Assembly (NCBI RefSeq): GCF_006345805.1 | Contig: NC_043000.1 | Coordinates: 10,788,001-10,852,000, forward strand | DNA length: 64,000 nucleotides | Source: Octopus sinensis | Lineage: Eukaryota | Direction of reading: 5' to 3' | Part shown: piece by piece, positions 1 to 64,000 of the stretch | How positions within the stretch are numbered: position 1 is the first letter of the stretch | How the letters are laid out: each line of letters begins with the position of its first letter | The notes under the pieces: generated by a model | Databases searched by the model: none | Told to the model about the DNA's origin: nothing | What the model saw: only the letters and a program-made list of their open reading frames with translations | Translations under genes and position numbers: made by a program

Positions 1-281
1 AAGAGTAATAATACTGATGTTTCATGTAGAGTCATGATGCTGGTGTTTCATGTTGACATGTCACTGATTGCTCTGCACTTTCAGAGACCTTGTGAAGGAA
101 ACATCCATTACTTAAAAAAACAGTGAAAGGTAGGGGGCAAGAAGATTACCCAGTCATAAAATCCTACCTCAACTATCTTCCTGTCTAACCCATGCTCACA
201 TGGAAAAACAGCCATGAAACAAAAGAACAGTGTATGTGTGAATATATTTGAATGCATCTATATATGTGCGTTTATATAATA

Positions 282-666
282 CTAGCAGTATCGCCCGGCG
301 TTGCTCAGGTTTGTAAGGGAAATAACTATAAAGCATTTTTAGAGAGTTATAGCCAAAAAATAGCAAAAAAATGGAAAAAAAAAATATGGTAAATTTTTTT
401 TTGAGTTAAAAAAGGTCGAGTTGCGTCCCCTAGACAGTCTGTGGTTTGTGTTTCTGATTCTCGACCCCATGTCGAATTTATCGATTTTTTTCAGAACTGG
501 GGGAACTTTTCAAAATTTTCGCTGCGTTAGTTTTGAATTATGACATTGGGCTATGTGTGTGTCAAGTTTCATCAGAATCGGTTGAAAGCCGTGGTCAGAG
601 TGAGGGTACGAGAAAACAGACACACAGAAACACACACAGACAAACTGCCGTTTATATATAGAGAGA
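282..666 (-). mobile_element. Non-autonomous Helitron-like (DINE/HINE-type) element
   Basis: The minus strand starts TC(TCTCTATATATAAA) and ends ...GCAACGCCGGGCGATACTGCTAG, i.e. a GC-rich hairpin followed by CTAG, inserted between A and T. The first ~100 bp are shared with 29078 and 34381. Confidence 0.75.
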
Positions 667-680
667 TATATACATATATA

Positions 681-925
681 GGCGCAGGCATGGCTGTATG
701 GTAAAAAGCTTGCAAGCTGGCAGAAACGTTAGCATGCCGGGCGAAATGCTTAGTGGTATTTCGTCTGCTGCTATGTTCTGAGTTCCAATTCCGCCGAGGT
801 CGACTTTGCCTTTCATCCTTTCGGGGTCGATTAAATAAGTACCAGTTACACACTGGGGTCGATGTAATCGACTTAATCTGTTTATCTGTCCTTGTTTGTT
901 CCCTCTGTGTTCTGTGTTTAGCCCC
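681..925 (+). mobile_element. SINE-A head stub fused to SINE-B (tRNA-derived; Nin/Deu-like central domain)
   Basis: GGCGCAGGCATGGCTGTATGG head, then GCTGGCAGAAACGTTAGC, a B-box-like GAGTTCCAATTCC and the GCCTTTCATCCTTTCGGGGTCGAT core. Many copies elsewhere in the window. Confidence 0.8.
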
Positions 926-1447
926 TTCATCATCATCATCATCATTTAGCGTCCGTTTTCCATGCTAGCATGGGTTGGACGGTTCAACTGTGGTCTGTGA
1001 AGCCAGAAGGCTTCATCAGGCCCAGTCAGATCTGGCAGTGTTTCTATGGCTGGATGCCCTTCCTAACGCCAACCACTCCGTGAGTGTAGTGGGTGCTTTT
1101 TACGTGCCACCCGCACAGGTGCCAGACAGAGCTGGCAAACGGCCACGAAAGGATGGTGCTTTTACGTGCCATTGGCACAGGGGCCAGGCGAGGCTGGCAA
1201 CGGACATGAACGGATGGTGCTTTTACGTGCCACCGGCACGGGGGCCAGGCGAGGCTGGCAACGGACACGAGCGGATGGTGCTTTTGGCAACGGACATGAA
1301 CGGATGGTGCTTTTACGTGCCACCAGCACGGGGGCCAGGCAAGGCTGGCAGCGGACACGAATGGATGGTGCTTTTACGTGCCACCGGCACGGGGGCCAGG
1401 CGAGGCTGGCTACAGACACAAGCGGATGGTGCTTTTACGTGCCACCT
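925..1447 (-). mobile_element. RTE LINE 3' UTR with internal minisatellite and (GAT)n tail
   Basis: GGCGTTAGGAAGGGCATCCAGCC...CCCATGCTAGCATG...(GAT)n on the minus strand, directly downstream of the RT fragment. Repeated GGCACGTAAAAGCACCATCC units. Confidence 0.85.
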
Positions 1448-2366
1448 ACCTTCCTACTTATTAGGACTTTGGTTTTGGCTAGGTTGATTCTAACCTTGCT
1501 TCCACACCTGAAACTTCTCCTCCAGTTCTGATAGAGACTCAGCAATTAGAGCAAGGTCATCAGCATAGAGGAGCTCCCAGGGGCATCCAGTCTTGAATTC
1601 CTCCGTTATTGCCTGGAGGACTATGATAAATAGGAGGGCACTGAGGACTGAACCTTGGTGGACCTCAACCTCTACCCTGAATTCTTCACTGTACTCGATG
1701 CCAACCCTCACCTTACTAGCAGCGTCTCTGTACATGGCTTGTACAGCTCTCACTAACCATTCATCTATCTCTAGTTTCCTCATTGACCACCAGATAAGGG
1801 ATCGGGGGACCCTGTTGAAGGCTTTCTCCATATCAACAAAAGCCAGGTATAGGGGCTTGTCTTTGGCTAGGTATTTCTCCTGCAGCTGTCTTACCAGGAA
1901 AATAGCATCAGTAGTACTTTTCCCTGGCACGAACCCAAACTGCATCTGATCTAAACTAACTCTCTCTCTAATTAGTTGGGCTATAACCCTCTCCGTAACC
2001 TTCATTACCTGATCCAGCAGCTTGATACCCCTGTAGTTATTTGTATCTAGGGCGTCACCTTTACCTTTGTAGCACTTGACTATTATGCTGCTACACCAGT
2101 CATTGGGTATGACTCCTTCGTGTATCACCTGGTTAACTATACGGGTGACTAGGCTATAGCCGACACTACCAGATATTTTGAGCATCTCTGCAGTAATTCC
2201 TGATGGGCCTGGGGCTTTCCCTGTTTTCATGCTTGTAATTGCCTTAACTACTAAGGAGCTGTCAACTCGGATTGCTGGTCCCTCTGTTGGGTCAACATTT
2301 GGCAGACTCTCTTTATCCCATTCATTTTCCTCATTCAGCAACCTTTCATAGTGGCGTCTCCACTTG
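1447..2366 (-). pseudogene. RTE-clade LINE reverse transcriptase fragment
   Basis: ORF 1490..2404 contains KAPGPSGI, YRGIKLL, QFGFVPG, FVDMEKAF, VHQGSVLS and LLYADDL motifs. It is truncated at both ends and frameshifted near 1490. The first ~12 aa of the ORF come from adjacent SINE sequence. Confidence 0.93.
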
Positions 2367-2612
2367 TGGGCAGTAAAGAAATAAGAAGCTTGCTTCCCAA
2401 CCACATGGTTCTGAGTTCAGTCCCACTGTGTAGCACCTTGGGCAAGTGTCTTCTACTATAGCCTTGGGCCAACCAAAGCCTTGTGAGTGGATTTGGTAGA
2501 CAGAAATTAAAAGAAGCCTGTTGTGTATATATGTATATCTGTGTGTGTGCGTTTATTTCCTCGTAACTTAGCGGTTCAGCATGGCTGCAGTCAAATGACT
2601 GAAGCAAAAGAT
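2363..2612 (+). mobile_element. Internally deleted SINE-A preceded by a SINE-B tail stub
   Basis: CTTGTGGGCAGTAAAGAAATAAGAA (SINE-B tail), then GCTTGCTTCCCAACCACATGGTTCTGAGTTCAGTCCCACTG...CCTTGGGCAAGTGTCTTCTACTATAGCC. Confidence 0.75.
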
Positions 2613-2707
2613 TAAGATATATAATCAAAAATAGCACTTAACTCCTGTGATAGGAGTTGTACATATTTAAGAACACTTTGACTCAGCCCTACATTACTCA
2701 GTTTCAG

Positions 2708-2749
2708 AGGTGGTGATGAATGACTATGGCATCAGATGTATGGATCAGA
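2708..2749 (+). CDS. Candidate 42-nt phase-1 micro-exon (x-VVMNDYGIRCMDQ-x)
   Basis: TACTCAG/TTTCAG acceptor(s) and a GA|GTAAGG donor. Only the phase-1 frame is open. No protein family recognised. Confidence 0.25.
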
Positions 2750-3034
2750 GTAAGGTCAATATAAGGGTGGTTTCGAAGTGAGAATATTTGGTAATTTCAT
2801 TTATTAGTTCTTACTTAAGCCCTTTGCTCCCTAATCGAACATAATCCATTGACAACTTTTCTCCCTTATTCTTGACTTAGCGGTCTTTTCTGCTTCTCTC
2901 ATGTTGGATCCCTGCTTTTCAGCTCTGCCACTGTACGAGAATGATGTATGTTGTTGTTTAACCCAAGGTTAATTTTGATTGATTAGATCTATAATGGAAA
3001 GCATTCCAGCCAGCCAGCTAGGACCATTGCATAT

Positions 3035-3262
3035 TTAACCCTCTAGCATTCTGATTAATTTATCAAATGTAATGTTTATGTATCCATATTTTAAAAAATT
3101 AATCACATATTATCTTTTAGCTTCAAGATTTTGAAGATGTACTCATTTAATTTTAGAATGACATTGTAGGGTAGGTGTGAGAGACTGGATCTGGCCAGTT
3201 TGAACATAAAACAGGTAGACCATTTGGGCCGAATATGGTCGGTTTAAATGTTAAAAGGTTAA
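3035..3262. mobile_element. piggyBac-like MITE family 2
   Basis: TTAA CCCTCTAGCATT ... AATGTTAAAAGG TTAA. Homologous copies at 5581, 5898, 13158, 14075, 36212, 36440, 36953 and 47557. Confidence 0.75.
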
Positions 3263-3399
3263 GGGGTGTCTCAAACTAAATTATCCAATGTCAGGTTTGA
3301 CTTAAAGGAGATTGGCTGCTATTTCTACCAGGTATAGTAATCTGGTTAGTTTTGAATTATCATTGATTCTTCTGTAACTTTGCTCTTTTTTCTTCTTAG

Positions 3400-3545
3400 T
3401 ATGGGAAGTAGTCCTTATTAGCCTGGCGTCTATCCTTTGACCTAGTCAGCATGGGATGCTTAACCAGGAGATTGTGCTCTGCTAGCATAGCTCCCAAGGT
3501 TATTGAAGCACACAAGCTATCACACCCCAACAAGGACTGGATCAT
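3400..3545 (-). mobile_element. Old RTE (BovB/Expander-like) 5' UTR fragment; second copy at ~6790-6960
   Basis: TATCCTTTGACCT...ACCAGGAG...GCATAGCTC...GAAGCAC motif, shared between ~3340-3540 and ~6710-6950. Confidence 0.5.
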
Positions 3546-3899
3546 ATGGTTGATATGTCCATTCTGGTCACATACATAGTTTGATAAAAAAAAAGTATAA
3601 CAAATACTTTTATTTATGCTTTCACTTAATAGAGAAGACAGTGGAGTGGTACTAGTTAGTTGGCAGACTAGGATTTGACAACTTAGCAACATCACCCAGT
3701 GGTGGGTGGAATGCAAGTTGGTCCATGTGGCAAGGTAACCGGCCTTTTAGTGTCAGGTTACATACCACATGGTGTGTCATGGATAACTGTGTGTGGTGTA
3801 TTTGTAGCTGGGTACTGGTAGGCCATATTGAGGGTACACAGAAAAGAAATAATTTCACTGAAGGCAAGCAGAGATTGTTTTCCCTGTAACTGTGCATCT

Positions 3900-4445
3900 G
3901 CCAGCTAGGCTTAAGGTGGTTTTTCAGAGGCATCAGTGGCCAATGGTTTGAAATTCATAAATAGGATCTATCTTTGGTGATGGTATTATAATAGATCAGT
4001 TTTCCAATTGATTGATTCTGCTGGTTGTTGCAGTATATGTTGTGAGTAAAGCAAGGCTCTGTCAAGGATGCTGCGTGTGATGTTGGGAAAGACATTTTTT
4101 TGACTCTTGAGTCTCTAGATAAAGTACGAGAGGGAGATGGTGATTTTCTTGTCTTTACACCTGAATGAGTGCATATGTTGTGTAAATCATTCTTTGAAAT
4201 CATTGGTTGTTATGCTTACTCATGTAGTACCTTATGATGCCATCAGATTGCATGAAGGTAGCTCTGTGGACCATAGCCTTTGAGAGGCAAGTACTCCTTG
4301 TGGGCAGTTGCCTTGGCAGTTACAGGCTGGACATTGTGTGGCTGTGTTTCCATTATAGTGTGTAATGTTGGAAGTGATTTTATCTAAGCATGAATAACTA
4401 ACCTAAACATTATGGGCATTAAAGAGTTTATGAAGATTGTAATCT
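3900..4445 (-). pseudogene. Decayed Penelope-like element ORF (linker plus GIY-YIG endonuclease)
   Basis: Translation across frameshifts gives LHKLFNAHNV*VSYSCLDKI...CNCQGNCP...KAMVHRATFMQSDG...SITTNDFKE*FTQHMHSFRCKDKK...LSYFI*RLKS...NITRSILDRAL, collinear with the Penelope RT-linker/GIY-YIG region. Confidence 0.8.
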
Positions 4446-4527
4446 AAGTAGGGGCTAAACTACAATAACTTATCTGAGTAGGGGCTGAACTACCATAACT
4501 TATCTAAATAGGAGCTAAACTACCATG
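4441..4527. repeat. 30-bp tandem repeat, ~2.9 copies
   Basis: Unit (T/A)ATCTAAGTAGGGGCTAAACTAC(A/C)ATAACT at 4441, 4471 and 4501. Confidence 0.9.
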
Positions 4528-5071
4528 ACATATTAAGCAACTACCTACCACAAAGAGCTTCTTTACAAAACATTCCCTACATAAAAAAAATAAGATTACA
4601 TGAACAGGAGAACTACTAAAGAATTTATGGGGACAGTGAAGACTAACAGAGATAACAAAGAAAGAATGAAAATACACTAGATAAACAACAAGCATTCCAA
4701 CTTCAGTTGCCTAAGCAAATATTTTCATGTTTTTTATACCAAATGGTAGCACCATTCTGTCTGACAGTGTCAGCTATGTTCAGATATTATTTTAATACTG
4801 TGTAGGATTACACAAGTATAATTTGTACATGAGACAAAACAAAAATTAAAAACGAAACATAAACACCATACCTGGATGAAAAATGTAGACAGCAGAAAAA
4901 ACACTAGGCCCCAGGATGCCATAGTACAAGTGACTTACACAGCAGAAATGGAAGTAATGATAGAGGAGAAAGAGCCAGCCCACAAGTAGAAGGGAGAACA
5001 GTGGGAGAAAAACAGCACTTGTCTATCAAAGAGAAAGAAGGAAGGAGAATAACTGACAATAACACATCTAA

Positions 5072-5299
5072 TTAACCCATTCGTTACTGTATTTATTTTG
5101 AGATGTTCTGTGTTTCTTTCAATTACTTTAAATATAACAAAGAATTTAGTAAAATAACTTAGTTATCATTCAGCTAATGTTAGGAACATAAATTGTGACT
5201 AAGGTTTGGTGGAAGATTTTAATTAAAATCTTATGAAAACAAGACATTTATACTCAGAGTCAGAGCCAGTTTCAGCCAGGTTAGTAACGAATGAGTTAA
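5072..5299. mobile_element. piggyBac-like MITE family 1
   Basis: TTAACCCATTCGTTAC...GTAACGAATGAGTTAA imperfect TIRs with TTAA ends. Reverse orientation relative to the 7262-8433 array. Confidence 0.85.
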
Positions 5300-5580
5300 C
5301 GGTGTGTGGGGACTCTTTGTAGCATCCAACATGCACAAAAGTAAATATAACAATGGTAATTTGTACCAACTTCTCCATGGTGTACCTTAAACTATATTTA
5401 ATAATTCTGTAAATTTAAATATACTGTAACTCATTTTGTCTGCATATCTTTCTTATTATATTCCAATTTCATATATTTGTCATTAACCACAAAATTTAAT
5501 TTGCAACTCAGATGCATGCTTGAAATAGCGCCAAATTTCTTCAAAATTCTCTGTGCATACCTGGGTCACAATTGTAGTAT

Positions 5581-5801
5581 TTAATCCTTTAACATTTAAA
5601 CCGGCCATATCCAGCCCAAATGATCTACCTGTTTTATGTTCAAACTGGCCAGATCCAGTCTCTCCCACCTACCCTGCAATGTTATTCTAAAATTATGATT
5701 ACATCTTCAAAATCTTGAAGCTACAAGATAATATGTGATTAATTTTTTCAAATATGGATACATGAACATTTAATAAATTAATCTGAATGCTAAAGGGTTA
5801 A
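5581..5801. mobile_element. piggyBac-like MITE family 2
   Basis: TTAATCCTTTAACATTTAAACCGGCC...CTGAATGCTAAAGGGTTAA. Confidence 0.8.
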
Positions 5802-5897
5802 TCAACAGTTTACCACTATCTATTCCTCTTAAGCCCTTCATTTCCTATGGAGCATAGGCCATTGATGACTTTTCTCTACTCTTGACTCTAGGATGTC

Positions 5898-6693
5898 TTA
5901 ACCTTTTAGTATTCAGATTACTCTATCAAATGCAATGATCATTTATCTATATTGTTTTGAATTAATCATGCATTATCTTGTAGCTTTGAGATTTCAATGA
6001 AGTGATTGTTTACTTTTTAGAATGACATTGTAGGGAAGGTGTGAGGGACTGGCTGTGACCAGTTTGAACATAAAAAGTTAGAATATTTTGGCTGGTTATG
6101 GCTAGTTAAAATATTGGGTTGTCCGGAAAGTTCGTGCCAATTTATAGTAGCTTACTTTTCGACGTATTTTAGAACATGGTTGAGTCCATAAAATAGGATT
6201 TTACTACACCTCCATTTAGAGCACAGTTTAAGCTATATTTTCATGGAAGAAGTTTTATGTTCCTATAACCTGTATTAATTCTGTAACCCTTTAAATTGGA
6301 AGATAAGAAAGTTCATTTTTGGCACTTGATGCTTTGGGAACCAGACAAAAATTGCTGCAGCTTGGCTGGGATGTGTTACCCCACCCTCTATATTCACCAG
6401 ATATTGCTCCTTTGGATTTCCACTTATTCAGTTCTCTGCAGAATAGTCTAAATGGTAAAAATTTCATTTCCTTGGATGACATAAAAAGATATCTTGATGA
6501 ATTCCTTGCCATGAAACCACCTCAATTCTGGGAAGAGGGTATTTTCAAGTTAAAGGAAAGATAGAAACGCATTGTGCAGCAAAATGGTTCATATTTGGTT
6601 GATTAAAAATGTAATGGCCAGTATTTATCGACCTTTTTTTTTCCTTTAAAAATTGGCATGAACTTTCTGGACAACCCAGTACAAAAGGGTTAA
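5898..6693. mobile_element. piggyBac-like MITE family 2 interrupted by a mariner element
   Basis: TTAACCTTTTAGTATTCAG... The right end CAAAAGGGTTAA resumes after the mariner at 6680-6693. Confidence 0.75.
6114..6679 (+). mobile_element. Mariner (DD34D) internal-deletion derivative with both TIRs
   Basis: TA|TTGGGTTGTCCGGAAAGTTCGTGCCAAT ... ATTGGCATGAACTTTCTGGACAACCCAG|TA. It encodes MEDKKVHF fused to TRQKLLQLGWDVLPHPLYSPDIAPLDFHLF...KPPQFWEEGIFKL. Confidence 0.92.
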
Positions 6694-7261
6694 GGCCTTT
6701 CCCACTCAGGTTTTGTTGGTTTTGAATTGTCATCGATGCTTCTGTAACTTTGCTTTTTTTCTAGGTAGTAGTGTTGGCCCTATGTAAAACCAATTTTTAC
6801 CTCTGGGAAGAGGTGGCCTATTTTAGTTTAGCCTTTATCCTTTGACCTGTCCAACATTGTAGGCTCTACCAGGAGCTTTTGCTCCACTGGCATGGCTCAG
6901 GTGTCACTGAAGCACGCATGCCACCACGTTGCAAAAAGGACTGGACCTTGTGAAATTTACTACTGTATCTTTGTCTAATCATTTGATCTATCACATGATA
7001 CACTTTTTCTATAAACACATCAAAGTTTTAAGTTATTCTCCTATACATAGATTATCTCTCTGGAAAAAAAATGCTGCAACTCAATCTATCTAGAATGCAA
7101 CTAGATGTGTTAGGCATTTCTGCTACTTTAAAATCAAAAACATTAATTGTAGTAGAAGTATTACTTACCATTAACTACCCCAACCATAGTTGCTGAACCA
7201 AACCCATCATTTTTGTATACAGGCATTATAAGCATTGCTGTGTTAGTTCAGAAGATAGCGG

Positions 7262-8433
7262 CAAATTCTGAATTAAAACCTTCCACCAAACCTTAGTCAT
7301 AATTTATGTTCCTAACACTAGCTTAATGATAACTAAGTTATTTCACTAAATTCTTTGTTATATTTAAAATTAATCGAAAGAAACACATAGCATCTCAACA
7401 GAAATATGGTAACAAAAGGGTTAAAATATATTACAGAGAAACAATTTTTGACCCTTTTGATACCAACCCGGCTGAAACCAGCTCTGGCTCTGAGTACAAA
7501 TGTCTTGTTTTCATAAGTTTTGAATTAAAATCTTCCATCAAACCTTAGTCACAATTTATGTTCCTAACACTAGCTGAATGATAACTAAGTTATTTTACTA
7601 AATTCTTTGTTATATTTAAAATTAATCGAAAGAAACACATAGCATCTCAACAGAAATATGGTAACAAAAGGGTTAAAATATATTACAGAGAAACAATTTT
7701 TGACCCTTTTGATACCAACCCGCTGGCTGAAACCAGCTCTGGCTCTGAGTACAAATGTCTTGTTTTCATAAGTTTTGAATTAAAATCTTCCATCAAACCT
7801 TAGTCACAATTTATGTTCCTAACACTAGCTGAATGATAACTAAGTTATTTTACTAAATTCTTTGTTATATCTAAAATTAATTGAAAAGAACACTGAGCAT
7901 TACAACAGAATATGGTAACGAAAGGGTTAAAAATATAATAGAGAAACAATTCTAACCCTTTCGTTACCAACCAGACTGAAACCGGCTCTGGCTCTGTGGT
8001 ACAAATGTCTTGTTTTCATAAGTTTTGAATTAAAATCTTCCACCAAACCTTAGTCACAATTTATGTTCCTAACACTAGCTGAATGATAACTAAGTGATTT
8101 TACTAAATTCTTTGTTATATTTAAAATTAATCGAAAGAAACACATAGCATCTCAACAGAAATATGGTAACAAAAGGGTTAAAATATATTACAGAGAAACA
8201 ATTTTTGACCCTTTTGATACCAACCCGGCTGAAACCAGCTCTGGCTCTGAGTACAAATGTCTTGTTTTCATAAGTTTTGAATTAAAATCTTCCACCAAAC
8301 CTTAGTCACAATTTATGTTCCTAACACTAGCTGAATGATAACTAAGTGATTTTACTAAATTCTTTGTTATATTTAAAATTAATTGAAAAGAACACTGAGC
8401 ATTACAACAGAAATATGGTAACAAAAGGGTTAA
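7262..8433. repeat. Tandem array of ~252-bp units (MITE family 1 plus ~25-bp spacer), ~4.7 copies
   Basis: GGGTTAA ends at 7424, 7676, 7930, 8181 and 8433. The shared spacer is AATATATTACAGAGAAACAATTTT. Confidence 0.92.
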
Positions 8434-8611
8434 GCAAGTGAGTTGTTATCTTACTGCCATTTGCTGCTGTAATATTTAAATAATTCCTCTTTTTAGCATC
8501 AGGGCCACCTTTGCTTTCTTCTAAATCCCTAGGTTAAATTTTACAAGTAAGTATTGTAAATGAAGTTTTGTGCATAGAATGTTTGTTGTTGTTGTTGTTA
8601 TTGGACTCTCA

Positions 8612-8965
8612 TTCATCATCATCATCATCATCGTTTAATGTCCGCTTTCCATCCTAGCATGGGTTGGACGATTTGACTGAGGTCTGGTGAACCAGATGGC
8701 TGCACCAGGATCTAAACTTGATCTGGCAGAGTTTCTACGGCTGGATGTCCTTCCTAACACCAACCACTCTGAAAGTGTAGTGGGTGCTTTTATGAGGGCC
8801 AGTCACGCAGTACTGGCAATGACCATGCACAAATGATGTTTCCTATGTGCCACCTGCACAGGAGCCAGCCCAGCGGCACTGGCAATGACCTCGCTCGAAT
8901 GTTTTTTCACGTGCCGCCGGCACAAGTTCCAGTAAGGTGACGCTGGTAACGATCACGCTCGAATG
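8612..8965 (-). mobile_element. RTE LINE 3' UTR fragment
   Basis: (CAT)n tail on the plus strand followed by the family core. Confidence 0.85.
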
Positions 8966-9267
8966 GTGTTTGTTTCAACAAATGAGGTTCCAGCAAGATA
9001 CAACTGCACAGTGTTTTTGGTTCAAAGATTTGTTGCATCCTTTCCTGTAGGAATTCCAGCCTAGCTGGTACTTGCAGATTCTGTTGCAAACATTGTAGTG
9101 GTAGTCTTCATCATTTGTGGGTAGATTTGACTTGACTTTATGCTCTGCTCTTTCCTCCTTCAGGGTGTTGATCCTGGTTGCCTCAAACTTGGAGATGGCT
9201 TGGTAGCAAGAACTTCTCCACTGGGTTCTGTTTGTCATTCCAAATAATTACATTGAGTCAAGTACAT

Positions 9268-9635
9268 CAACATCAAAATGAAAATCAAATGGAAATTGTA
9301 GTTGTGATACTCGTGCTGGTGGCACGTAAAAGGCACCATCTGAATGTGGCTGATGCTAGTGCCACCTTGACTGGCTTCTGGGCCGGTGGCATGTAAAAAG
9401 CACCAACCGATAGTGGCCATTGCCAGCCTCCTCAGGCTCCTGTGCCGGTGGCACGTAAAAAGCATCCACTACACTCGCGGAGTGGTTGGCGTTAGGAAGG
9501 GCATCCAGCTGTAGAAACACTGCCAGATCAGACTGGAGCCTGGTGCAGCTTCCTGGCTTCCCAGACCCCAGTCGAACCGTCCAACCCATACTAGCATGGA
9601 AAATAAACGTTAAACGATGATGATCATCATCATCA
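9268..9635 (+). mobile_element. RTE LINE 3' UTR fragment
   Basis: GGCGTTAGGAAGGGCATCCAGCTG...GCATGGAAAATAAACGTTAAACGATGATGAT. Confidence 0.85.
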
Positions 9636-9902
9636 TCTGTGACAGAATCTAAATCTCCAGTGTATCAATATTGATAGAATTTTAGTTAGAGACATCCTAT
9701 ATTTTGAGTTCTTATACAGTCTAGATATAAAAAAAGCATTTCAAATAAAAATTAAATATATTTAAAATGCTCTTTTACTTGATTTACTCATAAAGCCAAA
9801 GCAATTTTGAGATCCCCCACCTGAACAAAAATAAATATTGGTGAATATTTATTTTAGCATTTAATATGTATGGTATTTTTTTTTGACTTGGAAGAGTGAC
9901 AC

Positions 9903-10308
9903 TTTACTCTTACTTGTTTCAGTCATTTGACTGTGGCCATGCTGGAGAACTGCCTTTAGTCAAGCAAATCGACCCCAGGACTTATTCTTTGTAAGCCTAG
10001 TACTTATTCTATCGGTCTCTTTTGCTGAATCGCTAAGTTATGGGGACGTAAACACACCAGCATCAGTTGTCAAGCGATGTTGGGGGGGGGGGATGGCAAA
10101 CACAGACACACAAACATATACACACACACACATACATATATACGACGGGCTTCTTTCAGTTTCTGTCTACCAAATCCACTCACAAGGCTTTGGTCGATCC
10201 GAGGCTGAGGCTATAGTAGAAGACACTTGCCCAAGGTGCCACGCAGTCGAACTGAACCTGGAACCATGTGGTTGGTAAGCAAGCTACTTACCACACAGCC
10301 ACTCCTAC
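9903..10308 (-). mobile_element. Full-length SINE-A (tRNA head, CORE-like block, internal microsatellite)
   Basis: Minus strand: GGAGTGGCTGTGTGGTAAG, GGTTCAG B-box-like motif, CCTTGGGCAAGTGTCTTCTACTATAGCC and a GAAACAAGTAAGAGTAAAG tail. Confidence 0.88.
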
Positions 10309-10351
10309 TTGGGACATAAAAATGTATATTTACTAGTATAAAGCCCACATC

Positions 10352-10742
10352 ATCACTTGGCTGTGTGGTTTGGGCATAAATATGTGATACTTATATGTGA
10401 TACTTTGGGCAAGTCACTTCTGTAGCTCTGGGCTGACCAAAGCCTTGTGAGTAGATATGGTAGACAGAAACTAATAGAAGCCCATCATATATGTGTGTGT
10501 TTGTGTCTCCATATCTTGACACCATGGTAGTTAGAAAGAAGTGACTCTGTGAAAGCATATCTGGTTATGGGAAAATATTAACTTGCTTGGAAACATGTGA
10601 AAGTTGGTGACAGGAATGATATTTAGCCATGAGAAAAAACTGCCTCAATAAATCCCTTTTGATCCATGCAAGTATGGAAAAGTGGATGTTAACACAATTA
10701 TGGAGATGATGACAGTAACAGCAGCAGCAGCAATGATGATGA
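10352..10742 (+). mobile_element. SINE-H (SINE-A-like head with RTE-like 3' tail)
   Basis: GGCTGTGTGG...TTGGGCAAGTCAC head and a CCATGCAAGTATGGAAAAGTGGATGTTAA...(GAT)n tail. Confidence 0.6.
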
Positions 10743-11411
10743 TGGTGGTGGTGGTGGGGAGGAAGAGGAGGAGGGGTTGTTTTAATCCTTCATAGCAAAA
10801 TAGGTTGTGTTGAAAGATTGATGCCTTCTTTGAGAGAATGTCGAATCAAAAAAAAAAACTTTCAGAAATTCGATTTCTAAAATCAATCAGAACTGGGGAA
10901 GAATATTTGTCTTGTTCTTTGACTTCTAAAGTAGCCATGCATTCATTCCAGTTAACATTAAAGAAGTAAATGTTTCTGTTGCATCCTTGTTCTGTAACTA
11001 AGCATTCTCTGATCCAATTAATCCCTTCACCCACCTCAAAGAAACTAATGTTTCTCAGCAACTGTTTGGACATAGTCATGTTTTTACTGAGAAAGTCATT
11101 TTGTTGAAGCCAATAGTTGAAGAGTCATTTGTTACCAAGTCGAGCACATTATCGTCATTGTATCATTATTACAAGTTTAGTGATTGTTGAAGCAATCTCA
11201 ATGCTTCCTTTTGTTGTCTTTTTCAATGTGACACTTTGGTAAAAGGACATTTTGAAAGCCTATTTTCTCAACTAGTTCCTTCTGCACAAATACTAATTAC
11301 AGATTGGCAGATGAGATCTAAGCCTTCAAATACATTTCTTTTATTGATCAGCCTTATCACAGTTTGTCTTCTGCTACCATAATTGGTTTCAACAGTTGTG
11401 AAGCTTTTCCC

Positions 11412-11586
11412 TTCATCATCATCATCATCATCATTGTTTAACGTCTGTTTTCCGTGCTAGCACGGGTTGGACGGTTCAACCGGGGTTTGGGAAGCCAGGA
11501 GGCTGCACCAGGCTCCAGTCTGATCTGGCAGTATTTCTACAGCTGGATGCCTAACGCCAACCACTCTGTGAGTGTAGTAGGTGCTT
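11412..11586 (-). mobile_element. RTE LINE 3' tail
   Basis: (CAT)n plus GTTTAACGTCTGTTTTCCGTGCTAGCACGGG. Confidence 0.85.
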
Positions 11587-12674
11587 ATATATATATATAT
11601 ATATATATTATAGTTTAATTTTTCTTAAAGAAACACTCAGTGCTTCTTCCCCTACCTCACCTACCAGCCTTCAAAGAGCTAAAATCTCCCAATCTTTCAC
11701 TTTTGTCTGATGTTTCCCACTTGCGTAGAATTGTACTGAAATAGCAGACATAAAAAATATCAGCCCACCACCACAAAATCTAGCATGCTAGAAACAACAG
11801 GTAAACAACATTATTTCTGAAGAAACTTCCTTGCTTACCAAAAAGCTAAAAGTGAAACATTGGGAGTGTGTAGCTTTTTGGAAGTGGTGAGCTGATGCGT
11901 AAAATTCTTAGATTCATACTCTGTTTGTTCTCCATGGATTACCAAGAATAAAAATTTGAAAAAAGTGAAAAATGAATTTGGTGTGGAGAGGGAAAAAATT
12001 AAAATATTGAGGACGTGTTTTGTGGGTGAAATCCTAATCTCCTTCATCACAAACATAGGAATTGGAAGAAATTTAGGTAAAAAATGAAGTGGTGGACAGA
12101 AATGTCACCTCGGACATGCTAGAAAGAAGAGGTAAAGGACAGGATTTCTGGGGAAACTTCCTTTTAAGTTTATATCGAAGATCAGGTTAATACACTCATC
12201 TCAAACAAAAATTACACTATAGAAAAAGAACATTTAAATTGGATTTGAGCTGTAAATTTGCGCATGCACAGTGCATGAATTAACATAATTTGCACAAAAG
12301 TTTTACCTAGAGTGTGTGTATGCATGTGTCAAAGGAAGTTATTTTATGGGATTCTCTTGTTTGAAGAAGCAAAGTTGTCTACTCGACATATATGGGATAA
12401 TATAGCTGTTCATTAATTTCTGTAAAATTGTTTTAATTTCTGTATGCTTTGAAGAGAGGATAAAGTGAAAAGGCAACATTTGCTTTGAAGTGAGAGAAGA
12501 AAGTAAAAGAGAGGAGAAAGTGTAAGATGTACATGTATATGAAATGGACATGTGTGTGTGTGAGAGAGAAAGAGAGAGTGAGTGAGTGAAGGTGTGTGTT
12601 GTGATGTATGATTTTTTTGCATGTGTGTGTAAGTGGCACTCACTCTCTCTCTCTCTCACACACACATTAGCTTA

Positions 12675-13130
12675 CGTATGTAAATTATTGAAAAATCAGA
12701 GGCTGCTGTGGTTGTCTGAGAAAAGATCCCTTTCTAGGTGTAGAGTGTTAAAAACTCAGACAAAATCTTCCCAGAGGTAACTGTGAGAATGACAGGGACA
12801 TGTTTCATCATTTTTACAGTTTGCCAATACCACACGCCTCTAGAAGTAGCTAGCCTAGCAGCCTCTTTGCAAAACCAATGAATTGTTCATTTGCTGTTTC
12901 TAAATACTTCCGACTGACCAAGATGATTACATCTTAGAAGTGACCCGAGTGCATGGTATTGACTAGCCACAAAAACAGTGAAATGCGCATTTGTCACTTT
13001 ATGGACACTTCTGGGATGATTTCATTTTGTCTAGCTCTTATGTATATTGTGTTTATAACACACTGTGTCTCTAAAGGTATCTTTCTTGAGATGATCACTG
13101 CAGCCTCTGACTTTTCAATAATATACATAC
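12675..13130. repeat. Old degenerate fold-back element or MITE
   Basis: GTATGTAAATTATTGAAAAATCAGAGGCTGC (12675) is the near reverse complement of GCAGCCTCTGACTTTTCAATAATATACATAC (ending 13130). Weaker symmetry continues inward. Confidence 0.6.
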
Positions 13131-14552
13131 ATTAAGAATGTCACAAAGATAAAGATTTTAACCCTTTAGCATTTAAACCAGCCACATCAGACCCAAATCA
13201 CTCAACCATGGTGGTGGTTGAATATATATATTCTTAAGTCCACCATTTCGTCAATTGCAGCAGCTTCCAAGCTTCACCACTAATTCAGTTCTCAACTAAA
13301 TTGCAAACTGTTAACAGTTTTAAAGAGGACACCTCCTTAGCTACACTTTAGCATAAATAGTTTGAGATTTGGTTCAGTAGAAAAAAAAGTTACATCAAAA
13401 TATCTGCAACCTCAAGAGGGGCAGTAAGGCAGATATTCATCTTCAGTTAACATAAACTTTTAAAAATTTTAAATTAAAAGTATACCTTTCTTAGGCTTAA
13501 ATGATAGAAAAATGTATGAGGAATTCAGAATCGCTAGTCGCATTAAACAAAAGTTAGTAGAAAAAGAGTTATGTAGTAAAATGTTACGAAATTTCATGTC
13601 ATTAAGTAAGGAAATAAGGGAGTAACGCTTCAGCAATAAGGATAAAGAATATATTTCTAAAATGAATATTTACTTTCTAAGGTGGTGAGCTGGCAGAAAC
13701 ATTAGCGTGCCAGGCGAAATGCTTAGCGGTATTTCGTCTGTCCTTACGTTTTTGAGTTTGAATTTCACCGAGGTCGACTTTGATGTACAGATTATTTAAT
13801 TAAATTTTTTTTAACTAAACACTTTCAATCTTCCGATATTGGTAGAATATGTCACATAGAACTTACAAATTAGCTGAACAGTTTTGTATAATAAATTTAA
13901 AAGATGAGAACTGTAAAGAGTGATAAATTAGAACTGGCATTCTTTGCTGCAATATTTTAAGTAAAAAGTTTCTTATTTTTTACTATACTTTTAATGGTGT
14001 AATAATTTGTCCTGTAGGTTTATAATCTTAAGAATATGACTTTTCATGCTTGCATTTTTCCATGTAATATTATACATGCTTTATGTTCAAACAGGGCAGA
14101 CGTGGTCTTTCATACCTATCCTTTTATGTAATTCAGAAAACTAAACACTCACATCATAAAAATATCAAAATTACAACATTAATGCATGATTAATTCGAAA
14201 CATCAAAACAATGTGAATTAATAAGCATTACATTTGATAAAGTAATCTGAATGCTAAAGGGTTAATCTAGAGCTGTTTTGCATTCATAATTTGGATTTTG
14301 CTTATGCTGGAACATAAACAAGATCTTTTGGATCTTTTTTTCTATTTTTTCAGTTGTGAGTTTATAGATTTAGGCATATTTAGAGTTTCTTCATCTTTTA
14401 CTTTTACTTTCATTCCTTTCTTCACAAAATCACATTGAGTTCTTATTTGTCCTCTTTTCAAACAATTCATCCAATGGTCAGATGAATTGCCTTCAGAATC
14501 ATTAGAATCATCATTTGTTAAGTTACTCTTTTCTACTTTGTGAATGTGGAAT

Positions 14553-14850
14553 ACAAAAAGCTGTGAGTATATTTGATAGATGGAAACTGAAAGAAGCCCA
14601 TCATGTATGTGTGTGTGTGTTGTGTGTTGTCTTGATATTATGTGGTAGTTGCAAACAAGCACTGCTCATTTCCAATCTTCTGTGCAAAACATGTTAGGCC
14701 ATGGAGAAATGTTACCTTACTTGGAAGGTGAAGATTGCTGACAGGAAGAGCAACCAGGCATAGAAAATCTGCCTCTACAAATTTTATATGACCCATGCAA
14801 GCATGGAAAAGTGGACATTAAAGTAATGAGGAGGTGGTGAAGGTGGTAGT
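14553..14850 (+). mobile_element. SINE-H, 5'-truncated
   Basis: GATAGATGGAAACTGAAAGAAGCCC...ACCCATGCAAGCATGGAAAAGTGGACATTAA. Confidence 0.65.
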
Positions 14851-14991
14851 GGTGGAAAGAAGAGTGCAATGTCAACAGTATTAAAGTTTTTTTGTCCCAA
14901 AACCTCATGTGTATTCAAATTTTTCTTAAAAAGAAAAAAAAACATTATCATACAAGATCAGTTCATTCTGACTCATCACAGTATTTCATGA

Positions 14992-15283
14992 TGTTCTTGA
15001 GCAAAACACTTCATTTCACATTGCTCCAGTTCACTCAGCTAGCAAAAATGAGTTATCCTCTGACAGACCAGTGTCCCATTCAGACGGGGAATATATATGC
15101 CATGAAACCAGGAAATCAGCCCTTGTGACTCGGTATAACTCAAGAAGGTAACTTTACTTTTACTATTACTAGTACACTACTATTACTGGCACTACTTAAA
15201 TACAGAGGTTCCATTTAAAAACAGAAGTCCCTATGCATCTATGTAATGATGTTTTTACAGTGCACACTTGTTATGGTTAGTTT
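14992..15283 (+). repeat. Left arm of inverted duplication (SINE-D 3' part plus unique flank)
   Basis: 15055-15283 is the near reverse complement of 16102-16330, and 14992-15037 of 16907-16952. Confidence 0.9.
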
Positions 15284-15660
15284 ATTGCCCTTTTCTTTGG
15301 CCCACAGAGTACTTGATTCAGATGCACATTTGTTGTCATGTCTTGGATCTATGTTAAAGAAAGCCGATAATTTCCTTTGTGACATAAGGTCCTTAAATAT
15401 CACTCACATAACATTAACAATGGTGCAGATATTGCCAATTCCACGTATGAGAATTTAGACCCTCACAACTGTTCTGGGCATAACAACCCTGATGGAGCCA
15501 TAACTAAATATTTGAAAGTAACAATGAATGTAAAACTACTATTAACAATACCAGTGTATATTTGTATACTAGTAATAGGGTACTGCTTAAATACAGAGGT
15601 CCCTTAATGGTACTACTTACATACAGAGGTCCCAACTGTGTGGACGTGTAATGACACCTT

Positions 15661-16110
15661 AAAACTAACTCCCAAAACTAACCCTAACCCTGACTCTAAA
15701 ACTTAACCCTAAAAATTAACCCCGTAAACTAACCCTAAAAACTAACCTTAAAAATTAACCCTAAAAACTAACCCTAAAAACTAACTGTAACCCTGACCCT
15801 AAAAACTAACCCTGGAAACTAACCCTAAAACTGACTCCCAAAACTAACCTTAACCCTGACCCTAAAACCTAACCCTAAAAATTTACCCTGTAAACTAACC
15901 CTAAGAACTAATCCTAACCCTGACCCTAAAAACTAACCCTGAAAACTAACCCTAAAAACTAACCCTAAAACTAACTCCCAAAACTAACCTTAACCCTGAC
16001 CCTAAAACCTAACCCTAAAAATTAACCCTGTAAACTAACCTTAAAACTAACCCTGACCCTAAGAACTAACCCTGAAAACTAACCCAGAAAACTAACCCTA
16101 AAAACTAACC
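15661..16110. repeat. Degenerate telomere-like array (AAACTAACCCT / AACCCTGACCCT units)
   Basis: Dozens of CCCTAA/CCCTGA motifs with A-tract spacers. The ACTCCCAAAAC marker recurs three times. Confidence 0.92.
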
Positions 16111-16221
16111 GTAATGAGTGTGCACTGTAAAAACATCATTACGTAGATGCATCAGGACTTCTGTATTTAAACGGAACCTCGGTATTTAAGTAGTGCCAGT
16201 AATAGTAGTATACTAGTAATA

Positions 16222-17039
16222 GTAAAAGTAAAGATACCATCTTGAGTTATACCGAGTCACAAGGGCTGATTTCCTGGTTTCATGGCATATATATTCCCTG
16301 TCTGAATGAGACACTAGTCTGTCGCAGGATGACTGGGATGGAGCCAGCCTACGTATGCATACCTTCCCTTCTTGGGACACAAAACTCTACTTGTGAAGAC
16401 CTGTTGAGGCAAGTGAGGATCAGAATCGAAATCGATCAATGGAAATTGCAGATGTGTTACCAGTGCCGGTGGCATGTCGAAACTCTACTTGTGAAGACCC
16501 GTTGAGGTAAGTGAGGATCAGAATGGAAATCGATCAATGGAAATTGCAGATGTGTTACCAGTGCCGGTGGCATGTAAGAGAACCTTCCGTTTCGCGACCG
16601 TTGCCAGCACCGCCCCGTTTCGTGTCCGTTGCCAGCCTCGCCTGGCCCTTGTGCCGGTGGCACATAAAAAGCACCATCCGTTCGTGGCCGTTTGCCAGCT
16701 CTGTCTGGCACCTGTGCGGGTGGCACGTAACAAGCACCCACTACACTTACGGAGTGGTTGGCGTTAGGAAGGGCATCCAGCCGTAGAAACACTGCCAGAT
16801 TTGACTGGGCCTGATGAAGCCTTCTAGCTTCACAGACCCCAGTAGAACCGTCCAACCCATGCTAGCATGGAAAACGGACGCTAAACGACGATGATGATGA
16901 TGATGATGAGTGGAATGGAGCAATGTGATATGAAGTGTTTTGCTCAAGAACACAATGCGTCACCCAGTCCAAGTATTGAAACTACAACCTTACGATCATG
17001 AGTCTAACACCCTAACCACTAGACCACGTGCTTCCACTG
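16222..17039 (-). mobile_element. Full-length SINE-D with 11-bp TSD, interrupted by an RTE 3' end
   Basis: TSD TACTAGTAATA at 16211-16221 and 17040-17050. tRNA-like head GTGGAAGCACGTGGTCTAGTGGTTAGG on the minus strand. Confidence 0.85.
16331..16906 (+). mobile_element. 5'-truncated RTE LINE with an internal ~105-bp tandem duplication
   Basis: AAACTCTACTTGTGAAGACC...GTGCCGGTGGCATG occurs twice, then the family core and a (GAT)n tail. Confidence 0.88.
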
Positions 17040-17255
17040 TACTAGTAATACAAACTATCATACATTTAGCACATATGCCATTAATACCAATGATAATAAT
17101 TTGAGTCCCTGTATCATTAATAATAATAATTATGGTATGAATTGTTCTAACTATGCCAACTGTCTCCATTGTAATAACGATGATGGTAATTAATTGATTC
17201 TTATCAAAGAATTAATAATCATACTAACTATACTAACCTTGGCACAGCTAATAAT

Positions 17256-17519
17256 AAATATAAAATAAATGTTCCTTCTTGAGCCATGCCAGGCTCATAA
17301 GGGCTGCTTTCCCGGTTTCAGTGGTGTAGAAATTCCCCACCTGGACGGGACGCCTGTTCATCGCAGGATTACTCATTTTTGCCAGCTGAGTGGACTGGAG
17401 CAACGTGAAATGAAGTGTTTTGCTCAAGAACACAACGCATTGCCTGGTCCAGGAATCGAAACCACAACCTTACGATCATGCGTTCAACACCCTAACCACT
17501 AAGCCACACACCTCCACAT
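17256..17519 (-). mobile_element. Full-length SINE-D with 12-bp TSD
   Basis: TSD ACAGCTAATAAT at 17244-17255 and 17520-17531. A/B-box-like motifs TGGCTTAGTGG and GTTTCGATTCC. Confidence 0.9.
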
Positions 17520-17694
17520 ACAGCTAATAATGCATCACCCATATTCTGTGAGAAGACATGCAGTTTCAGAGTACATAGTAGTCTCTTTGAGGAACAATTG
17601 CTTACATTATAATGTTTATAAATGTACCTTTACCACCACATTGACCCACTCTGCCAGAATTTTTATTGGTGGAACATTTGAACTGTTTACTCTT

Positions 17695-18085
17695 TACTCT
17701 TGTTACTCTTTTACTTGTTTCAGTCATTTGACTGTGGCCATGCTGGAGCACCGCCTTTAATTGAGCAACTCGACCCCAGGACTTATTCTTTGTAAGCCTA
17801 GTACTTATTCTATCGGTCGCTTTTGCCGAACCGCTAAGTTACGGAGATGTTGGGGGAACAAACACACACACAACCATACACGCACACACACACAACCATA
17901 CACACAAACACACATATATATACGATGGGCTTCTTTCAGTTTCCATCTACCAAATCGACTCACAAGGCTTTGGTTGCCCAAGGCTATAGTAGAAGACACT
18001 TGCCCAAGGTGCCATACAGTGGGACTGAACCCGGAACCATGTGGTTGGTAAGCAAGCTACTTACCACACAGCCACTCCTGTGCCT
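17695..18085 (-). mobile_element. SINE-A
   Basis: Matches the family along its whole length. Confidence 0.88.
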
Positions 18086-18109
18086 GTTTCTCCGGTATTG
18101 CTAGAAAAC

Positions 18110-18700
18110 AATTTACCTCCCTGACCACCTACATCCACTACTTCAAAGTTGAGAGTATTCCATACGCGAGAAACCAATAACCTTGTAATTCATGTTGCTG
18201 TGAGTCCTTAAATATATTACATGACTGAATGAGGCCTCCCTCTTTAAATGCTTCTCTGATGTAATTATGTGCAGACATAAATACTACAAAACGTTCTCTT
18301 GTTACCATAAATTTTTCTGTTCTACTAATTTGCCCTTCACTATAATACTTCCACCTTAATAAACTGTACTCCTGTACCACTGAATTAGCCACACTAAGGG
18401 TTTTCTCATCTTTCCCCTTCTCCTCCCCCTCTTACCAATACATCTTGTATCTCCTACTCCCACTATCTCATTTTACTAACCTGTGTTGCCGCTGATACTC
18501 CACTAGTGTCTTTATAATTTTTTTTTTTCTTATCTTCACGACTGACCTTGATTTATTGTATACTATGCACCTGCTCTATGATCGCGCCTACTACAATAAT
18601 CTTTTATCTCCCACTATTAATCTTTCCTTCCACAGACACTGGTCTCCCTTTGAGCTAGCCTACTTCCCTTGTTTTTATTGCCTCTTATATTTCTCTTTTT
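18110..18700 (-). pseudogene. Possible very old LINE remnant (CR1/L2 ORF1 esterase-like)
   Basis: Scattered translations KIIVVGAIIEQV... and ...ITRLLVSRVWNTLNFEVVDV. Many stops, weak similarity only. Confidence 0.25.
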
Positions 18701-19269
18701 TTTTCTTTCTTGATTCTATTAACTGATATTTTTCATTACTAATTCTACCTGAAGCAACTCCACCAATCTCTTCCCTTCCAATCTTTTCCTCAATGTTCCT
18801 GTCTTTACTATCCCACTCAACCCCTTGTATTTAGTTTCCCATTGACCCTATTTATAAAAACTACACTATTTGTTGCCAGAGTTTTCTGATGAGAATAACT
18901 GGAGTCCTCATCTTGGATCTTTCAAAATCCATGTTAATTCATAACCTACTATATTATTGGACCTTATTACATAACATATAGTCATGGCACCAGTCATTGT
19001 TTATCTGAAACAGCTGTAAAGATAAGACTTACATCATTCATTATGGGTGACTATGTGTCTAGGTTATGAACCAATATTTACATCTAATTCATTTTTAAGC
19101 ACTTTCAGAATCTCTGATCATTATTAAGTATCTCTTTGCTGTAGGTGTACATAATACCAGACTGGACTCAAAATAAGGATCTTATTTCTGAAGTAATGGT
19201 AGTAACATTCTTATATATGATGTCTCTGTTGTATTATAATAACAATGTTAGCTGCTGAAGCTAAAGAAA

Positions 19270-19434
19270 GGTGTGGCTGTGTGGTAAGAAGCTTGCTTCT
19301 CAACCACATAGTTCCGGGTTCAGTCCCACTGCGTGGCACCTTGGGCAAGTGTCTTCTACTATAACCTTAGGCTGACCAAAGCCTCGTGGGTGGATTTGGT
19401 TGACGTAAACTGAAAGAAGCTCATTGTGTGTATG

Positions 19435-19511
<77 letters not shown>

Positions 19512-19512
19512 G
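19270..19512 (+). mobile_element. SINE-A 5' half ending in a (TA)n microsatellite
   Basis: GGTGTGGCTGTGTGGTAAG...GGGTTCAGTCCCACTGCGTGGCACCTTGGGCAAG, then (TA)n. Confidence 0.85.
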
Positions 19513-20977
19513 GTAGTGCAGTGTAGAGGACAAACTCACAGCTTTAAAAGTGTTAGAATTGATGAGATTGTTTACTTGTTTGTAGAGCAGGGTTCAACCT
19601 GTACTGCAGGTCATAGAGATCAGGATCACTTCATATGGTTATTGGAGTAGTGGCACCAGTTGAGGGCATTTTCTCTACTTTGTGTTGAGTGCATTCTGTG
19701 GATGGCAATTATAGCACTAAAGTTCAAGATAACTAGCTGATGCAGAGTCAGTGGCTTGCATCCTGTACACTGGCCATCATTTCATTGTGTTCAAGACACT
19801 CACAAATGACTTGGTTTGTCTGCTTATAAGTAAAATTCACTGTTGGAAGCAGTGGGTTAGATTATAGCCTATTGGGTTCTGGACAACTATATTACTACTC
19901 TTGTTGTTTCTAGCAGAAGGGGCTGAAACAAAAGGCTCAGAGTAATATGAAGGGGAAGGACTGGATAATATGTATTAAATAGGGTTCCTTTCCCCACCAG
20001 ATTATTTTGATTTTATCATGATTTTTCAAAAAGAAAACAAAAAAAAACTCATACTTATATTTTACAATTAACTCCCTCTCCCCTAAATTTTAACTGAATA
20101 AAAATTGCTTTAAGGAGAGAATTTATTCATATTTTTTAAAAAATCAAATAATTTATCATTTCGAAAATGGTAAATATCTTTTTTTTTATTTATAAAATAT
20201 ATTTTTAAATTCAATACCAGTTCAAATATGTTGGGAATATATTCAAACCTACAAGAAAGCCATTCCATGTGTTTTGTCATGGAGAAAATTTCTTGCTATT
20301 GACAAAATTTTTAAATGTTAGAAACCCCCTTTGTCCCACAGAACCCTTGGAAGTTTTTTCCATAGAACCTAGTCTAAGAAATTCTTGCAATAAGGCATTC
20401 ATTCAGTGTTTCGAATTACTTATTCTACCAGACACAAAGCTCCTATGCTGTCACTGAACCACTCAACATGCTAGAAATAGCAATTAAATCTCTTTCAAAT
20501 TACACTTTACTTTTTTTTTCAAAATCCTATTGGATTGTCCTAGGCACACTGTTTGTTGAAAGATCGGAGGATGGTCAGTATTGGAATGTCTTCGACCATA
20601 AGGTGTGCTCAATCTGGGATGACTTGTGGCTAAACAACAACTCTGCCACATCTGTCACTAAATTATTAATTAGTTACATTAATTAAAAAGGTAAAAAATT
20701 TTTTTGTTGTTTTGTTTTGGCATTTCAATTATATCAAAGGCATGGTTTTTTTAAGGGACAGTAAAACAGATAATTAATTAAAGCCTGTTCGTGTTGTTTA
20801 TGTTCAACAGTGTGTGTGTGTGTGTGGACTTATTTTGAATTTTGATATATTTTCTTGTCTTCCCTCACACATGATGAGGTCTTTTGACAATCAAATTCTA
20901 CCTCCTTAATAACTTCTCATTTGTTATGTTTTCATCTAGTTTTCTGTATGATGTGTTCTTTCTGTTCAACCCTTGAT

Positions 20978-21062
20978 TTATATATATATGTGTGTGTATA
21001 TATATATATATATATGTGTGTGTATATATATATATATATGTATATATGTGGATATATGTGTA

Positions 21063-21104
<42 letters not shown>

Positions 21105-21164
21105 GTATATATATATATATATATAATATATATATATATAATATATATATGTATATATAATATA

Positions 21165-21195
<31 letters not shown>

Positions 21196-21213
21196 TATAT
21201 TATATATAATATG

Positions 21214-21245
<32 letters not shown>

Positions 21246-21324
21246 ATATGTAAATATATGTATATGTATGTATATATATATGTATGTGTATATATATATA
21301 TATGTGTATATATATGTATATATG

Positions 21325-21373
<49 letters not shown>

Positions 21374-21556
21374 TATATATATACATATATATACATACAT
21401 ACACACACACGTGTATGTATGCATTTCTATGTATATGTATGCATATGTGTGTATGAACATATGTGTATTTGTATATATGTATGTGTATATGTATATATAT
21501 ATATGTGTCGGTGTGTGTGTGTCTATGTATGTATGTATATATATATATATATATAT
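20978..21556. repeat. ~580-bp compound (TA)n/(TG)n/(TATG)n microsatellite
   Basis: Directly visible. It accounts for the YIYI/CVCV ORFs. Confidence 0.97.
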
Positions 21557-21915
21557 CATCCGAGCGTGGCCGTCTGCCAGCCTTGTCTGGCACCTGTGTC
21601 GGTGGCACATAAAAAACACCATCCGAGCGTGGCCGTCTGCCAGCCTCGTCTGGCACCTGTGTCGGTGGCACATAAAAAACACCATCCGAGCGTGGCCGTT
21701 TGCCAGCCTCGTCTGGCACCTGTGTCGGTGGCACATAAAATCACCCACTACACTCTCGGAGTGGTTGGCGTTAGGAAGGGCATCCAGCTGTAGAAACACT
21801 GCCAGATCTGACTGGACTGGTGCAGCTTTCGGGCTCCCCAGACCCCAGTTGAACCGTCCAACCCATGCTAGCATGGAAAGCGGACGTTAAATGATGATGA
21901 TGATGATGATGATGC
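21556..21915 (+). mobile_element. RTE 3' UTR with 3 copies of a 63-bp unit
   Basis: CATCCGAGCGTGGCCG...GGCACCTGTGTCGGTGGCACATAAAA x3, then the core and (GAT)n. Same subfamily as 58371. Confidence 0.9.
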
Positions 21916-22196
21916 AACGTATAATAAATCTTGTGTGTACAGCTTGATGTATGACTTGTTGATTTTAGAACTCCACATAGAATGTCATCATCCAGGCCTG
22001 CTTCCAGGCCACAGCATCACATCACTACACACACGTGTGCGTGCAAACACCTGCTCTCTCTCTGACTGTCTGTCTGTCTCTCTTCCCTCTTTCATTTTGA
22101 CAACTGCCTTCTCTATATATATCTTTTTCTAACCCAACCACACAAGCACACATAAAATGTTTCATTGTTAAATCTAACACACACCCATGCACACCT

Positions 22197-22227
<31 letters not shown>

Positions 22228-22329
22228 CACTCTCTCCCTTTCTCACTCACTTTTGCATTTCTCTTCCAAACCTATTTTATTAAACCTACACATACACACA
22301 AATGCAAAATGTCCACACACACACACATG

Positions 22330-22369
<40 letters not shown>

Positions 22370-22376
<7 letters not shown>

Positions 22377-23380
22377 GTGTGTCTGTCCCCCTACCATTGT
22401 TTGACAACCGATGCTGGTATGATTATGTCCTGGTAACTTAGCAGGTCAGCAAAAGACCGACAGAATAAGTGCTGGGCTTACTAAGAATAAGTCCTGGGGT
22501 TGATTTCTTCAACTAAACCCTTTAAGGCAGTGCTCCAGCATGGCTACAGTCAAATGACTGAAACAAGTAAAAGAATAAAAGAATTAAAAAATTAAAAAAT
22601 AACAAAAGATTTAAATTACTGAGTGAGTGGTTGGCGTTAGGAAGGGCATCCAGCTGTAGAAACATTGCCAGATAAGACTGGAGCCTGGTGCAGCCTTCTG
22701 GCTTCCCAGATCCCCGGTCAAACCGTCCAACCCATGTTAGCATGGAGAATGGACGTTAAACGACGATGATGATGATGATGGCATGACTGTGTGGTAAGAA
22801 ATTTGCTTCCCACCCACATGGTTTCAGGTTCACTCCCACTGCATGGAACCTTGGGCTGACCGAAGCCTTGTGAATGGATTTGGTAGACAGAAATTGAAAG
22901 AATAATGCTGCGAGCTGGCAGAAACGTTAGCACGCCGGGTGAAATGCTTAGCGGTATTTCGTCTGCCGCTACGTTCTGAGTTCAAATTCCGCCGAAGTCG
23001 ACTTTGCCTTTCATCCTTTCGGGGTTGATTAAATATGTACCATTTATGCACTGGGGTCAATACAATCGACTCAATCCCTTTGTCTGTCCTTGTTTGTCTA
23101 GTCTGTGTGTAGCCCCTTGTGGGTAGTAAGGAAATAAGAAATTGAAAGAAGTGCATGTGTGCGTGTTTTTGTGTCTCTGTCTCCCACTATTGTCTGACAT
23201 CTGGTGTTAGTATGTTTATGCCCCCATAACTTAGCAGTTCGGCAAAAGAGACTGATAGAATACCAGGCTTAATATATAAAAAATAAGTACTGAGGTTGAT
23301 TTATTCAACTAAATTTTCTTCAAGATAGTGTTCCAGCATGGCCACAGTCTAAAGCAGAAACCAGTAAAGGATAAAAGATT
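22370..23380 (+). mobile_element. Nested cluster: SINE-A 3' half, RTE tail, and SINE-A with SINE-B inserted (22908-23142)
   Basis: SINE-B is flanked by the repeated AGAAATTGAAAGAA. All family signatures are present. Confidence 0.8.
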
Positions 23381-23597
23381 TAGATATATTTTACATGATT
23401 CAGTTACTGCCTTGACTTTATTTTGAGGTATTGGAGTTCTTCAAATGCTGTTGTCCTCGTTGCAACTCTTGTGTGAATCTTGATGTCTAGGCCTCTTTTT
23501 TTAATATGGAACTTTATGACTAGGTTCTTGTCAAGTTAGTTTTGGAAATCAAATGATATATGATGATGACAACTGCGGCAATGATGGATATATATAT

Positions 23598-23766
23598 ATA
23601 TCATCATCGTTTAACGTCCGTTTTCCATGCTGGAATGGGTTGGACGGTTTGACTGGGATCTGGGAAGCCAGGATGCTGCACCAAGCTCCAGTCTGATCTG
23701 GCAGCTGAATGCCCTTCCTAACGCCAACCACTCCATGAGTGTAGTGGGTGCTTTTTACATGCCACT

Positions 23767-23810
<44 letters not shown>

Positions 23811-23980
23811 AGGGCATGATGTTAGGAAGGGCATCCAGCTGTAGAAACTTTGCCAGATCAGATTGAGCCTGGTGCAGCTTTCTGACTCACCAGTCCTCAG
23901 TCACATCGTCCAACCCATGCTGGCATGGGTTGGACGATGTGACTGGAAAGCAGATGTTAAACGATGAAGATAATGATGAT
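23598..23980. mobile_element. Two RTE tails in opposite orientation flanking (TA)n
   Basis: Minus copy at 23598-23770 and plus copy at 23815-23980. Confidence 0.85.
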
Positions 23981-24107
23981 GTCTAGAGAATGACTCTGTT
24001 TCTTGTTTTAAGATTGAACCAGATCTGACTTGTTTCATAAAAATAAAGACTCCCTGACTTTTGTTGACGCTGTATTCTATAACATTGATTCTTTATGATA
24101 TTTCCAG

Positions 24108-24176
24108 TCTGAAGAACCAAAACCGAAGAGAGCACGGGGTCGACCGAAAGGAAGTAAAAACAAGAAACCTTCTAAG
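24108..24176 (+). CDS. 69-nt phase-0 coding exon encoding an AT-hook (SEEPKPKRARGRPKGSKNKKPSK)
   Basis: TTTCCAG acceptor, AAG|GTTGGT donor, exactly 23 codons. RGRP core with an HMGA-like KGSKNK extension. Confidence 0.8.
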
Positions 24177-24240
24177 GTTGGTGCAAATTCTTTAAAATGT
24201 CGCATGTCACGTCTGAAATGTTGTGTGCCATACCATATCT

Positions 24241-24381
24241 GAAATTTTGTGTGTCCTATTTGAAATTTTGTGTGTCCTATTTGAAATTTTGTGTGTCCTA
24301 TTTGACATTTTGTGTGTCCTATTTGAAATTTTGTGTGTCCTATTTGACATTCTGTGTGTTCTAATTGAAATTTTGTGTGTT
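24241..24381. repeat. 21-bp minisatellite, ~6.7 copies
   Basis: GA(A/C)ATTTTGTGTGTCCTATTT at 24241, 24262, 24283, 24304, 24325, 24346 and 24367. Confidence 0.95.
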
Positions 24382-25344
24382 TATCTGCATGATTAATTGG
24401 TGTTTGCTTTGTATTTCATAGGATCTCTTTGAAAAACAAGTTAGTTCCATTGCTTTTGATTTTTGCATATTTGACACCTAATGGAGTCAGATTACACTGC
24501 AATGATTATATCCATAATCACATTGATCATGTTGCCTATTTTGGTTTCAATCTTATTTATATTTATTTCATTGAATGATGTCACAATGTTTGCAATGTTT
24601 GATTTGTGCCTTGTAAATATTGTTGAAGAAGCTAGCAATAATTTTAAAATAGCTAGAATATCAGTGGAAGTTGTTGTTTAAGTCCTGACCAAAGATATTC
24701 CAGCCATGACATCTTGTCTTTTGATCAGACAGTGAATCTAGAACTACATTATATCCAATGAATCCTTCCTTTCCTAAAACAAATGGGGCATTTTTTTAGG
24801 GAGATTCAGCTGCTATTTCTAGTCTGTTGAATGAACACATAGAAGAGGCTCCTTTTTTGTTGATGAAAATGTAATGTAGAGATGGAGATGAGCCAGTATG
24901 GATGCTGTTCCTTCTATAAAAGACAATAAGCATTTGTCTTACTGGGAAACACGGTGTGTTGAGTTACTCCTTACTCTTAAAATTTTAAACTGGTTAATAG
25001 TCCTAATTGTGTTTAAAAAGTGTTTGTGCGTTTGATGTATGTGTTTGACAGTCTTCTGTTAAAGGTTGGTGTTCATTATGTATTTGATTAAAGCTGTACC
25101 TGATGAAATGTTTGACTGAAGTTGTATTGAAAGATGTGTTTGATTATGATTGTGGTACTGGTGGTGCTGTTGGTAGAATCATTTAAGAGACTGAAACATA
25201 AATAGTTATTGACTAAGGGTAAAATATTAAATACAAGTTATGTGTTCAATATATATTATGATTACTAATCATCATCATTATGTTATGATCATTGTCAATC
25301 TCATCCTATTCTACATTTGGGTACTTTTATCTATATATTTAGCT

Positions 25345-25740
25345 TGCTTGCCAATCATGTGGTTTTGGGTTCAGTCCCACTGCATACACCTTGGGCAATT
25401 GCCTTCTAAAGCCTTGGATCAACCAAAGCATCGTGAGTGAATGAGGTTGAGGGAAACTGAAAGAAGCCCACCATGTGTGTGTGTGTGTGTATGTATCCTT
25501 TCTAGTTATCGTGATGGTTGTAAATGAGCATCATTGTTATATAAGTGAGGTTATTTGTTTCCAGTCTTCTATGAAATGTGTAGCTATGAGAAAATATTAG
25601 CCTTGCTTGGAAACAGGCTCTATAGTTGGCACTAGGAAGGGGATCTGGCCATAGAAAAATCTGCTTCAACAAATTCCATCTCATTCATGCAAGCATAGAA
25701 AAGTGAGGCATTAATTGATGATGATGATGGTGATGATGAT
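25345..25740 (+). mobile_element. SINE-H
   Basis: GGGTTCAGTCCCACTGC...CCTTGGGCAA head and a CATGCAAGCATAGAAAAG...(GAT)n tail. Confidence 0.65.
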
Positions 25741-25874
25741 GGACTGCATCTATCACAAAGGCAACACTATGAAAGTGTGATAACTAAGATGAAGGCCTTG
25801 CAGTTTGATACCTATGCTAATGAATAATGCATACTGGGTAAATAATTATTGAAAGATGGTGCAAATGGTTAGAG

Positions 25875-26075
25875 CAGTGGTTTTCAACCAGGGTTCCGCG
25901 AATACAGTCCAGGGGTTCCGCAAGAAGTTACAAAACTGCTAAAATCGGCAGTAATTTTTAATTCTCCTGTGCAGATATGTGTGCATAAGACTATTAAATT
26001 ATTGCACAGGGGTTCCTCGAGCCAGTGGAATGTTTCCTTGGGGTTCCGCTCCAGCCAAAAGTTTGAAAAGCACTG
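25875..26075. mobile_element. hAT (Charlie-like) MITE with perfect 8-bp TSD
   Basis: GGTTAGAG|CAGTGGTTTTCAACC ... GTTTGAAAAGCACTG|GGTTAGAG. Confidence 0.93.
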
Positions 26076-27049
26076 GGTTAGAGTACAAGAACAGCTTGAG
26101 TAAAAGAGAACGTAGATCTGATAAGATGGGGCTTCACATATGAAAAATATATTGAAGACTCATTCAGCACACACCATCATGGGAACATAGAGATGGTGGT
26201 GGTGGTAGTGGATATAGTGATCAAGCGAGGCTGTGGATGTGGGTATATTCTTTGTGTTGCATTTGATGTGTATGAAATGCGTTTCTGGTGTGTTACTTTT
26301 ATCTGTCTTTTACAATTAATAGCAGGCAAGGCTTTTGTAGTTCAGCTCACTTTGAACCTGGAACCATATGGTTCCAGGTTTGATACCATTGCACAGAAAA
26401 TTGCAAAGTTATAGATTGCCTGAGGTTGGCCAATGTTCTATGAATAAAATTTTTTATGTGTGTGTGTATCAGTATGAAGTGAATTAAAAATAATGTATCA
26501 AATACAAACACCTTGTAGGAGCCATACCTACCTGAGTTATTTATCTTTCTTCATACCAAAAAAGACAAACAAAAACAAAACAATGAGTTACCTTTTATTT
26601 AAAGGAAATAATGAAGAAAATAAACACTCTTGAAAGTGATGCTCCAAGAGGGCTGTAGTATCTATGGCTGATACCAGTAAAAAATATAAGAAAATTTGGT
26701 GTATGGATGTTTGGGTGGAAACTGTCCTTGTCTGTTATCATGACAGTGGTACTGACATGCATACGCTCTCTCTCTCTCTCTCTCACACACACATATCCGG
26801 AGACAAATCATGTACGTATGACAAATATGCTAGTCATAAGATATAAATTAGTTTACATATTTAAAAAATTTAATCACTGAAGTTAATTAGTCAGGGTATT
26901 GATTATGTATAATAAAATTTTCAATAGAAGAAAAAAATTGATTATCTATAAACTTTTTAATGAAATACTATAAATTCTGACTTGAAACAGCTTAACTAGC
27001 AACACATACTGATTCTTTTCTAAATTGTTATCAACTTTTGAAATACAGG

Positions 27050-27476
27050 TTTCAAGTCTTGGCACAAGGCCAGCAGTTTTGGGGTGGGGATAAGTTGATT
27101 ACATCAACCCTGGTACTCAACTGGTACTTATTTTATCAACCCCTGATACGTCGAAAGGCAAAGTTGACCTTAGCAGCATTTGAACTCAGAGCGTAACAAT
27201 GAACAAGCATTTTGCTTGGCTTGCTAACAATTCTGCAAGTTTGCCACCTTCAAATTTTGAAATATTTACTCTTTTACTTGCTTCAGTCATTTGACTGTGG
27301 CCATGCTGCAGCACCGCCTTTAGTTGAGCAAATCGATCTAGGACTTATTCTTTGTAAGCCTAGTACTTATTCTATCAGTCTCTTTTGCTGAACTGCTAAG
27401 TTACAGTGATGTAAACACACCAGCATCGGTTGTCAAGCGATGTTAGGGGGACAAACATATACGCATACATACATAT

Positions 27477-27527
<51 letters not shown>

Positions 27528-27690
27528 TACAACGGCTTCTTTCAGTTTCCGTCTACCAAATCCACTCACAAGGCTTTGGTCAGCCCGAGGCTATAGTAGA
27601 AGACACTTGCCCTAGGTGCCATGCAGTGGGACTGAACCCAGAATCATATGGTTGGCAAGCAAGTTACTTACCACATAGCCACTCCTATAC
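27050..27690 (-). mobile_element. Old SINE-B (27050-27255) followed by SINE-A (27265-27690)
   Basis: Reverse complements of both family signatures. Confidence 0.8.
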
Positions 27691-28454
27691 CTATGTTATT
27701 GTTAGCAAATACTTTATAAATTGTTAGATAATAGATACAGACTTTAAAGTGGCTATTGTGAGTTAACCACTACAGATTTTGAAATGGCTATTATTAACTA
27801 GTCATTACAGATCTTAAAGTAGTCCAGGGTCTATACTGAAATATATTTGACTCCTGTGAAAGACATTATCTACTTGTGTTGTAAATGGTAGCTACACAGT
27901 TGATTTGACCTATATATTTAACCCTTTCGTTACCTTTTTTCTCATGCCTTATTTTCAATGAATTTGGAAAATAACGAATTATTTAGAAAAATAACTGTCT
28001 TATTTAAGCTGGTGTTAGGCAGTGAATTGGCAGAATTGTTGGCATGCCAGGCAAAATTTTTATTGGCATTTTGTCTGTCTTTGTATTCTGAGTTCATATT
28101 GTGCTAGGGTTGACTTTACATTTGACCTTTCGATAAAATGAGTACCAATTTATCACTGGGGCCTTTGTAACTCACTTATCCCCTCACCTGAAATTACTAG
28201 CCATGTGCTTAAATTTGAAACCATTATTAAGATGGTGTGAAGGTGGAAAGCTGACAGAATCTTAGTACATCAGGCAAAATGCTTAGCAATATTTTTTCTG
28301 GTTTTACATTTTGAGTTTAAATTCTACCAAAGTTGATTCTGCTTTTTATCCTTCCAGAGTCAATAAGATAGGTACCAGTTGAGCTTTTCCCCCTGAAATT
28401 TCAGACCTTGTGCCTACAGTAGAAAAAATTATTAAGCTAGTGTTTAGAACATTG

Positions 28455-28595
28455 GTATTAGGAAGAGCATCCAGCTGTAGAAACTCTACCAGATCAAGAT
28501 TGGAGCCTGGTGCAGCCATCTGGTTCGCTAGCCCTCAGTCAAAATCGTCCAACTCATGCTAGCATGGAAAGCGGACCTTAAACGATGATGATGAA
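28455..28595 (+). mobile_element. RTE 3' tail
   Basis: TTAGGAAGAGCATCCAGCTGTAG...GCATGGAAAGCGGACCTTAAACGATGATG. Confidence 0.85.
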
Positions 28596-28733
28596 TGTTT
28601 AGAACATAATTTAATGTGAACTTTTGATGGAAGGCTTTGATTTAGATCATTTTTAAACAAGAGGTTATTGTAGAACTAGGAGCAGTCATGGGTGGGTTGG
28701 TATCAGAAGAATTAATAAAACATCAGTACAACT

Positions 28734-28883
28734 ATTAATAGTTATCGCCAAGCTAATATGGCAGTCCATGAATATAGGATGAAAGCTGCCGTTGATTAGC
28801 TCCAAGAGGCCATCGCCTCTAGCTATATGACACACGAACCTGTGTCCATGGACTGCCATATTAGCTTGGCAATAACTATTAAT
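28734..28883. repeat. 37-bp inverted repeat, fold-back derivative of a repeat also present at 30572-30742
   Basis: 28734-28770 versus 28847-28883, one mismatch. Confidence 0.9.
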
Positions 28884-29077
28884 GTCCAGTACTGCTGCCA
28901 TAGTCTCCTTTAGAGAGACTTAGAAATAGTAATATTTCTATCAGTACAACTATGATTACTGATAGATCCATTAATACTGATATCAGTTACTGGAATTTAT
29001 TTATTAACTGTTGATAACTAGATCATTATTTGTCATTGACCTACTATTGTCTTCTTCTCACCACATAATATATTCAA

Positions 29078-29474
29078 CTAGCAGTATCGCCCGGCGTTGC
29101 TCAGGTTTGTAAGGGAAATAACTATATAAGCATTTTTAGAGAGTTATAGCCAAAAAATAGCAAAAAAATGCATTAAAATGGGAAAAAAATGATGGTAAAT
29201 TTTTTTTTAAATCATTGACTCATCGTAGACATTTTTAGAGAGTTACTTCCCTTATATAATAGCGAAAAAATGCGTTAAAATGGGAAAAAATGATGGTAAA
29301 TTTTTTTTTAAATCGTAGACTCATCGTAGACGTGCGCTAATACCCAGAAGGGCTCGATATGAATCACGACTATAAGATACCCGGTTTTGGTTAAACTGCA
29401 CCGCAAAATGTGGGAGTAGTTAGGAATCTAAATCGAAGGGGACAGACACACAACTTCTCTTTTATATATAAAGA
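29078..29474 (-). mobile_element. Non-autonomous Helitron-like element
   Basis: A|CTAGCAGTATCGCCCGGCGTTGCTC ... TTTTATATATAAAGA|T. Nearly identical to 34381-34779. Confidence 0.8.
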
Positions 29475-29500
29475 TTACCCTTTTGATGCTCTCTGCATTA

Positions 29501-30343
29501 AATATGTTGGATCTTTTCCTTTTGAACGGCACTTTTCAACACAATTTCTAGTTTACTAAACACTTGTAAACTTCGTTTACTGGTAGAATGTGTTTATAAA
29601 ACATCATTTTTTCTTGGCTTTATTGAGAAAATTCTATATGTTGTAAGATATTTTGTCTTTAATTTCGAGCATTTCGGCAATTTTAACCAATCGCTTACGT
29701 CCATTTACGTAAATAACATTCTGTGCATAATGAATATGTCCCTCCTTTAAGAAACAGATTGGGTTTATTTACATTTGTGAAGAAAAAAAGATACCCTTCC
29801 CCCACCCCTAACCCTAAATCTAACTAACCCTAACTCTCACCCTAAATCTAAAATAAATTGAAATGCAATAGATCGATACTAAGGTTATAATTATAGGTGA
29901 CAATTTCATACGATACCGCTACGGAAAATGGGATTTTTTTCTAGCGGTGTCAAATGAAAATGTCACCCATAATTATGGCCCTAGTATCGATCTATTGCAT
30001 TTCAATCTATTTTAGATTTAGGGTGAGAGTTAGGGTTAGGGGTGGGGGAAGGGTATTTTTTTCTTCACAAATGTAAATAAACCCAATCTGTTTCTTAAAC
30101 GAGGGACATATTCATTATGCACAGAATGTTATTTACCTAAATGGACGTAAGCGATTGGTTAAAATTGCCGAAATGCTCAAAATTAAAGACAAAATATCTT
30201 ACAACCAATAGAATTTTCTCAATAAAGCCAAGAAAAAATGATGTTCTATAAACACATTCTACCAGTAAACGAAGTTTAAAACTTTTTAGTTGCCTAGAAA
30301 TTATGTTATAAAGTGCCGTTCAAAAGGAAAAGATCTAATATGT
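29501..30343. mobile_element. ~840-bp palindromic fold-back element with telomere-like motifs in both arms
   Basis: 29501-29909 is the near reverse complement of 29954-30343, with an inner stem ACCGCTA/TAGCGGT. Confidence 0.9.
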
Positions 30344-30424
30344 TAATACTAACTTAACTACTGTAAATACACCACTCTGAGATCTATATAATGATTACAG
30401 TACACACACTCACACACATACATG

Positions 30425-30501
30425 CAGGGTGACCAAAAATTTGCTCAACCATTTAATATATACAAATATATTAAATGGTAGCTTCAGTTTTGGGCCACCT
30501 G
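30425..30501. mobile_element. Tiny Tc1-like MITE remnant
   Basis: CAGGGTGACCAAAA / TTTTGGGCCACCTG ends and a perfect inner 14-bp stem (30448-30461 / 30466-30479). Confidence 0.55.
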
Positions 30502-30760
30502 TGTGTATGTGTATGTTTGTACACATATACATATACATACATAAATTTATATATATATATATATATGCAGATGCCTGACCAGCAAGGGGAAGCGGCTGAC
30601 CTCCCTTGTTCGAAGGTTATAATGGACACAGGCTCGTGTGTCACATAGCTAGCTAGAGGCGATGGCCTCTTGGAGCTAATCAATGGCAGCATTCGTCCTA
30701 TATTTCTGGACTGCCATATTAGCTTGGCGATAACTGTTGATATATATATATACACATACA

Positions 30761-30980
30761 CGAAGGGCTGCTGAAAAGTTCCTGGCTTTGGGTAAAAGAA
30801 AATAAATGAGGATCAGTTACTTATGATTTTATTCAACAAATCCCCCTCTCAGATACACACACATATTGCAATGGTCCTTCAGTTTTTCTAAGCCCTGTAA
30901 AAGAACACAGAAGATTGGGCCTCCAACCAGACCTTTCATAATACCCTTAAAGCCAGGAACTTTTCAGCTCCTTCTCCTGT
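30761..30980. mobile_element. Mariner-like MITE (copies at 48741-48948, ~51332-51450 and ~51687-51800)
   Basis: CGAAGGGCTGCTGAAAAGTTCCTGGCT ... AGCCAGGAACTTTTCAGC TIR-like ends in TA context. Confidence 0.75.
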
Positions 30981-31144
30981 GCATGTATATGTATGTATGT
31001 ATAATACATACACATACACACACACATATTCCTATAAATCTAATTCATTGACAGCCTTGTTTAATTTGTTCTCCAAAAGCTACACTTATTTTTCCATTTG
31101 TGGTAAATCTGTTTTTTCTCTTTTTTGTCTTCGTTTCTCTTCAG

Positions 31145-32728
31145 TTTCAGGAAATTTTGAGGCCTGTAAAGTACAAGGCATTGCTTAAGGTTCAGAAAAA
31201 CAAAACTGTTTCTAAGAAGTCTCTACATAAATGGTCAAAAAGAATGATTCATGATCTTCAGGCAAATCCTACCCAACTCCAAAACGTTCAAACTGATAGT
31301 TCAAATAACCCTAATAGGGTAAATAATAAATTTGCCAATTCAAAAAACAACGGTTTGAAGAAAATGAAGAATTCTGTGATGCCTCAAAATTCGTCTAAAT
31401 GTAAGACCAATCAAGGTTCAGTTATTTCTAATCACAGTAAGAAAAGACCTGAAGTCACTGTCCCAAGAAAAATTAAAACATCAATGAACAGCAAATGTCA
31501 AGTAGATAAGAAATGTGACCCGACAAAAATGAATTCTAAATCTATACATTTTCCAAACAACAATCAGGGTCAGAGAATCCTATCCAGTCGTAAGAACTCT
31601 GCCATAACGAAGCAGCTTCAAACTCCTGTTAATTACAGAAGGAAAAGTTGTGGGTTATGTGATCAATCATCAGTTCGTAGACATAAAGCTACATCCAAAC
31701 GCTTTTGCAGTGACCCATCGTCATACAAATGCAGCCGGTCGTTACCAACTCTGAGGAGATCTCAACGGATAAGAACTATTTGTGATAAATTTTCAAATTC
31801 AACCATCAGTAGTGAAAACTCGCCACCATCTTCTGCAGTTTATTATTCTTCGCCTGGATTTTTAGTGCCATTACGAAGGCGCCGGTCTTCTAAAACTGCT
31901 CATTCCACTCAGACACAGCTTCGGAATGTTTCTCAACCCTGTTCTTCACATCATTCCCCTGCTGCTGTTAATAGCACTACTAGTCTTTCCTCTCATACCA
32001 CTGGTACTACTACCACTACTATTACTACTACTACTACTACCACAGGTCTTTCTTCTCCTGCCGCTGCACCTCCTTCTTCTACTGCTTCTTCCCCTCCATC
32101 TTCTGTATTGTCTGCTTCTACTAACAATTTACATCACCTCTCTTCTTTATCACAATCTACACCCAAGGATTTTCCATTTGAGTGCCAAGCTGGTGGTTTC
32201 ACACCAGCTAATCAGTCTAAAGACATGACAGATGCTGTACACATAGTTAGACCTTGCGGTCAACTTTCTCCTAACAACTGTTCAATGAAAATGTTGAAGT
32301 GTCACCGGTTGCGCCACATGGCACCAGGATCAGGAGATGTGGCAGCAACTAGCGTAGTTTGCAGACACCACTGTTCCGCTGCCAGACACTTGGACAACAA
32401 ATGTCATAACATGCATATGAATACACAACCATGCCTTCCAAACATCAGATCAGCTGTTCAAGTGGCTGCTTCTATGATTTCGTCAAGAATTACCGACAAG
32501 AGCGTCAGCATCTATAACCATTCTTTAGGAAAACAATCTGGAAGTGTGTGCCAATCTTACGAACAACTCAATATTGTACTGAGTCCATTTGAAAAACAGA
32601 TTTTCGAACTGCACCGACAAGAACATGAACAAAGAATGGCAATGGAAGAAGAGCGACATCAAATGAAAATGGATCTCATGCGATTGAAGAAAAAGGCTTT
32701 AGAGAGTAAACTAAAACTAAAGAATTAA
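31145..32728 (+). CDS. Long terminal coding exon: basic/low-complexity protein with an S/T/P tract and a C-terminal coiled coil
   Basis: ~527 open codons in very AT-rich DNA. Strong polypyrimidine tract with two phase-0 acceptors (after 31144 and after 31150). Ends ELHRQEHEQRMAMEEERHQMKMDLMRLKKKALESKLKLKN*. The GTG start at 31100 is intronic. Confidence 0.85.
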   Translation, partial: FQEILRPVKYKALLKVQKNKTVSKKSLHKWSKRMIHDLQANPTQLQNVQTDSSNNPNRVNNKFANSKNNGLKKMKNSVMPQNSSKCKTNQGSVISNHSKKRPEVTVPRKIKTSMNSKCQVDKKCDPTKMNSKSIHFPNNNQGQRILSSRKNSAITKQLQTPVNYRRKSCGLCDQSSVRRHKATSKRFCSDPSSYKCSRSLPTLRRSQRIRTICDKFSNSTISSENSPPSSAVYYSSPGFLVPLRRRRSSKTAHSTQTQLRNVSQPCSSHHSPAAVNSTTSLSSHTTGTTTTTITTTTTTTGLSSPAAAPPSSTASSPPSSVLSASTNNLHHLSSLSQSTPKDFPFECQAGGFTPANQSKDMTDAVHIVRPCGQLSPNNCSMKMLKCHRLRHMAPGSGDVAATSVVCRHHCSAARHLDNKCHNMHMNTQPCLPNIRSAVQVAASMISSRITDKSVSIYNHSLGKQSGSVCQSYEQLNIVLSPFEKQIFELHRQEHEQRMAMEEERHQMKMDLMRLKKKALESKLKLKN

Positions 32729-33649
32729 TCTATGCAATTCTGTTGTAGAACTACAGCAAAGGGGCTTGAAGAAGAATTTACTGGCATGTTTTTTAATTAA
32801 GTACCTGTCTGTGTGTATGTGTGTGTGCATACTTGTGGATGTTAGTCTGTGTGTGTTTACATGTTTATAATATTTAGTATGTGTGAATTGTTTCTGTTTG
32901 TTAATGTTTTACTAATCTGGTATTAACTAATTACAGTATTCTCTCCACTCATTAATACTAATTTCTTTTCATCAACTCACATCACTAATATGATTTATAT
33001 TTCATTCGTCTGTTATCACTTTCATCTCTTATTGTAAATTCATTCTCTTCACTGTTTCTCTTGGGTTTTACAGTGTAAAGGTAATAAGCTTTCTATTTAG
33101 TTTATGTCATTTCCAGTTGATTTGAATTCTCTCATCTATGTTAACCCAGAAAACTGTTTCAAATGCTAGTGTTTATTTTTGTTGTTGCTGTTACTAGTGC
33201 CAGTCCAACCCTAATGGAACAGACTTATAATCAAAGATGTTCCAGCTGTGACCACTGCATCTTATTATATATTCAGACAGTGTATCTACGGCTATATTCC
33301 CATGTATCCTTCCTTTTTAAGATCGGTAGAGTGTGACTTGAGAGATATTTGGCTGGCATTTCTTGCAGGCTGAGCGATCATGTAAAGGCTCTTATATTGT
33401 CTTGATAATGATAATAAGAATGTTTTATTTCTTTTGTAGCTAATCTATCTATCTCTACACAGCAGTCGCAATATACTGCACAATCTTGTTATCCAAACAT
33501 TTTACTGATGTCATGTCAAAAAGGTCATTTTACCTTCTTTTGGTAAAATAGTAATTAGTTTTTACAATGAGATAGGGTGCTAGTCTAGTGCTGGGGTTGA
33601 TATATTTGGCTAAATCCATCCTCTAAATATCAGCCTAAAAAACATTCAA

Positions 33650-33937
33650 GTAAGGTCGTTGCCAGTGCCACTGGACTGGCCCATGCACAGGTGGCACATA
33701 AAAAGCACCATTTGAGCATGGCCGCTGCTAGTACTGCCTGACTGGCTCTCGTGCCAGTGGCACATAAAAGCACTCACTACACTCAGAGTGGTTGGCGTTA
33801 GGAAGGGCATCCAGCTGTAGAAACTCTGCCGGATCAAATTGGAGCCTGGTGCAGCCATCTGGTTCGCCAGACCTCAGTCAAATTGTCCAACCCATGCTAG
33901 CATGGAAAGCGGATGTTAAACGATGATGATGATGATG
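33650..33937 (+). mobile_element. RTE 3' UTR
   Basis: Family core and (GAT)n tail. Confidence 0.85.
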
Positions 33938-33944
33938 AACTGTC

Positions 33945-34200
33945 AAGAACAAAACTACAGACAGTTGTCTCACAAAAGATTTGTGATTCTGAGCCATATA
34001 AAAGACTTGAGATATGATGTCTCACAAAAGACTTGGAGTATAGTGTTTTGTAAAAGGATTCATGATATGACACTATACAGAAGACTTTTAGTAGTGTGTT
34101 GTACCAAAGACTTGAGATATGTTCCTTACAAAAGACTTGTGACATAGTAACAAAGATTATTGATTTGGACTAGAGATACAGTACCATATAAAAGACCATG
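33945..34200. repeat. Degenerate ~27-bp minisatellite
   Basis: Recurrent (C/T)AAAAGACTTG(A/T)GA motif. Confidence 0.6.
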
Positions 34201-34217
34201 ATTGGGTTATAGAAAGT

Positions 34218-34833
34218 TTAACCCTTTCGTTACCAACCTGGCTGAAACCGGCTCTGGCTCTTAGTACACATGTCTTGTTTTCATAAGTTTTGAATTAAAA
34301 TCTTCCATCACAATTTATGTCCCCAACACTAGCTTAATGATAACTAAGTTATTTTACTAAATTCTTTGTTATATTTAAAACTAGCAGTATTGCCCGGCGT
34401 TGCTCGGGTTTGTAAGGGAAATAACTATATAAGCATTTTTAGAGAGTTATAGCCAAAAAATAGCAAAAAAATGCATTAAAAATGGGGGAAAAAATGATGG
34501 TAAATTTTTTTTTTAATCGTTGACTCGTCGTAGACATTTTTAGAGAGTTACTTCCCTTATATAATAGCGAAAAAATGCGTTAAAATGGAAAAAAATGATG
34601 GTAAATTATTTTTAAAATCGTAGACTCATCATAGACGCACGCTAATACCCAGAAGGGCTCGATATGAATCACGACTATAAGATACCCGGTTTTGGTTAAA
34701 CTGCACCGCAAAATGTGGGAGTAGTTAGGAATCTAAATCGAAGGGGACAGACACACAACTTCAGTTTTATATATAAAGATAATTGGAAGGAATACAGAGC
34801 ATCTCAAAATAAATACAGTAACGAAAGGGTTAA
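34218..34833. mobile_element. piggyBac-like MITE family 1 with a Helitron-like element (34381-34779) inserted at A|T
   Basis: TTAACCCTTTCGTTACC...ATATTTAAAA|CTAG...AAAGA|TAATTGG...GTAACGAAAGGGTTAA. Confidence 0.9.
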
Positions 34834-35610
34834 ACATCAGTCACGACCAACCGTACCACAGCCTTCTTGGTCTTATCTTTATCCGATAGACAAACTGTTG
34901 GATAACTTTCTCTGTTTCTGTGCCTCTTGTGCTTTCTGTTGTCTTGTTCTCTTGCTTAAGCTATTAATTTTGTTCTGCTGCTTAAAGTCTGTGCATTGCT
35001 GTTTACGTTTGCATGTGTGTGCATATACTCATATATACGCACCAAATGCAGTGTTCACGCACACGCTTTTGTTTTGTTGCTTACAGTCTATACAATGCTG
35101 TTTACAGTTGCATGTGTGTGCATGTACTCAAGTATACATACCACATGCTATGCTCATACATACACATATAACAACCTCCACAGATGCATGCATACATCCA
35201 CTGCACATATACACATACATATGCACACACACACACTCAATCAAATACAAACATATTTTGACTCTTGTTTTTTTTTTGTGAGTAGATGCCTTTTCTGTGT
35301 TTTTTGTGAGTAGATGCCTTTAGTATGTATGAATTGTTTCTGTTTGTTCATGTTTTACTAATCTGGTATTAACTAATTACAGTATTCTCTCTACTCACAA
35401 AAAAGGCATCTACTCACAAAAAACACAGAAAACACATTCATGCATTTACTTACATGCCTAACCACACACACACACACACACACACATTTGTTTTGTTGTT
35501 TTTAGAGCATTAAAGTTTCGCTCAGTTTTCTAAAATGTTATCTTTATCATGTTTCATGAACTGGAAAGTGTTGTTGTCCACACCCTTGCCATTAGGTCGC
35601 CTAAAAGGAT

Positions 35611-36115
35611 CTACCCACGAACTAATCATATTCTCATCATAACTTCAGAGGCATCTACTCACAAATTAAGTCATATAGCCTGAAGGGTGTCTACCCATGA
35701 TGTGGCCTTGCTTTTACTTTTAAACAGCTGAGTAGTGTTCTGCCTATGATCAACTCTCACTGTTAATTACATAAAGAAGAAGATTTGATGTTAAGATTTA
35801 ATTGAACTACCCATGAACTAATCATACTCTCATCATAGCTCCAGAATCATCTACTCACAAATTAACCACAAATCAAGTCATATAGCCTGAAGGGTGTCTA
35901 CCCATGATGTGGCTCTACTTTCACTTTTAAATAGTTGATTAGAGTTCTGCCTGTGAACTTTAATGTAGGATGAGTGTCTGCCTAAGAATTCACAACATCA
36001 CTGTTAAAGAACTCCAAGAGTGTCTGCTCAGGAGTTCATTGTTAAACTCTACAGGAGATGATCAACCCTGTTAATTACATAAAGAAGAGGATTTGATGTT
36101 AAGATTTAATTGACT
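35611..36115. repeat. Imperfect tandem duplication (~195-bp and ~310-bp units)
   Basis: CTACCCA(C/T)GAACTAATCATA, AGTCATATAGCCTGAAGGGTGTCTACCCATGATGTGG and CTGTTAATTACATAAAGAAGA each occur twice. Confidence 0.85.
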
Positions 36116-36211
36116 AATGTCAAACAACTGTTACAATGATACTAGTACTCCAATGCTCTTCTGCAGTCCCTAAAAAGAATATTAGAGGTCTTTTATATAA
36201 CACATTAGCAT

Positions 36212-36644
36212 TTAACCCTTTAGTGTTCAGATTACTCTGTTAAGTGTAATACTTTTTCACTCGAATTGTTTTGAATTAATCCTGGATCATCTTACAGCTT
36301 TGAGGTTTCAATTATGTGATTACTTATTTTTAGAGTGGCATTGTAGGTTAGGTGTGAGAGGCTAGACATCGCCAGTTTGAATATAAAACATGTAGAATAT
36401 ATTGGGCCGGATTTGGCCAGTTTAAACACTAAAGGGTTAAACCAGCCATATCTGACTTAAATATTCAACTTGAATATGTTAAATCTGGCCAAATCTGACC
36501 TGTCATACCTATCCTACAGTGTAATTTTAAAAATAAGTCAGATCATTGAAATCTCAAAGTTAGAATATAATGCATGATTAATTCAAAACAATGTGAATCA
36601 ATAAGCATTACATTTGACAGAGTAATCTGAATGCTAAAGGGTTA
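36212..36644. mobile_element. Two MITE family 2 copies abutting in inverted orientation
   Basis: The first ends GGGTTAA at 36440. The second follows immediately in reverse orientation and ends GCTAAAGGGTTA. Confidence 0.75.
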
Positions 36645-37016
36645 TACCAATGTTCTTTGATGAGCAATGATTTAGATAGTTCTCTTTCTATATAATAAAC
36701 AACAAATTTCACAGGAACATACTCATGTTCCAACAATTTTTACCAAAATATATTTTAAACCTTTTTATGTTAGATTTTGCTAATCCCTGATAGAGTTAAT
36801 TGCTAATTCTTTGAAGCAGAATTACACAAGGTTAGTTTTATATTCAGATATCATATTCCTGAATTTCGTCTCTAATTCAGTGGATTGTGAAAAAATGCAT
36901 TCACTTTACTTCAACAAGCATCAGTATTGCTTCTGAAAGGAATATTTCTTTAACCATTTAGCCATATCAGACCCAAATATTCAACCTGTTTTATATTTCA
37001 AACTGGAATATAAATA

Positions 37017-37321
37017 GTGGAGGCACATGGCCTAGTGGTTAGAGCAGCGGACTCATGGTTGAGGGATCGTGGGTTCGAATCTCAGACCAGGTGATGTGTG
37101 TGTTTATGAACAAAACACCTAAGTTCCATGTGGCTCTGGCAGAAGGTAATGGCGAACTTCTGCTGACTCTTTCGCCACAACTTCTTCCCACTCTTTCCTC
37201 CTGCATCTTGCAGCTCACCTGCAATGGACCAGCGTCTCATCCAGGTGGGGAAGCTATATGCCAAGGAAACCGGAAAACTGGCCCTTATGAACCAAGCATG
37301 GCTCGAGAAAGAACAAACATG
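37017..37321 (+). mobile_element. SINE-F (tRNA head as in SINE-E, tail as in SINE-D) inserted in a MITE
   Basis: A box TGGCCTAGTGG and B box GGTTCGAATC. TTCAAACTGG is repeated on both sides. Confidence 0.85.
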
Positions 37322-37863
37322 TTCAAACTGGCCAGATCCTGCCTCTATACCTACCCTACAATTCATTCTAAAAAATAAACAATCACATCATTGAAATTTC
37401 AAAGCTACAAATATGTTATATTCAATTTTGAAAATACAAGATGATATGTTCAAAACAATGTGAATAAATTATTCTTACATTTAACTGAAAGATTTTATAT
37501 AATTACACTGTTAATTGTATGTTAATTGTATCTTGGTCTTCCAAGCCTTTTCTTTCAAAATTGTCAAATATTTACCTGCTGTTAGAGTAACTGGTATTAT
37601 TGTAGTAAGACAAGAATAAACATCGAAGTTCTTCTTTTATAAACACCAAATACTCTTGTGCCTTTAGAAGCTCCTTTACCCCTGTGCCTTTATCTGTACA
37701 CATACTCCTTTATTTATTCTGCAGACACCAACACTCCTCTATTCTTATAGACATCAATATTTTTACATTAACTGTTAACAGAAAACACCTTTATCTCTAT
37801 AGACTGACAATTATACTTTCATGTCTCTGCTGTACTCCTCTAGCCATAGATACTTGTATTCCT

Positions 37864-38410
37864 GTATTCACTGGTACTTGGTACATTTGAGTTTCCACTG
37901 GTACCTGTACTCCTGTCTCCACAAACATCTTTATGCTTGTTTTCATAGGCATCTGTACTTCAGTATTTTCTGGTACCATTTCCACTGTACTTGTGTATCT
38001 CCATTGACACCTGGACTGTCTTTGATATGTCTTCTTGTATCTCTTCAAAGACACGTCTCCACCTATATTTGTCCTTTTGTCACCAGCCTCTTATGCCCTG
38101 TTGATACTTCTACACATCTATCTCCACGGTCACTAGTATTCACTGGTACTTGGTACATTTGAGTTTCCACTGGTACCTGTACTCCTGTCTCCACAAACAT
38201 CTTTATGCTTGTTTTCATAGGCATCTGTACTTCAGTATTTTCTGGTACCATTTCCACTGTACTTGTGTATCTCCATTGACACCTGGACTGTCTTTGATAT
38301 ATCTTCTTGTATCTCTTCAAAGACACGTCTCCACCTATATTTGTCCTTTTGTCACCAGCCTCTTATGCCCTGTTGATACTTTTACACATCTATCTCCACG
38401 GTCACTAGTA
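37864..38410. repeat. 272-bp near-perfect tandem duplication
   Basis: GTATTCACTGGTACTTGG at 37864 and 38136. The units differ at only a few positions. Confidence 0.95.
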
Positions 38411-38929
38411 CTTTCTTTTCTCTATAAAGCAACTGCACTCCGTTCTTTAAAATACTGCCTTCCACTTCTATTTGATGGCAAAAGATGAAGTGTTGTTGAA
38501 AGAGGACCACCAAACCATCCTCAAGCCATTCCCATAAACCCATTATCATTTTTCTTTTATTGGAACAAGGATTGTGAAATAGCTGAGAATATCAGTCTTA
38601 GTAGTCCATAAAAGTCATATCACAAGAATTCTACCTCCCAACAACACATTCCATTTTCAAATGTTCCAGTTGTCTTCAAAGAATTTTTCTTACAAAATTG
38701 AAATAAAATTATTTTTAAACTCAAAATGAATAAAATTGTAAAATTTTCCCTTCATATTTTGTTTTTAACAAAAAAAAAAAAAACTTATTGTATTTGCTTT
38801 TTATATTGTTTTCTGTTGTTTTTAATTTTTGATGTACAGCTCCAGGTCAACTATGACTATCCTGTCATTTTTCGGGCATAGTATATTATCCAATGAGTTT
38901 TTTTTCTTATAACACTTAAAACTTGCTAA

Positions 38930-39455
38930 TCACTTGTGTGGTTAAGAAGTTTGTAGTTTCAGCCCTGCTGCATGCCACTATTCTGAGGGCCTTGTTAGAT
39001 GGAAACTAAAAGAAAAACCCATTATATTCATGTGTGTCCTTGTCTTGACATCATGTCATTGTTATAAATGAATGTCATCCATTTCCAATTATCTGTAGAA
39101 ACATGTTTGGGCATGATGAAATATTACCTTGCTTGAAGACAGGTAAGGGCTGGTTACAGGAAAGGCATCCAGTTGTAGAAAATTTACCTCAGTAAACTTC
39201 ATCCAATCTATGCAAACAGGAAAATGGACTTTAGCCCTTTCGTTTCTGTATTTTGAGATGCTCTGTGTTTCTTTAAATTACTTTAAATATAACAAAGAAT
39301 TTAGTAAAATAACTTAGTTATCATTAAGCTAGTGTTAGGAACATAAATTGTGACTAAGATTTGGTGGAAAATTTTAATTCCAAATTTATGAAAACAAGAC
39401 ATTTGTACTACAGAGCTAGAGCTGGTTTCAGCTGGGTTGGTAATGAAAGGGTTAA
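38930..39455. mobile_element. SINE-H (38930-39230) followed by MITE family 1 (39231-39455)
   Basis: Family signatures. The MITE ends GTAATGAAAGGGTTAA. Confidence 0.7.
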
Positions 39456-39809
39456 AAAAAGATGATTATGGTTATGATGACTAGATTGGTTTGAGTTGTA
39501 TTTGGCTGCTTGCTGCTGTTGCTATAATCTGTCTGGCTACAATTTACACATCCATAGCCCCATGGATTTGTAAATCCATGTGAAGTCAAATTTTAACCAA
39601 TTAGCTTCTGTGATTAGTTTGCTTGATCAGAACCGACTGAGGTTACACAGCAATAGATCCACAGCTATCGGTGGCTGGTTGTTGATATTGTTTAACCTAG
39701 TGGTGCATTGACGTACAGCTGCCCAGCTTCTTTCTAAGCAAACTAAAATGATAAAAATTATTGAAATCCAGGGGCTTGAAGCTGTTAAAGATAAATGACA
39801 GACTACTTC

Positions 39810-41090
39810 AGGATAAGCTGGCAGAATTATTGGTGCATTGCGCGAAATGTTTAGTGGCATTTCATCCGGCATTTATGTTCTGAGTTCAAATTCTGCTGAG
39901 GTTGACTTTCATTCTAATGGGATTGATAAAATAAGCACACCTTGAGCACTGTTCAATGCAATTGACTTCCCCCTCTCCTTCAAAAGTGCTCACTTTGTGC
40001 CTTTTTCTCAAAGAAATATTGTTATTTACTTAAGGCAGTGAAATGGCAGAAACGTTAGCATGCTGGGCGAAATGCTTAGCGGTATTTCGTCTGTCTTTAC
40101 GTTCTGAGTTTAAATTCCGCCGAGGTCAACTTTGCCTTTCATCATTTCGGGGTCAATAAATTAAGTACCAGTTATGCACTGGGGTTGATATAATTGACTT
40201 AATTCCTTTGTCATTGTTTGTCTCCTCTGTGTCTAGCCCTTTGTGGGCAATAAAGAAATAAGAAACGTTAGCATGCTGGGCGTTCGTCTGTCTATACGTT
40301 CTGAGTTCAAATTCTGCCGAGGTTGACTTTGCCTTTCATCCTTTCGGGGTCAATAAATTAAGTACCAGTTATGCACTGGGGTCGATATAATCAACTTAAT
40401 CCGTTTGTCTGTCCTTGTTTGTCTCCTCTGTGTTTAGCCCCTTGTGGGCAATAAAGAAATAAGGAATATTATTTATTCACTTAATTAGAAGGTGGTGAGC
40501 TGGCAGACTCATTTGCACACCAGGAAAAATGATTAATAACATTTTGTCTGTCTTTACATTCTGAGTTCAAATTCTGCTTAGGTTGACTTTGCCTTTCATC
40601 TTTTCGGAGTCGATAAGTTAAGTACACTAGGGTTGATGTAATCGACTTACTCCTTCTCACGAAATTGCTGGCCTTGTGCGAAATTTGAATTCAATATTCG
40701 ATTTCTTTAAGGCAGCAAGCTGGTAGAATCGTTAGTACACCAGGCAAAAGACTTAGCAGCATTTCGTCTGTTTTTACATTCTGAGTTCAAATTCCACTGA
40801 GGTCAGCTTTGCTTTTCATCCTTTCAGGGTTGATAAAATAAGTACTAGTTGAACGCTAGGGTCGATGTCATTGGTTTACCTCCAACCCTCGAAATTACTG
40901 GCCTTGTGCCAAAATTTGAACCATTATTATTCACGTAAGCATTGGAATCAGGGTAATTGATTTGCTTCCTCCCTTAAAATTGCTGGCACTGTGCCAGAAT
41001 TTGTAATTATTATTATTAGGTGATGGCTTTAGTGTATTAGACAAAATGCTAAATGGTATTTCTTCTAGCACTTTATGTTGAAATCCATCC
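39810..41090 (+). mobile_element. Cluster of ~6-7 same-orientation SINE-B copies, including a dimer at 40035-40465
   Basis: Repeated CTGAGTTCAAATTC and GACTTTGCCTTTCATC cores. Confidence 0.85.
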
Positions 41091-41094
41091 AAGC

Positions 41095-42050
41095 TCTCTT
41101 TTACTTGTTTCAGTCATGTGACTGTGGCCATGCTGGAGCACCGCCTTTAGTCGAGCAAATTGAACCCAGGACTCATTCTTTGTAAGCCTACTACTTATTC
41201 TATCGGTCATTTTTGCTGACTCCAGGACTCATTCGTTGTAAGCCTAGTACTTATTCTATCGGTCATTTTTGCTGAACCGCTAAGTTACAGGGACGTAAAC
41301 ACACCAGCATCAGTTATCAAGTGATGTTGAGACAAACACACACACACATATATATATACATATACACGACGGGCTTCTTTCAGTTTCTGTCTACCAAATC
41401 CACTCACAAGGCTTTGGTCGGCCCGAGGCTATAGTAAAAGACACTTACCCAAGGTGCCATGCAGTGGGACTGAACCCAGAAGCATGTGGTTGGTAAGCAA
41501 GCTACTTACAGTCACACAGTCACTCCTGCACCAACTTTTCTTTCATCTTTTTAATGTTGATAAAATAGTGCCTGTCAAGTGCTGGAGCTTGATGTAGTTG
41601 ACTAAGCCCTGCCCTTTAACATGCAGGTTTTGTGCCAAAATTTGAAACCATTATTAAAGAAATGTAAAAGGCGCAGGAGTGGCTGTGTGGTAAGTAGCTT
41701 GTTTATCAACCACATGGTTCCAGGTTCAGGCCCACTGCATGGCATCTTGGGCAAGTGTCTTCAGCTATAGCCTCGGGCCGACCAATGCCTTGTGAGTGGA
41801 TTTGGTAGACGAAATCTGAAAGAAGCCCGTCGTATATATGTATGTGTGGGTGTGTGTGTTTGTCCCTAGCATTGCTTGACAACCAATGCTGGCGTGTTTA
41901 CGTCCCCGTCACTTAGCGGTTCGGCAAAGGAGACCGATAGAATAAGTACTGGGCTTACAAAGAATAAGTCCTGGGGTCGATTTGCTCGACTAAAGGCGGT
42001 GCTCCAGCATGGCCGCAGTCAAATGACTGAAACAAGTAAAAGAGTAAAGA
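41095..42050. mobile_element. Inverted pair of SINE-A copies (minus 41095-41530, plus 41670-42050)
   Basis: Both match the family. The minus copy has an internal ~60-bp duplication. Confidence 0.88.
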
Positions 42051-43609
42051 GTAGTTGATAGGCAAACTTGATAAAGTACCAGACAAGAATACCTTGTGGA
42101 TTGAGTTACCTCCCTTTATGTTCTGAGTTCAAATCTTTTTGGAGTTGAAAAATTGGTATCATTCAAGCAGTCAGATCAATTTGATCAGCTATACTGTATC
42201 ATCGTTTTTTATCCATTTTTCATGCTGGCATGGGTTGGGTGGTTTAGTAGGATCCGGTGTAGGGTTGTGCTTAGCTCCAATGTTAGCTTTGATGTGGTTT
42301 GTATGGCTTGATGCCCTTCCTGATACCAACTGCCTTACAGTGTGTACTAGTTTCTTTTTTTTGTACTACCAGCACTCATGAGGTTGCCAAGTAAATTGCA
42401 AGATGTAATGGAATGGAAAAGGGGGGAAAACGTCCCCTTGATTAGATGGTGGTGGTGGTGGTGGGGGGGTGACATTAGGGAGTGAGAGGTGGCCTTATAC
42501 CAGATGGTGAGAAGCTGAAGTGTAATAGAAGAATCACAAGTGTCTTGCTGTAGAAGAGATACATAGTTACTCCATATTATATAAGGGTAAGTACCTCCCC
42601 TGAAAATTTGTGGGTGTTGTATCAATGTTAAAGAAATGCAAATTCTTGTAATGTCCAAGAGAAATAGAATGCAATCATAGATGTTTAAATCTATAATTCT
42701 ATTCTTTGATGTTGAAATGGAGGATGCTCTATTTGATACGGTCAATGTTTTGAATAAGTCTTATCTCTGACAAATGAATCCAATATATCTTCATTTATTG
42801 TGGTTTCAAGTTTAGTCCTACTGCATCACAACTTGGGCAAGAGTCTTCCACTATACTCCCAGGCTGATTGATGACTTGTGAGTGAATTTGACAGACAAAC
42901 TGTAAGGAAGGCCTTCACATGCACTCACTGCGTGTGTGTGTGTATATATATACATATATGTACATACCTACATATATATGTAGGTATGTATGTATATATG
43001 CACATATTTATATATATATATATATATATGCATATATACATATATGTACATACCTACATATATATGTAGGTATGTATATATGCATATATTTATATATTAT
43101 TTATATTATATGATTGAACGCCACGCATCCTTTTCCAAGTATGTATATATATATATATAGACACATATACATGTACACTCACATATATACACACATATAT
43201 GTATATATACATTCATATGTGTGTATGTCTTTGGGTTTGTTTACATCCCTATCATTTAGCAGTTCAGCAAAAGAGACTGAGAGAATAAGTACCCGGTTTG
43301 ATTTGTTTGACTAAACCCTTCAAGGTGGTGCCCCAGCATGGCCACAGTCCAGTAACCGAAATAAAACATTAAGAGAATAATTTAAGTGCCGCACACACAC
43401 ACACAGATTGTAAGTTACAAGTGGTCATTGTTATCTGTGGAAAGAAATGCCAGTCACCCTCTACTTGAATGTTCTTAATGGCATAAAGATAAACAACTGT
43501 TCTTGCCATTGCAGCTGTATCCTTAGTTCTGGTGAAGTGAGATTTTAACCAATTACCTTCTGTGATAAGTTTGCTTGATCAGAACTGAATGAGGTTACAC
43601 AGCAATAAG

Positions 43610-44169
43610 AAACGTTAGCAGGCCGGGGGAAATGCGTAGCCGTATATTTTGTCTGCTGTTACGTTCTGAGTTCAAATTCCGCCGAGGTCGACTTTGCCTT
43701 TCATCCTTTCAGGGTCGATTAAATAAGTACCAGTTGCACACTGGGGTTGATATAATCGACTCAATCCATTTGTCTGTCTTTGTTTGTCCTCTCTGTGTTT
43801 AGCCCCTTGTGGGCAATAAAGAAATAGGTATTTCGTCTGCCGCTACGATCTGAGTTCAAATTCCGCCAAGGCTGACTTTACCTTTCATCCTTTCAGGGTC
43901 GATTAAATAAGTACCAGCTACGCACTGGGGTTGATATAATCGACTTAATCCTTGTTTGTCCTCTCTGTGTTTAGCCCCTTGTGGGCAGTAAAGAAATAGG
44001 TATTTCGTCTGCCGCTACGTTCTGAGTTCAAATTCCGCCGAGGTCGACTTTGCCTTTCATCCTTTCGGGGTCAATTAAATAAGTACCATTTACACACTGG
44101 GGTCAATATAATCGACTTAATCCATTTGTCCTCTCTGTGTTTAGCCCCTTGTGGGTAGTAAAGAAATAG
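43610..44169 (+). mobile_element. SINE-B head-to-tail trimer within one 15-bp TSD
   Basis: GGTTACACAGCAATA on both sides. Units are joined at AAAGAAATA|GGTATTTCGTCTGCC. Confidence 0.92.
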
Positions 44170-45303
44170 GTTACACAGCAATAGATCCACAGCTATAGGT
44201 GGCTGGTTGTTGATATTGTTTAACCTAGTGGTGCATTGACGTACAGCTGTCCAACTTCTTCCTAAGCAAGCTAAAACCAGACTGAAAATTATTGAAAGTG
44301 GGGATCTAAGATTACTTAGTGTCGAGAAGCTGATATCCCTGTACAAAGTATATCCACTTTAATAAAAATACAAAAGCAATATAGTTTCAGGTGTGATATG
44401 AACTTACTTTTTCATATTGTAAAAGCAACAAAATAATGGGGTAAGTAGGTTAAGTTTTATTTGGAAATAAAGTTGTTTTGAATTTGCAGTGGAAAGAGAT
44501 TTGTGTTTATGGTGATTTGGTGTGAGGGAGTGGGGAGGTACTAGGAATGGGGCCTGGGAGACAAGGGGGCAGAAGTCTGAAAAAGTTTGGGAACCACTGG
44601 TTTTAACTTTTACATTAACCTGTTTGTTAAACAATATACATTGACCACATGGTTCATTTAATTTTGAAAATAATCGAGAATTTTTAATCTCGTCCTAAAA
44701 CAGCATCCACCCGGGGTGGGTTGAGCTGGCTACATTCATCCTCAGTGCTGCATCTCTCACAAACGCCAACCAGGCCTGCCAATTTGAGGCTAATGACCGT
44801 GTAATCTCCAACCACTCCTTATTCCAGCGGTGAATGCCGTAGACATGGGGGCCTAGGTTGGGTTCCAGATCAGCCTTGACTGTCATCAGCCAGGTTTTTT
44901 GTTGTCCACCACATTGTTTTTGCCAACCCTGAAGGGGAGCTGGGGCAATTTTTAATGATTTGGTAAAAATCATTATCTTTTCAGTATTAAGCCAGGGAAA
45001 ACAGTGAGCTAGCAGAAATGTTACCATGCTGGACAAAATGGTCAGCAGAATTTCTTCTCGTTTTCTGTTTGAATTCAAATGCTACTGAGGTCGACTTTGC
45101 CTTTCATTCTTTCTGGGTCATTACAATAGGTACCAGTTGAACACTGGGATCATCGTAATCAACTAAGCCCTTCTCCCTAAAATTGTTGGCTTTATGCCAC
45201 AATTTGAAACCATTATGAAGCCAGAACATAAAGAGCTGGAAGAAATACTGTTAAGCCTTTTGTCTGATGCACTAAACGTAGCAAGAGTTTCTGATGGACG
45301 GTT

Positions 45304-45554
45304 TTAACCCTTTCAGTACCAACCTGGCTGAAACCGGCTCTGGCTCTGAGTACAAACATCTTGTTTTCATAAGTTTTGAATTAAAAATTTTCCACCAAAC
45401 CTTAGTCACAATTTATGTTCCTAACACTAGCTTAATGATACTCTTTTACTTGTTTCAGTCATTTGACTGTGATTTTACTAAATTCTTTGTTATATTTAAA
45501 GTATTTGAAAGAAGCACAGAGCATCTCAAAATAACACAGTAACAAAACGGTTAA
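45304..45554. mobile_element. MITE family 1 carrying a 31-bp SINE-A tail patch
   Basis: TTAACCCTTTCAGTACC...AACGGTTAA, with the insert at 45441-45471. Confidence 0.85.
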
Positions 45555-45719
45555 ATAAGATTTGAGCACAAGCAATCACTGAAGATTTGGTATCTAAAGA
45601 GTTAATCCCAGATCAGTTCTGATTGAGCAGAACTAAGCTGAGATTGGAAGTTCCTGTGGGTCAATCTACTGATGGTCGCAGATCAAATCTGTGGCTGGTA
45701 CAAAGTCTCAGGTAGGCTG

Positions 45720-46155
45720 CGCTATAAAAGCAAAGAGACAGGCCTGGAAAATGGTGGAAGCAGAAAATTATAGCAGGTAACTAGAAGAGCAGCTAGGCAT
45801 CAGGTTTACATAGCAAAAAGAATAGCAGAAGGTAAGAGATTTGGAAATGTTCTAAAGTATGAGGTGTTCAGGATTGTAAGGCAGTGTATCAGTGAGAATT
45901 GTGTGTGAATGGATAATGGTATGCTTGCACTTAATGACTCGGAGAAGAAAGAGGCATGGAAGTGCCACTATGAAAGGTTAGTAGATGTAAAAAAATGCAT
46001 GGGAAAAGGGGAGTCTTTCAAATATCAAACCAATCGAGGAGCCAACCATCAGAGTTGATAGTATTATAGATAAGGCAATCAAGGATAAAACAGGGAAAGT
46101 CCCTGGTCCATCAGGAATCACTGCTGAGATGATTAAAATATCTGGCAGTATAGGA
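45720..46155 (+). pseudogene. Decayed RTE ORF fragment (upstream of the RT domain)
   Basis: AIKAKRQAWK...KKEAWKCHYERL...TGKVPGPSGITAEMIKISGS, homologous to the 2150-2366 region. Confidence 0.85.
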
Positions 46156-46239
46156 TTATATACTGTTATATAATCCTATACTGAAACAAGTAAAAGATAA
46201 AATAATGTGTCAATTGAGGATATATATAGGCAATGAAAC

Positions 46240-46490
46240 TATTTAATGATTACTAAAGATTTTGTTACTGTTCTGTCAGCATGGCATGAGTGTGAGAGCC
46301 AAGAATTTGAGGTGTTGAAGTGACTGAGGATGATTACTTCAGAGGTGGGTGAAACGAAGGAGATGTCTGACACAGGAAGAGATATAGTTAAAGAGTTATT
46401 GGTGGTTTGAGGAGTTTGGAAAGTGATGGAGGAAGCAGCTGTGTTTGGAGAATCTGAGCAGGGAGACTTGAACCACATTAACTGGACATG
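46240..46490 (-). pseudogene. Decayed LINE apurinic-endonuclease (APE) fragment
   Basis: EVIILSHFNTSNSWLSHSCHAD resembles the APE motif (I)ILGDFN.HH..WL. Confidence 0.5.
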
Positions 46491-46634
46491 GGATGTGATT
46501 AGAAGGGAAGATGAAATCTACATATTTGCAGACACTGGTTTTTTAGAGCTAAGTTTCAGTAATAAATGTAGATGAATGGCAGAGACAGACTATAGATTGG
46601 AGTTGAGTAATTTGTACTTCAGAGAGGAACAAGA

Positions 46635-47350
46635 CATGCATATGGCGTAGTGGTTAAGAGCGTGGCCTATTAATCCCAAGATTCCGAGTTCGATTCCAGG
46701 CAGTGACCTCCTTATCTTCATCATCGTTTAACGTCCTCTTTCCATGCTAGCATGGGTTGGATGATTTGACTGAGGACTGGCGAACCAGATGGCTGCACCA
46801 GGCTCCAATCTTGATCTGGCAGAGTTCCTATGGTTGGATGTCCTTCCTAACACCAACCACTCTGAGAGTGTGGTGGGTGCTTTAACGTGCCACGAGAGCC
46901 AGTCAGGTGGTACTGGCAACGGCCATGCTCAAATGGTGTTTTTTTTATGTGCCACCTGCACAGGAGGCAGTCCAGTGGCACTGGCAACGATCTCATTCAA
47001 ATGTTTTTTTCACATGCCACCAGCACAATTGCCAGTAAGGCGATGCTGGTAATGATCATGCTCGACTGATGCTTTGTACGTGCCACCGGCACGGAAGCCA
47101 GTTAGCTGCTCTAGCAACGATCACACTCGGATGGTGCTCTAAGTGCTCCACTAGCCTGGATGCTAGTCATGGAATTTGATTTCAATTTCGATGACCTGAA
47201 TAATGATAATAATAACACCGAGAAATACCTTAGGAATGAGAACCCAGGTTCGAAATTTCCCCAAGACACCTGGTGAAGGCTGGAGGGTATATCAGCCGAA
47301 ATGTGTCAGCAACACAAGATGAGGACAAATATTCATCAAATATAAATAAA
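46635..47350 (+). mobile_element. SINE-G: tRNA-like head plus hammerhead-like tail, split by an RTE insertion (46710-47191, minus)
   Basis: A box TGGCGTAGTGG (46643-46653), B box GTTCGATTC (46688-46696), TGACCT duplicated at 46704 and 47192, ribozyme-like motif at 47265-47307. Confidence 0.7.
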
Positions 47351-48207
47351 GACGTGTCTTGTTTGCATGTTAGTTAGTTGCTGCTGGATCAAAGTCCCCA
47401 AATGTTAGTGAAGACAAGAGAGAATTGTCCAATGGGGTTAGTTTTAGCTTTTGACATCCAAGGAAGTATAGAGTGAGTTGGTGTATTGTGAGGTCACAGT
47501 AGCTGTTCTCTCTGATCAGGAGCCTGGTCCAGATGTTTCCATCAGAGTGAACTCTGTTAACCTTTTAGCATTTAAAGCAGTCATGTCTAGCCAAAATACT
47601 GTACCTGTTTTATGTTAAAACTGGCCAGATCTGGCCTCTCACACCTATCAGAAATGGTTACAAAGTATGCTTCTTAACCACACACCTAGGTCCGTGCCCA
47701 TGTCAAAAAAAAAACAAAAAACAAAACAGGCATGATGGTTATTGTGGAATAACTTTAACCATACATCTCAGTATACATTTAACCATGCTCAGTCAGGGTT
47801 GACCTGGAGCTAAACAAGTACTAATACCGTAGAATGTTGAATGGTGTGCTGTGTGAGGAGTTTGAACATAGGACTTCTGGTTCACCATACTATTTATTTA
47901 GGTTGTGTATTTACAAGTTAGCAGTTACAACTTGGATGTCACCTCAGGAGTAAGTGCTCTCTTCACTGGTGAAGCCTAATGAGGCCATTATCATTGTGCA
48001 CCTATTTTTATGTGTATATGGGGGTGTATGTTTGACACAGGAGAGGAAGGAAGATTAAAGGGAATTTGGTATGATAATGTTGTTAGGTATTCTAACATGT
48101 TTCTATGGCTATGTTCAGTTGCTTGGAGGAGAATAGATCTGTTGCTAAAGACAGTGTGGATTATTCTATGACCATCAGTTCTGTTTTCCACACAAGGTTT
48201 TCATGAT

Positions 48208-48527
48208 GCAGGAATGGCTGTGTGGTAAGTAGCTGGCCTACCAACCACATAGTTCCGGGTTCAGTCCCACTGCGGGGCACCTTGGGCGAGTGTCTTCTAC
48301 TATAGCCTCAGGCCGACCAAAGCCTTGTGAGTGGATTTGGTAGACGGAAACTGAAAGAAGCTTGTTGTATATGTGTGTCTGTGTTTGTCCCCGTAACTTA
48401 GCGTTTCGGCAAAAGAGACCAATAGAATAAGTACTAGGCTTACAAAGAATAAGTCTTGGGGTCGATTACTCGACTAAAGGTGGTGCTCCAGCATGGCCAC
48501 AGTCAAATGACTGAAACAAGTAAAAGA

Positions 48528-48530
<3 letters not shown>
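48208..48530 (+). mobile_element. SINE-A ending in (TA)n
   Basis: Family match. Confidence 0.88.
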
Positions 48531-48558
<28 letters not shown>

Positions 48559-48562
<4 letters not shown>

Positions 48563-48725
48563 GGTCCCGGGTTGAGTCGGGGTTAACCACAGTAAATAAG
48601 GTACTCAATACATAGCAGAGTAAAGTAATTTATTTTATAGAAGGAGCTTCTACAGGACTAGAACTGTTTCATTCATCTGAATGAAACAGTTCTAGTCCTG
48701 TAGAAGCTCCTTCTATAAAATAAAT
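48559..48725. repeat. Repeat terminus with a perfect 48-bp-arm palindrome (48628-48725), probably Penelope-like
   Basis: The arms are exact reverse complements around a TC loop and sit between (TA)n tracts. Confidence 0.85.
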
Positions 48726-49000
48726 ATATATATGCACATACGAGGGGGTGTTGAAAAGTTCCTAGATTTGGGTAAAAGAAAATACTAGAGAATCAGTTAA
48801 TTATGATTTCATACAATATATTCCCCTCTCTGATTCACACACTTATTGCAATGGTCCTTTAGTTTTTCTAAGCCCTGTAAAAGGACTGGGTCTTCAACCA
48901 GGACTTTTGCAATACTCTTAAAGCGAGGAACTTTTCTGCACTCTCTTGTTTTGTGTGTGTGTGTGTGTGTTTGTATGTATGTATGTATGTATATATATAT

Positions 49001-49250
49001 ATCTGTAAAATAATATGTGACAATTATTCAGTAGCCAAGAGTTTCGGATGCCGAGGTGGAGATCCACACCACCATCTCTTCGGTTATCTGGCCAGATAAC
49101 CGAAGAGATGGTGGTGTGGATTTCCACCTCGGCATCCGAAACTCAGTTTTAACTTGGCTACTGAATAATTGTCACATATTATTTTACAGATAAATTTCCT
49201 CTATTTACATAATATTGAGGTCTCTTTTTTTTTGTTATCTTACCGTTTTT
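49001..49250. repeat. Near-perfect ~190-bp palindrome (49001-49191) plus tail, probably a Penelope-like terminus
   Basis: Axis at CTGG|CCAG (49091/49092), one mismatch and one 9-nt indel, flanked by (TA)n. Confidence 0.85.
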
Positions 49251-49251
49251 A

Positions 49252-49282
<31 letters not shown>

Positions 49283-50194
49283 TACATGAAACTGAGGTAT
49301 ATACATGCACATGGTTTTATATATGTATGTATATGTGTGTGTGTGTGTTTATGTAAAGCTAGCCAGCTGAAGTTACTGTAACTCTTGTAAAGTTTCATAA
49401 ACGTATATTCTACTAAAAAATGAAGTGTTGAGTAATTCTTCAGTTTAATGTTGTGTCTTTTATATAACTTGACATAGAACGAACATTAGTACACACTGCT
49501 GATATGCCTCACATATAAACGTGTGTTTGGGTGCATGTGTGTGTTCCACTGCAGGGCAGAGAGAGAGAGAGAGAGCTCTGAATATTTTGTAGGTTTTCGT
49601 TTGACATGTGTAAGAGAAATATCTATCAGTGGCTGGTGTGCAATATATAGAGCAATCAGTAGGGTGCCTTGTGGTAGGTAGGGAGGATAAAAACAGCTTT
49701 CACCTGAACTATTACAACAGCTGCTCGGGTTAGGAAAACAGAAATCATTAAGAAAACCTGATAGCAGATCTTTGCCCTCCCACCCTCTTCATTGTGAAAT
49801 AAATTGTTGAAAGGAGCCAATCCACCATACTGCTTTCTTTAGCCAATTGATTCAATTGTCTACCTTCCTTGCCGCTCATACAAAACTCCACCCTCAGACA
49901 CCTTACTCCAATTTCTGCTCACTTCTTTCTAGGCATCATAATACAACTTTTAATCCATGCACTGTCACTTCTGTCTGTCAGTCAGTCTATCTGCCTGTGT
50001 CTATTTACCTCTTATCACATCAGATGTGAGAGCATCTCTCCTTATACCCACCTCATCTACCTCTTGCTATGATTATCTCATACTACACCTCTCCCAATAG
50101 ACTTACATATCACCAGTTAGCAATACCCAGTTCTATTTTTAATTCATGTTTAAATATTCATAACATCTCCAACATAGGATATTCACCTTACTCT

Positions 50195-51212
50195 TTTCTC
50201 TTTTTACTCTTTTACTTGTTTCAGTCATTTGACTGTGGCCATGCTGGAGCACCACCTTTAATCGAGCAACTCGACCCCGGGACTTATTCTTTTGTAAGCC
50301 CAGTACTTATTCTATCGGTCTCTTTTGCCGAACCGCTAAGTAACGGGGACATAAACACACCAGCATTGGTTGTCAAGCAATGCTAAGGGGACAAACACAG
50401 ACACACAAACACACACACGCATATATATATATATATACATATATACGACGGGCTTCTTTCAGTTTCTGTCCACCAAATCCACTCACAAGGCTTTGGATGG
50501 CCCGAGCCTACAGTAGAAGACACTTGCCCAAGGTGCCACGCAGTGGGACTGAACCCAGACCCATGTGGTTGGTAAACAAGCTACTTACCACACAGCCCAC
50601 AGCCACTCCTGCGCCTTAACTTTTTTTTTTTTAATATTGTTTCTTGTGTCACTAAAGATCATATACAAACAATAGAATAATATACAATTTATCTGATCCT
50701 TACAGATCCTTTACTTTCACTGTCATATGTGTATTACCCCACAGAGACCTACACAATTCAGCCTCTCACCATACAGTCTCTCCAGTCACTACAAATTTTC
50801 TACTTCACAACTATACAACATCACACCATACAATTTTTTCGGTTGCTCTTTTACTTATTCCAGTCATTTGACTGTGGCCATGCTGGAGCACCGCCTTTAG
50901 ACAAGCAAATCGATCCCAGGACTTATTCTTTGTAAGCCTAGTACTTATTCTATTGGTCTTTTTAGCTGAACCGCTAAGTTACGGGGATGTAAACACACCA
51001 GCATCGGTTGTCAAGTGGTGTTGGGGGGACAAACACACATATATATATACGATGAGCTTCTTTCAGTTTCCATCTACCAAATCCACTCACAAGGCTTTGG
51101 TCAGCCCGAGGCTATAGTAGAAAACACTTGCCCAAGGTGCCACGCAGTGGGAATGAACCCAGAACCATGTGGTTGGTAAGCAAGCTACTTACCACACAGC
51201 CACTCCTGCGCC
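50195..51212 (-). mobile_element. Two SINE-A copies (50195-50615 and 50845-51212)
   Basis: Family match on the minus strand. Confidence 0.88.
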
Positions 51213-51633
51213 TTGCTAAAAGTTCTCTACCTTCTTTGCCATACAGTATCACTGTACCGGAACTTACAGTTTCTCCAGTCACTACAGCTCCTCTACCTTC
51301 ACAATCATACAACACTACACCATGGACAAAATACGAGTTGCTGAAAAGTTCCTGGCTTTAAGGGTATCATGAAAGGCCTGGTTGGAGGCCCAACCTCCTG
51401 AGTTCTTTTACAGGGCTTAGAAAAGCTGAAGGACCATTGCAGTAAGGTCCATGCTAGACTGCTGAAATCTACAAGTTTTTTTCATTCTCTCTCTGTTTAT
51501 ATTCTCTTATTCCTTTCTGTTGAAGAGTGTAGGCTTGAAATGCAAAAGACTTTTCCATTTTCCCAAGTGTCAAACTAATATACTTACTTGTTCATACACT
51601 TGTCCTCATCTTTCGTTTTTCTATAAATTTCAG

Positions 51634-51682
<49 letters not shown>

Positions 51683-52332
51683 CATATAAGGGGTTGCTGA
51701 AAAGTTCCTGGATTTAAGGGTATTGCAAAATGCCTGGTTGGAGGCTCAACCTTCCAAGTTCTTTTACAGAGCTTAGAAAAACTGAGGGACCACTGCAGAT
51801 ATATCACTGTTCACTATATGCTTTGCATCATTTTAACCTTCGAATGATGCCACCCTGCAAGGCCATATATATATATAGCAAGTAAGTAACAAGGATGTCC
51901 AGGTATCAGCGCACTACGGCTGTTTAAAGCGGCTCCATTTAATCAATTAATGAAAACATTACATCAATTTGAAATAAACCGCTCTCCTCAAAAGCAGCCA
52001 ACCATATAGATTTACAACATAAAGAATAAACCATTTTTTAGCACAACTTTGCTTTTTATTCATCTAACTTTGAGCTGCGCAAATTTTACCAAACTGCTTG
52101 TGCCTCAATTTAAGTACCTAATTCTACAGAATCTCAATTATTCATATATATATATATATATATATAATTTAGAGAAAGGATGCTATTTAGTTATTCCATC
52201 AATAGTGAAAAAATATTATCTATAATAACCATGTAGAAATTAATTAAATTCCTTATAATTATTATTCTAAAAATCTCATAACAAATCAAACGTTAAATTG
52301 ATGGAATAACTAAATAGCGGTGTTTCTCTAGA

Positions 52333-52393
<61 letters not shown>

Positions 52394-52973
52394 TGTGAAT
52401 TTTGATATAGTGTGCTAAATTGAAATTTTTTTCCCCTGTTAGCTTGGAATTATTTCATTCCCTACTATTAATAATATTATTATAATTAATTAAAAAAATG
52501 AAGATAAAACAAGAAAAAAAAAACGTGAGGACGTGGTACATGCAAAATATTAAAAAGCGCTCAGGGAAGGAAAGAAAGGGTGTTTTATGTTTTCAGCAAA
52601 GCTCTTCTTCGGAAACAGGAGACAGAGGAAAGTCCAAGAGAAAAGGAAGACGGAGGGAAAATATCACCAACGATCCACATGTAGTTACATTTTGAAATCT
52701 ATCTATCTATCTATATATATATATATATCTTTTACTTGTTTCAGTCATTAGACTGTGGCCATGCTGGGGCACCACCTTGAAAAGATTTTAGTCAAATGTA
52801 TTGACTTCTGTACTTATTTTTGTGAAGCCTGGAACTTTATTATTTTTTTTGCTAAACCATTGAGTTACAGGGATGTAAACACATCAGTGGTTGTCAAGCG
52901 GTGTGGAGGGACAAACACAGACACAAAGACACACACACACACATACATACATACATACATATATATATATATA

Positions 52974-53470
52974 TTGGGTTGTCCAGAAAGTTCATGCCAA
53001 TTTATAGTAGCTTACTTTTCGACTTATTTTAGAACATGGTTGAGTCCATAAAATAGGATTTGACTACACCTCCATTTAGAGCACAGTTTAAGCTATCTTT
53101 TCATGGAAGAAGGTTTATGTTCCTATAACCTGTGTTAATTCTGTAACCCTTTAAAATGGAAGATAAGAAAGTTCATTTTTGGCACTTGATACTTTGGGAA
53201 CCAGATAAAAATTGCTGCAGTTCAGCTGGGATGTGTTACCCCACTCTCCATATTCACCAGATATTGTTCCTTTGGATTTCCACTTATTCAGGTCTCTGCC
53301 GAATAGTCTTAATGATAAAAATTTCAATGCCTTGGATGACGTAAAAAGATACCTTGATGAATTCTTTGCCATGAAACCACCTCAATTCTGGGAAGAGGGT
53401 ATTTTCAAGTTAATGGAAAGATGGAGATGCATTGTGCAACAAAATGGTTCATATTTGGTTGATTAAAAAT
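52974..53470 (+). mobile_element. Second copy of the mariner deletion derivative, right TIR lost, inserted in the (TA)n of a SINE-A
   Basis: TA|TTGGGTTGTCCAGAAAGTTCATGCC. Same deletion junction as 6114-6679. WDVLPHSPYSPDIVPLDFHLF...ERWRCIVQQNGSYLVD*. Confidence 0.9.
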
Positions 53471-53584
53471 GTAACATCTCTGCCAGCTCATTGCCTTACC
53501 CAAAGATAAAATATTAACCACTTAAAAGTGAAAGTTGCATTAGAACATGCAAGTACTGCAGTATCTGTCAAGAGAGAAAACCAG

Positions 53585-53775
53585 TCCATCACAGGTGAGC
53601 TGCAAGATGCAGGAGGAAAGAGTGAGAGAAAGTTGTAGCAAAAGTGTCAGCAGAAGTTCATCATTACCTTTTGCTGGAGCTTAGGTGTTTCGCTCATAAA
53701 AAACATACATTGCCTGGTCTGAGATTCGAACCCGCGAGTCCGCTGTTCTCAACCACTAGGCCATGTGCCTCCAAT
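53585..53775 (-). mobile_element. SINE-F, 3'-truncated
   Basis: Minus strand GGAGGCACATGGCCTAGTGG...GGTTCGAATCTCAGACC. Confidence 0.8.
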
Positions 53776-54204
53776 ATTAATTAATCTGGGGTTATACAAA
53801 AGACACTTGCCCAAGGTGCTGCACAGTTGGACTGAACCCTAGATTGCATGGTTGCAAAGCGAGCGTCTTAACCATAGAGCCATGCTTTTGACTATATAGA
53901 CTGATCTATTCTTTATTTGAACTGAATACTTATTGTCAAAATTGATGGTCATCCATTTCTTATTTTACTGAAGGTGGTTTGCAAGATAATACCAACTTTG
54001 ATCATAATGCAGACAATGCTTTAGTTGTGTTTTACTGTGTTGATGATGTATCTACATGCTGTAGTCAGAGGCATAGCCAGATTCTTAAGTCAGGGGGAAC
54101 AGACATAAAAAAAAAGTGCTGTGACATATACCAAACAATTTCAGTTATAATATGCATAATTGTATTCTATATTCATTAATTTCATATAAAAAAATAATGA
54201 TAAA

Positions 54205-54576
54205 ATGAAATTATTGTATACAGTGCTCAGGTGCACCACAACTTGTCAAAAAGTGCGTATAAAGCATATGCAGTAATGTACAAATGTCTGGGAAGTGAAC
54301 AGTGTACGAGTCAGATACATGCTTGCGTGTGTATGAAGGGGAGAAAATCAGGTGTAGTGTTGGCGAACCTCAGGAAGCATGGAAGTTTTGAAGGATGCAG
54401 TGCTCTGACAACTAACAACTGATGCCGGCAGTCTGTTCCATGCTTCAGCAACTCTTAGTGTGAAAAAATGTTTCCGAAAGTCATGGGAGCTGTGCTGTTT
54501 TCTGATTTTGTAAACATGTCCATGGGTGTTAGACAGGTGGAGTTTGAAAAGGTGCTCAGAGTTGTTGTTTGTAAGT
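54205..54576 (-). mobile_element. CR1-type LINE 3' end
   Basis: Nucleotide match to 61110-61490. Confidence 0.88.
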
Positions 54577-55494
54577 TATTTCAGTAACAATATCATTATG
54601 TATGAAACTTACAACTACTAATATAGGTATGATGTGAAAAAGATGAAACTCCATGGGATTGTCCAGTGTTGAGAGATTATGATGTCAGGGTTTGTTTTGG
54701 TTCTCCAGATCTCAGCAGCCACCAACACGTAACAGGAGATTGAACAGACTGTCCAAAAACACAGGAGGTTGGTCAAATAAAGTAACGTTTCCAGAAAGTT
54801 TTTCCAAGGACACAGAGTTGAAGAAAATTGTTGAACAAGTGCTAATTTTGAAAAATGTACTGGGGGAAAGTGGTTGCTTTCCCATTAGCTATATCACTGG
54901 TTGTAGTTGTTCTTGTTCAATGCTAAGTCAATCCGAATCAAATAGACCTGTGATTACAGGCATGCCAGCCATGACCTTCCTGTTTTATATTTTTACGTGA
55001 TGCACCCTCAACTACATTATCTAATGTGTCCAGAGAACATAATTTTTAAAATGCTAGGGTGCAATTTGATGGAGATTTGGCTATGCTTTCTAACAAACTG
55101 TACAGCCTTTTTTTAATTGGATATATAAAGTAATGTGTAGGTCGATGTAGTATTGCAGTGGAGTTCTTGCATATTGCAATGGATTTCTTGTGTGTTATTG
55201 CAGTGTTCTGGCATGTTATAGTGTCCTTAGCATGTTGTAGTAATATTGTAGTTTGTAGCGGTTGTGTTGTAGCTGGTCGTAATAATTTTCTGGTGATGTT
55301 TTAGTACCATATTTGATGCTATTCAAAATGCACTTTTTCCCAACAAAATTTATCTCAAAAAAAAAAAAAAATCACCCTGATCCTTTATATGTAGTTGGGT
55401 CTGTATTACATGCTTCAGTGCTCTGAAGACTTTAAGTCCCAAATATGTGCTACTAAAGTTGGGCTGCTGTCTACTATTCTTGTGTGTCTTTTAT

Positions 55495-55725
55495 ACCTAT
55501 TTCTTTACTACCCACAAGGGGCTACACACAGAGCGGACAAACAAGGACAGACAAACGGATTAAGTCGATTATATCGACCCCAGCGTGTAACTGATACTTA
55601 TTTAATCGACCCCGAAAGGATGAAAGGCAAAGTCGACCTCGGCGGAATTTGAACTCAGAACGTGATGGCAGACGAAATGCCGCAAAGCATTTCGCCCGGC
55701 GTGCTAACGTTTCTGCCAGCATGCT
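55495..55725 (-). mobile_element. SINE-B
   Basis: Family match on the minus strand. Confidence 0.88.
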
Positions 55726-55913
55726 GCCTTTTATACCACCAAATACAGTATATTACTGGAGTATTGTGTAGCAGTTGTGTTCTGTGTTGTAGTGGCATTC
55801 ATTCTAGTATGCTGTAGTGGTGTTTTAGTGTTATACTAAGCTACAACATACCACTTACAGTATACATTAGGGTATACTTTATTAATATATTATTATACTG
55901 TTATGTTTTCCAG

Positions 55914-55946
55914 AAAGATCTCGTGAAGAAACAGCGCAGCAAAACG
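55914..55946 (+). CDS. Candidate 33-nt micro-exon (KDLVKKQRSKT in phase 0, or x-RSREETAQQN-x in phase 1)
   Basis: GTTATGTTTTCCAG acceptor and ACG|GTGAGT donor. Length is divisible by 3, and it is CpG-rich against its surroundings. Confidence 0.45.
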
Positions 55947-56089
55947 GTGAGTTGTAGCAGTGTGGTAGTCGATGTTGTAGTAGGTGTAGTAGTATGATCA
56001 ATGTTTTCATAGTGTAGGCAGTGTTGTTGTAGGTGTGAGAGTATGCTCAATGTTATAGTGTAGTCAGTGTGGTAGTAGAAATTATAATA

Positions 56090-56445
56090 GGCGCAGGAGT
56101 GGCTGTGTGGTTAGTAGCTTGCTTACCAACAACATTGTTCCGGGTTCAGTCCCACTGCGTGGCACCTTGGGCAAGTGTCTTCTACTATAGCCTCAGGCTG
56201 AAAGAAGCCCGTCATCTATATATATATATATGTGTGTGTATATCTATGTGTCTGTGTTTGTCCCCTCAACATCTCTTGACAGCCGATGCTGGTGTGTTAA
56301 CGTCCCTGTAACTTAGCAGTTCGGCAAAAGAGACCAATAGAATAAGTACTAAGCTTACAAAGAATTAGTCCTGGGGTCGATTTGCTCGACTAAAGGTGGT
56401 GCTCCAGCATGGCCACCGTCAAATGACTGAAACAAGTAAAAGAGT
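56090..56445 (+). mobile_element. SINE-A with internal deletion
   Basis: GGCGCAGGAGTGGCTGTGTGG head through to the GAAACAAGTAAAAGAGTA tail. Confidence 0.88.
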
Positions 56446-56739
56446 AGATGTGGTAGTTTTCTCAGTGTACTGTAGAATTGGCAATATGGTGGTGATACTT
56501 GTAGATGTGGTAGTAGATATTGTAGTAGGTGTTGCAGTATTATCAATGTCCTGTTATATAGGCATTGTTGTAGATGTGGTAGTATGCTCAGTGTTGTACT
56601 GTAGTCAATATGATAGTGGAGCTTGTATCCTCAATAAATGTAATAGTAGGTGTTGCAGTATCATCAATGTTCTCTTGTGTAGGCAGTGTAGTAGTAGGTG
56701 TGGTAGCATGCACAATGCCCAACGAACTGTCATTTAACT

Positions 56740-57540
56740 CATTAACCTGAAGCTCTTCACCAACAGACTCCAATCCCTGGTCTGCTCACACAGCATCTCT
56801 TCTCTCTGACTTTCCTACTGTTACTAGAATGGCCCTTACTCCTTGTAACTGGCTTGTCTCAAGCCACTTTGTCTCGAGCACTCCCAACTCACTTGCCTTG
56901 GCCATACTCCTCGAACTCCAATCCAAACCAATAATCCAAGTCCTTCCTCTCCAGAACATCAACTGTCTGGAATGACCACCTTGCACAAGTTTCTTATTTC
57001 TTTACTGCCCACAAGGGGCTACACACAGAGGGGACAAACGAGGACAGACAAACGGATTAAGTCAATTATATTGACCCCATTGCATAACTGGTACTTATTT
57101 AATCAACCCTGAAAGGATGAAAGGCAAAGTCAATCTCGGCGGAATTTGAACTCAGAATGTAGCGGCAGACAAAATACCACTAAGCATTTTGCCCGGTGTG
57201 CTTAAGTTTCTTATTTTTTTTATTGCCCACAGAGGGGACAAACAAGGACAGACAAAGGGATTAAGTCGATTACATCGACTCCAGTGTGTAACTGGTACTT
57301 AATTTATTAACCCCGAAAGGATGAAAGGCAAAGTCGACCTCGGTGGAATTTGAACTCAGAACATAGCAGCAGACGAAATACCGCTGAGCATTTCGCCCGG
57401 CTGCTAACACTTCTGCCAGCTCGCCTTGCACATGTTTCACCTGCATCCATTGACTTGTAATTGTTCAAGAAGAAAATCTTAACAGTGTCACTCTCTCAGG
57501 TCTCAGACTACCTGCAGAAGCAATGAGCATAACTCTTGAC
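56740..57540 (+). pseudogene. Old Jockey/CR1-group LINE ORF2 C-terminus, split by a SINE-B dimer (56988-57423, minus)
   Basis: SKSFLSRTSTVWNDHLAH|VSPASIDL*LFKKKI resembles SFFPRT..LWN.LP..VFP....L..FK. TSD CCTTGCACA at 56979 and 57424. Confidence 0.65.
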
Positions 57541-57919
57541 TTCTGACCAAACAAATAAATGTAAAAATTGCACTGTTATCCTGTCTCTTTTACTGTTTCT
57601 GTGACCATTTCAGATATAGTGACCATCTCCCCATTACAACGATCATTTCATTGTTACACTACCTCTTTCACTGTTTCATTGACTGGCTCACAGCCGTGTC
57701 CACTTTGTTCTTACATTGACTATATTACTGATCTTTGAACTGTTGTATTAAATAATTCCTGTGTTGCTGACCATTTCACATTCAGAAACATAATTTAACT
57801 GGCACACTTCTTTCCATTGGACTGTGATCACACTCAAGGAACCATAATCAAATGTCACACACTCAGTTCAAGATGAACCTCTACTTTCAGTTTCAATAAA
57901 AAACAAAAAAACAAAAAAA

Positions 57920-58308
57920 AGGAGTGGCTGTGCGGTAAGTAGCTTGCTTACGAACCATATGGTTCTGGGTTCAGTCCCACTGCTTGGCACCTTGGGAAAG
58001 TGTCTTCTACTATAGCTTCGGGCCGAACAAAGCCTTGTGAGTGAATTTGGTAGCCGGAAACTGAAAGAATTCCATCGTATATATATATATATGTGTGTGT
58101 ATATGTTTGTGTGTCTGTGTTTGTCCTCCCAACATCGTTTGGCAACCAATGCTGGTGTGTTTACATCCCCATAACTTAGTGGTTCGGCAAAAAGAGACTG
58201 ATAGAATAAGTACTAGGCTTACAAAGAATAAATCCTGGGGTCGATTTGCCTGACTAAAGGCGGTGCTCCAGCATGGCCACAGTCAAATCACTGAAACAAG
58301 TAAAAGAG
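57920..58308 (+). mobile_element. SINE-A
   Basis: Family match. Confidence 0.88.
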
Positions 58309-58370
58309 CATCATCACCATTTAATGTCTGTTTTCTATGCTGGCATGGGTTGGATATATATAATATATGT

Positions 58371-58991
58371 CTGGCACCTGTGTTGGTGGCACATAAAAAA
58401 CACCATCCAAGCGTGGCCGTTCGCCAGCCTCGTCTGGCACCTGTGTCGGTGGCACATAAAAAACACCATCCGAGCGTGGCCGTTCACCAGCCTCGTCTGG
58501 CACCTGTGTCGGTGGCACATAAAAAACACCATCCGAGCGTGGCCGTTCACCAGCCTCGTCTGGCACCTGTGTCGGTGGCACATAAAAAACACCATCCGAG
58601 CGTGGCCGTTCACCAGCCTCGTCTGGCACCTGTGTCGGTGGCACATAAAAAACACCATCCGAGCGTGGCCGTTCACCAGCCTCGTCTGGCACCTGTGTCG
58701 GTGGCACATAAAAAACACCATCCGAGCGTGGCCGTTCACCAGCCTCGTCTGGCACCTGTGTCGGTGGCACATAAAAAACACCATCCGAGCGTGGCCGTTC
58801 ACCAGCCTCGTCTGGCACCTGTGTCGGTGGCACATAAAATCACCCACTACACTCTCGGAGTGGTTGGCGTTAGGAAGGGCATCCAGCTGTAGAAACACTG
58901 CCAGATCTGACTGGCTTGGTGCAGCCTTCGGGCTTCCCAGACCCCAGTTGAACCGTCCAACGCATGCTAGCATGGAAAGCGGATGTTAAAC

Positions 58992-59027
<36 letters not shown>
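58371..59027 (+). mobile_element. RTE 3' UTR with a 63-bp minisatellite expanded to ~7.4 copies
   Basis: TGGCACCTG recurs every 63 bp from 58372 to 58813, followed by a (GAT)n tail. Confidence 0.95.
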
Positions 59028-59028
<1 letters not shown>

Positions 59029-59269
59029 TGTGTGTGTATATACATATATAGTCATATTCATTTGTTTCTGCTTGCTTTTATGCTTGTTTTTCCCTGTTAG
59101 TATGGGTTATATGAGATGTTATTGAGGCAACAGCAAAGAGATCTCTTATTCCATATGACTTTGGATGCACAAAGCCAGTAGATGATTTGTTGAGAATCGA
59201 AAAATGGCAAGAATATCACCACTTGTATGTCAGGAATTTTCAGAAATATCCAAATGCAAACAAACACTA

Positions 59270-59520
59270 TCACATGCACACACACACACACACACGTGCA
59301 CAAGTACACACATGCATGCGTGCACATACACACTCACATACATGCACACACACTCATGTGCACATACACACACTCACACACGTGTGCAAGTACATATATG
59401 CACACACACATGTGCAAGTACATGCACATATTCACACACACACACACACACACACCTATATATACATGTGTGTCGGTGAGTGTGCTTGTGTGTGTGTGTG
59501 TGTGTGCTTGTGTGTCTTCA
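59270..59520. repeat. (CA)n-rich then (TG)n-rich low-complexity tract
   Basis: Directly visible. It accounts for the HTHT/CVCV ORFs. Confidence 0.9.
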
Positions 59521-59817
59521 CATTAACATTGTTTAAGTAACAATGCACTTTCTTACAATTCTTGTAAACAATATATGTCACAGCTTCATGGTTTTGAGTG
59601 AAAACCAATGGAATAAAGTAAAGATTGGCAACAGGAAGGGCATCCATCATTAGAACTCTGTCTAAAGTTTTGTTCAACATCCAAAAAGGTGATGTAAAAA
59701 TGATGATGGAGATGGTGATGGAAGTGGTGGTGATAATGGTGATAGTGGGGGTAATGATGGTAATAGTATCTGTACTACAGTGATATTTGTGAGTTGTAAA
59801 GGATTGTCACTGTTATA

Positions 59818-61103
59818 CAAGCAGTGTCATTTGTTTCCACCATGCTGTGCCGGTGGCATGTAAAAAGCACCATCCGATGCCAGTGCCGCCTTGACTGGCT
59901 TCCTTGCTGGTGGCACGTAAAAAGCACCAACCGATCGTGGCCGTTGCCAGCCTCACCTGGCACATAAAAAGCACCCACTACACTCACGGAGTGGTTGGCG
60001 TTAGGAAAGGCATCCAGCTGTAGAAACACTGCCAGATCAGACTGGAGCCTGGTGCAGCCTTCTGGCTTCCCAGACCCCGGTCAAACGGTCCAACCCATGC
60101 TAGCATGGAAAACGGACGTTAAACGATGATGATGATGATGATTTGGCAAAAACAAGTCTGGCCATGGGGAAATATTATTTTGCTTGGAAACAGGCAAGAG
60201 TTGGTGGCTGGAAGGGCATCTGGTTGTAAAAAAAAGCCTACCACTATAAACTGTATCAGATCCATGCAAGCATTAAAAAGTGAACATTAAAATGATGATG
60301 ATGATGATGATGGCTACAAATACTGTCACCAGCAGTTTGATCTCTAAATGTCATCAGGTATCTTGTTGCTGAGGCTGGATTCAAATTAGAACCTTTATGT
60401 TTAAAAGGGCAATAATGTTATTAACCACTAAGTCACAAACACAAATACAATTATGGCTGCAAATCTGTTATATTTTTTTTTTTTTGTAAAGGCGGCCGTA
60501 TTGAGCTGATGTCAGTATAGAACCTACTAGTTGAGTTATTAACAAATTCTTTTATTTTCTTAAAAAAAAAAAAAATTCCTACCGTGTATCTCTATCAACA
60601 ATGGAGATTTTATTCCATTGCATTTTAATAATCTCATTTCTCATAGCATATGCATTTAGCTGTTCCTGATTTAGATATTTCTCCACTCATTTAGTCTTTC
60701 ATTGTTCCTGTTTTAACATTTAGGAGTCCCTCCTAATAGTTTCTTTTTTAAATCATCATCATCATCATCATCGTTTAACATCCGTTTTCTGTGCTAGCAC
60801 AGGTTGGACAGTTCGACTGGGGTTTGGGAAGCCAGGAGGCTGCACCAGGCTCCAGTCTGATCTGGCAGTGTTTCTACAGCTGGATGCCCTTCCTAGCGCC
60901 AACCACTCCGTGAGTGTAGTGGGTGCTTTTTACGTGCCACTGGCACAGGTGCCTGGGGAGGCTGGCAGCGGCCACGATCGGTTGGTGCTTGTTACGTGCC
61001 ACTGGCACAGAAGCCAGTCAAGGCGGTGGTGGTATCGGTCACGTTCGGATGGTGCTTTTTACGTGCCACCGGCACAGGTATCACAACTACAATTTCCATT
61101 TGA
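59818..61103. mobile_element. RTE tails: plus 59818-60140 and minus 60752-61103, with a SINE-H tail at 60150-60312
   Basis: Family cores and (GAT)n/(CAT)n tails. Confidence 0.85.
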
Positions 61104-61109
61104 TATTTA

Positions 61110-61836
61110 TTTTGAAATGAAGTTATTGTATACAGTGTTCAGGTGCACCACAACTTGTCAAAAGTGTGTATAAAGCATATGCAGTAATGTACAAATGTCT
61201 GGGAAGTGAACAGTGTATGAGTCAGATACATGCTTGCATGTGTATGGAGGGGAGAAAATCAGGTGTAGTGTTGGTGAATCTCAGGAAGTATGGAAGTTTT
61301 GAAGGATGCAGTGCTCCGACAACTAACAACTGATGCTGACAGTTTGTTCCATACTTCAGCAACTCTCAGCGTGAAAAAATGTTTCCGAAAGTCATGGGAG
61401 CTGTGCTGTTTTCTGACTTTGTAAACATGTCCACGGGTGTTAGACAGGTGGAGTTTGAAAAGGTGCTCAGAGTTATTGTTTGTAAGATGGTTAATAATTT
61501 TATGGGTGTTTTCCAAGTCAGCTGCCAGACGTCGGAGTTTCAATGTGTCCATGCCCAGGGAAGTAAGGCGTTCAGAATATGGCAAATGTCTGATGGAGGG
61601 TATTCTCTTGGTTGCACATCGCTGAACGGCTTCCAGGCAATTAATATCCTGGGAAAGATAGGGGTTCCAGACCGGTGATGCAAATTCCAGGTGAGGTCGT
61701 ACCATAGCTATTTTAAGCCTCAGATAGATAGCCAGAGAGCGGCTCACAAAGGACTTGGTAAGTGATGCCAAGACACGCTCAGCCTTTTTGGCAATTTTAG
61801 CAATGTGTTTTGTCCAACGCAAATCGCTGTCAACAT
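61110..61836 (-). pseudogene. 5'-truncated CR1-clade LINE (ORF2 C-terminus plus 3' UTR)
   Basis: ORF 61259..61822: VRPHLEFASPVWNPY...LEAVQRCATKRIP..YSERL...TRGH...RKHFFTLRVAEVWNKL. Confidence 0.92.
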
Positions 61837-61857
61837 TTTATAAGATTTCATTCAATA

Positions 61858-62232
61858 GGCGCAGGAGTGGCTGTGTGGTAAGTAGCTTGCTAACCAACCA
61901 CATGGTTGCGGGTTCAGTCCCACTGCGTGGCAACTTGGGCATAGCCCCGGGCCGACCAATGCCTTGTGAGTGAATTTGGTAGACGGAAACTGAAAGAAGC
62001 CTGTCGTATATATGTATATATATATATGTGTGTGTGTCTGTGTTTGTCCCCCTAGCATTGCTTGACAACCGAAGCTGGTGTGTTTACGTCCCCGTCACTT
62101 AGCGGTTCGGCAAAAGAGACCGATAGAATAAGTACTGGGCTTACAAAGAATAAGTCCCAGGGTCGATTTGATCGACTAAAGGCGGTGCTCCAGCATGGCC
62201 GCAGTCAAATGACTGAAACAAGTAAAAGAGTA
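61858..62232 (+). mobile_element. SINE-A
   Basis: Family match. Confidence 0.88.
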
Positions 62233-62411
62233 TGTATTGAATTTCAATGGTGCATTTCTCGCATTGGGTAGGTTTAACTTTGGTTAGGAATCTGCAAAGT
62301 GAATGATATGTTTGAACACACTTCCAATGTCTGATATTTATGACTGTCTGAATTTTCTCAGACAAACTTTTTCAGTAAGGTAGAGACACTGTGGAATTTG
62401 GTTTAACCTCT

Positions 62412-62798
62412 ATGGAAGCACTCTGTCGGTTACGACGATGAGGGTTCCGGTTGATCTGAATCAACGGAACAGCCTGCTCGTGAAATTAACGGGTAAGTGG
62501 CTGAGCACTCCACAGACACGTGTACCCCTAATGTAGTTCTCGGGGATATTCAGCGTGACACAGCGAGTGACAAGGCCGGCCCTTTGAAATACAGGTACAA
62601 CAGAAACAGGAAGTAAGAGTGAGAGAAAGTTGTGGTGAAAGAGTACCGCAGGGATCACCACCATCGCCTGCCGGAGCCTCGTGGAGCTTTTAGGTGTTTT
62701 TGCTCAATAAACACTCACAACGCCCGGTCTGGGAATCGAAACCACGATCCTATGACCGCGAGTCCGCTGCCCTAACCACTGGGCCATTGCGCCTCCAC
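62412..62798 (-). mobile_element. SINE-E (tRNA-derived, distinct 3' half)
   Basis: Minus strand GTGGAGGCGCAATGGCCCAGTGGTTAGG...GTTTCGATTCCCAGACC. CpG-rich, probably young. Confidence 0.8.
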
Positions 62799-63166
62799 TT
62801 TAGTACTATGGACATGTGATTAGAATGATGCAGGAAATAATTGCAAGATATATTTTTCAAGCTGAGCCAACCAACAGGGGACCTAGGGATAGACCAAGAA
62901 TGAGATGGTTGGATAATATACATTGTCTCAGTTGGTCATGCTTGAGAATCCATACAGAAAGTTGCTTCTGTTAGGACCCTATGGAGGAGGTGCTTAAGGA
63001 CTCTGCCCCCATGGCCCAGGAATAATAGCCAGAGAAAATGGATGGCTGGAGTAATTTCTTCCGTATAAATTGATTAATTGGTGGTATAAATTGTATTTGC
63101 CTGTGTTGTAGGTACTTGACAATTCCTTTCTTAATACTGTACAGATAATGAGATAATAGGATTGTA

Positions 63167-63348
63167 GGCAACTGTAGTTAAATCCATGCCCGGCCGTGGG
63201 TCATCTGGAGTTATTGACAGGCAGCTCGCTGCTAACTGCTTTGTCCTTTTATCCCCTTTTCATGAGCGCCACCTCGTTGTTAACGATGTGACCAGGGGAG
63301 ATAACTCCAGATGACCTACGGCCGGGCATGTATTTAACTACAGTTACC
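63167..63348. mobile_element. 182-bp MITE with 48-bp TIRs flanked by TA
   Basis: GGCAACTGTAGTTAAATCCATGCCCGGCCGTGGGTCATCTGGAGTTAT versus the reverse complement of 63301-63348, 3 mismatches. Confidence 0.85.
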
Positions 63349-63560
63349 TACAGGATCCAGGGCTGTTGGTTTTCAATTCAGCAACGTTCTGACTCCTGTT
63401 TCTGTCTTTTGCATCAGTACATCAAATTGTAGCAGCACAAGCTGTCAGCACCATATTGGATGAGATCTTGCGGCACTCCGAGACTGGAGTGAGACCTCAC
63501 CTGCATCCTTTTGCCATGTCCGAGAACACAATGAGGCTCGCGATAGAAAACTATATAAAG

Positions 63561-63790
63561 GGCGAGCTGGCAGAAACGTTAGCACACCGGACGAAATGCT
63601 TAGTGGTATTTCGTCTGCCATTATGTTCTGAGTTCAAATTCCGCCGAGGTCAACTTTGCCTTTCATTCTTTCAGGGTCGATAAATTAAGTGCCAGTTACA
63701 CACTGGGGTCGATGTAATCGACTTAATCCCTTTGTCTGTCCTTGTTTGTCCCCTCTATGTTTAGCCCCTTGTGGGCAATAAAGAAATAAG
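63561..63790 (+). mobile_element. SINE-B
   Basis: GGCGAGCTGGCAGAAACGTTAGC...CCCCTTGTGGGCAATAAAGAAATAAG. Confidence 0.9.
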
Positions 63791-64000
63791 GAAACTATAT
63801 AAAGGGAAAACCCTCTTCAAATCTTTCTTTTTGGTGTTCCCTTTTTGTGAACACCACCACTGGCTGGACCTGTCTATCTCCAGAGGCAATGCACCCACAC
63901 TAACGGAGCTACTACACAATGCATACAGCTAAAGATGGTAGCTGAGAGCAGCACGCTTCAACTTTCCTGTAAATAAACCAGTTGTAAAATAGCATTTGTA

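What the first reader, a model, noticed from the sequence alone, without database searches (positions are those of the whole stretch)
24108..32728. Probable unannotated-type chromatin protein gene: HMGA-like AT-hook exon in phase with a 1.6-kb low-complexity/coiled-coil terminal exon
Seen: a phase-0 exon encoding PKRARGRPKGSKNKKPSK and, 7 kb downstream, a phase-0 acceptor opening ~527 codons of K/N/S-rich, then S/T/P-rich sequence ending in an E/R/M/K-rich helix. Known: RGRP is the AT-hook minor-groove binder, and PRGRPKGSKNK is characteristic of the second HMGA hook. Similar C-terminal helices occur in Myb/SANT- and MADF-type (Harbinger-related) proteins. Inference: if joined, this is an AT-hook plus long disordered region plus coiled-coil protein unlike short canonical HMGA, interesting in a genome full of (TA)n. 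Upstream exons were not found.
Basis: partly seen in the sequence, partly recalled or inferred. Interest (0 to 1): 0.7.

Follow-up and report, generated by a model that had tools for sequence, protein, structure and literature searches.

The report
Octopus HMGA gene's long alternative isoform
The AT-hook exon and the 1.6-kb open reading frame are real and are joined in an existing but misnamed octopus gene model: the long frame is an octopod-conserved alternative last exon inside the big intron of an HMGA-type chromatin gene that also makes an ordinary short HMGA-like protein.

Summary
Both features exist as described. Window 24108-24176 (+) is a 23-codon, phase-0 exon encoding SEEPKPKRARGRPKGSKNKKPSK. 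Window 31145-32728 (+) is a 527-codon terminal coding exon behind a conserved acceptor. Joined, they are 100% identical to residues 31-580 of RefSeq XP_029635809.1 (Octopus sinensis, 580 aa). That model is misnamed 'probable serine/threonine-protein kinase dyrk2': it has no kinase domain. So the predicted join is already annotated.

The same hook exon is also exon 2 of short 'HMGI-C-like' models (96-103 aa: two AT-hooks, optional micro-exon, acidic tail) in O. vulgaris and O. bimaculoides. The micro-exon lies at 55914-55946. The hook-1 exon and the acidic-tail exon lie just outside the window. The long exon therefore sits inside the large intron of an HMGA-type gene as an alternative last exon. 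Argonauta has the same exon order.

The long exon looks coding. The frame is open in four octopods, all three indels are in frame, and dN/dS is 0.53 overall and 0.24 in the C-terminal module. No start codon is conserved. No relative was found outside octopods, and no Myb/SANT/MADF similarity.

I saw no RNA evidence for the junction. Function is inferred. Interest is modest.

The parts
24108..24176 (+). Exon 2 of the octopus HMGA-type gene, carrying the second AT-hook: SEEPKPKRARGRPKGSKNKKPSK. 69 nt, phase 0 at both ends. Shared by the short and long isoforms.
   Evidence: Translation and splice sites. Identical peptide in P0003, P0004 and P0020. Identical exon in O. vulgaris, and a 69-nt counterpart in Argonauta. 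One of the few unique Argonauta-Octopus conserved blocks in the window.
31085..31144 (+). Conserved polypyrimidine tract and splice acceptor (…ttctcttcag|) of the long alternative last exon.
   Evidence: The last ~60 nt of the intron are identical in O. vulgaris, near-identical in L003 and still alignable in Argonauta. The proximal cag at 31148-31150 is cgg in L003.
31145..32728 (+). Alternative terminal coding exon, 527 codons plus TAA. It is the C-terminal 527 aa of the 580-aa long isoform.
   Evidence: 100% identical to XP_029635809.1 residues 54-580. Open in O. vulgaris (527 codons), L003 (520) and Argonauta (513). Indels of 21, 3 and 3 nt only, against 14 mostly out-of-frame indels in the 3' flank. 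dN/dS 0.53.
31634..31666 (+). Invariant island YRRKSCGLCDQ (protein residues 217-227).
   Evidence: Invariant in the three-species alignment. Coordinates. Part of a unique nucleotide match to Argonauta.
31739..31771 (+). Conserved island SLPxLRRSQRI (residues 252-262).
32279..32407 (+). Cys/His-rich stretch (residues 432-474) with invariant C, C, H, C, C-H positions. A possible metal-binding site, untested.
   Evidence: Invariant columns C47, H52, C71, C81 and H82 of alignment A3 (C40 is invariant only in the three-sequence alignment A2, because P0016 starts after it). Composition 8% C and 9% H. AlphaFold2 confidence is low here.
32435..32725 (+). Most constrained C-terminal module (residues 484-580). 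It includes the invariant NIVLSPFEKQIFELH and the predicted 46-residue terminal helix (32585-32722).
   Evidence: dN/dS 0.24 over the last 127 codons. 60% identity to Argonauta over the C-terminal 188 aa. Helix with pLDDT 74-96. Coordinates. Nucleotide similarity to Argonauta ends at the stop codon.
55914..55946 (+). 33-nt, phase-0 micro-exon KDLVKKQRSKT of the short HMGA-like isoform (ttttccag|…|gtgagt). It lies 23 kb downstream of the long exon.
   Evidence: tblastn match to the KDLMKKQHSKT segment of O. bimaculoides XP_014783342.1. Splice sites. Conserved unique block against Argonauta.

Best explanation
The whole window lies inside one roughly 70-kb HMGA-type gene of an octopus. The sequence matches Octopus sinensis.

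Exon 1 (AT-hook 1, just upstream of the window) and exon 2 (AT-hook 2, window 24108-24176) form a common DNA-binding N-terminus. From exon 2 the transcript can end in two ways:
- (a) It skips about 32 kb to the micro-exon (55914-55946, optional) and then the acidic-tail exon just beyond the window. This gives a 96-103-aa, two-hook, acidic-tailed, HMGA-like protein.
- (b) It splices to the acceptor at 31144/31145 and terminates in the 1.58-kb exon. This gives a 580-aa protein in which the acidic tail is replaced by a very basic, probably disordered region, a conserved Cys/His-rich stretch and a 46-residue terminal helix.

Shown:
- The exons, their order and their phases.
- Conservation of that order across Octopus and Argonauta.
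- Coding-type constraint on the long exon.
- The existence of both gene models in public databases.

Inferred:
- Both forms are made from one promoter by alternative last-exon choice.
- The long form tethers its C-terminal module to AT-rich DNA through the two hooks.
- The terminal helix mediates self-association or partner binding, so that losing the acidic tail and gaining the helix changes how the hooks act on chromatin, for example by bridging AT-rich tracts.
- The two forms carry different 3' UTRs.
For: Join and identity. XP_029635809.1 (P0020) is hook 1 + hook 2 + long exon. Residues 31-580 are identical to window 24108-24176 plus 31145-32725.

Short isoforms share exon 2. P0003 and P0004 contain the same 23 aa followed by an acidic tail.

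Exon order.
- O. vulgaris L004: hook 1 at 3380-3469, hook 2 at 28746-28814, long exon at 36958-38538, micro-exon at 62150-62185, tail at 73794-73892.
- Argonauta L001: 10001-10090, 17600-17668, 19220-20761, 27475-27504, 29985-30068.

The long exon needs an upstream coding exon.
- Conserved acceptor and polypyrimidine tract.
- Phase 0 in four species.
- No in-frame ATG between the upstream stop and the acceptor in any of them.
- First Met at non-conserved codons 34, 34, 74 and 39.

No other unique conserved block lies between exon 2 and the long exon.

Coding constraint.
- In-frame indels only.
- dN/dS 0.53 overall and 0.24 in the C-terminal module.
- 7 synonymous versus 4 non-synonymous differences between O. 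sinensis and O. vulgaris.
- Similarity to Argonauta stops at the stop codon.

HMGA character. 62% identity over 52 aa, collinear with coelacanth HMGA2 hooks 1 and 2.

Structure and charge. One long confident terminal helix, the rest low-confidence. Net charge +66, pI 10.4.

Literature.
- Vertebrate HMGA2 has a large third intron in which truncated or chimeric, tail-less forms arise (PMC11291832).
- Forms that lack the acidic tail keep DNA-binding specificity but alter protein interactions (PMC11291832).
- That review also cites Hauke et al. 2002 on a novel exon inside HMGA2 intron 3.
Against: - I saw no RNA evidence. The junction rests on predicted gene models.
- The Argonauta model may have been built or named with the O. 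sinensis protein as a guide, so the two models may not be independent.
- A junction-spanning protein search found no transcript-derived ORFs. That search also missed known octopod relatives, so it is uninformative.
- Phase compatibility alone is a 1-in-3 event.
- Most of the exon evolves fast (dN/dS 0.6-0.8 in the first 300 codons). Its nucleotide identity to L003 (86%) is no higher than that of the flanks.
- In the original O. bimaculoides annotation the short HMGA and a 147-aa piece of the long exon are separate entries.
- The O. sinensis long model has a different name from the HMGI-C-like models of the other species. I could not determine whether any single annotation treats them as one gene.
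- DNA binding, oligomerisation and metal binding were not tested.
Confidence: 0.8

Rival explanations
1. The 1.6-kb ORF belongs to an independent gene nested in the HMGA intron, with its own promoter and 5' exon. The models that join it to the AT-hook exons are prediction artefacts.
For: - The original O. bimaculoides annotation has separate entries for the short HMGA (A0A0L8G7M6) and a fragment of the long exon (A0A0L8G7M0).
- The long and short models carry different names in different species.
- No RNA evidence was available to me.
- The Argonauta model could be homology-guided.
Against: - No in-frame ATG is conserved at the 5' end of the exon, yet coding conservation runs up to a conserved acceptor.
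- Between the hook-2 exon and the long exon, nothing else unique is conserved between Argonauta and Octopus that could be a private first exon. In Argonauta that interval is only about 1.55 kb.
- The phases match in all species.
Confidence: 0.12
2. The long exon is an intronic ORF of no protein-level function, used rarely or cryptically. It would be comparable to the incidental exon reported in human HMGA2 intron 3, and the only functional product would be the short HMGA-like protein.
For: - dN/dS is 0.6-0.8 over the first 300 codons.
- Nucleotide identity is no higher than in the flanks.
- There is no recognisable domain.
- No relative was found outside octopods.
Against: - A frame of 513-527 codons stays open in four octopods, including Argonauta at 43-48% protein identity.
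- All three indels are in frame, against 14 mostly out-of-frame indels in the 3' flank.
- dN/dS is 0.24 in the last 127 codons, with long invariant runs such as NIVLSPFEKQIFELH.
- The chance expectation of such a frame is about 5e-11 per window.
Confidence: 0.04
3. The protein is what its database name says, a DYRK2-type protein kinase. Alternatively, it is a Myb/SANT/MADF (Harbinger-related) type protein.
Against: - No Pkinase, Myb, SANT or MADF match even at E<=10 in P0020, P0002 or P0001.
- No PDB sequence match with a single sequence or with a profile.
- The exhaustive profile search returned only octopod proteins.
- The name most likely reflects low-complexity similarity. This is my inference.
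Confidence: 0.01

Closest known systems
Vertebrate HMGA2 (HMGI-C), and HMGA1
   Same: - The N-terminus is collinear with HMGA2: hook 1 (KRxRGRPRK), a spacer, then hook 2 (PKRxRGRPKGSKNKKPSK). Identity to coelacanth HMGA2 is 62% over 52 aa.
- There is one hook per small phase-0 exon.
- A very large intron follows the hook exons.
- The short isoform ends in an acidic tail.
   Different: - Only two AT-hooks. The third (EKRPRGRPRKW in P0011) is absent from every octopod model, and no further RGRP-coding exon lies on the + strand of the window.
- The long isoform is about five times larger than any HMGA and has no acidic tail.
Tail-less or chimeric HMGA2 forms from the large third intron (tumour fusions such as HMGA2 joined to ectopic C-termini; the 'novel exon' in intron 3 of Hauke et al. 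2002, cited in PMC11291832)
   Same: The AT-hook exons are kept. The acidic tail and the normal 3' UTR are replaced by sequence encoded inside, or brought into, the big intron downstream of the hooks (PMC11291832).
   Different: - Here the replacement is a germ-line alternative last exon conserved across octopods and under coding constraint. It is not a somatic rearrangement or an incidental short exon.
- It adds 527 residues with a conserved C-terminal module.
Multi-AT-hook satellite-binding proteins (Drosophila D1; the 'chromosomal protein D1-like' proteins of frogs found)
   Same: These are larger proteins that use HMGA-type hooks (RGRPKGSKNK) outside the ~100-aa HMGA format.
   Different: - Those proteins multiply the hooks (6-10) and keep an acidic end.
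- The octopus long form has two hooks and a unique non-hook extension.
- There is no sequence similarity outside the hooks.

Membership tests
HMGA (high mobility group A) | AT-hook core R-G-R-P flanked by basic residues | tested here: met
   RARGRPKGSKNK in the window exon, and KRKRGRPRK in exon 1 of P0020, P0003 and P0004. Pfam AT_hook scores are just below threshold, 16.5 against a 17.4-bit cut-off in P0003. This is my judgement of what is usual for a 13-residue model.
HMGA (high mobility group A) | Three AT-hooks | tested here: not met
   All octopod models have two. The window + strand has no further RGRP or GRP[RK] coding exon, apart from one inside a dispersed repeat. The third hook of coelacanth HMGA2 aligns only back onto hook 1.
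HMGA (high mobility group A) | Acidic C-terminal tail | tested here: inconclusive
   Met for the short isoform: …DDIESDGAGDGSKDDMDDEGTD, with tail pI 4.05. The tail exon is present in O. vulgaris and Argonauta. Not met for the long isoform, which ends in a basic helix.
HMGA (high mobility group A) | Small (~100 aa), intrinsically disordered protein | tested here: inconclusive
   The short isoform is 96-103 aa. The long isoform is 580 aa, with low-confidence (probably disordered) sequence apart from a 46-residue helix.
HMGA (high mobility group A) | Collinear sequence similarity to bona fide HMGA, and hook-per-exon gene structure with a large intron after the hooks | tested here: met
   BLASTP of P0004 against Latimeria HMGI-C: 62% over 52 aa, E 3e-16 pairwise. 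Exon map.
DYRK2 / protein kinases (the database name of the long model) | Protein kinase catalytic domain | tested here: not met
   No Pkinase hit at E<=10 in P0020, P0002 or P0001. No PDB hit.
   No such Pfam family at E<=10. The exhaustive C-terminal profile search gave only octopod proteins. The PDB profile search was empty.
Coiled-coil proteins | Heptad-repeat amphipathic helix that oligomerises | tested here: inconclusive
   One 46-residue helix with pLDDT 74-96. The best heptad register has 10 of 17 a/d positions hydrophobic. No multimer prediction or experiment was done.

The most novel reading that the evidence does not exclude
The 527-codon exon is an octopod-specific coding exon that arose inside the big intron of the HMGA gene. 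It would create a natural, evolutionarily fixed 'HMGA fusion protein'. Its terminal helix would self-associate, so that each complex carries four or more AT-hooks and bridges or bundles the abundant AT-rich and (TA)n tracts of the octopus genome. Alternative last-exon choice would switch the locus between an architectural HMGA and a chromatin cross-linker with a different 3' UTR.
Probability: 0.15. Interest if true: 0.6.

Novelty: new variant of a known kind. Interest (0 to 1): 0.35.

Why it matters
This corrects a misleading annotation. A protein named as a DYRK2 kinase in O. sinensis and Argonauta hians is, on the evidence here, the long isoform of the octopod HMGA-type gene.

In vertebrates, replacing the HMGA2 acidic tail and 3' UTR by foreign sequence from the big intron is known mainly as a somatic tumour event. 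Octopods appear to keep a germ-line version of the same arrangement under selection. That makes a natural system for asking what a tail-less, extended HMGA does to chromatin.

It is also an example of a long, fast-evolving, lineage-restricted coding exon attached to an ancient DNA-binding module.

It does not open a long-standing question, and the gene model itself already exists.

Tried and rejected
- Pfam on the long ORF and on the full-length proteins, at E<=1 and E<=10. No domain except sub-threshold AT_hook.
- PDB sequence search with one sequence and with a profile: nothing.
- Exhaustive HMMER search of 1.84 billion representatives with the C-terminal profile. Only octopod proteins, plus one spurious repeat protein at E 6e-4. 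I found no relatives in squids, other molluscs or other animals. Eukaryote coverage of that library is unknown to me, so this is weak evidence of absence.
- Junction-spanning protein search for transcript-derived ORFs. It returned only frog multi-AT-hook proteins and missed even the known octopod relatives, so it is uninformative.
- Search of the window for the hook-1 exon, a third hook and the acidic tail. All absent from the window. Hook 1 and the tail were later located outside it by comparison with O. vulgaris.
- L003 (Logan contig). I hoped it was a transcript, but it is genomic and retains the intron end.
- The look-up of encoding contigs for O. bimaculoides P0004: not on record.
- Literature searches for an octopus HMGA, for XP_029635809 and for 'dyrk2' with Octopus sinensis: nothing relevant.
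- Rfam and tRNA scans of the window: nothing.
- Fold search: not run. The model is a single helix plus low-confidence coil, so any matches would be meaningless.


Full report

Yes. Window 24108-24176 (+) translates to SEEPKPKRARGRPKGSKNKKPSK. It follows a tttccag acceptor and precedes a gttggt donor. The exon is 69 nt long and phase 0 at both ends.

The frame that opens at 31100 runs to a TAA at 32726-32728. It is the longest ORF in the window.
- The proximal cag is cgg in a related octopus contig, L003.
- The public protein begins this exon with FQEILRPVKY.

Given the window's base composition, about 5e-11 open frames of 527 codons are expected by chance.

- A basic K/N/S-rich part.
- An S/T/P-rich part.
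- A Cys/His-rich stretch.
- An E/R/M/K-rich end.

**2. What the two pieces belong to**

A database search with the long ORF found two proteins:
- A 508-aa ORF from another octopod, P0001 (72% identity; genomic contig L003).
- A 566-aa Argonauta hians gene model, P0002. Its N-terminus carries two AT-hooks, and the second hook runs directly into the region homologous to the long ORF.

A cluster look-up then revealed XP_029635809.1 of Octopus sinensis (P0020, 580 aa), named 'probable serine/threonine-protein kinase dyrk2'. Its sequence is hook-1 exon (30 aa), then the window's 23-aa exon, then the window's 527-aa exon. Residues 31-580 are 100% identical to window 24108-24176 plus 31145-32725. The window DNA is about 97% identical to the O. 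vulgaris locus L004.

A search with the hook region also found short proteins named 'HMGI-C-like isoform X2':
- O. vulgaris CAI9722171.1, 103 aa.
- O. bimaculoides XP_014783342.1, 96 aa.

These contain the identical 23-aa exon. In O. bimaculoides an 11-aa segment, KDLMKKQHSKT, follows it. Both end in the acidic tail ADRRNKS.NPDDIESDGAGDGSKDDMDDEGTD.

**3. Gene architecture**

Exon positions in each sequence:

| Exon | Window | O. vulgaris L004 | Argonauta L001 |
|---|---|---|---|
| Hook 1 | not in window | 3380-3469 | 10001-10090 |
| Hook 2 | 24108-24176 | 28746-28814 | 17600-17668 |
| Long exon | 31145-32728 | 36958-38538 | 19220-20761 |
| Micro-exon | 55914-55946 | 62150-62185 | 27475-27504 |
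| Acidic tail | not in window | 73794-73892 | 29985-30068 |

- The window's micro-exon reads KDLVKKQRSKT and is flanked by ttttccag and gtgagt.
- Neither the hook-1 exon nor the acidic-tail exon is in the window.
- The O. vulgaris positions place hook 1 a few kb upstream of window position 1 and the tail about 2 kb past position 64000.
- Argonauta has the same exon order in about 20 kb.
- L002 is a second Argonauta copy, 99.8% identical to L001.

The long ORF therefore lies inside the large intron between the hook exons and the tail exons of an HMGA-type gene. It ends in a conserved stop codon, so it behaves as an alternative last exon.

**4. Is the long exon a real coding exon that is spliced to something upstream?**

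*Coding constraint*
- The frame is open for 527, 527, 520 and 513 codons in O. sinensis, O. vulgaris, the L003 species and Argonauta.
- Against L003, the coding region has three indels of 21, 3 and 3 nt. The 3' flank has 14 indels, mostly not multiples of three.
- dN/dS against L003 is 0.53 overall, 0.6-0.8 in the first 300 codons and 0.24 in the last 127 codons.
- O. sinensis and O. vulgaris differ by 7 synonymous and 4 non-synonymous codons.

*Caveat.* Overall nucleotide identity in the exon (86%) is no higher than in its flanks. Most of the exon is a fast-evolving, probably disordered region. Strong constraint is limited to a few islands (YRRKSCGLCDQ, SLPxLRRSQRI) and the C-terminal ~100 residues.

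*Evidence that it is spliced to an upstream coding exon*
- The last ~60 nt of the intron, polypyrimidine tract and acceptor, are conserved even in Argonauta.
- The exon is phase 0 in all four species.
- No in-frame ATG lies between the upstream stop and the acceptor in any species.
- The first Met falls at non-conserved codons (34, 34, 74, 39), although coding similarity begins at the acceptor.

*No hidden exon*. In a sensitive Argonauta-versus-window comparison, the only unique collinear matches are:
- The hook-2 exon.
- The long exon, whose match starts at the acceptor and ends exactly at the stop.
- The micro-exon.

Everything else is dispersed repeat. No other conserved block lies between hook 2 and the long exon that could serve as a private first exon.

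**5. What I could not show**

I had no access to RNA evidence. The junction rests on predicted models, and the Argonauta model may have been guided by the O. sinensis protein. A junction-spanning search of the protein collection returned only frog multi-AT-hook proteins and missed the known octopod relatives, so it says nothing. No paper in the library mentions the accession, an octopus HMGA, or a 'dyrk2' of O. sinensis.

**6. Nature of the protein**

*The N-terminus is HMGA-like.* The octopus short isoform aligns collinearly with coelacanth HMGA2 across hooks 1 and 2. Identity is 62% over 52 aa, and RGRPKGSKNKKPSK is identical. The third hook is missing.

*The long extension has no recognisable domain.*
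- No kinase, Myb, SANT or MADF domain at E<=10.
- No PDB match.
- No relative outside octopods in an exhaustive profile search of 1.84 billion representatives.

*Predicted structure.* AlphaFold2 on the last 188 residues, with a four-sequence alignment, gives low confidence everywhere except one 46-residue helix at the very end: residues 534-579, window 32585-32722, pLDDT about 74-96. The heptad pattern is only moderate, so 'coiled coil' remains a hypothesis.

*Charge.* The long isoform is strongly basic, with net charge +66 and pI 10.4. The tail of the short isoform has pI about 4.

**7. How it most likely works (inference)**

The locus yields two proteins with the same two-hook DNA-binding head through alternative last-exon use.
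- The short form is an HMGA-like architectural protein with the usual acidic tail.
- The long form swaps that tail for a basic, probably disordered region, a conserved Cys/His cluster and a terminal helix. That helix probably mediates self-association or partner binding.
- The swap would change how the hooks engage AT-rich chromatin.
- It would also give the transcript a different 3' UTR.

The nearest known analogy is vertebrate HMGA2. Tail-less or chimeric products arise from its large third intron, and tail-less forms keep DNA-binding specificity but alter protein interactions (PMC11291832). That review also cites a report of a novel exon within intron 3 (Hauke et al. 2002). According to a review (PMC7013770), HMGA genes are present throughout animals. 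Neither that review nor my literature searches turned up a description of a mollusc HMGA.

**8. Verdict**

The structural inference is supported by existing models and by comparative evidence.
- 'Unannotated' is wrong, because both products are in public databases.
- 'A gene distinct from canonical HMGA' is wrong, because this is an alternative isoform of the octopod HMGA-type gene.

The octopod-conserved alternative last exon is a new variant of a known kind, of modest interest. The practical result is a corrected annotation.

Noticed in passing
window 24236-24380: A 21-bp tandem array (TATTTGAAATTTTGTGTGTCC, 6.9 copies) starts 60 nt downstream of the hook-2 exon donor. It is present in the same form in O. 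vulgaris and absent at the equivalent place in Argonauta. Its UG-rich units sit where an intronic splicing regulator could act on the choice of downstream exon. This was not tested.
   Followed up: partly
window 1092-1446, 16619-16738, 21557-21740, 58369-58839, 60922-61077: A 61-63-bp satellite-like unit (…GGTGCTTTTACGTGCCACCGGCAC…GGCTGGCAACGG…) recurs in tandem blocks at five sites on either strand. It explains the ORFs of 170-240 aa that are open on both strands around 21.2-21.9 kb and 58.3-59.0 kb. Related copies occur in the Argonauta locus.
   Followed up: partly
window 1490-2404 (-): A 304-aa ORF with a reverse-transcriptase domain (RVT_1, E 8e-23). This is a retroelement fragment inside intron 1 of the HMGA-type gene.
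   Followed up: no
window 20979-21556: A (TA)n tract of about 293 units, 578 bp, in intron 1.
   Followed up: no
window 15657-16114: A degenerate 13-bp array (CCTAAAAACTAAC, about 35 copies) containing many AACCCTAA-like units. It looks like an interstitial telomere-like repeat.
   Followed up: no
window 23900-23943: A perfect 19-bp inverted repeat (gtcacatcgtccaacccat / atgggttggacgatgtgac) around a 6-nt centre, about 165 nt upstream of the hook-2 exon (read directly). It is probably part of a dispersed element. Not examined.
   Followed up: no
L001 and L002 (Argonauta hians BAAFZT010000006.1 and BAAFZT010000002.1): The whole HMGA-type locus is present twice in the Argonauta assembly, on two different large sequences, at 99.8% identity over 30 kb. 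The two protein entries are identical. This is either a very recent duplication or an assembly or haplotype duplicate.
   Followed up: partly
window 7269-8433 and 37864-38410: Two large-period tandem duplications: 252 bp x 4.6 at 92% identity, and 272 bp x 2.0 at 99%. Nature unknown.
   Followed up: no
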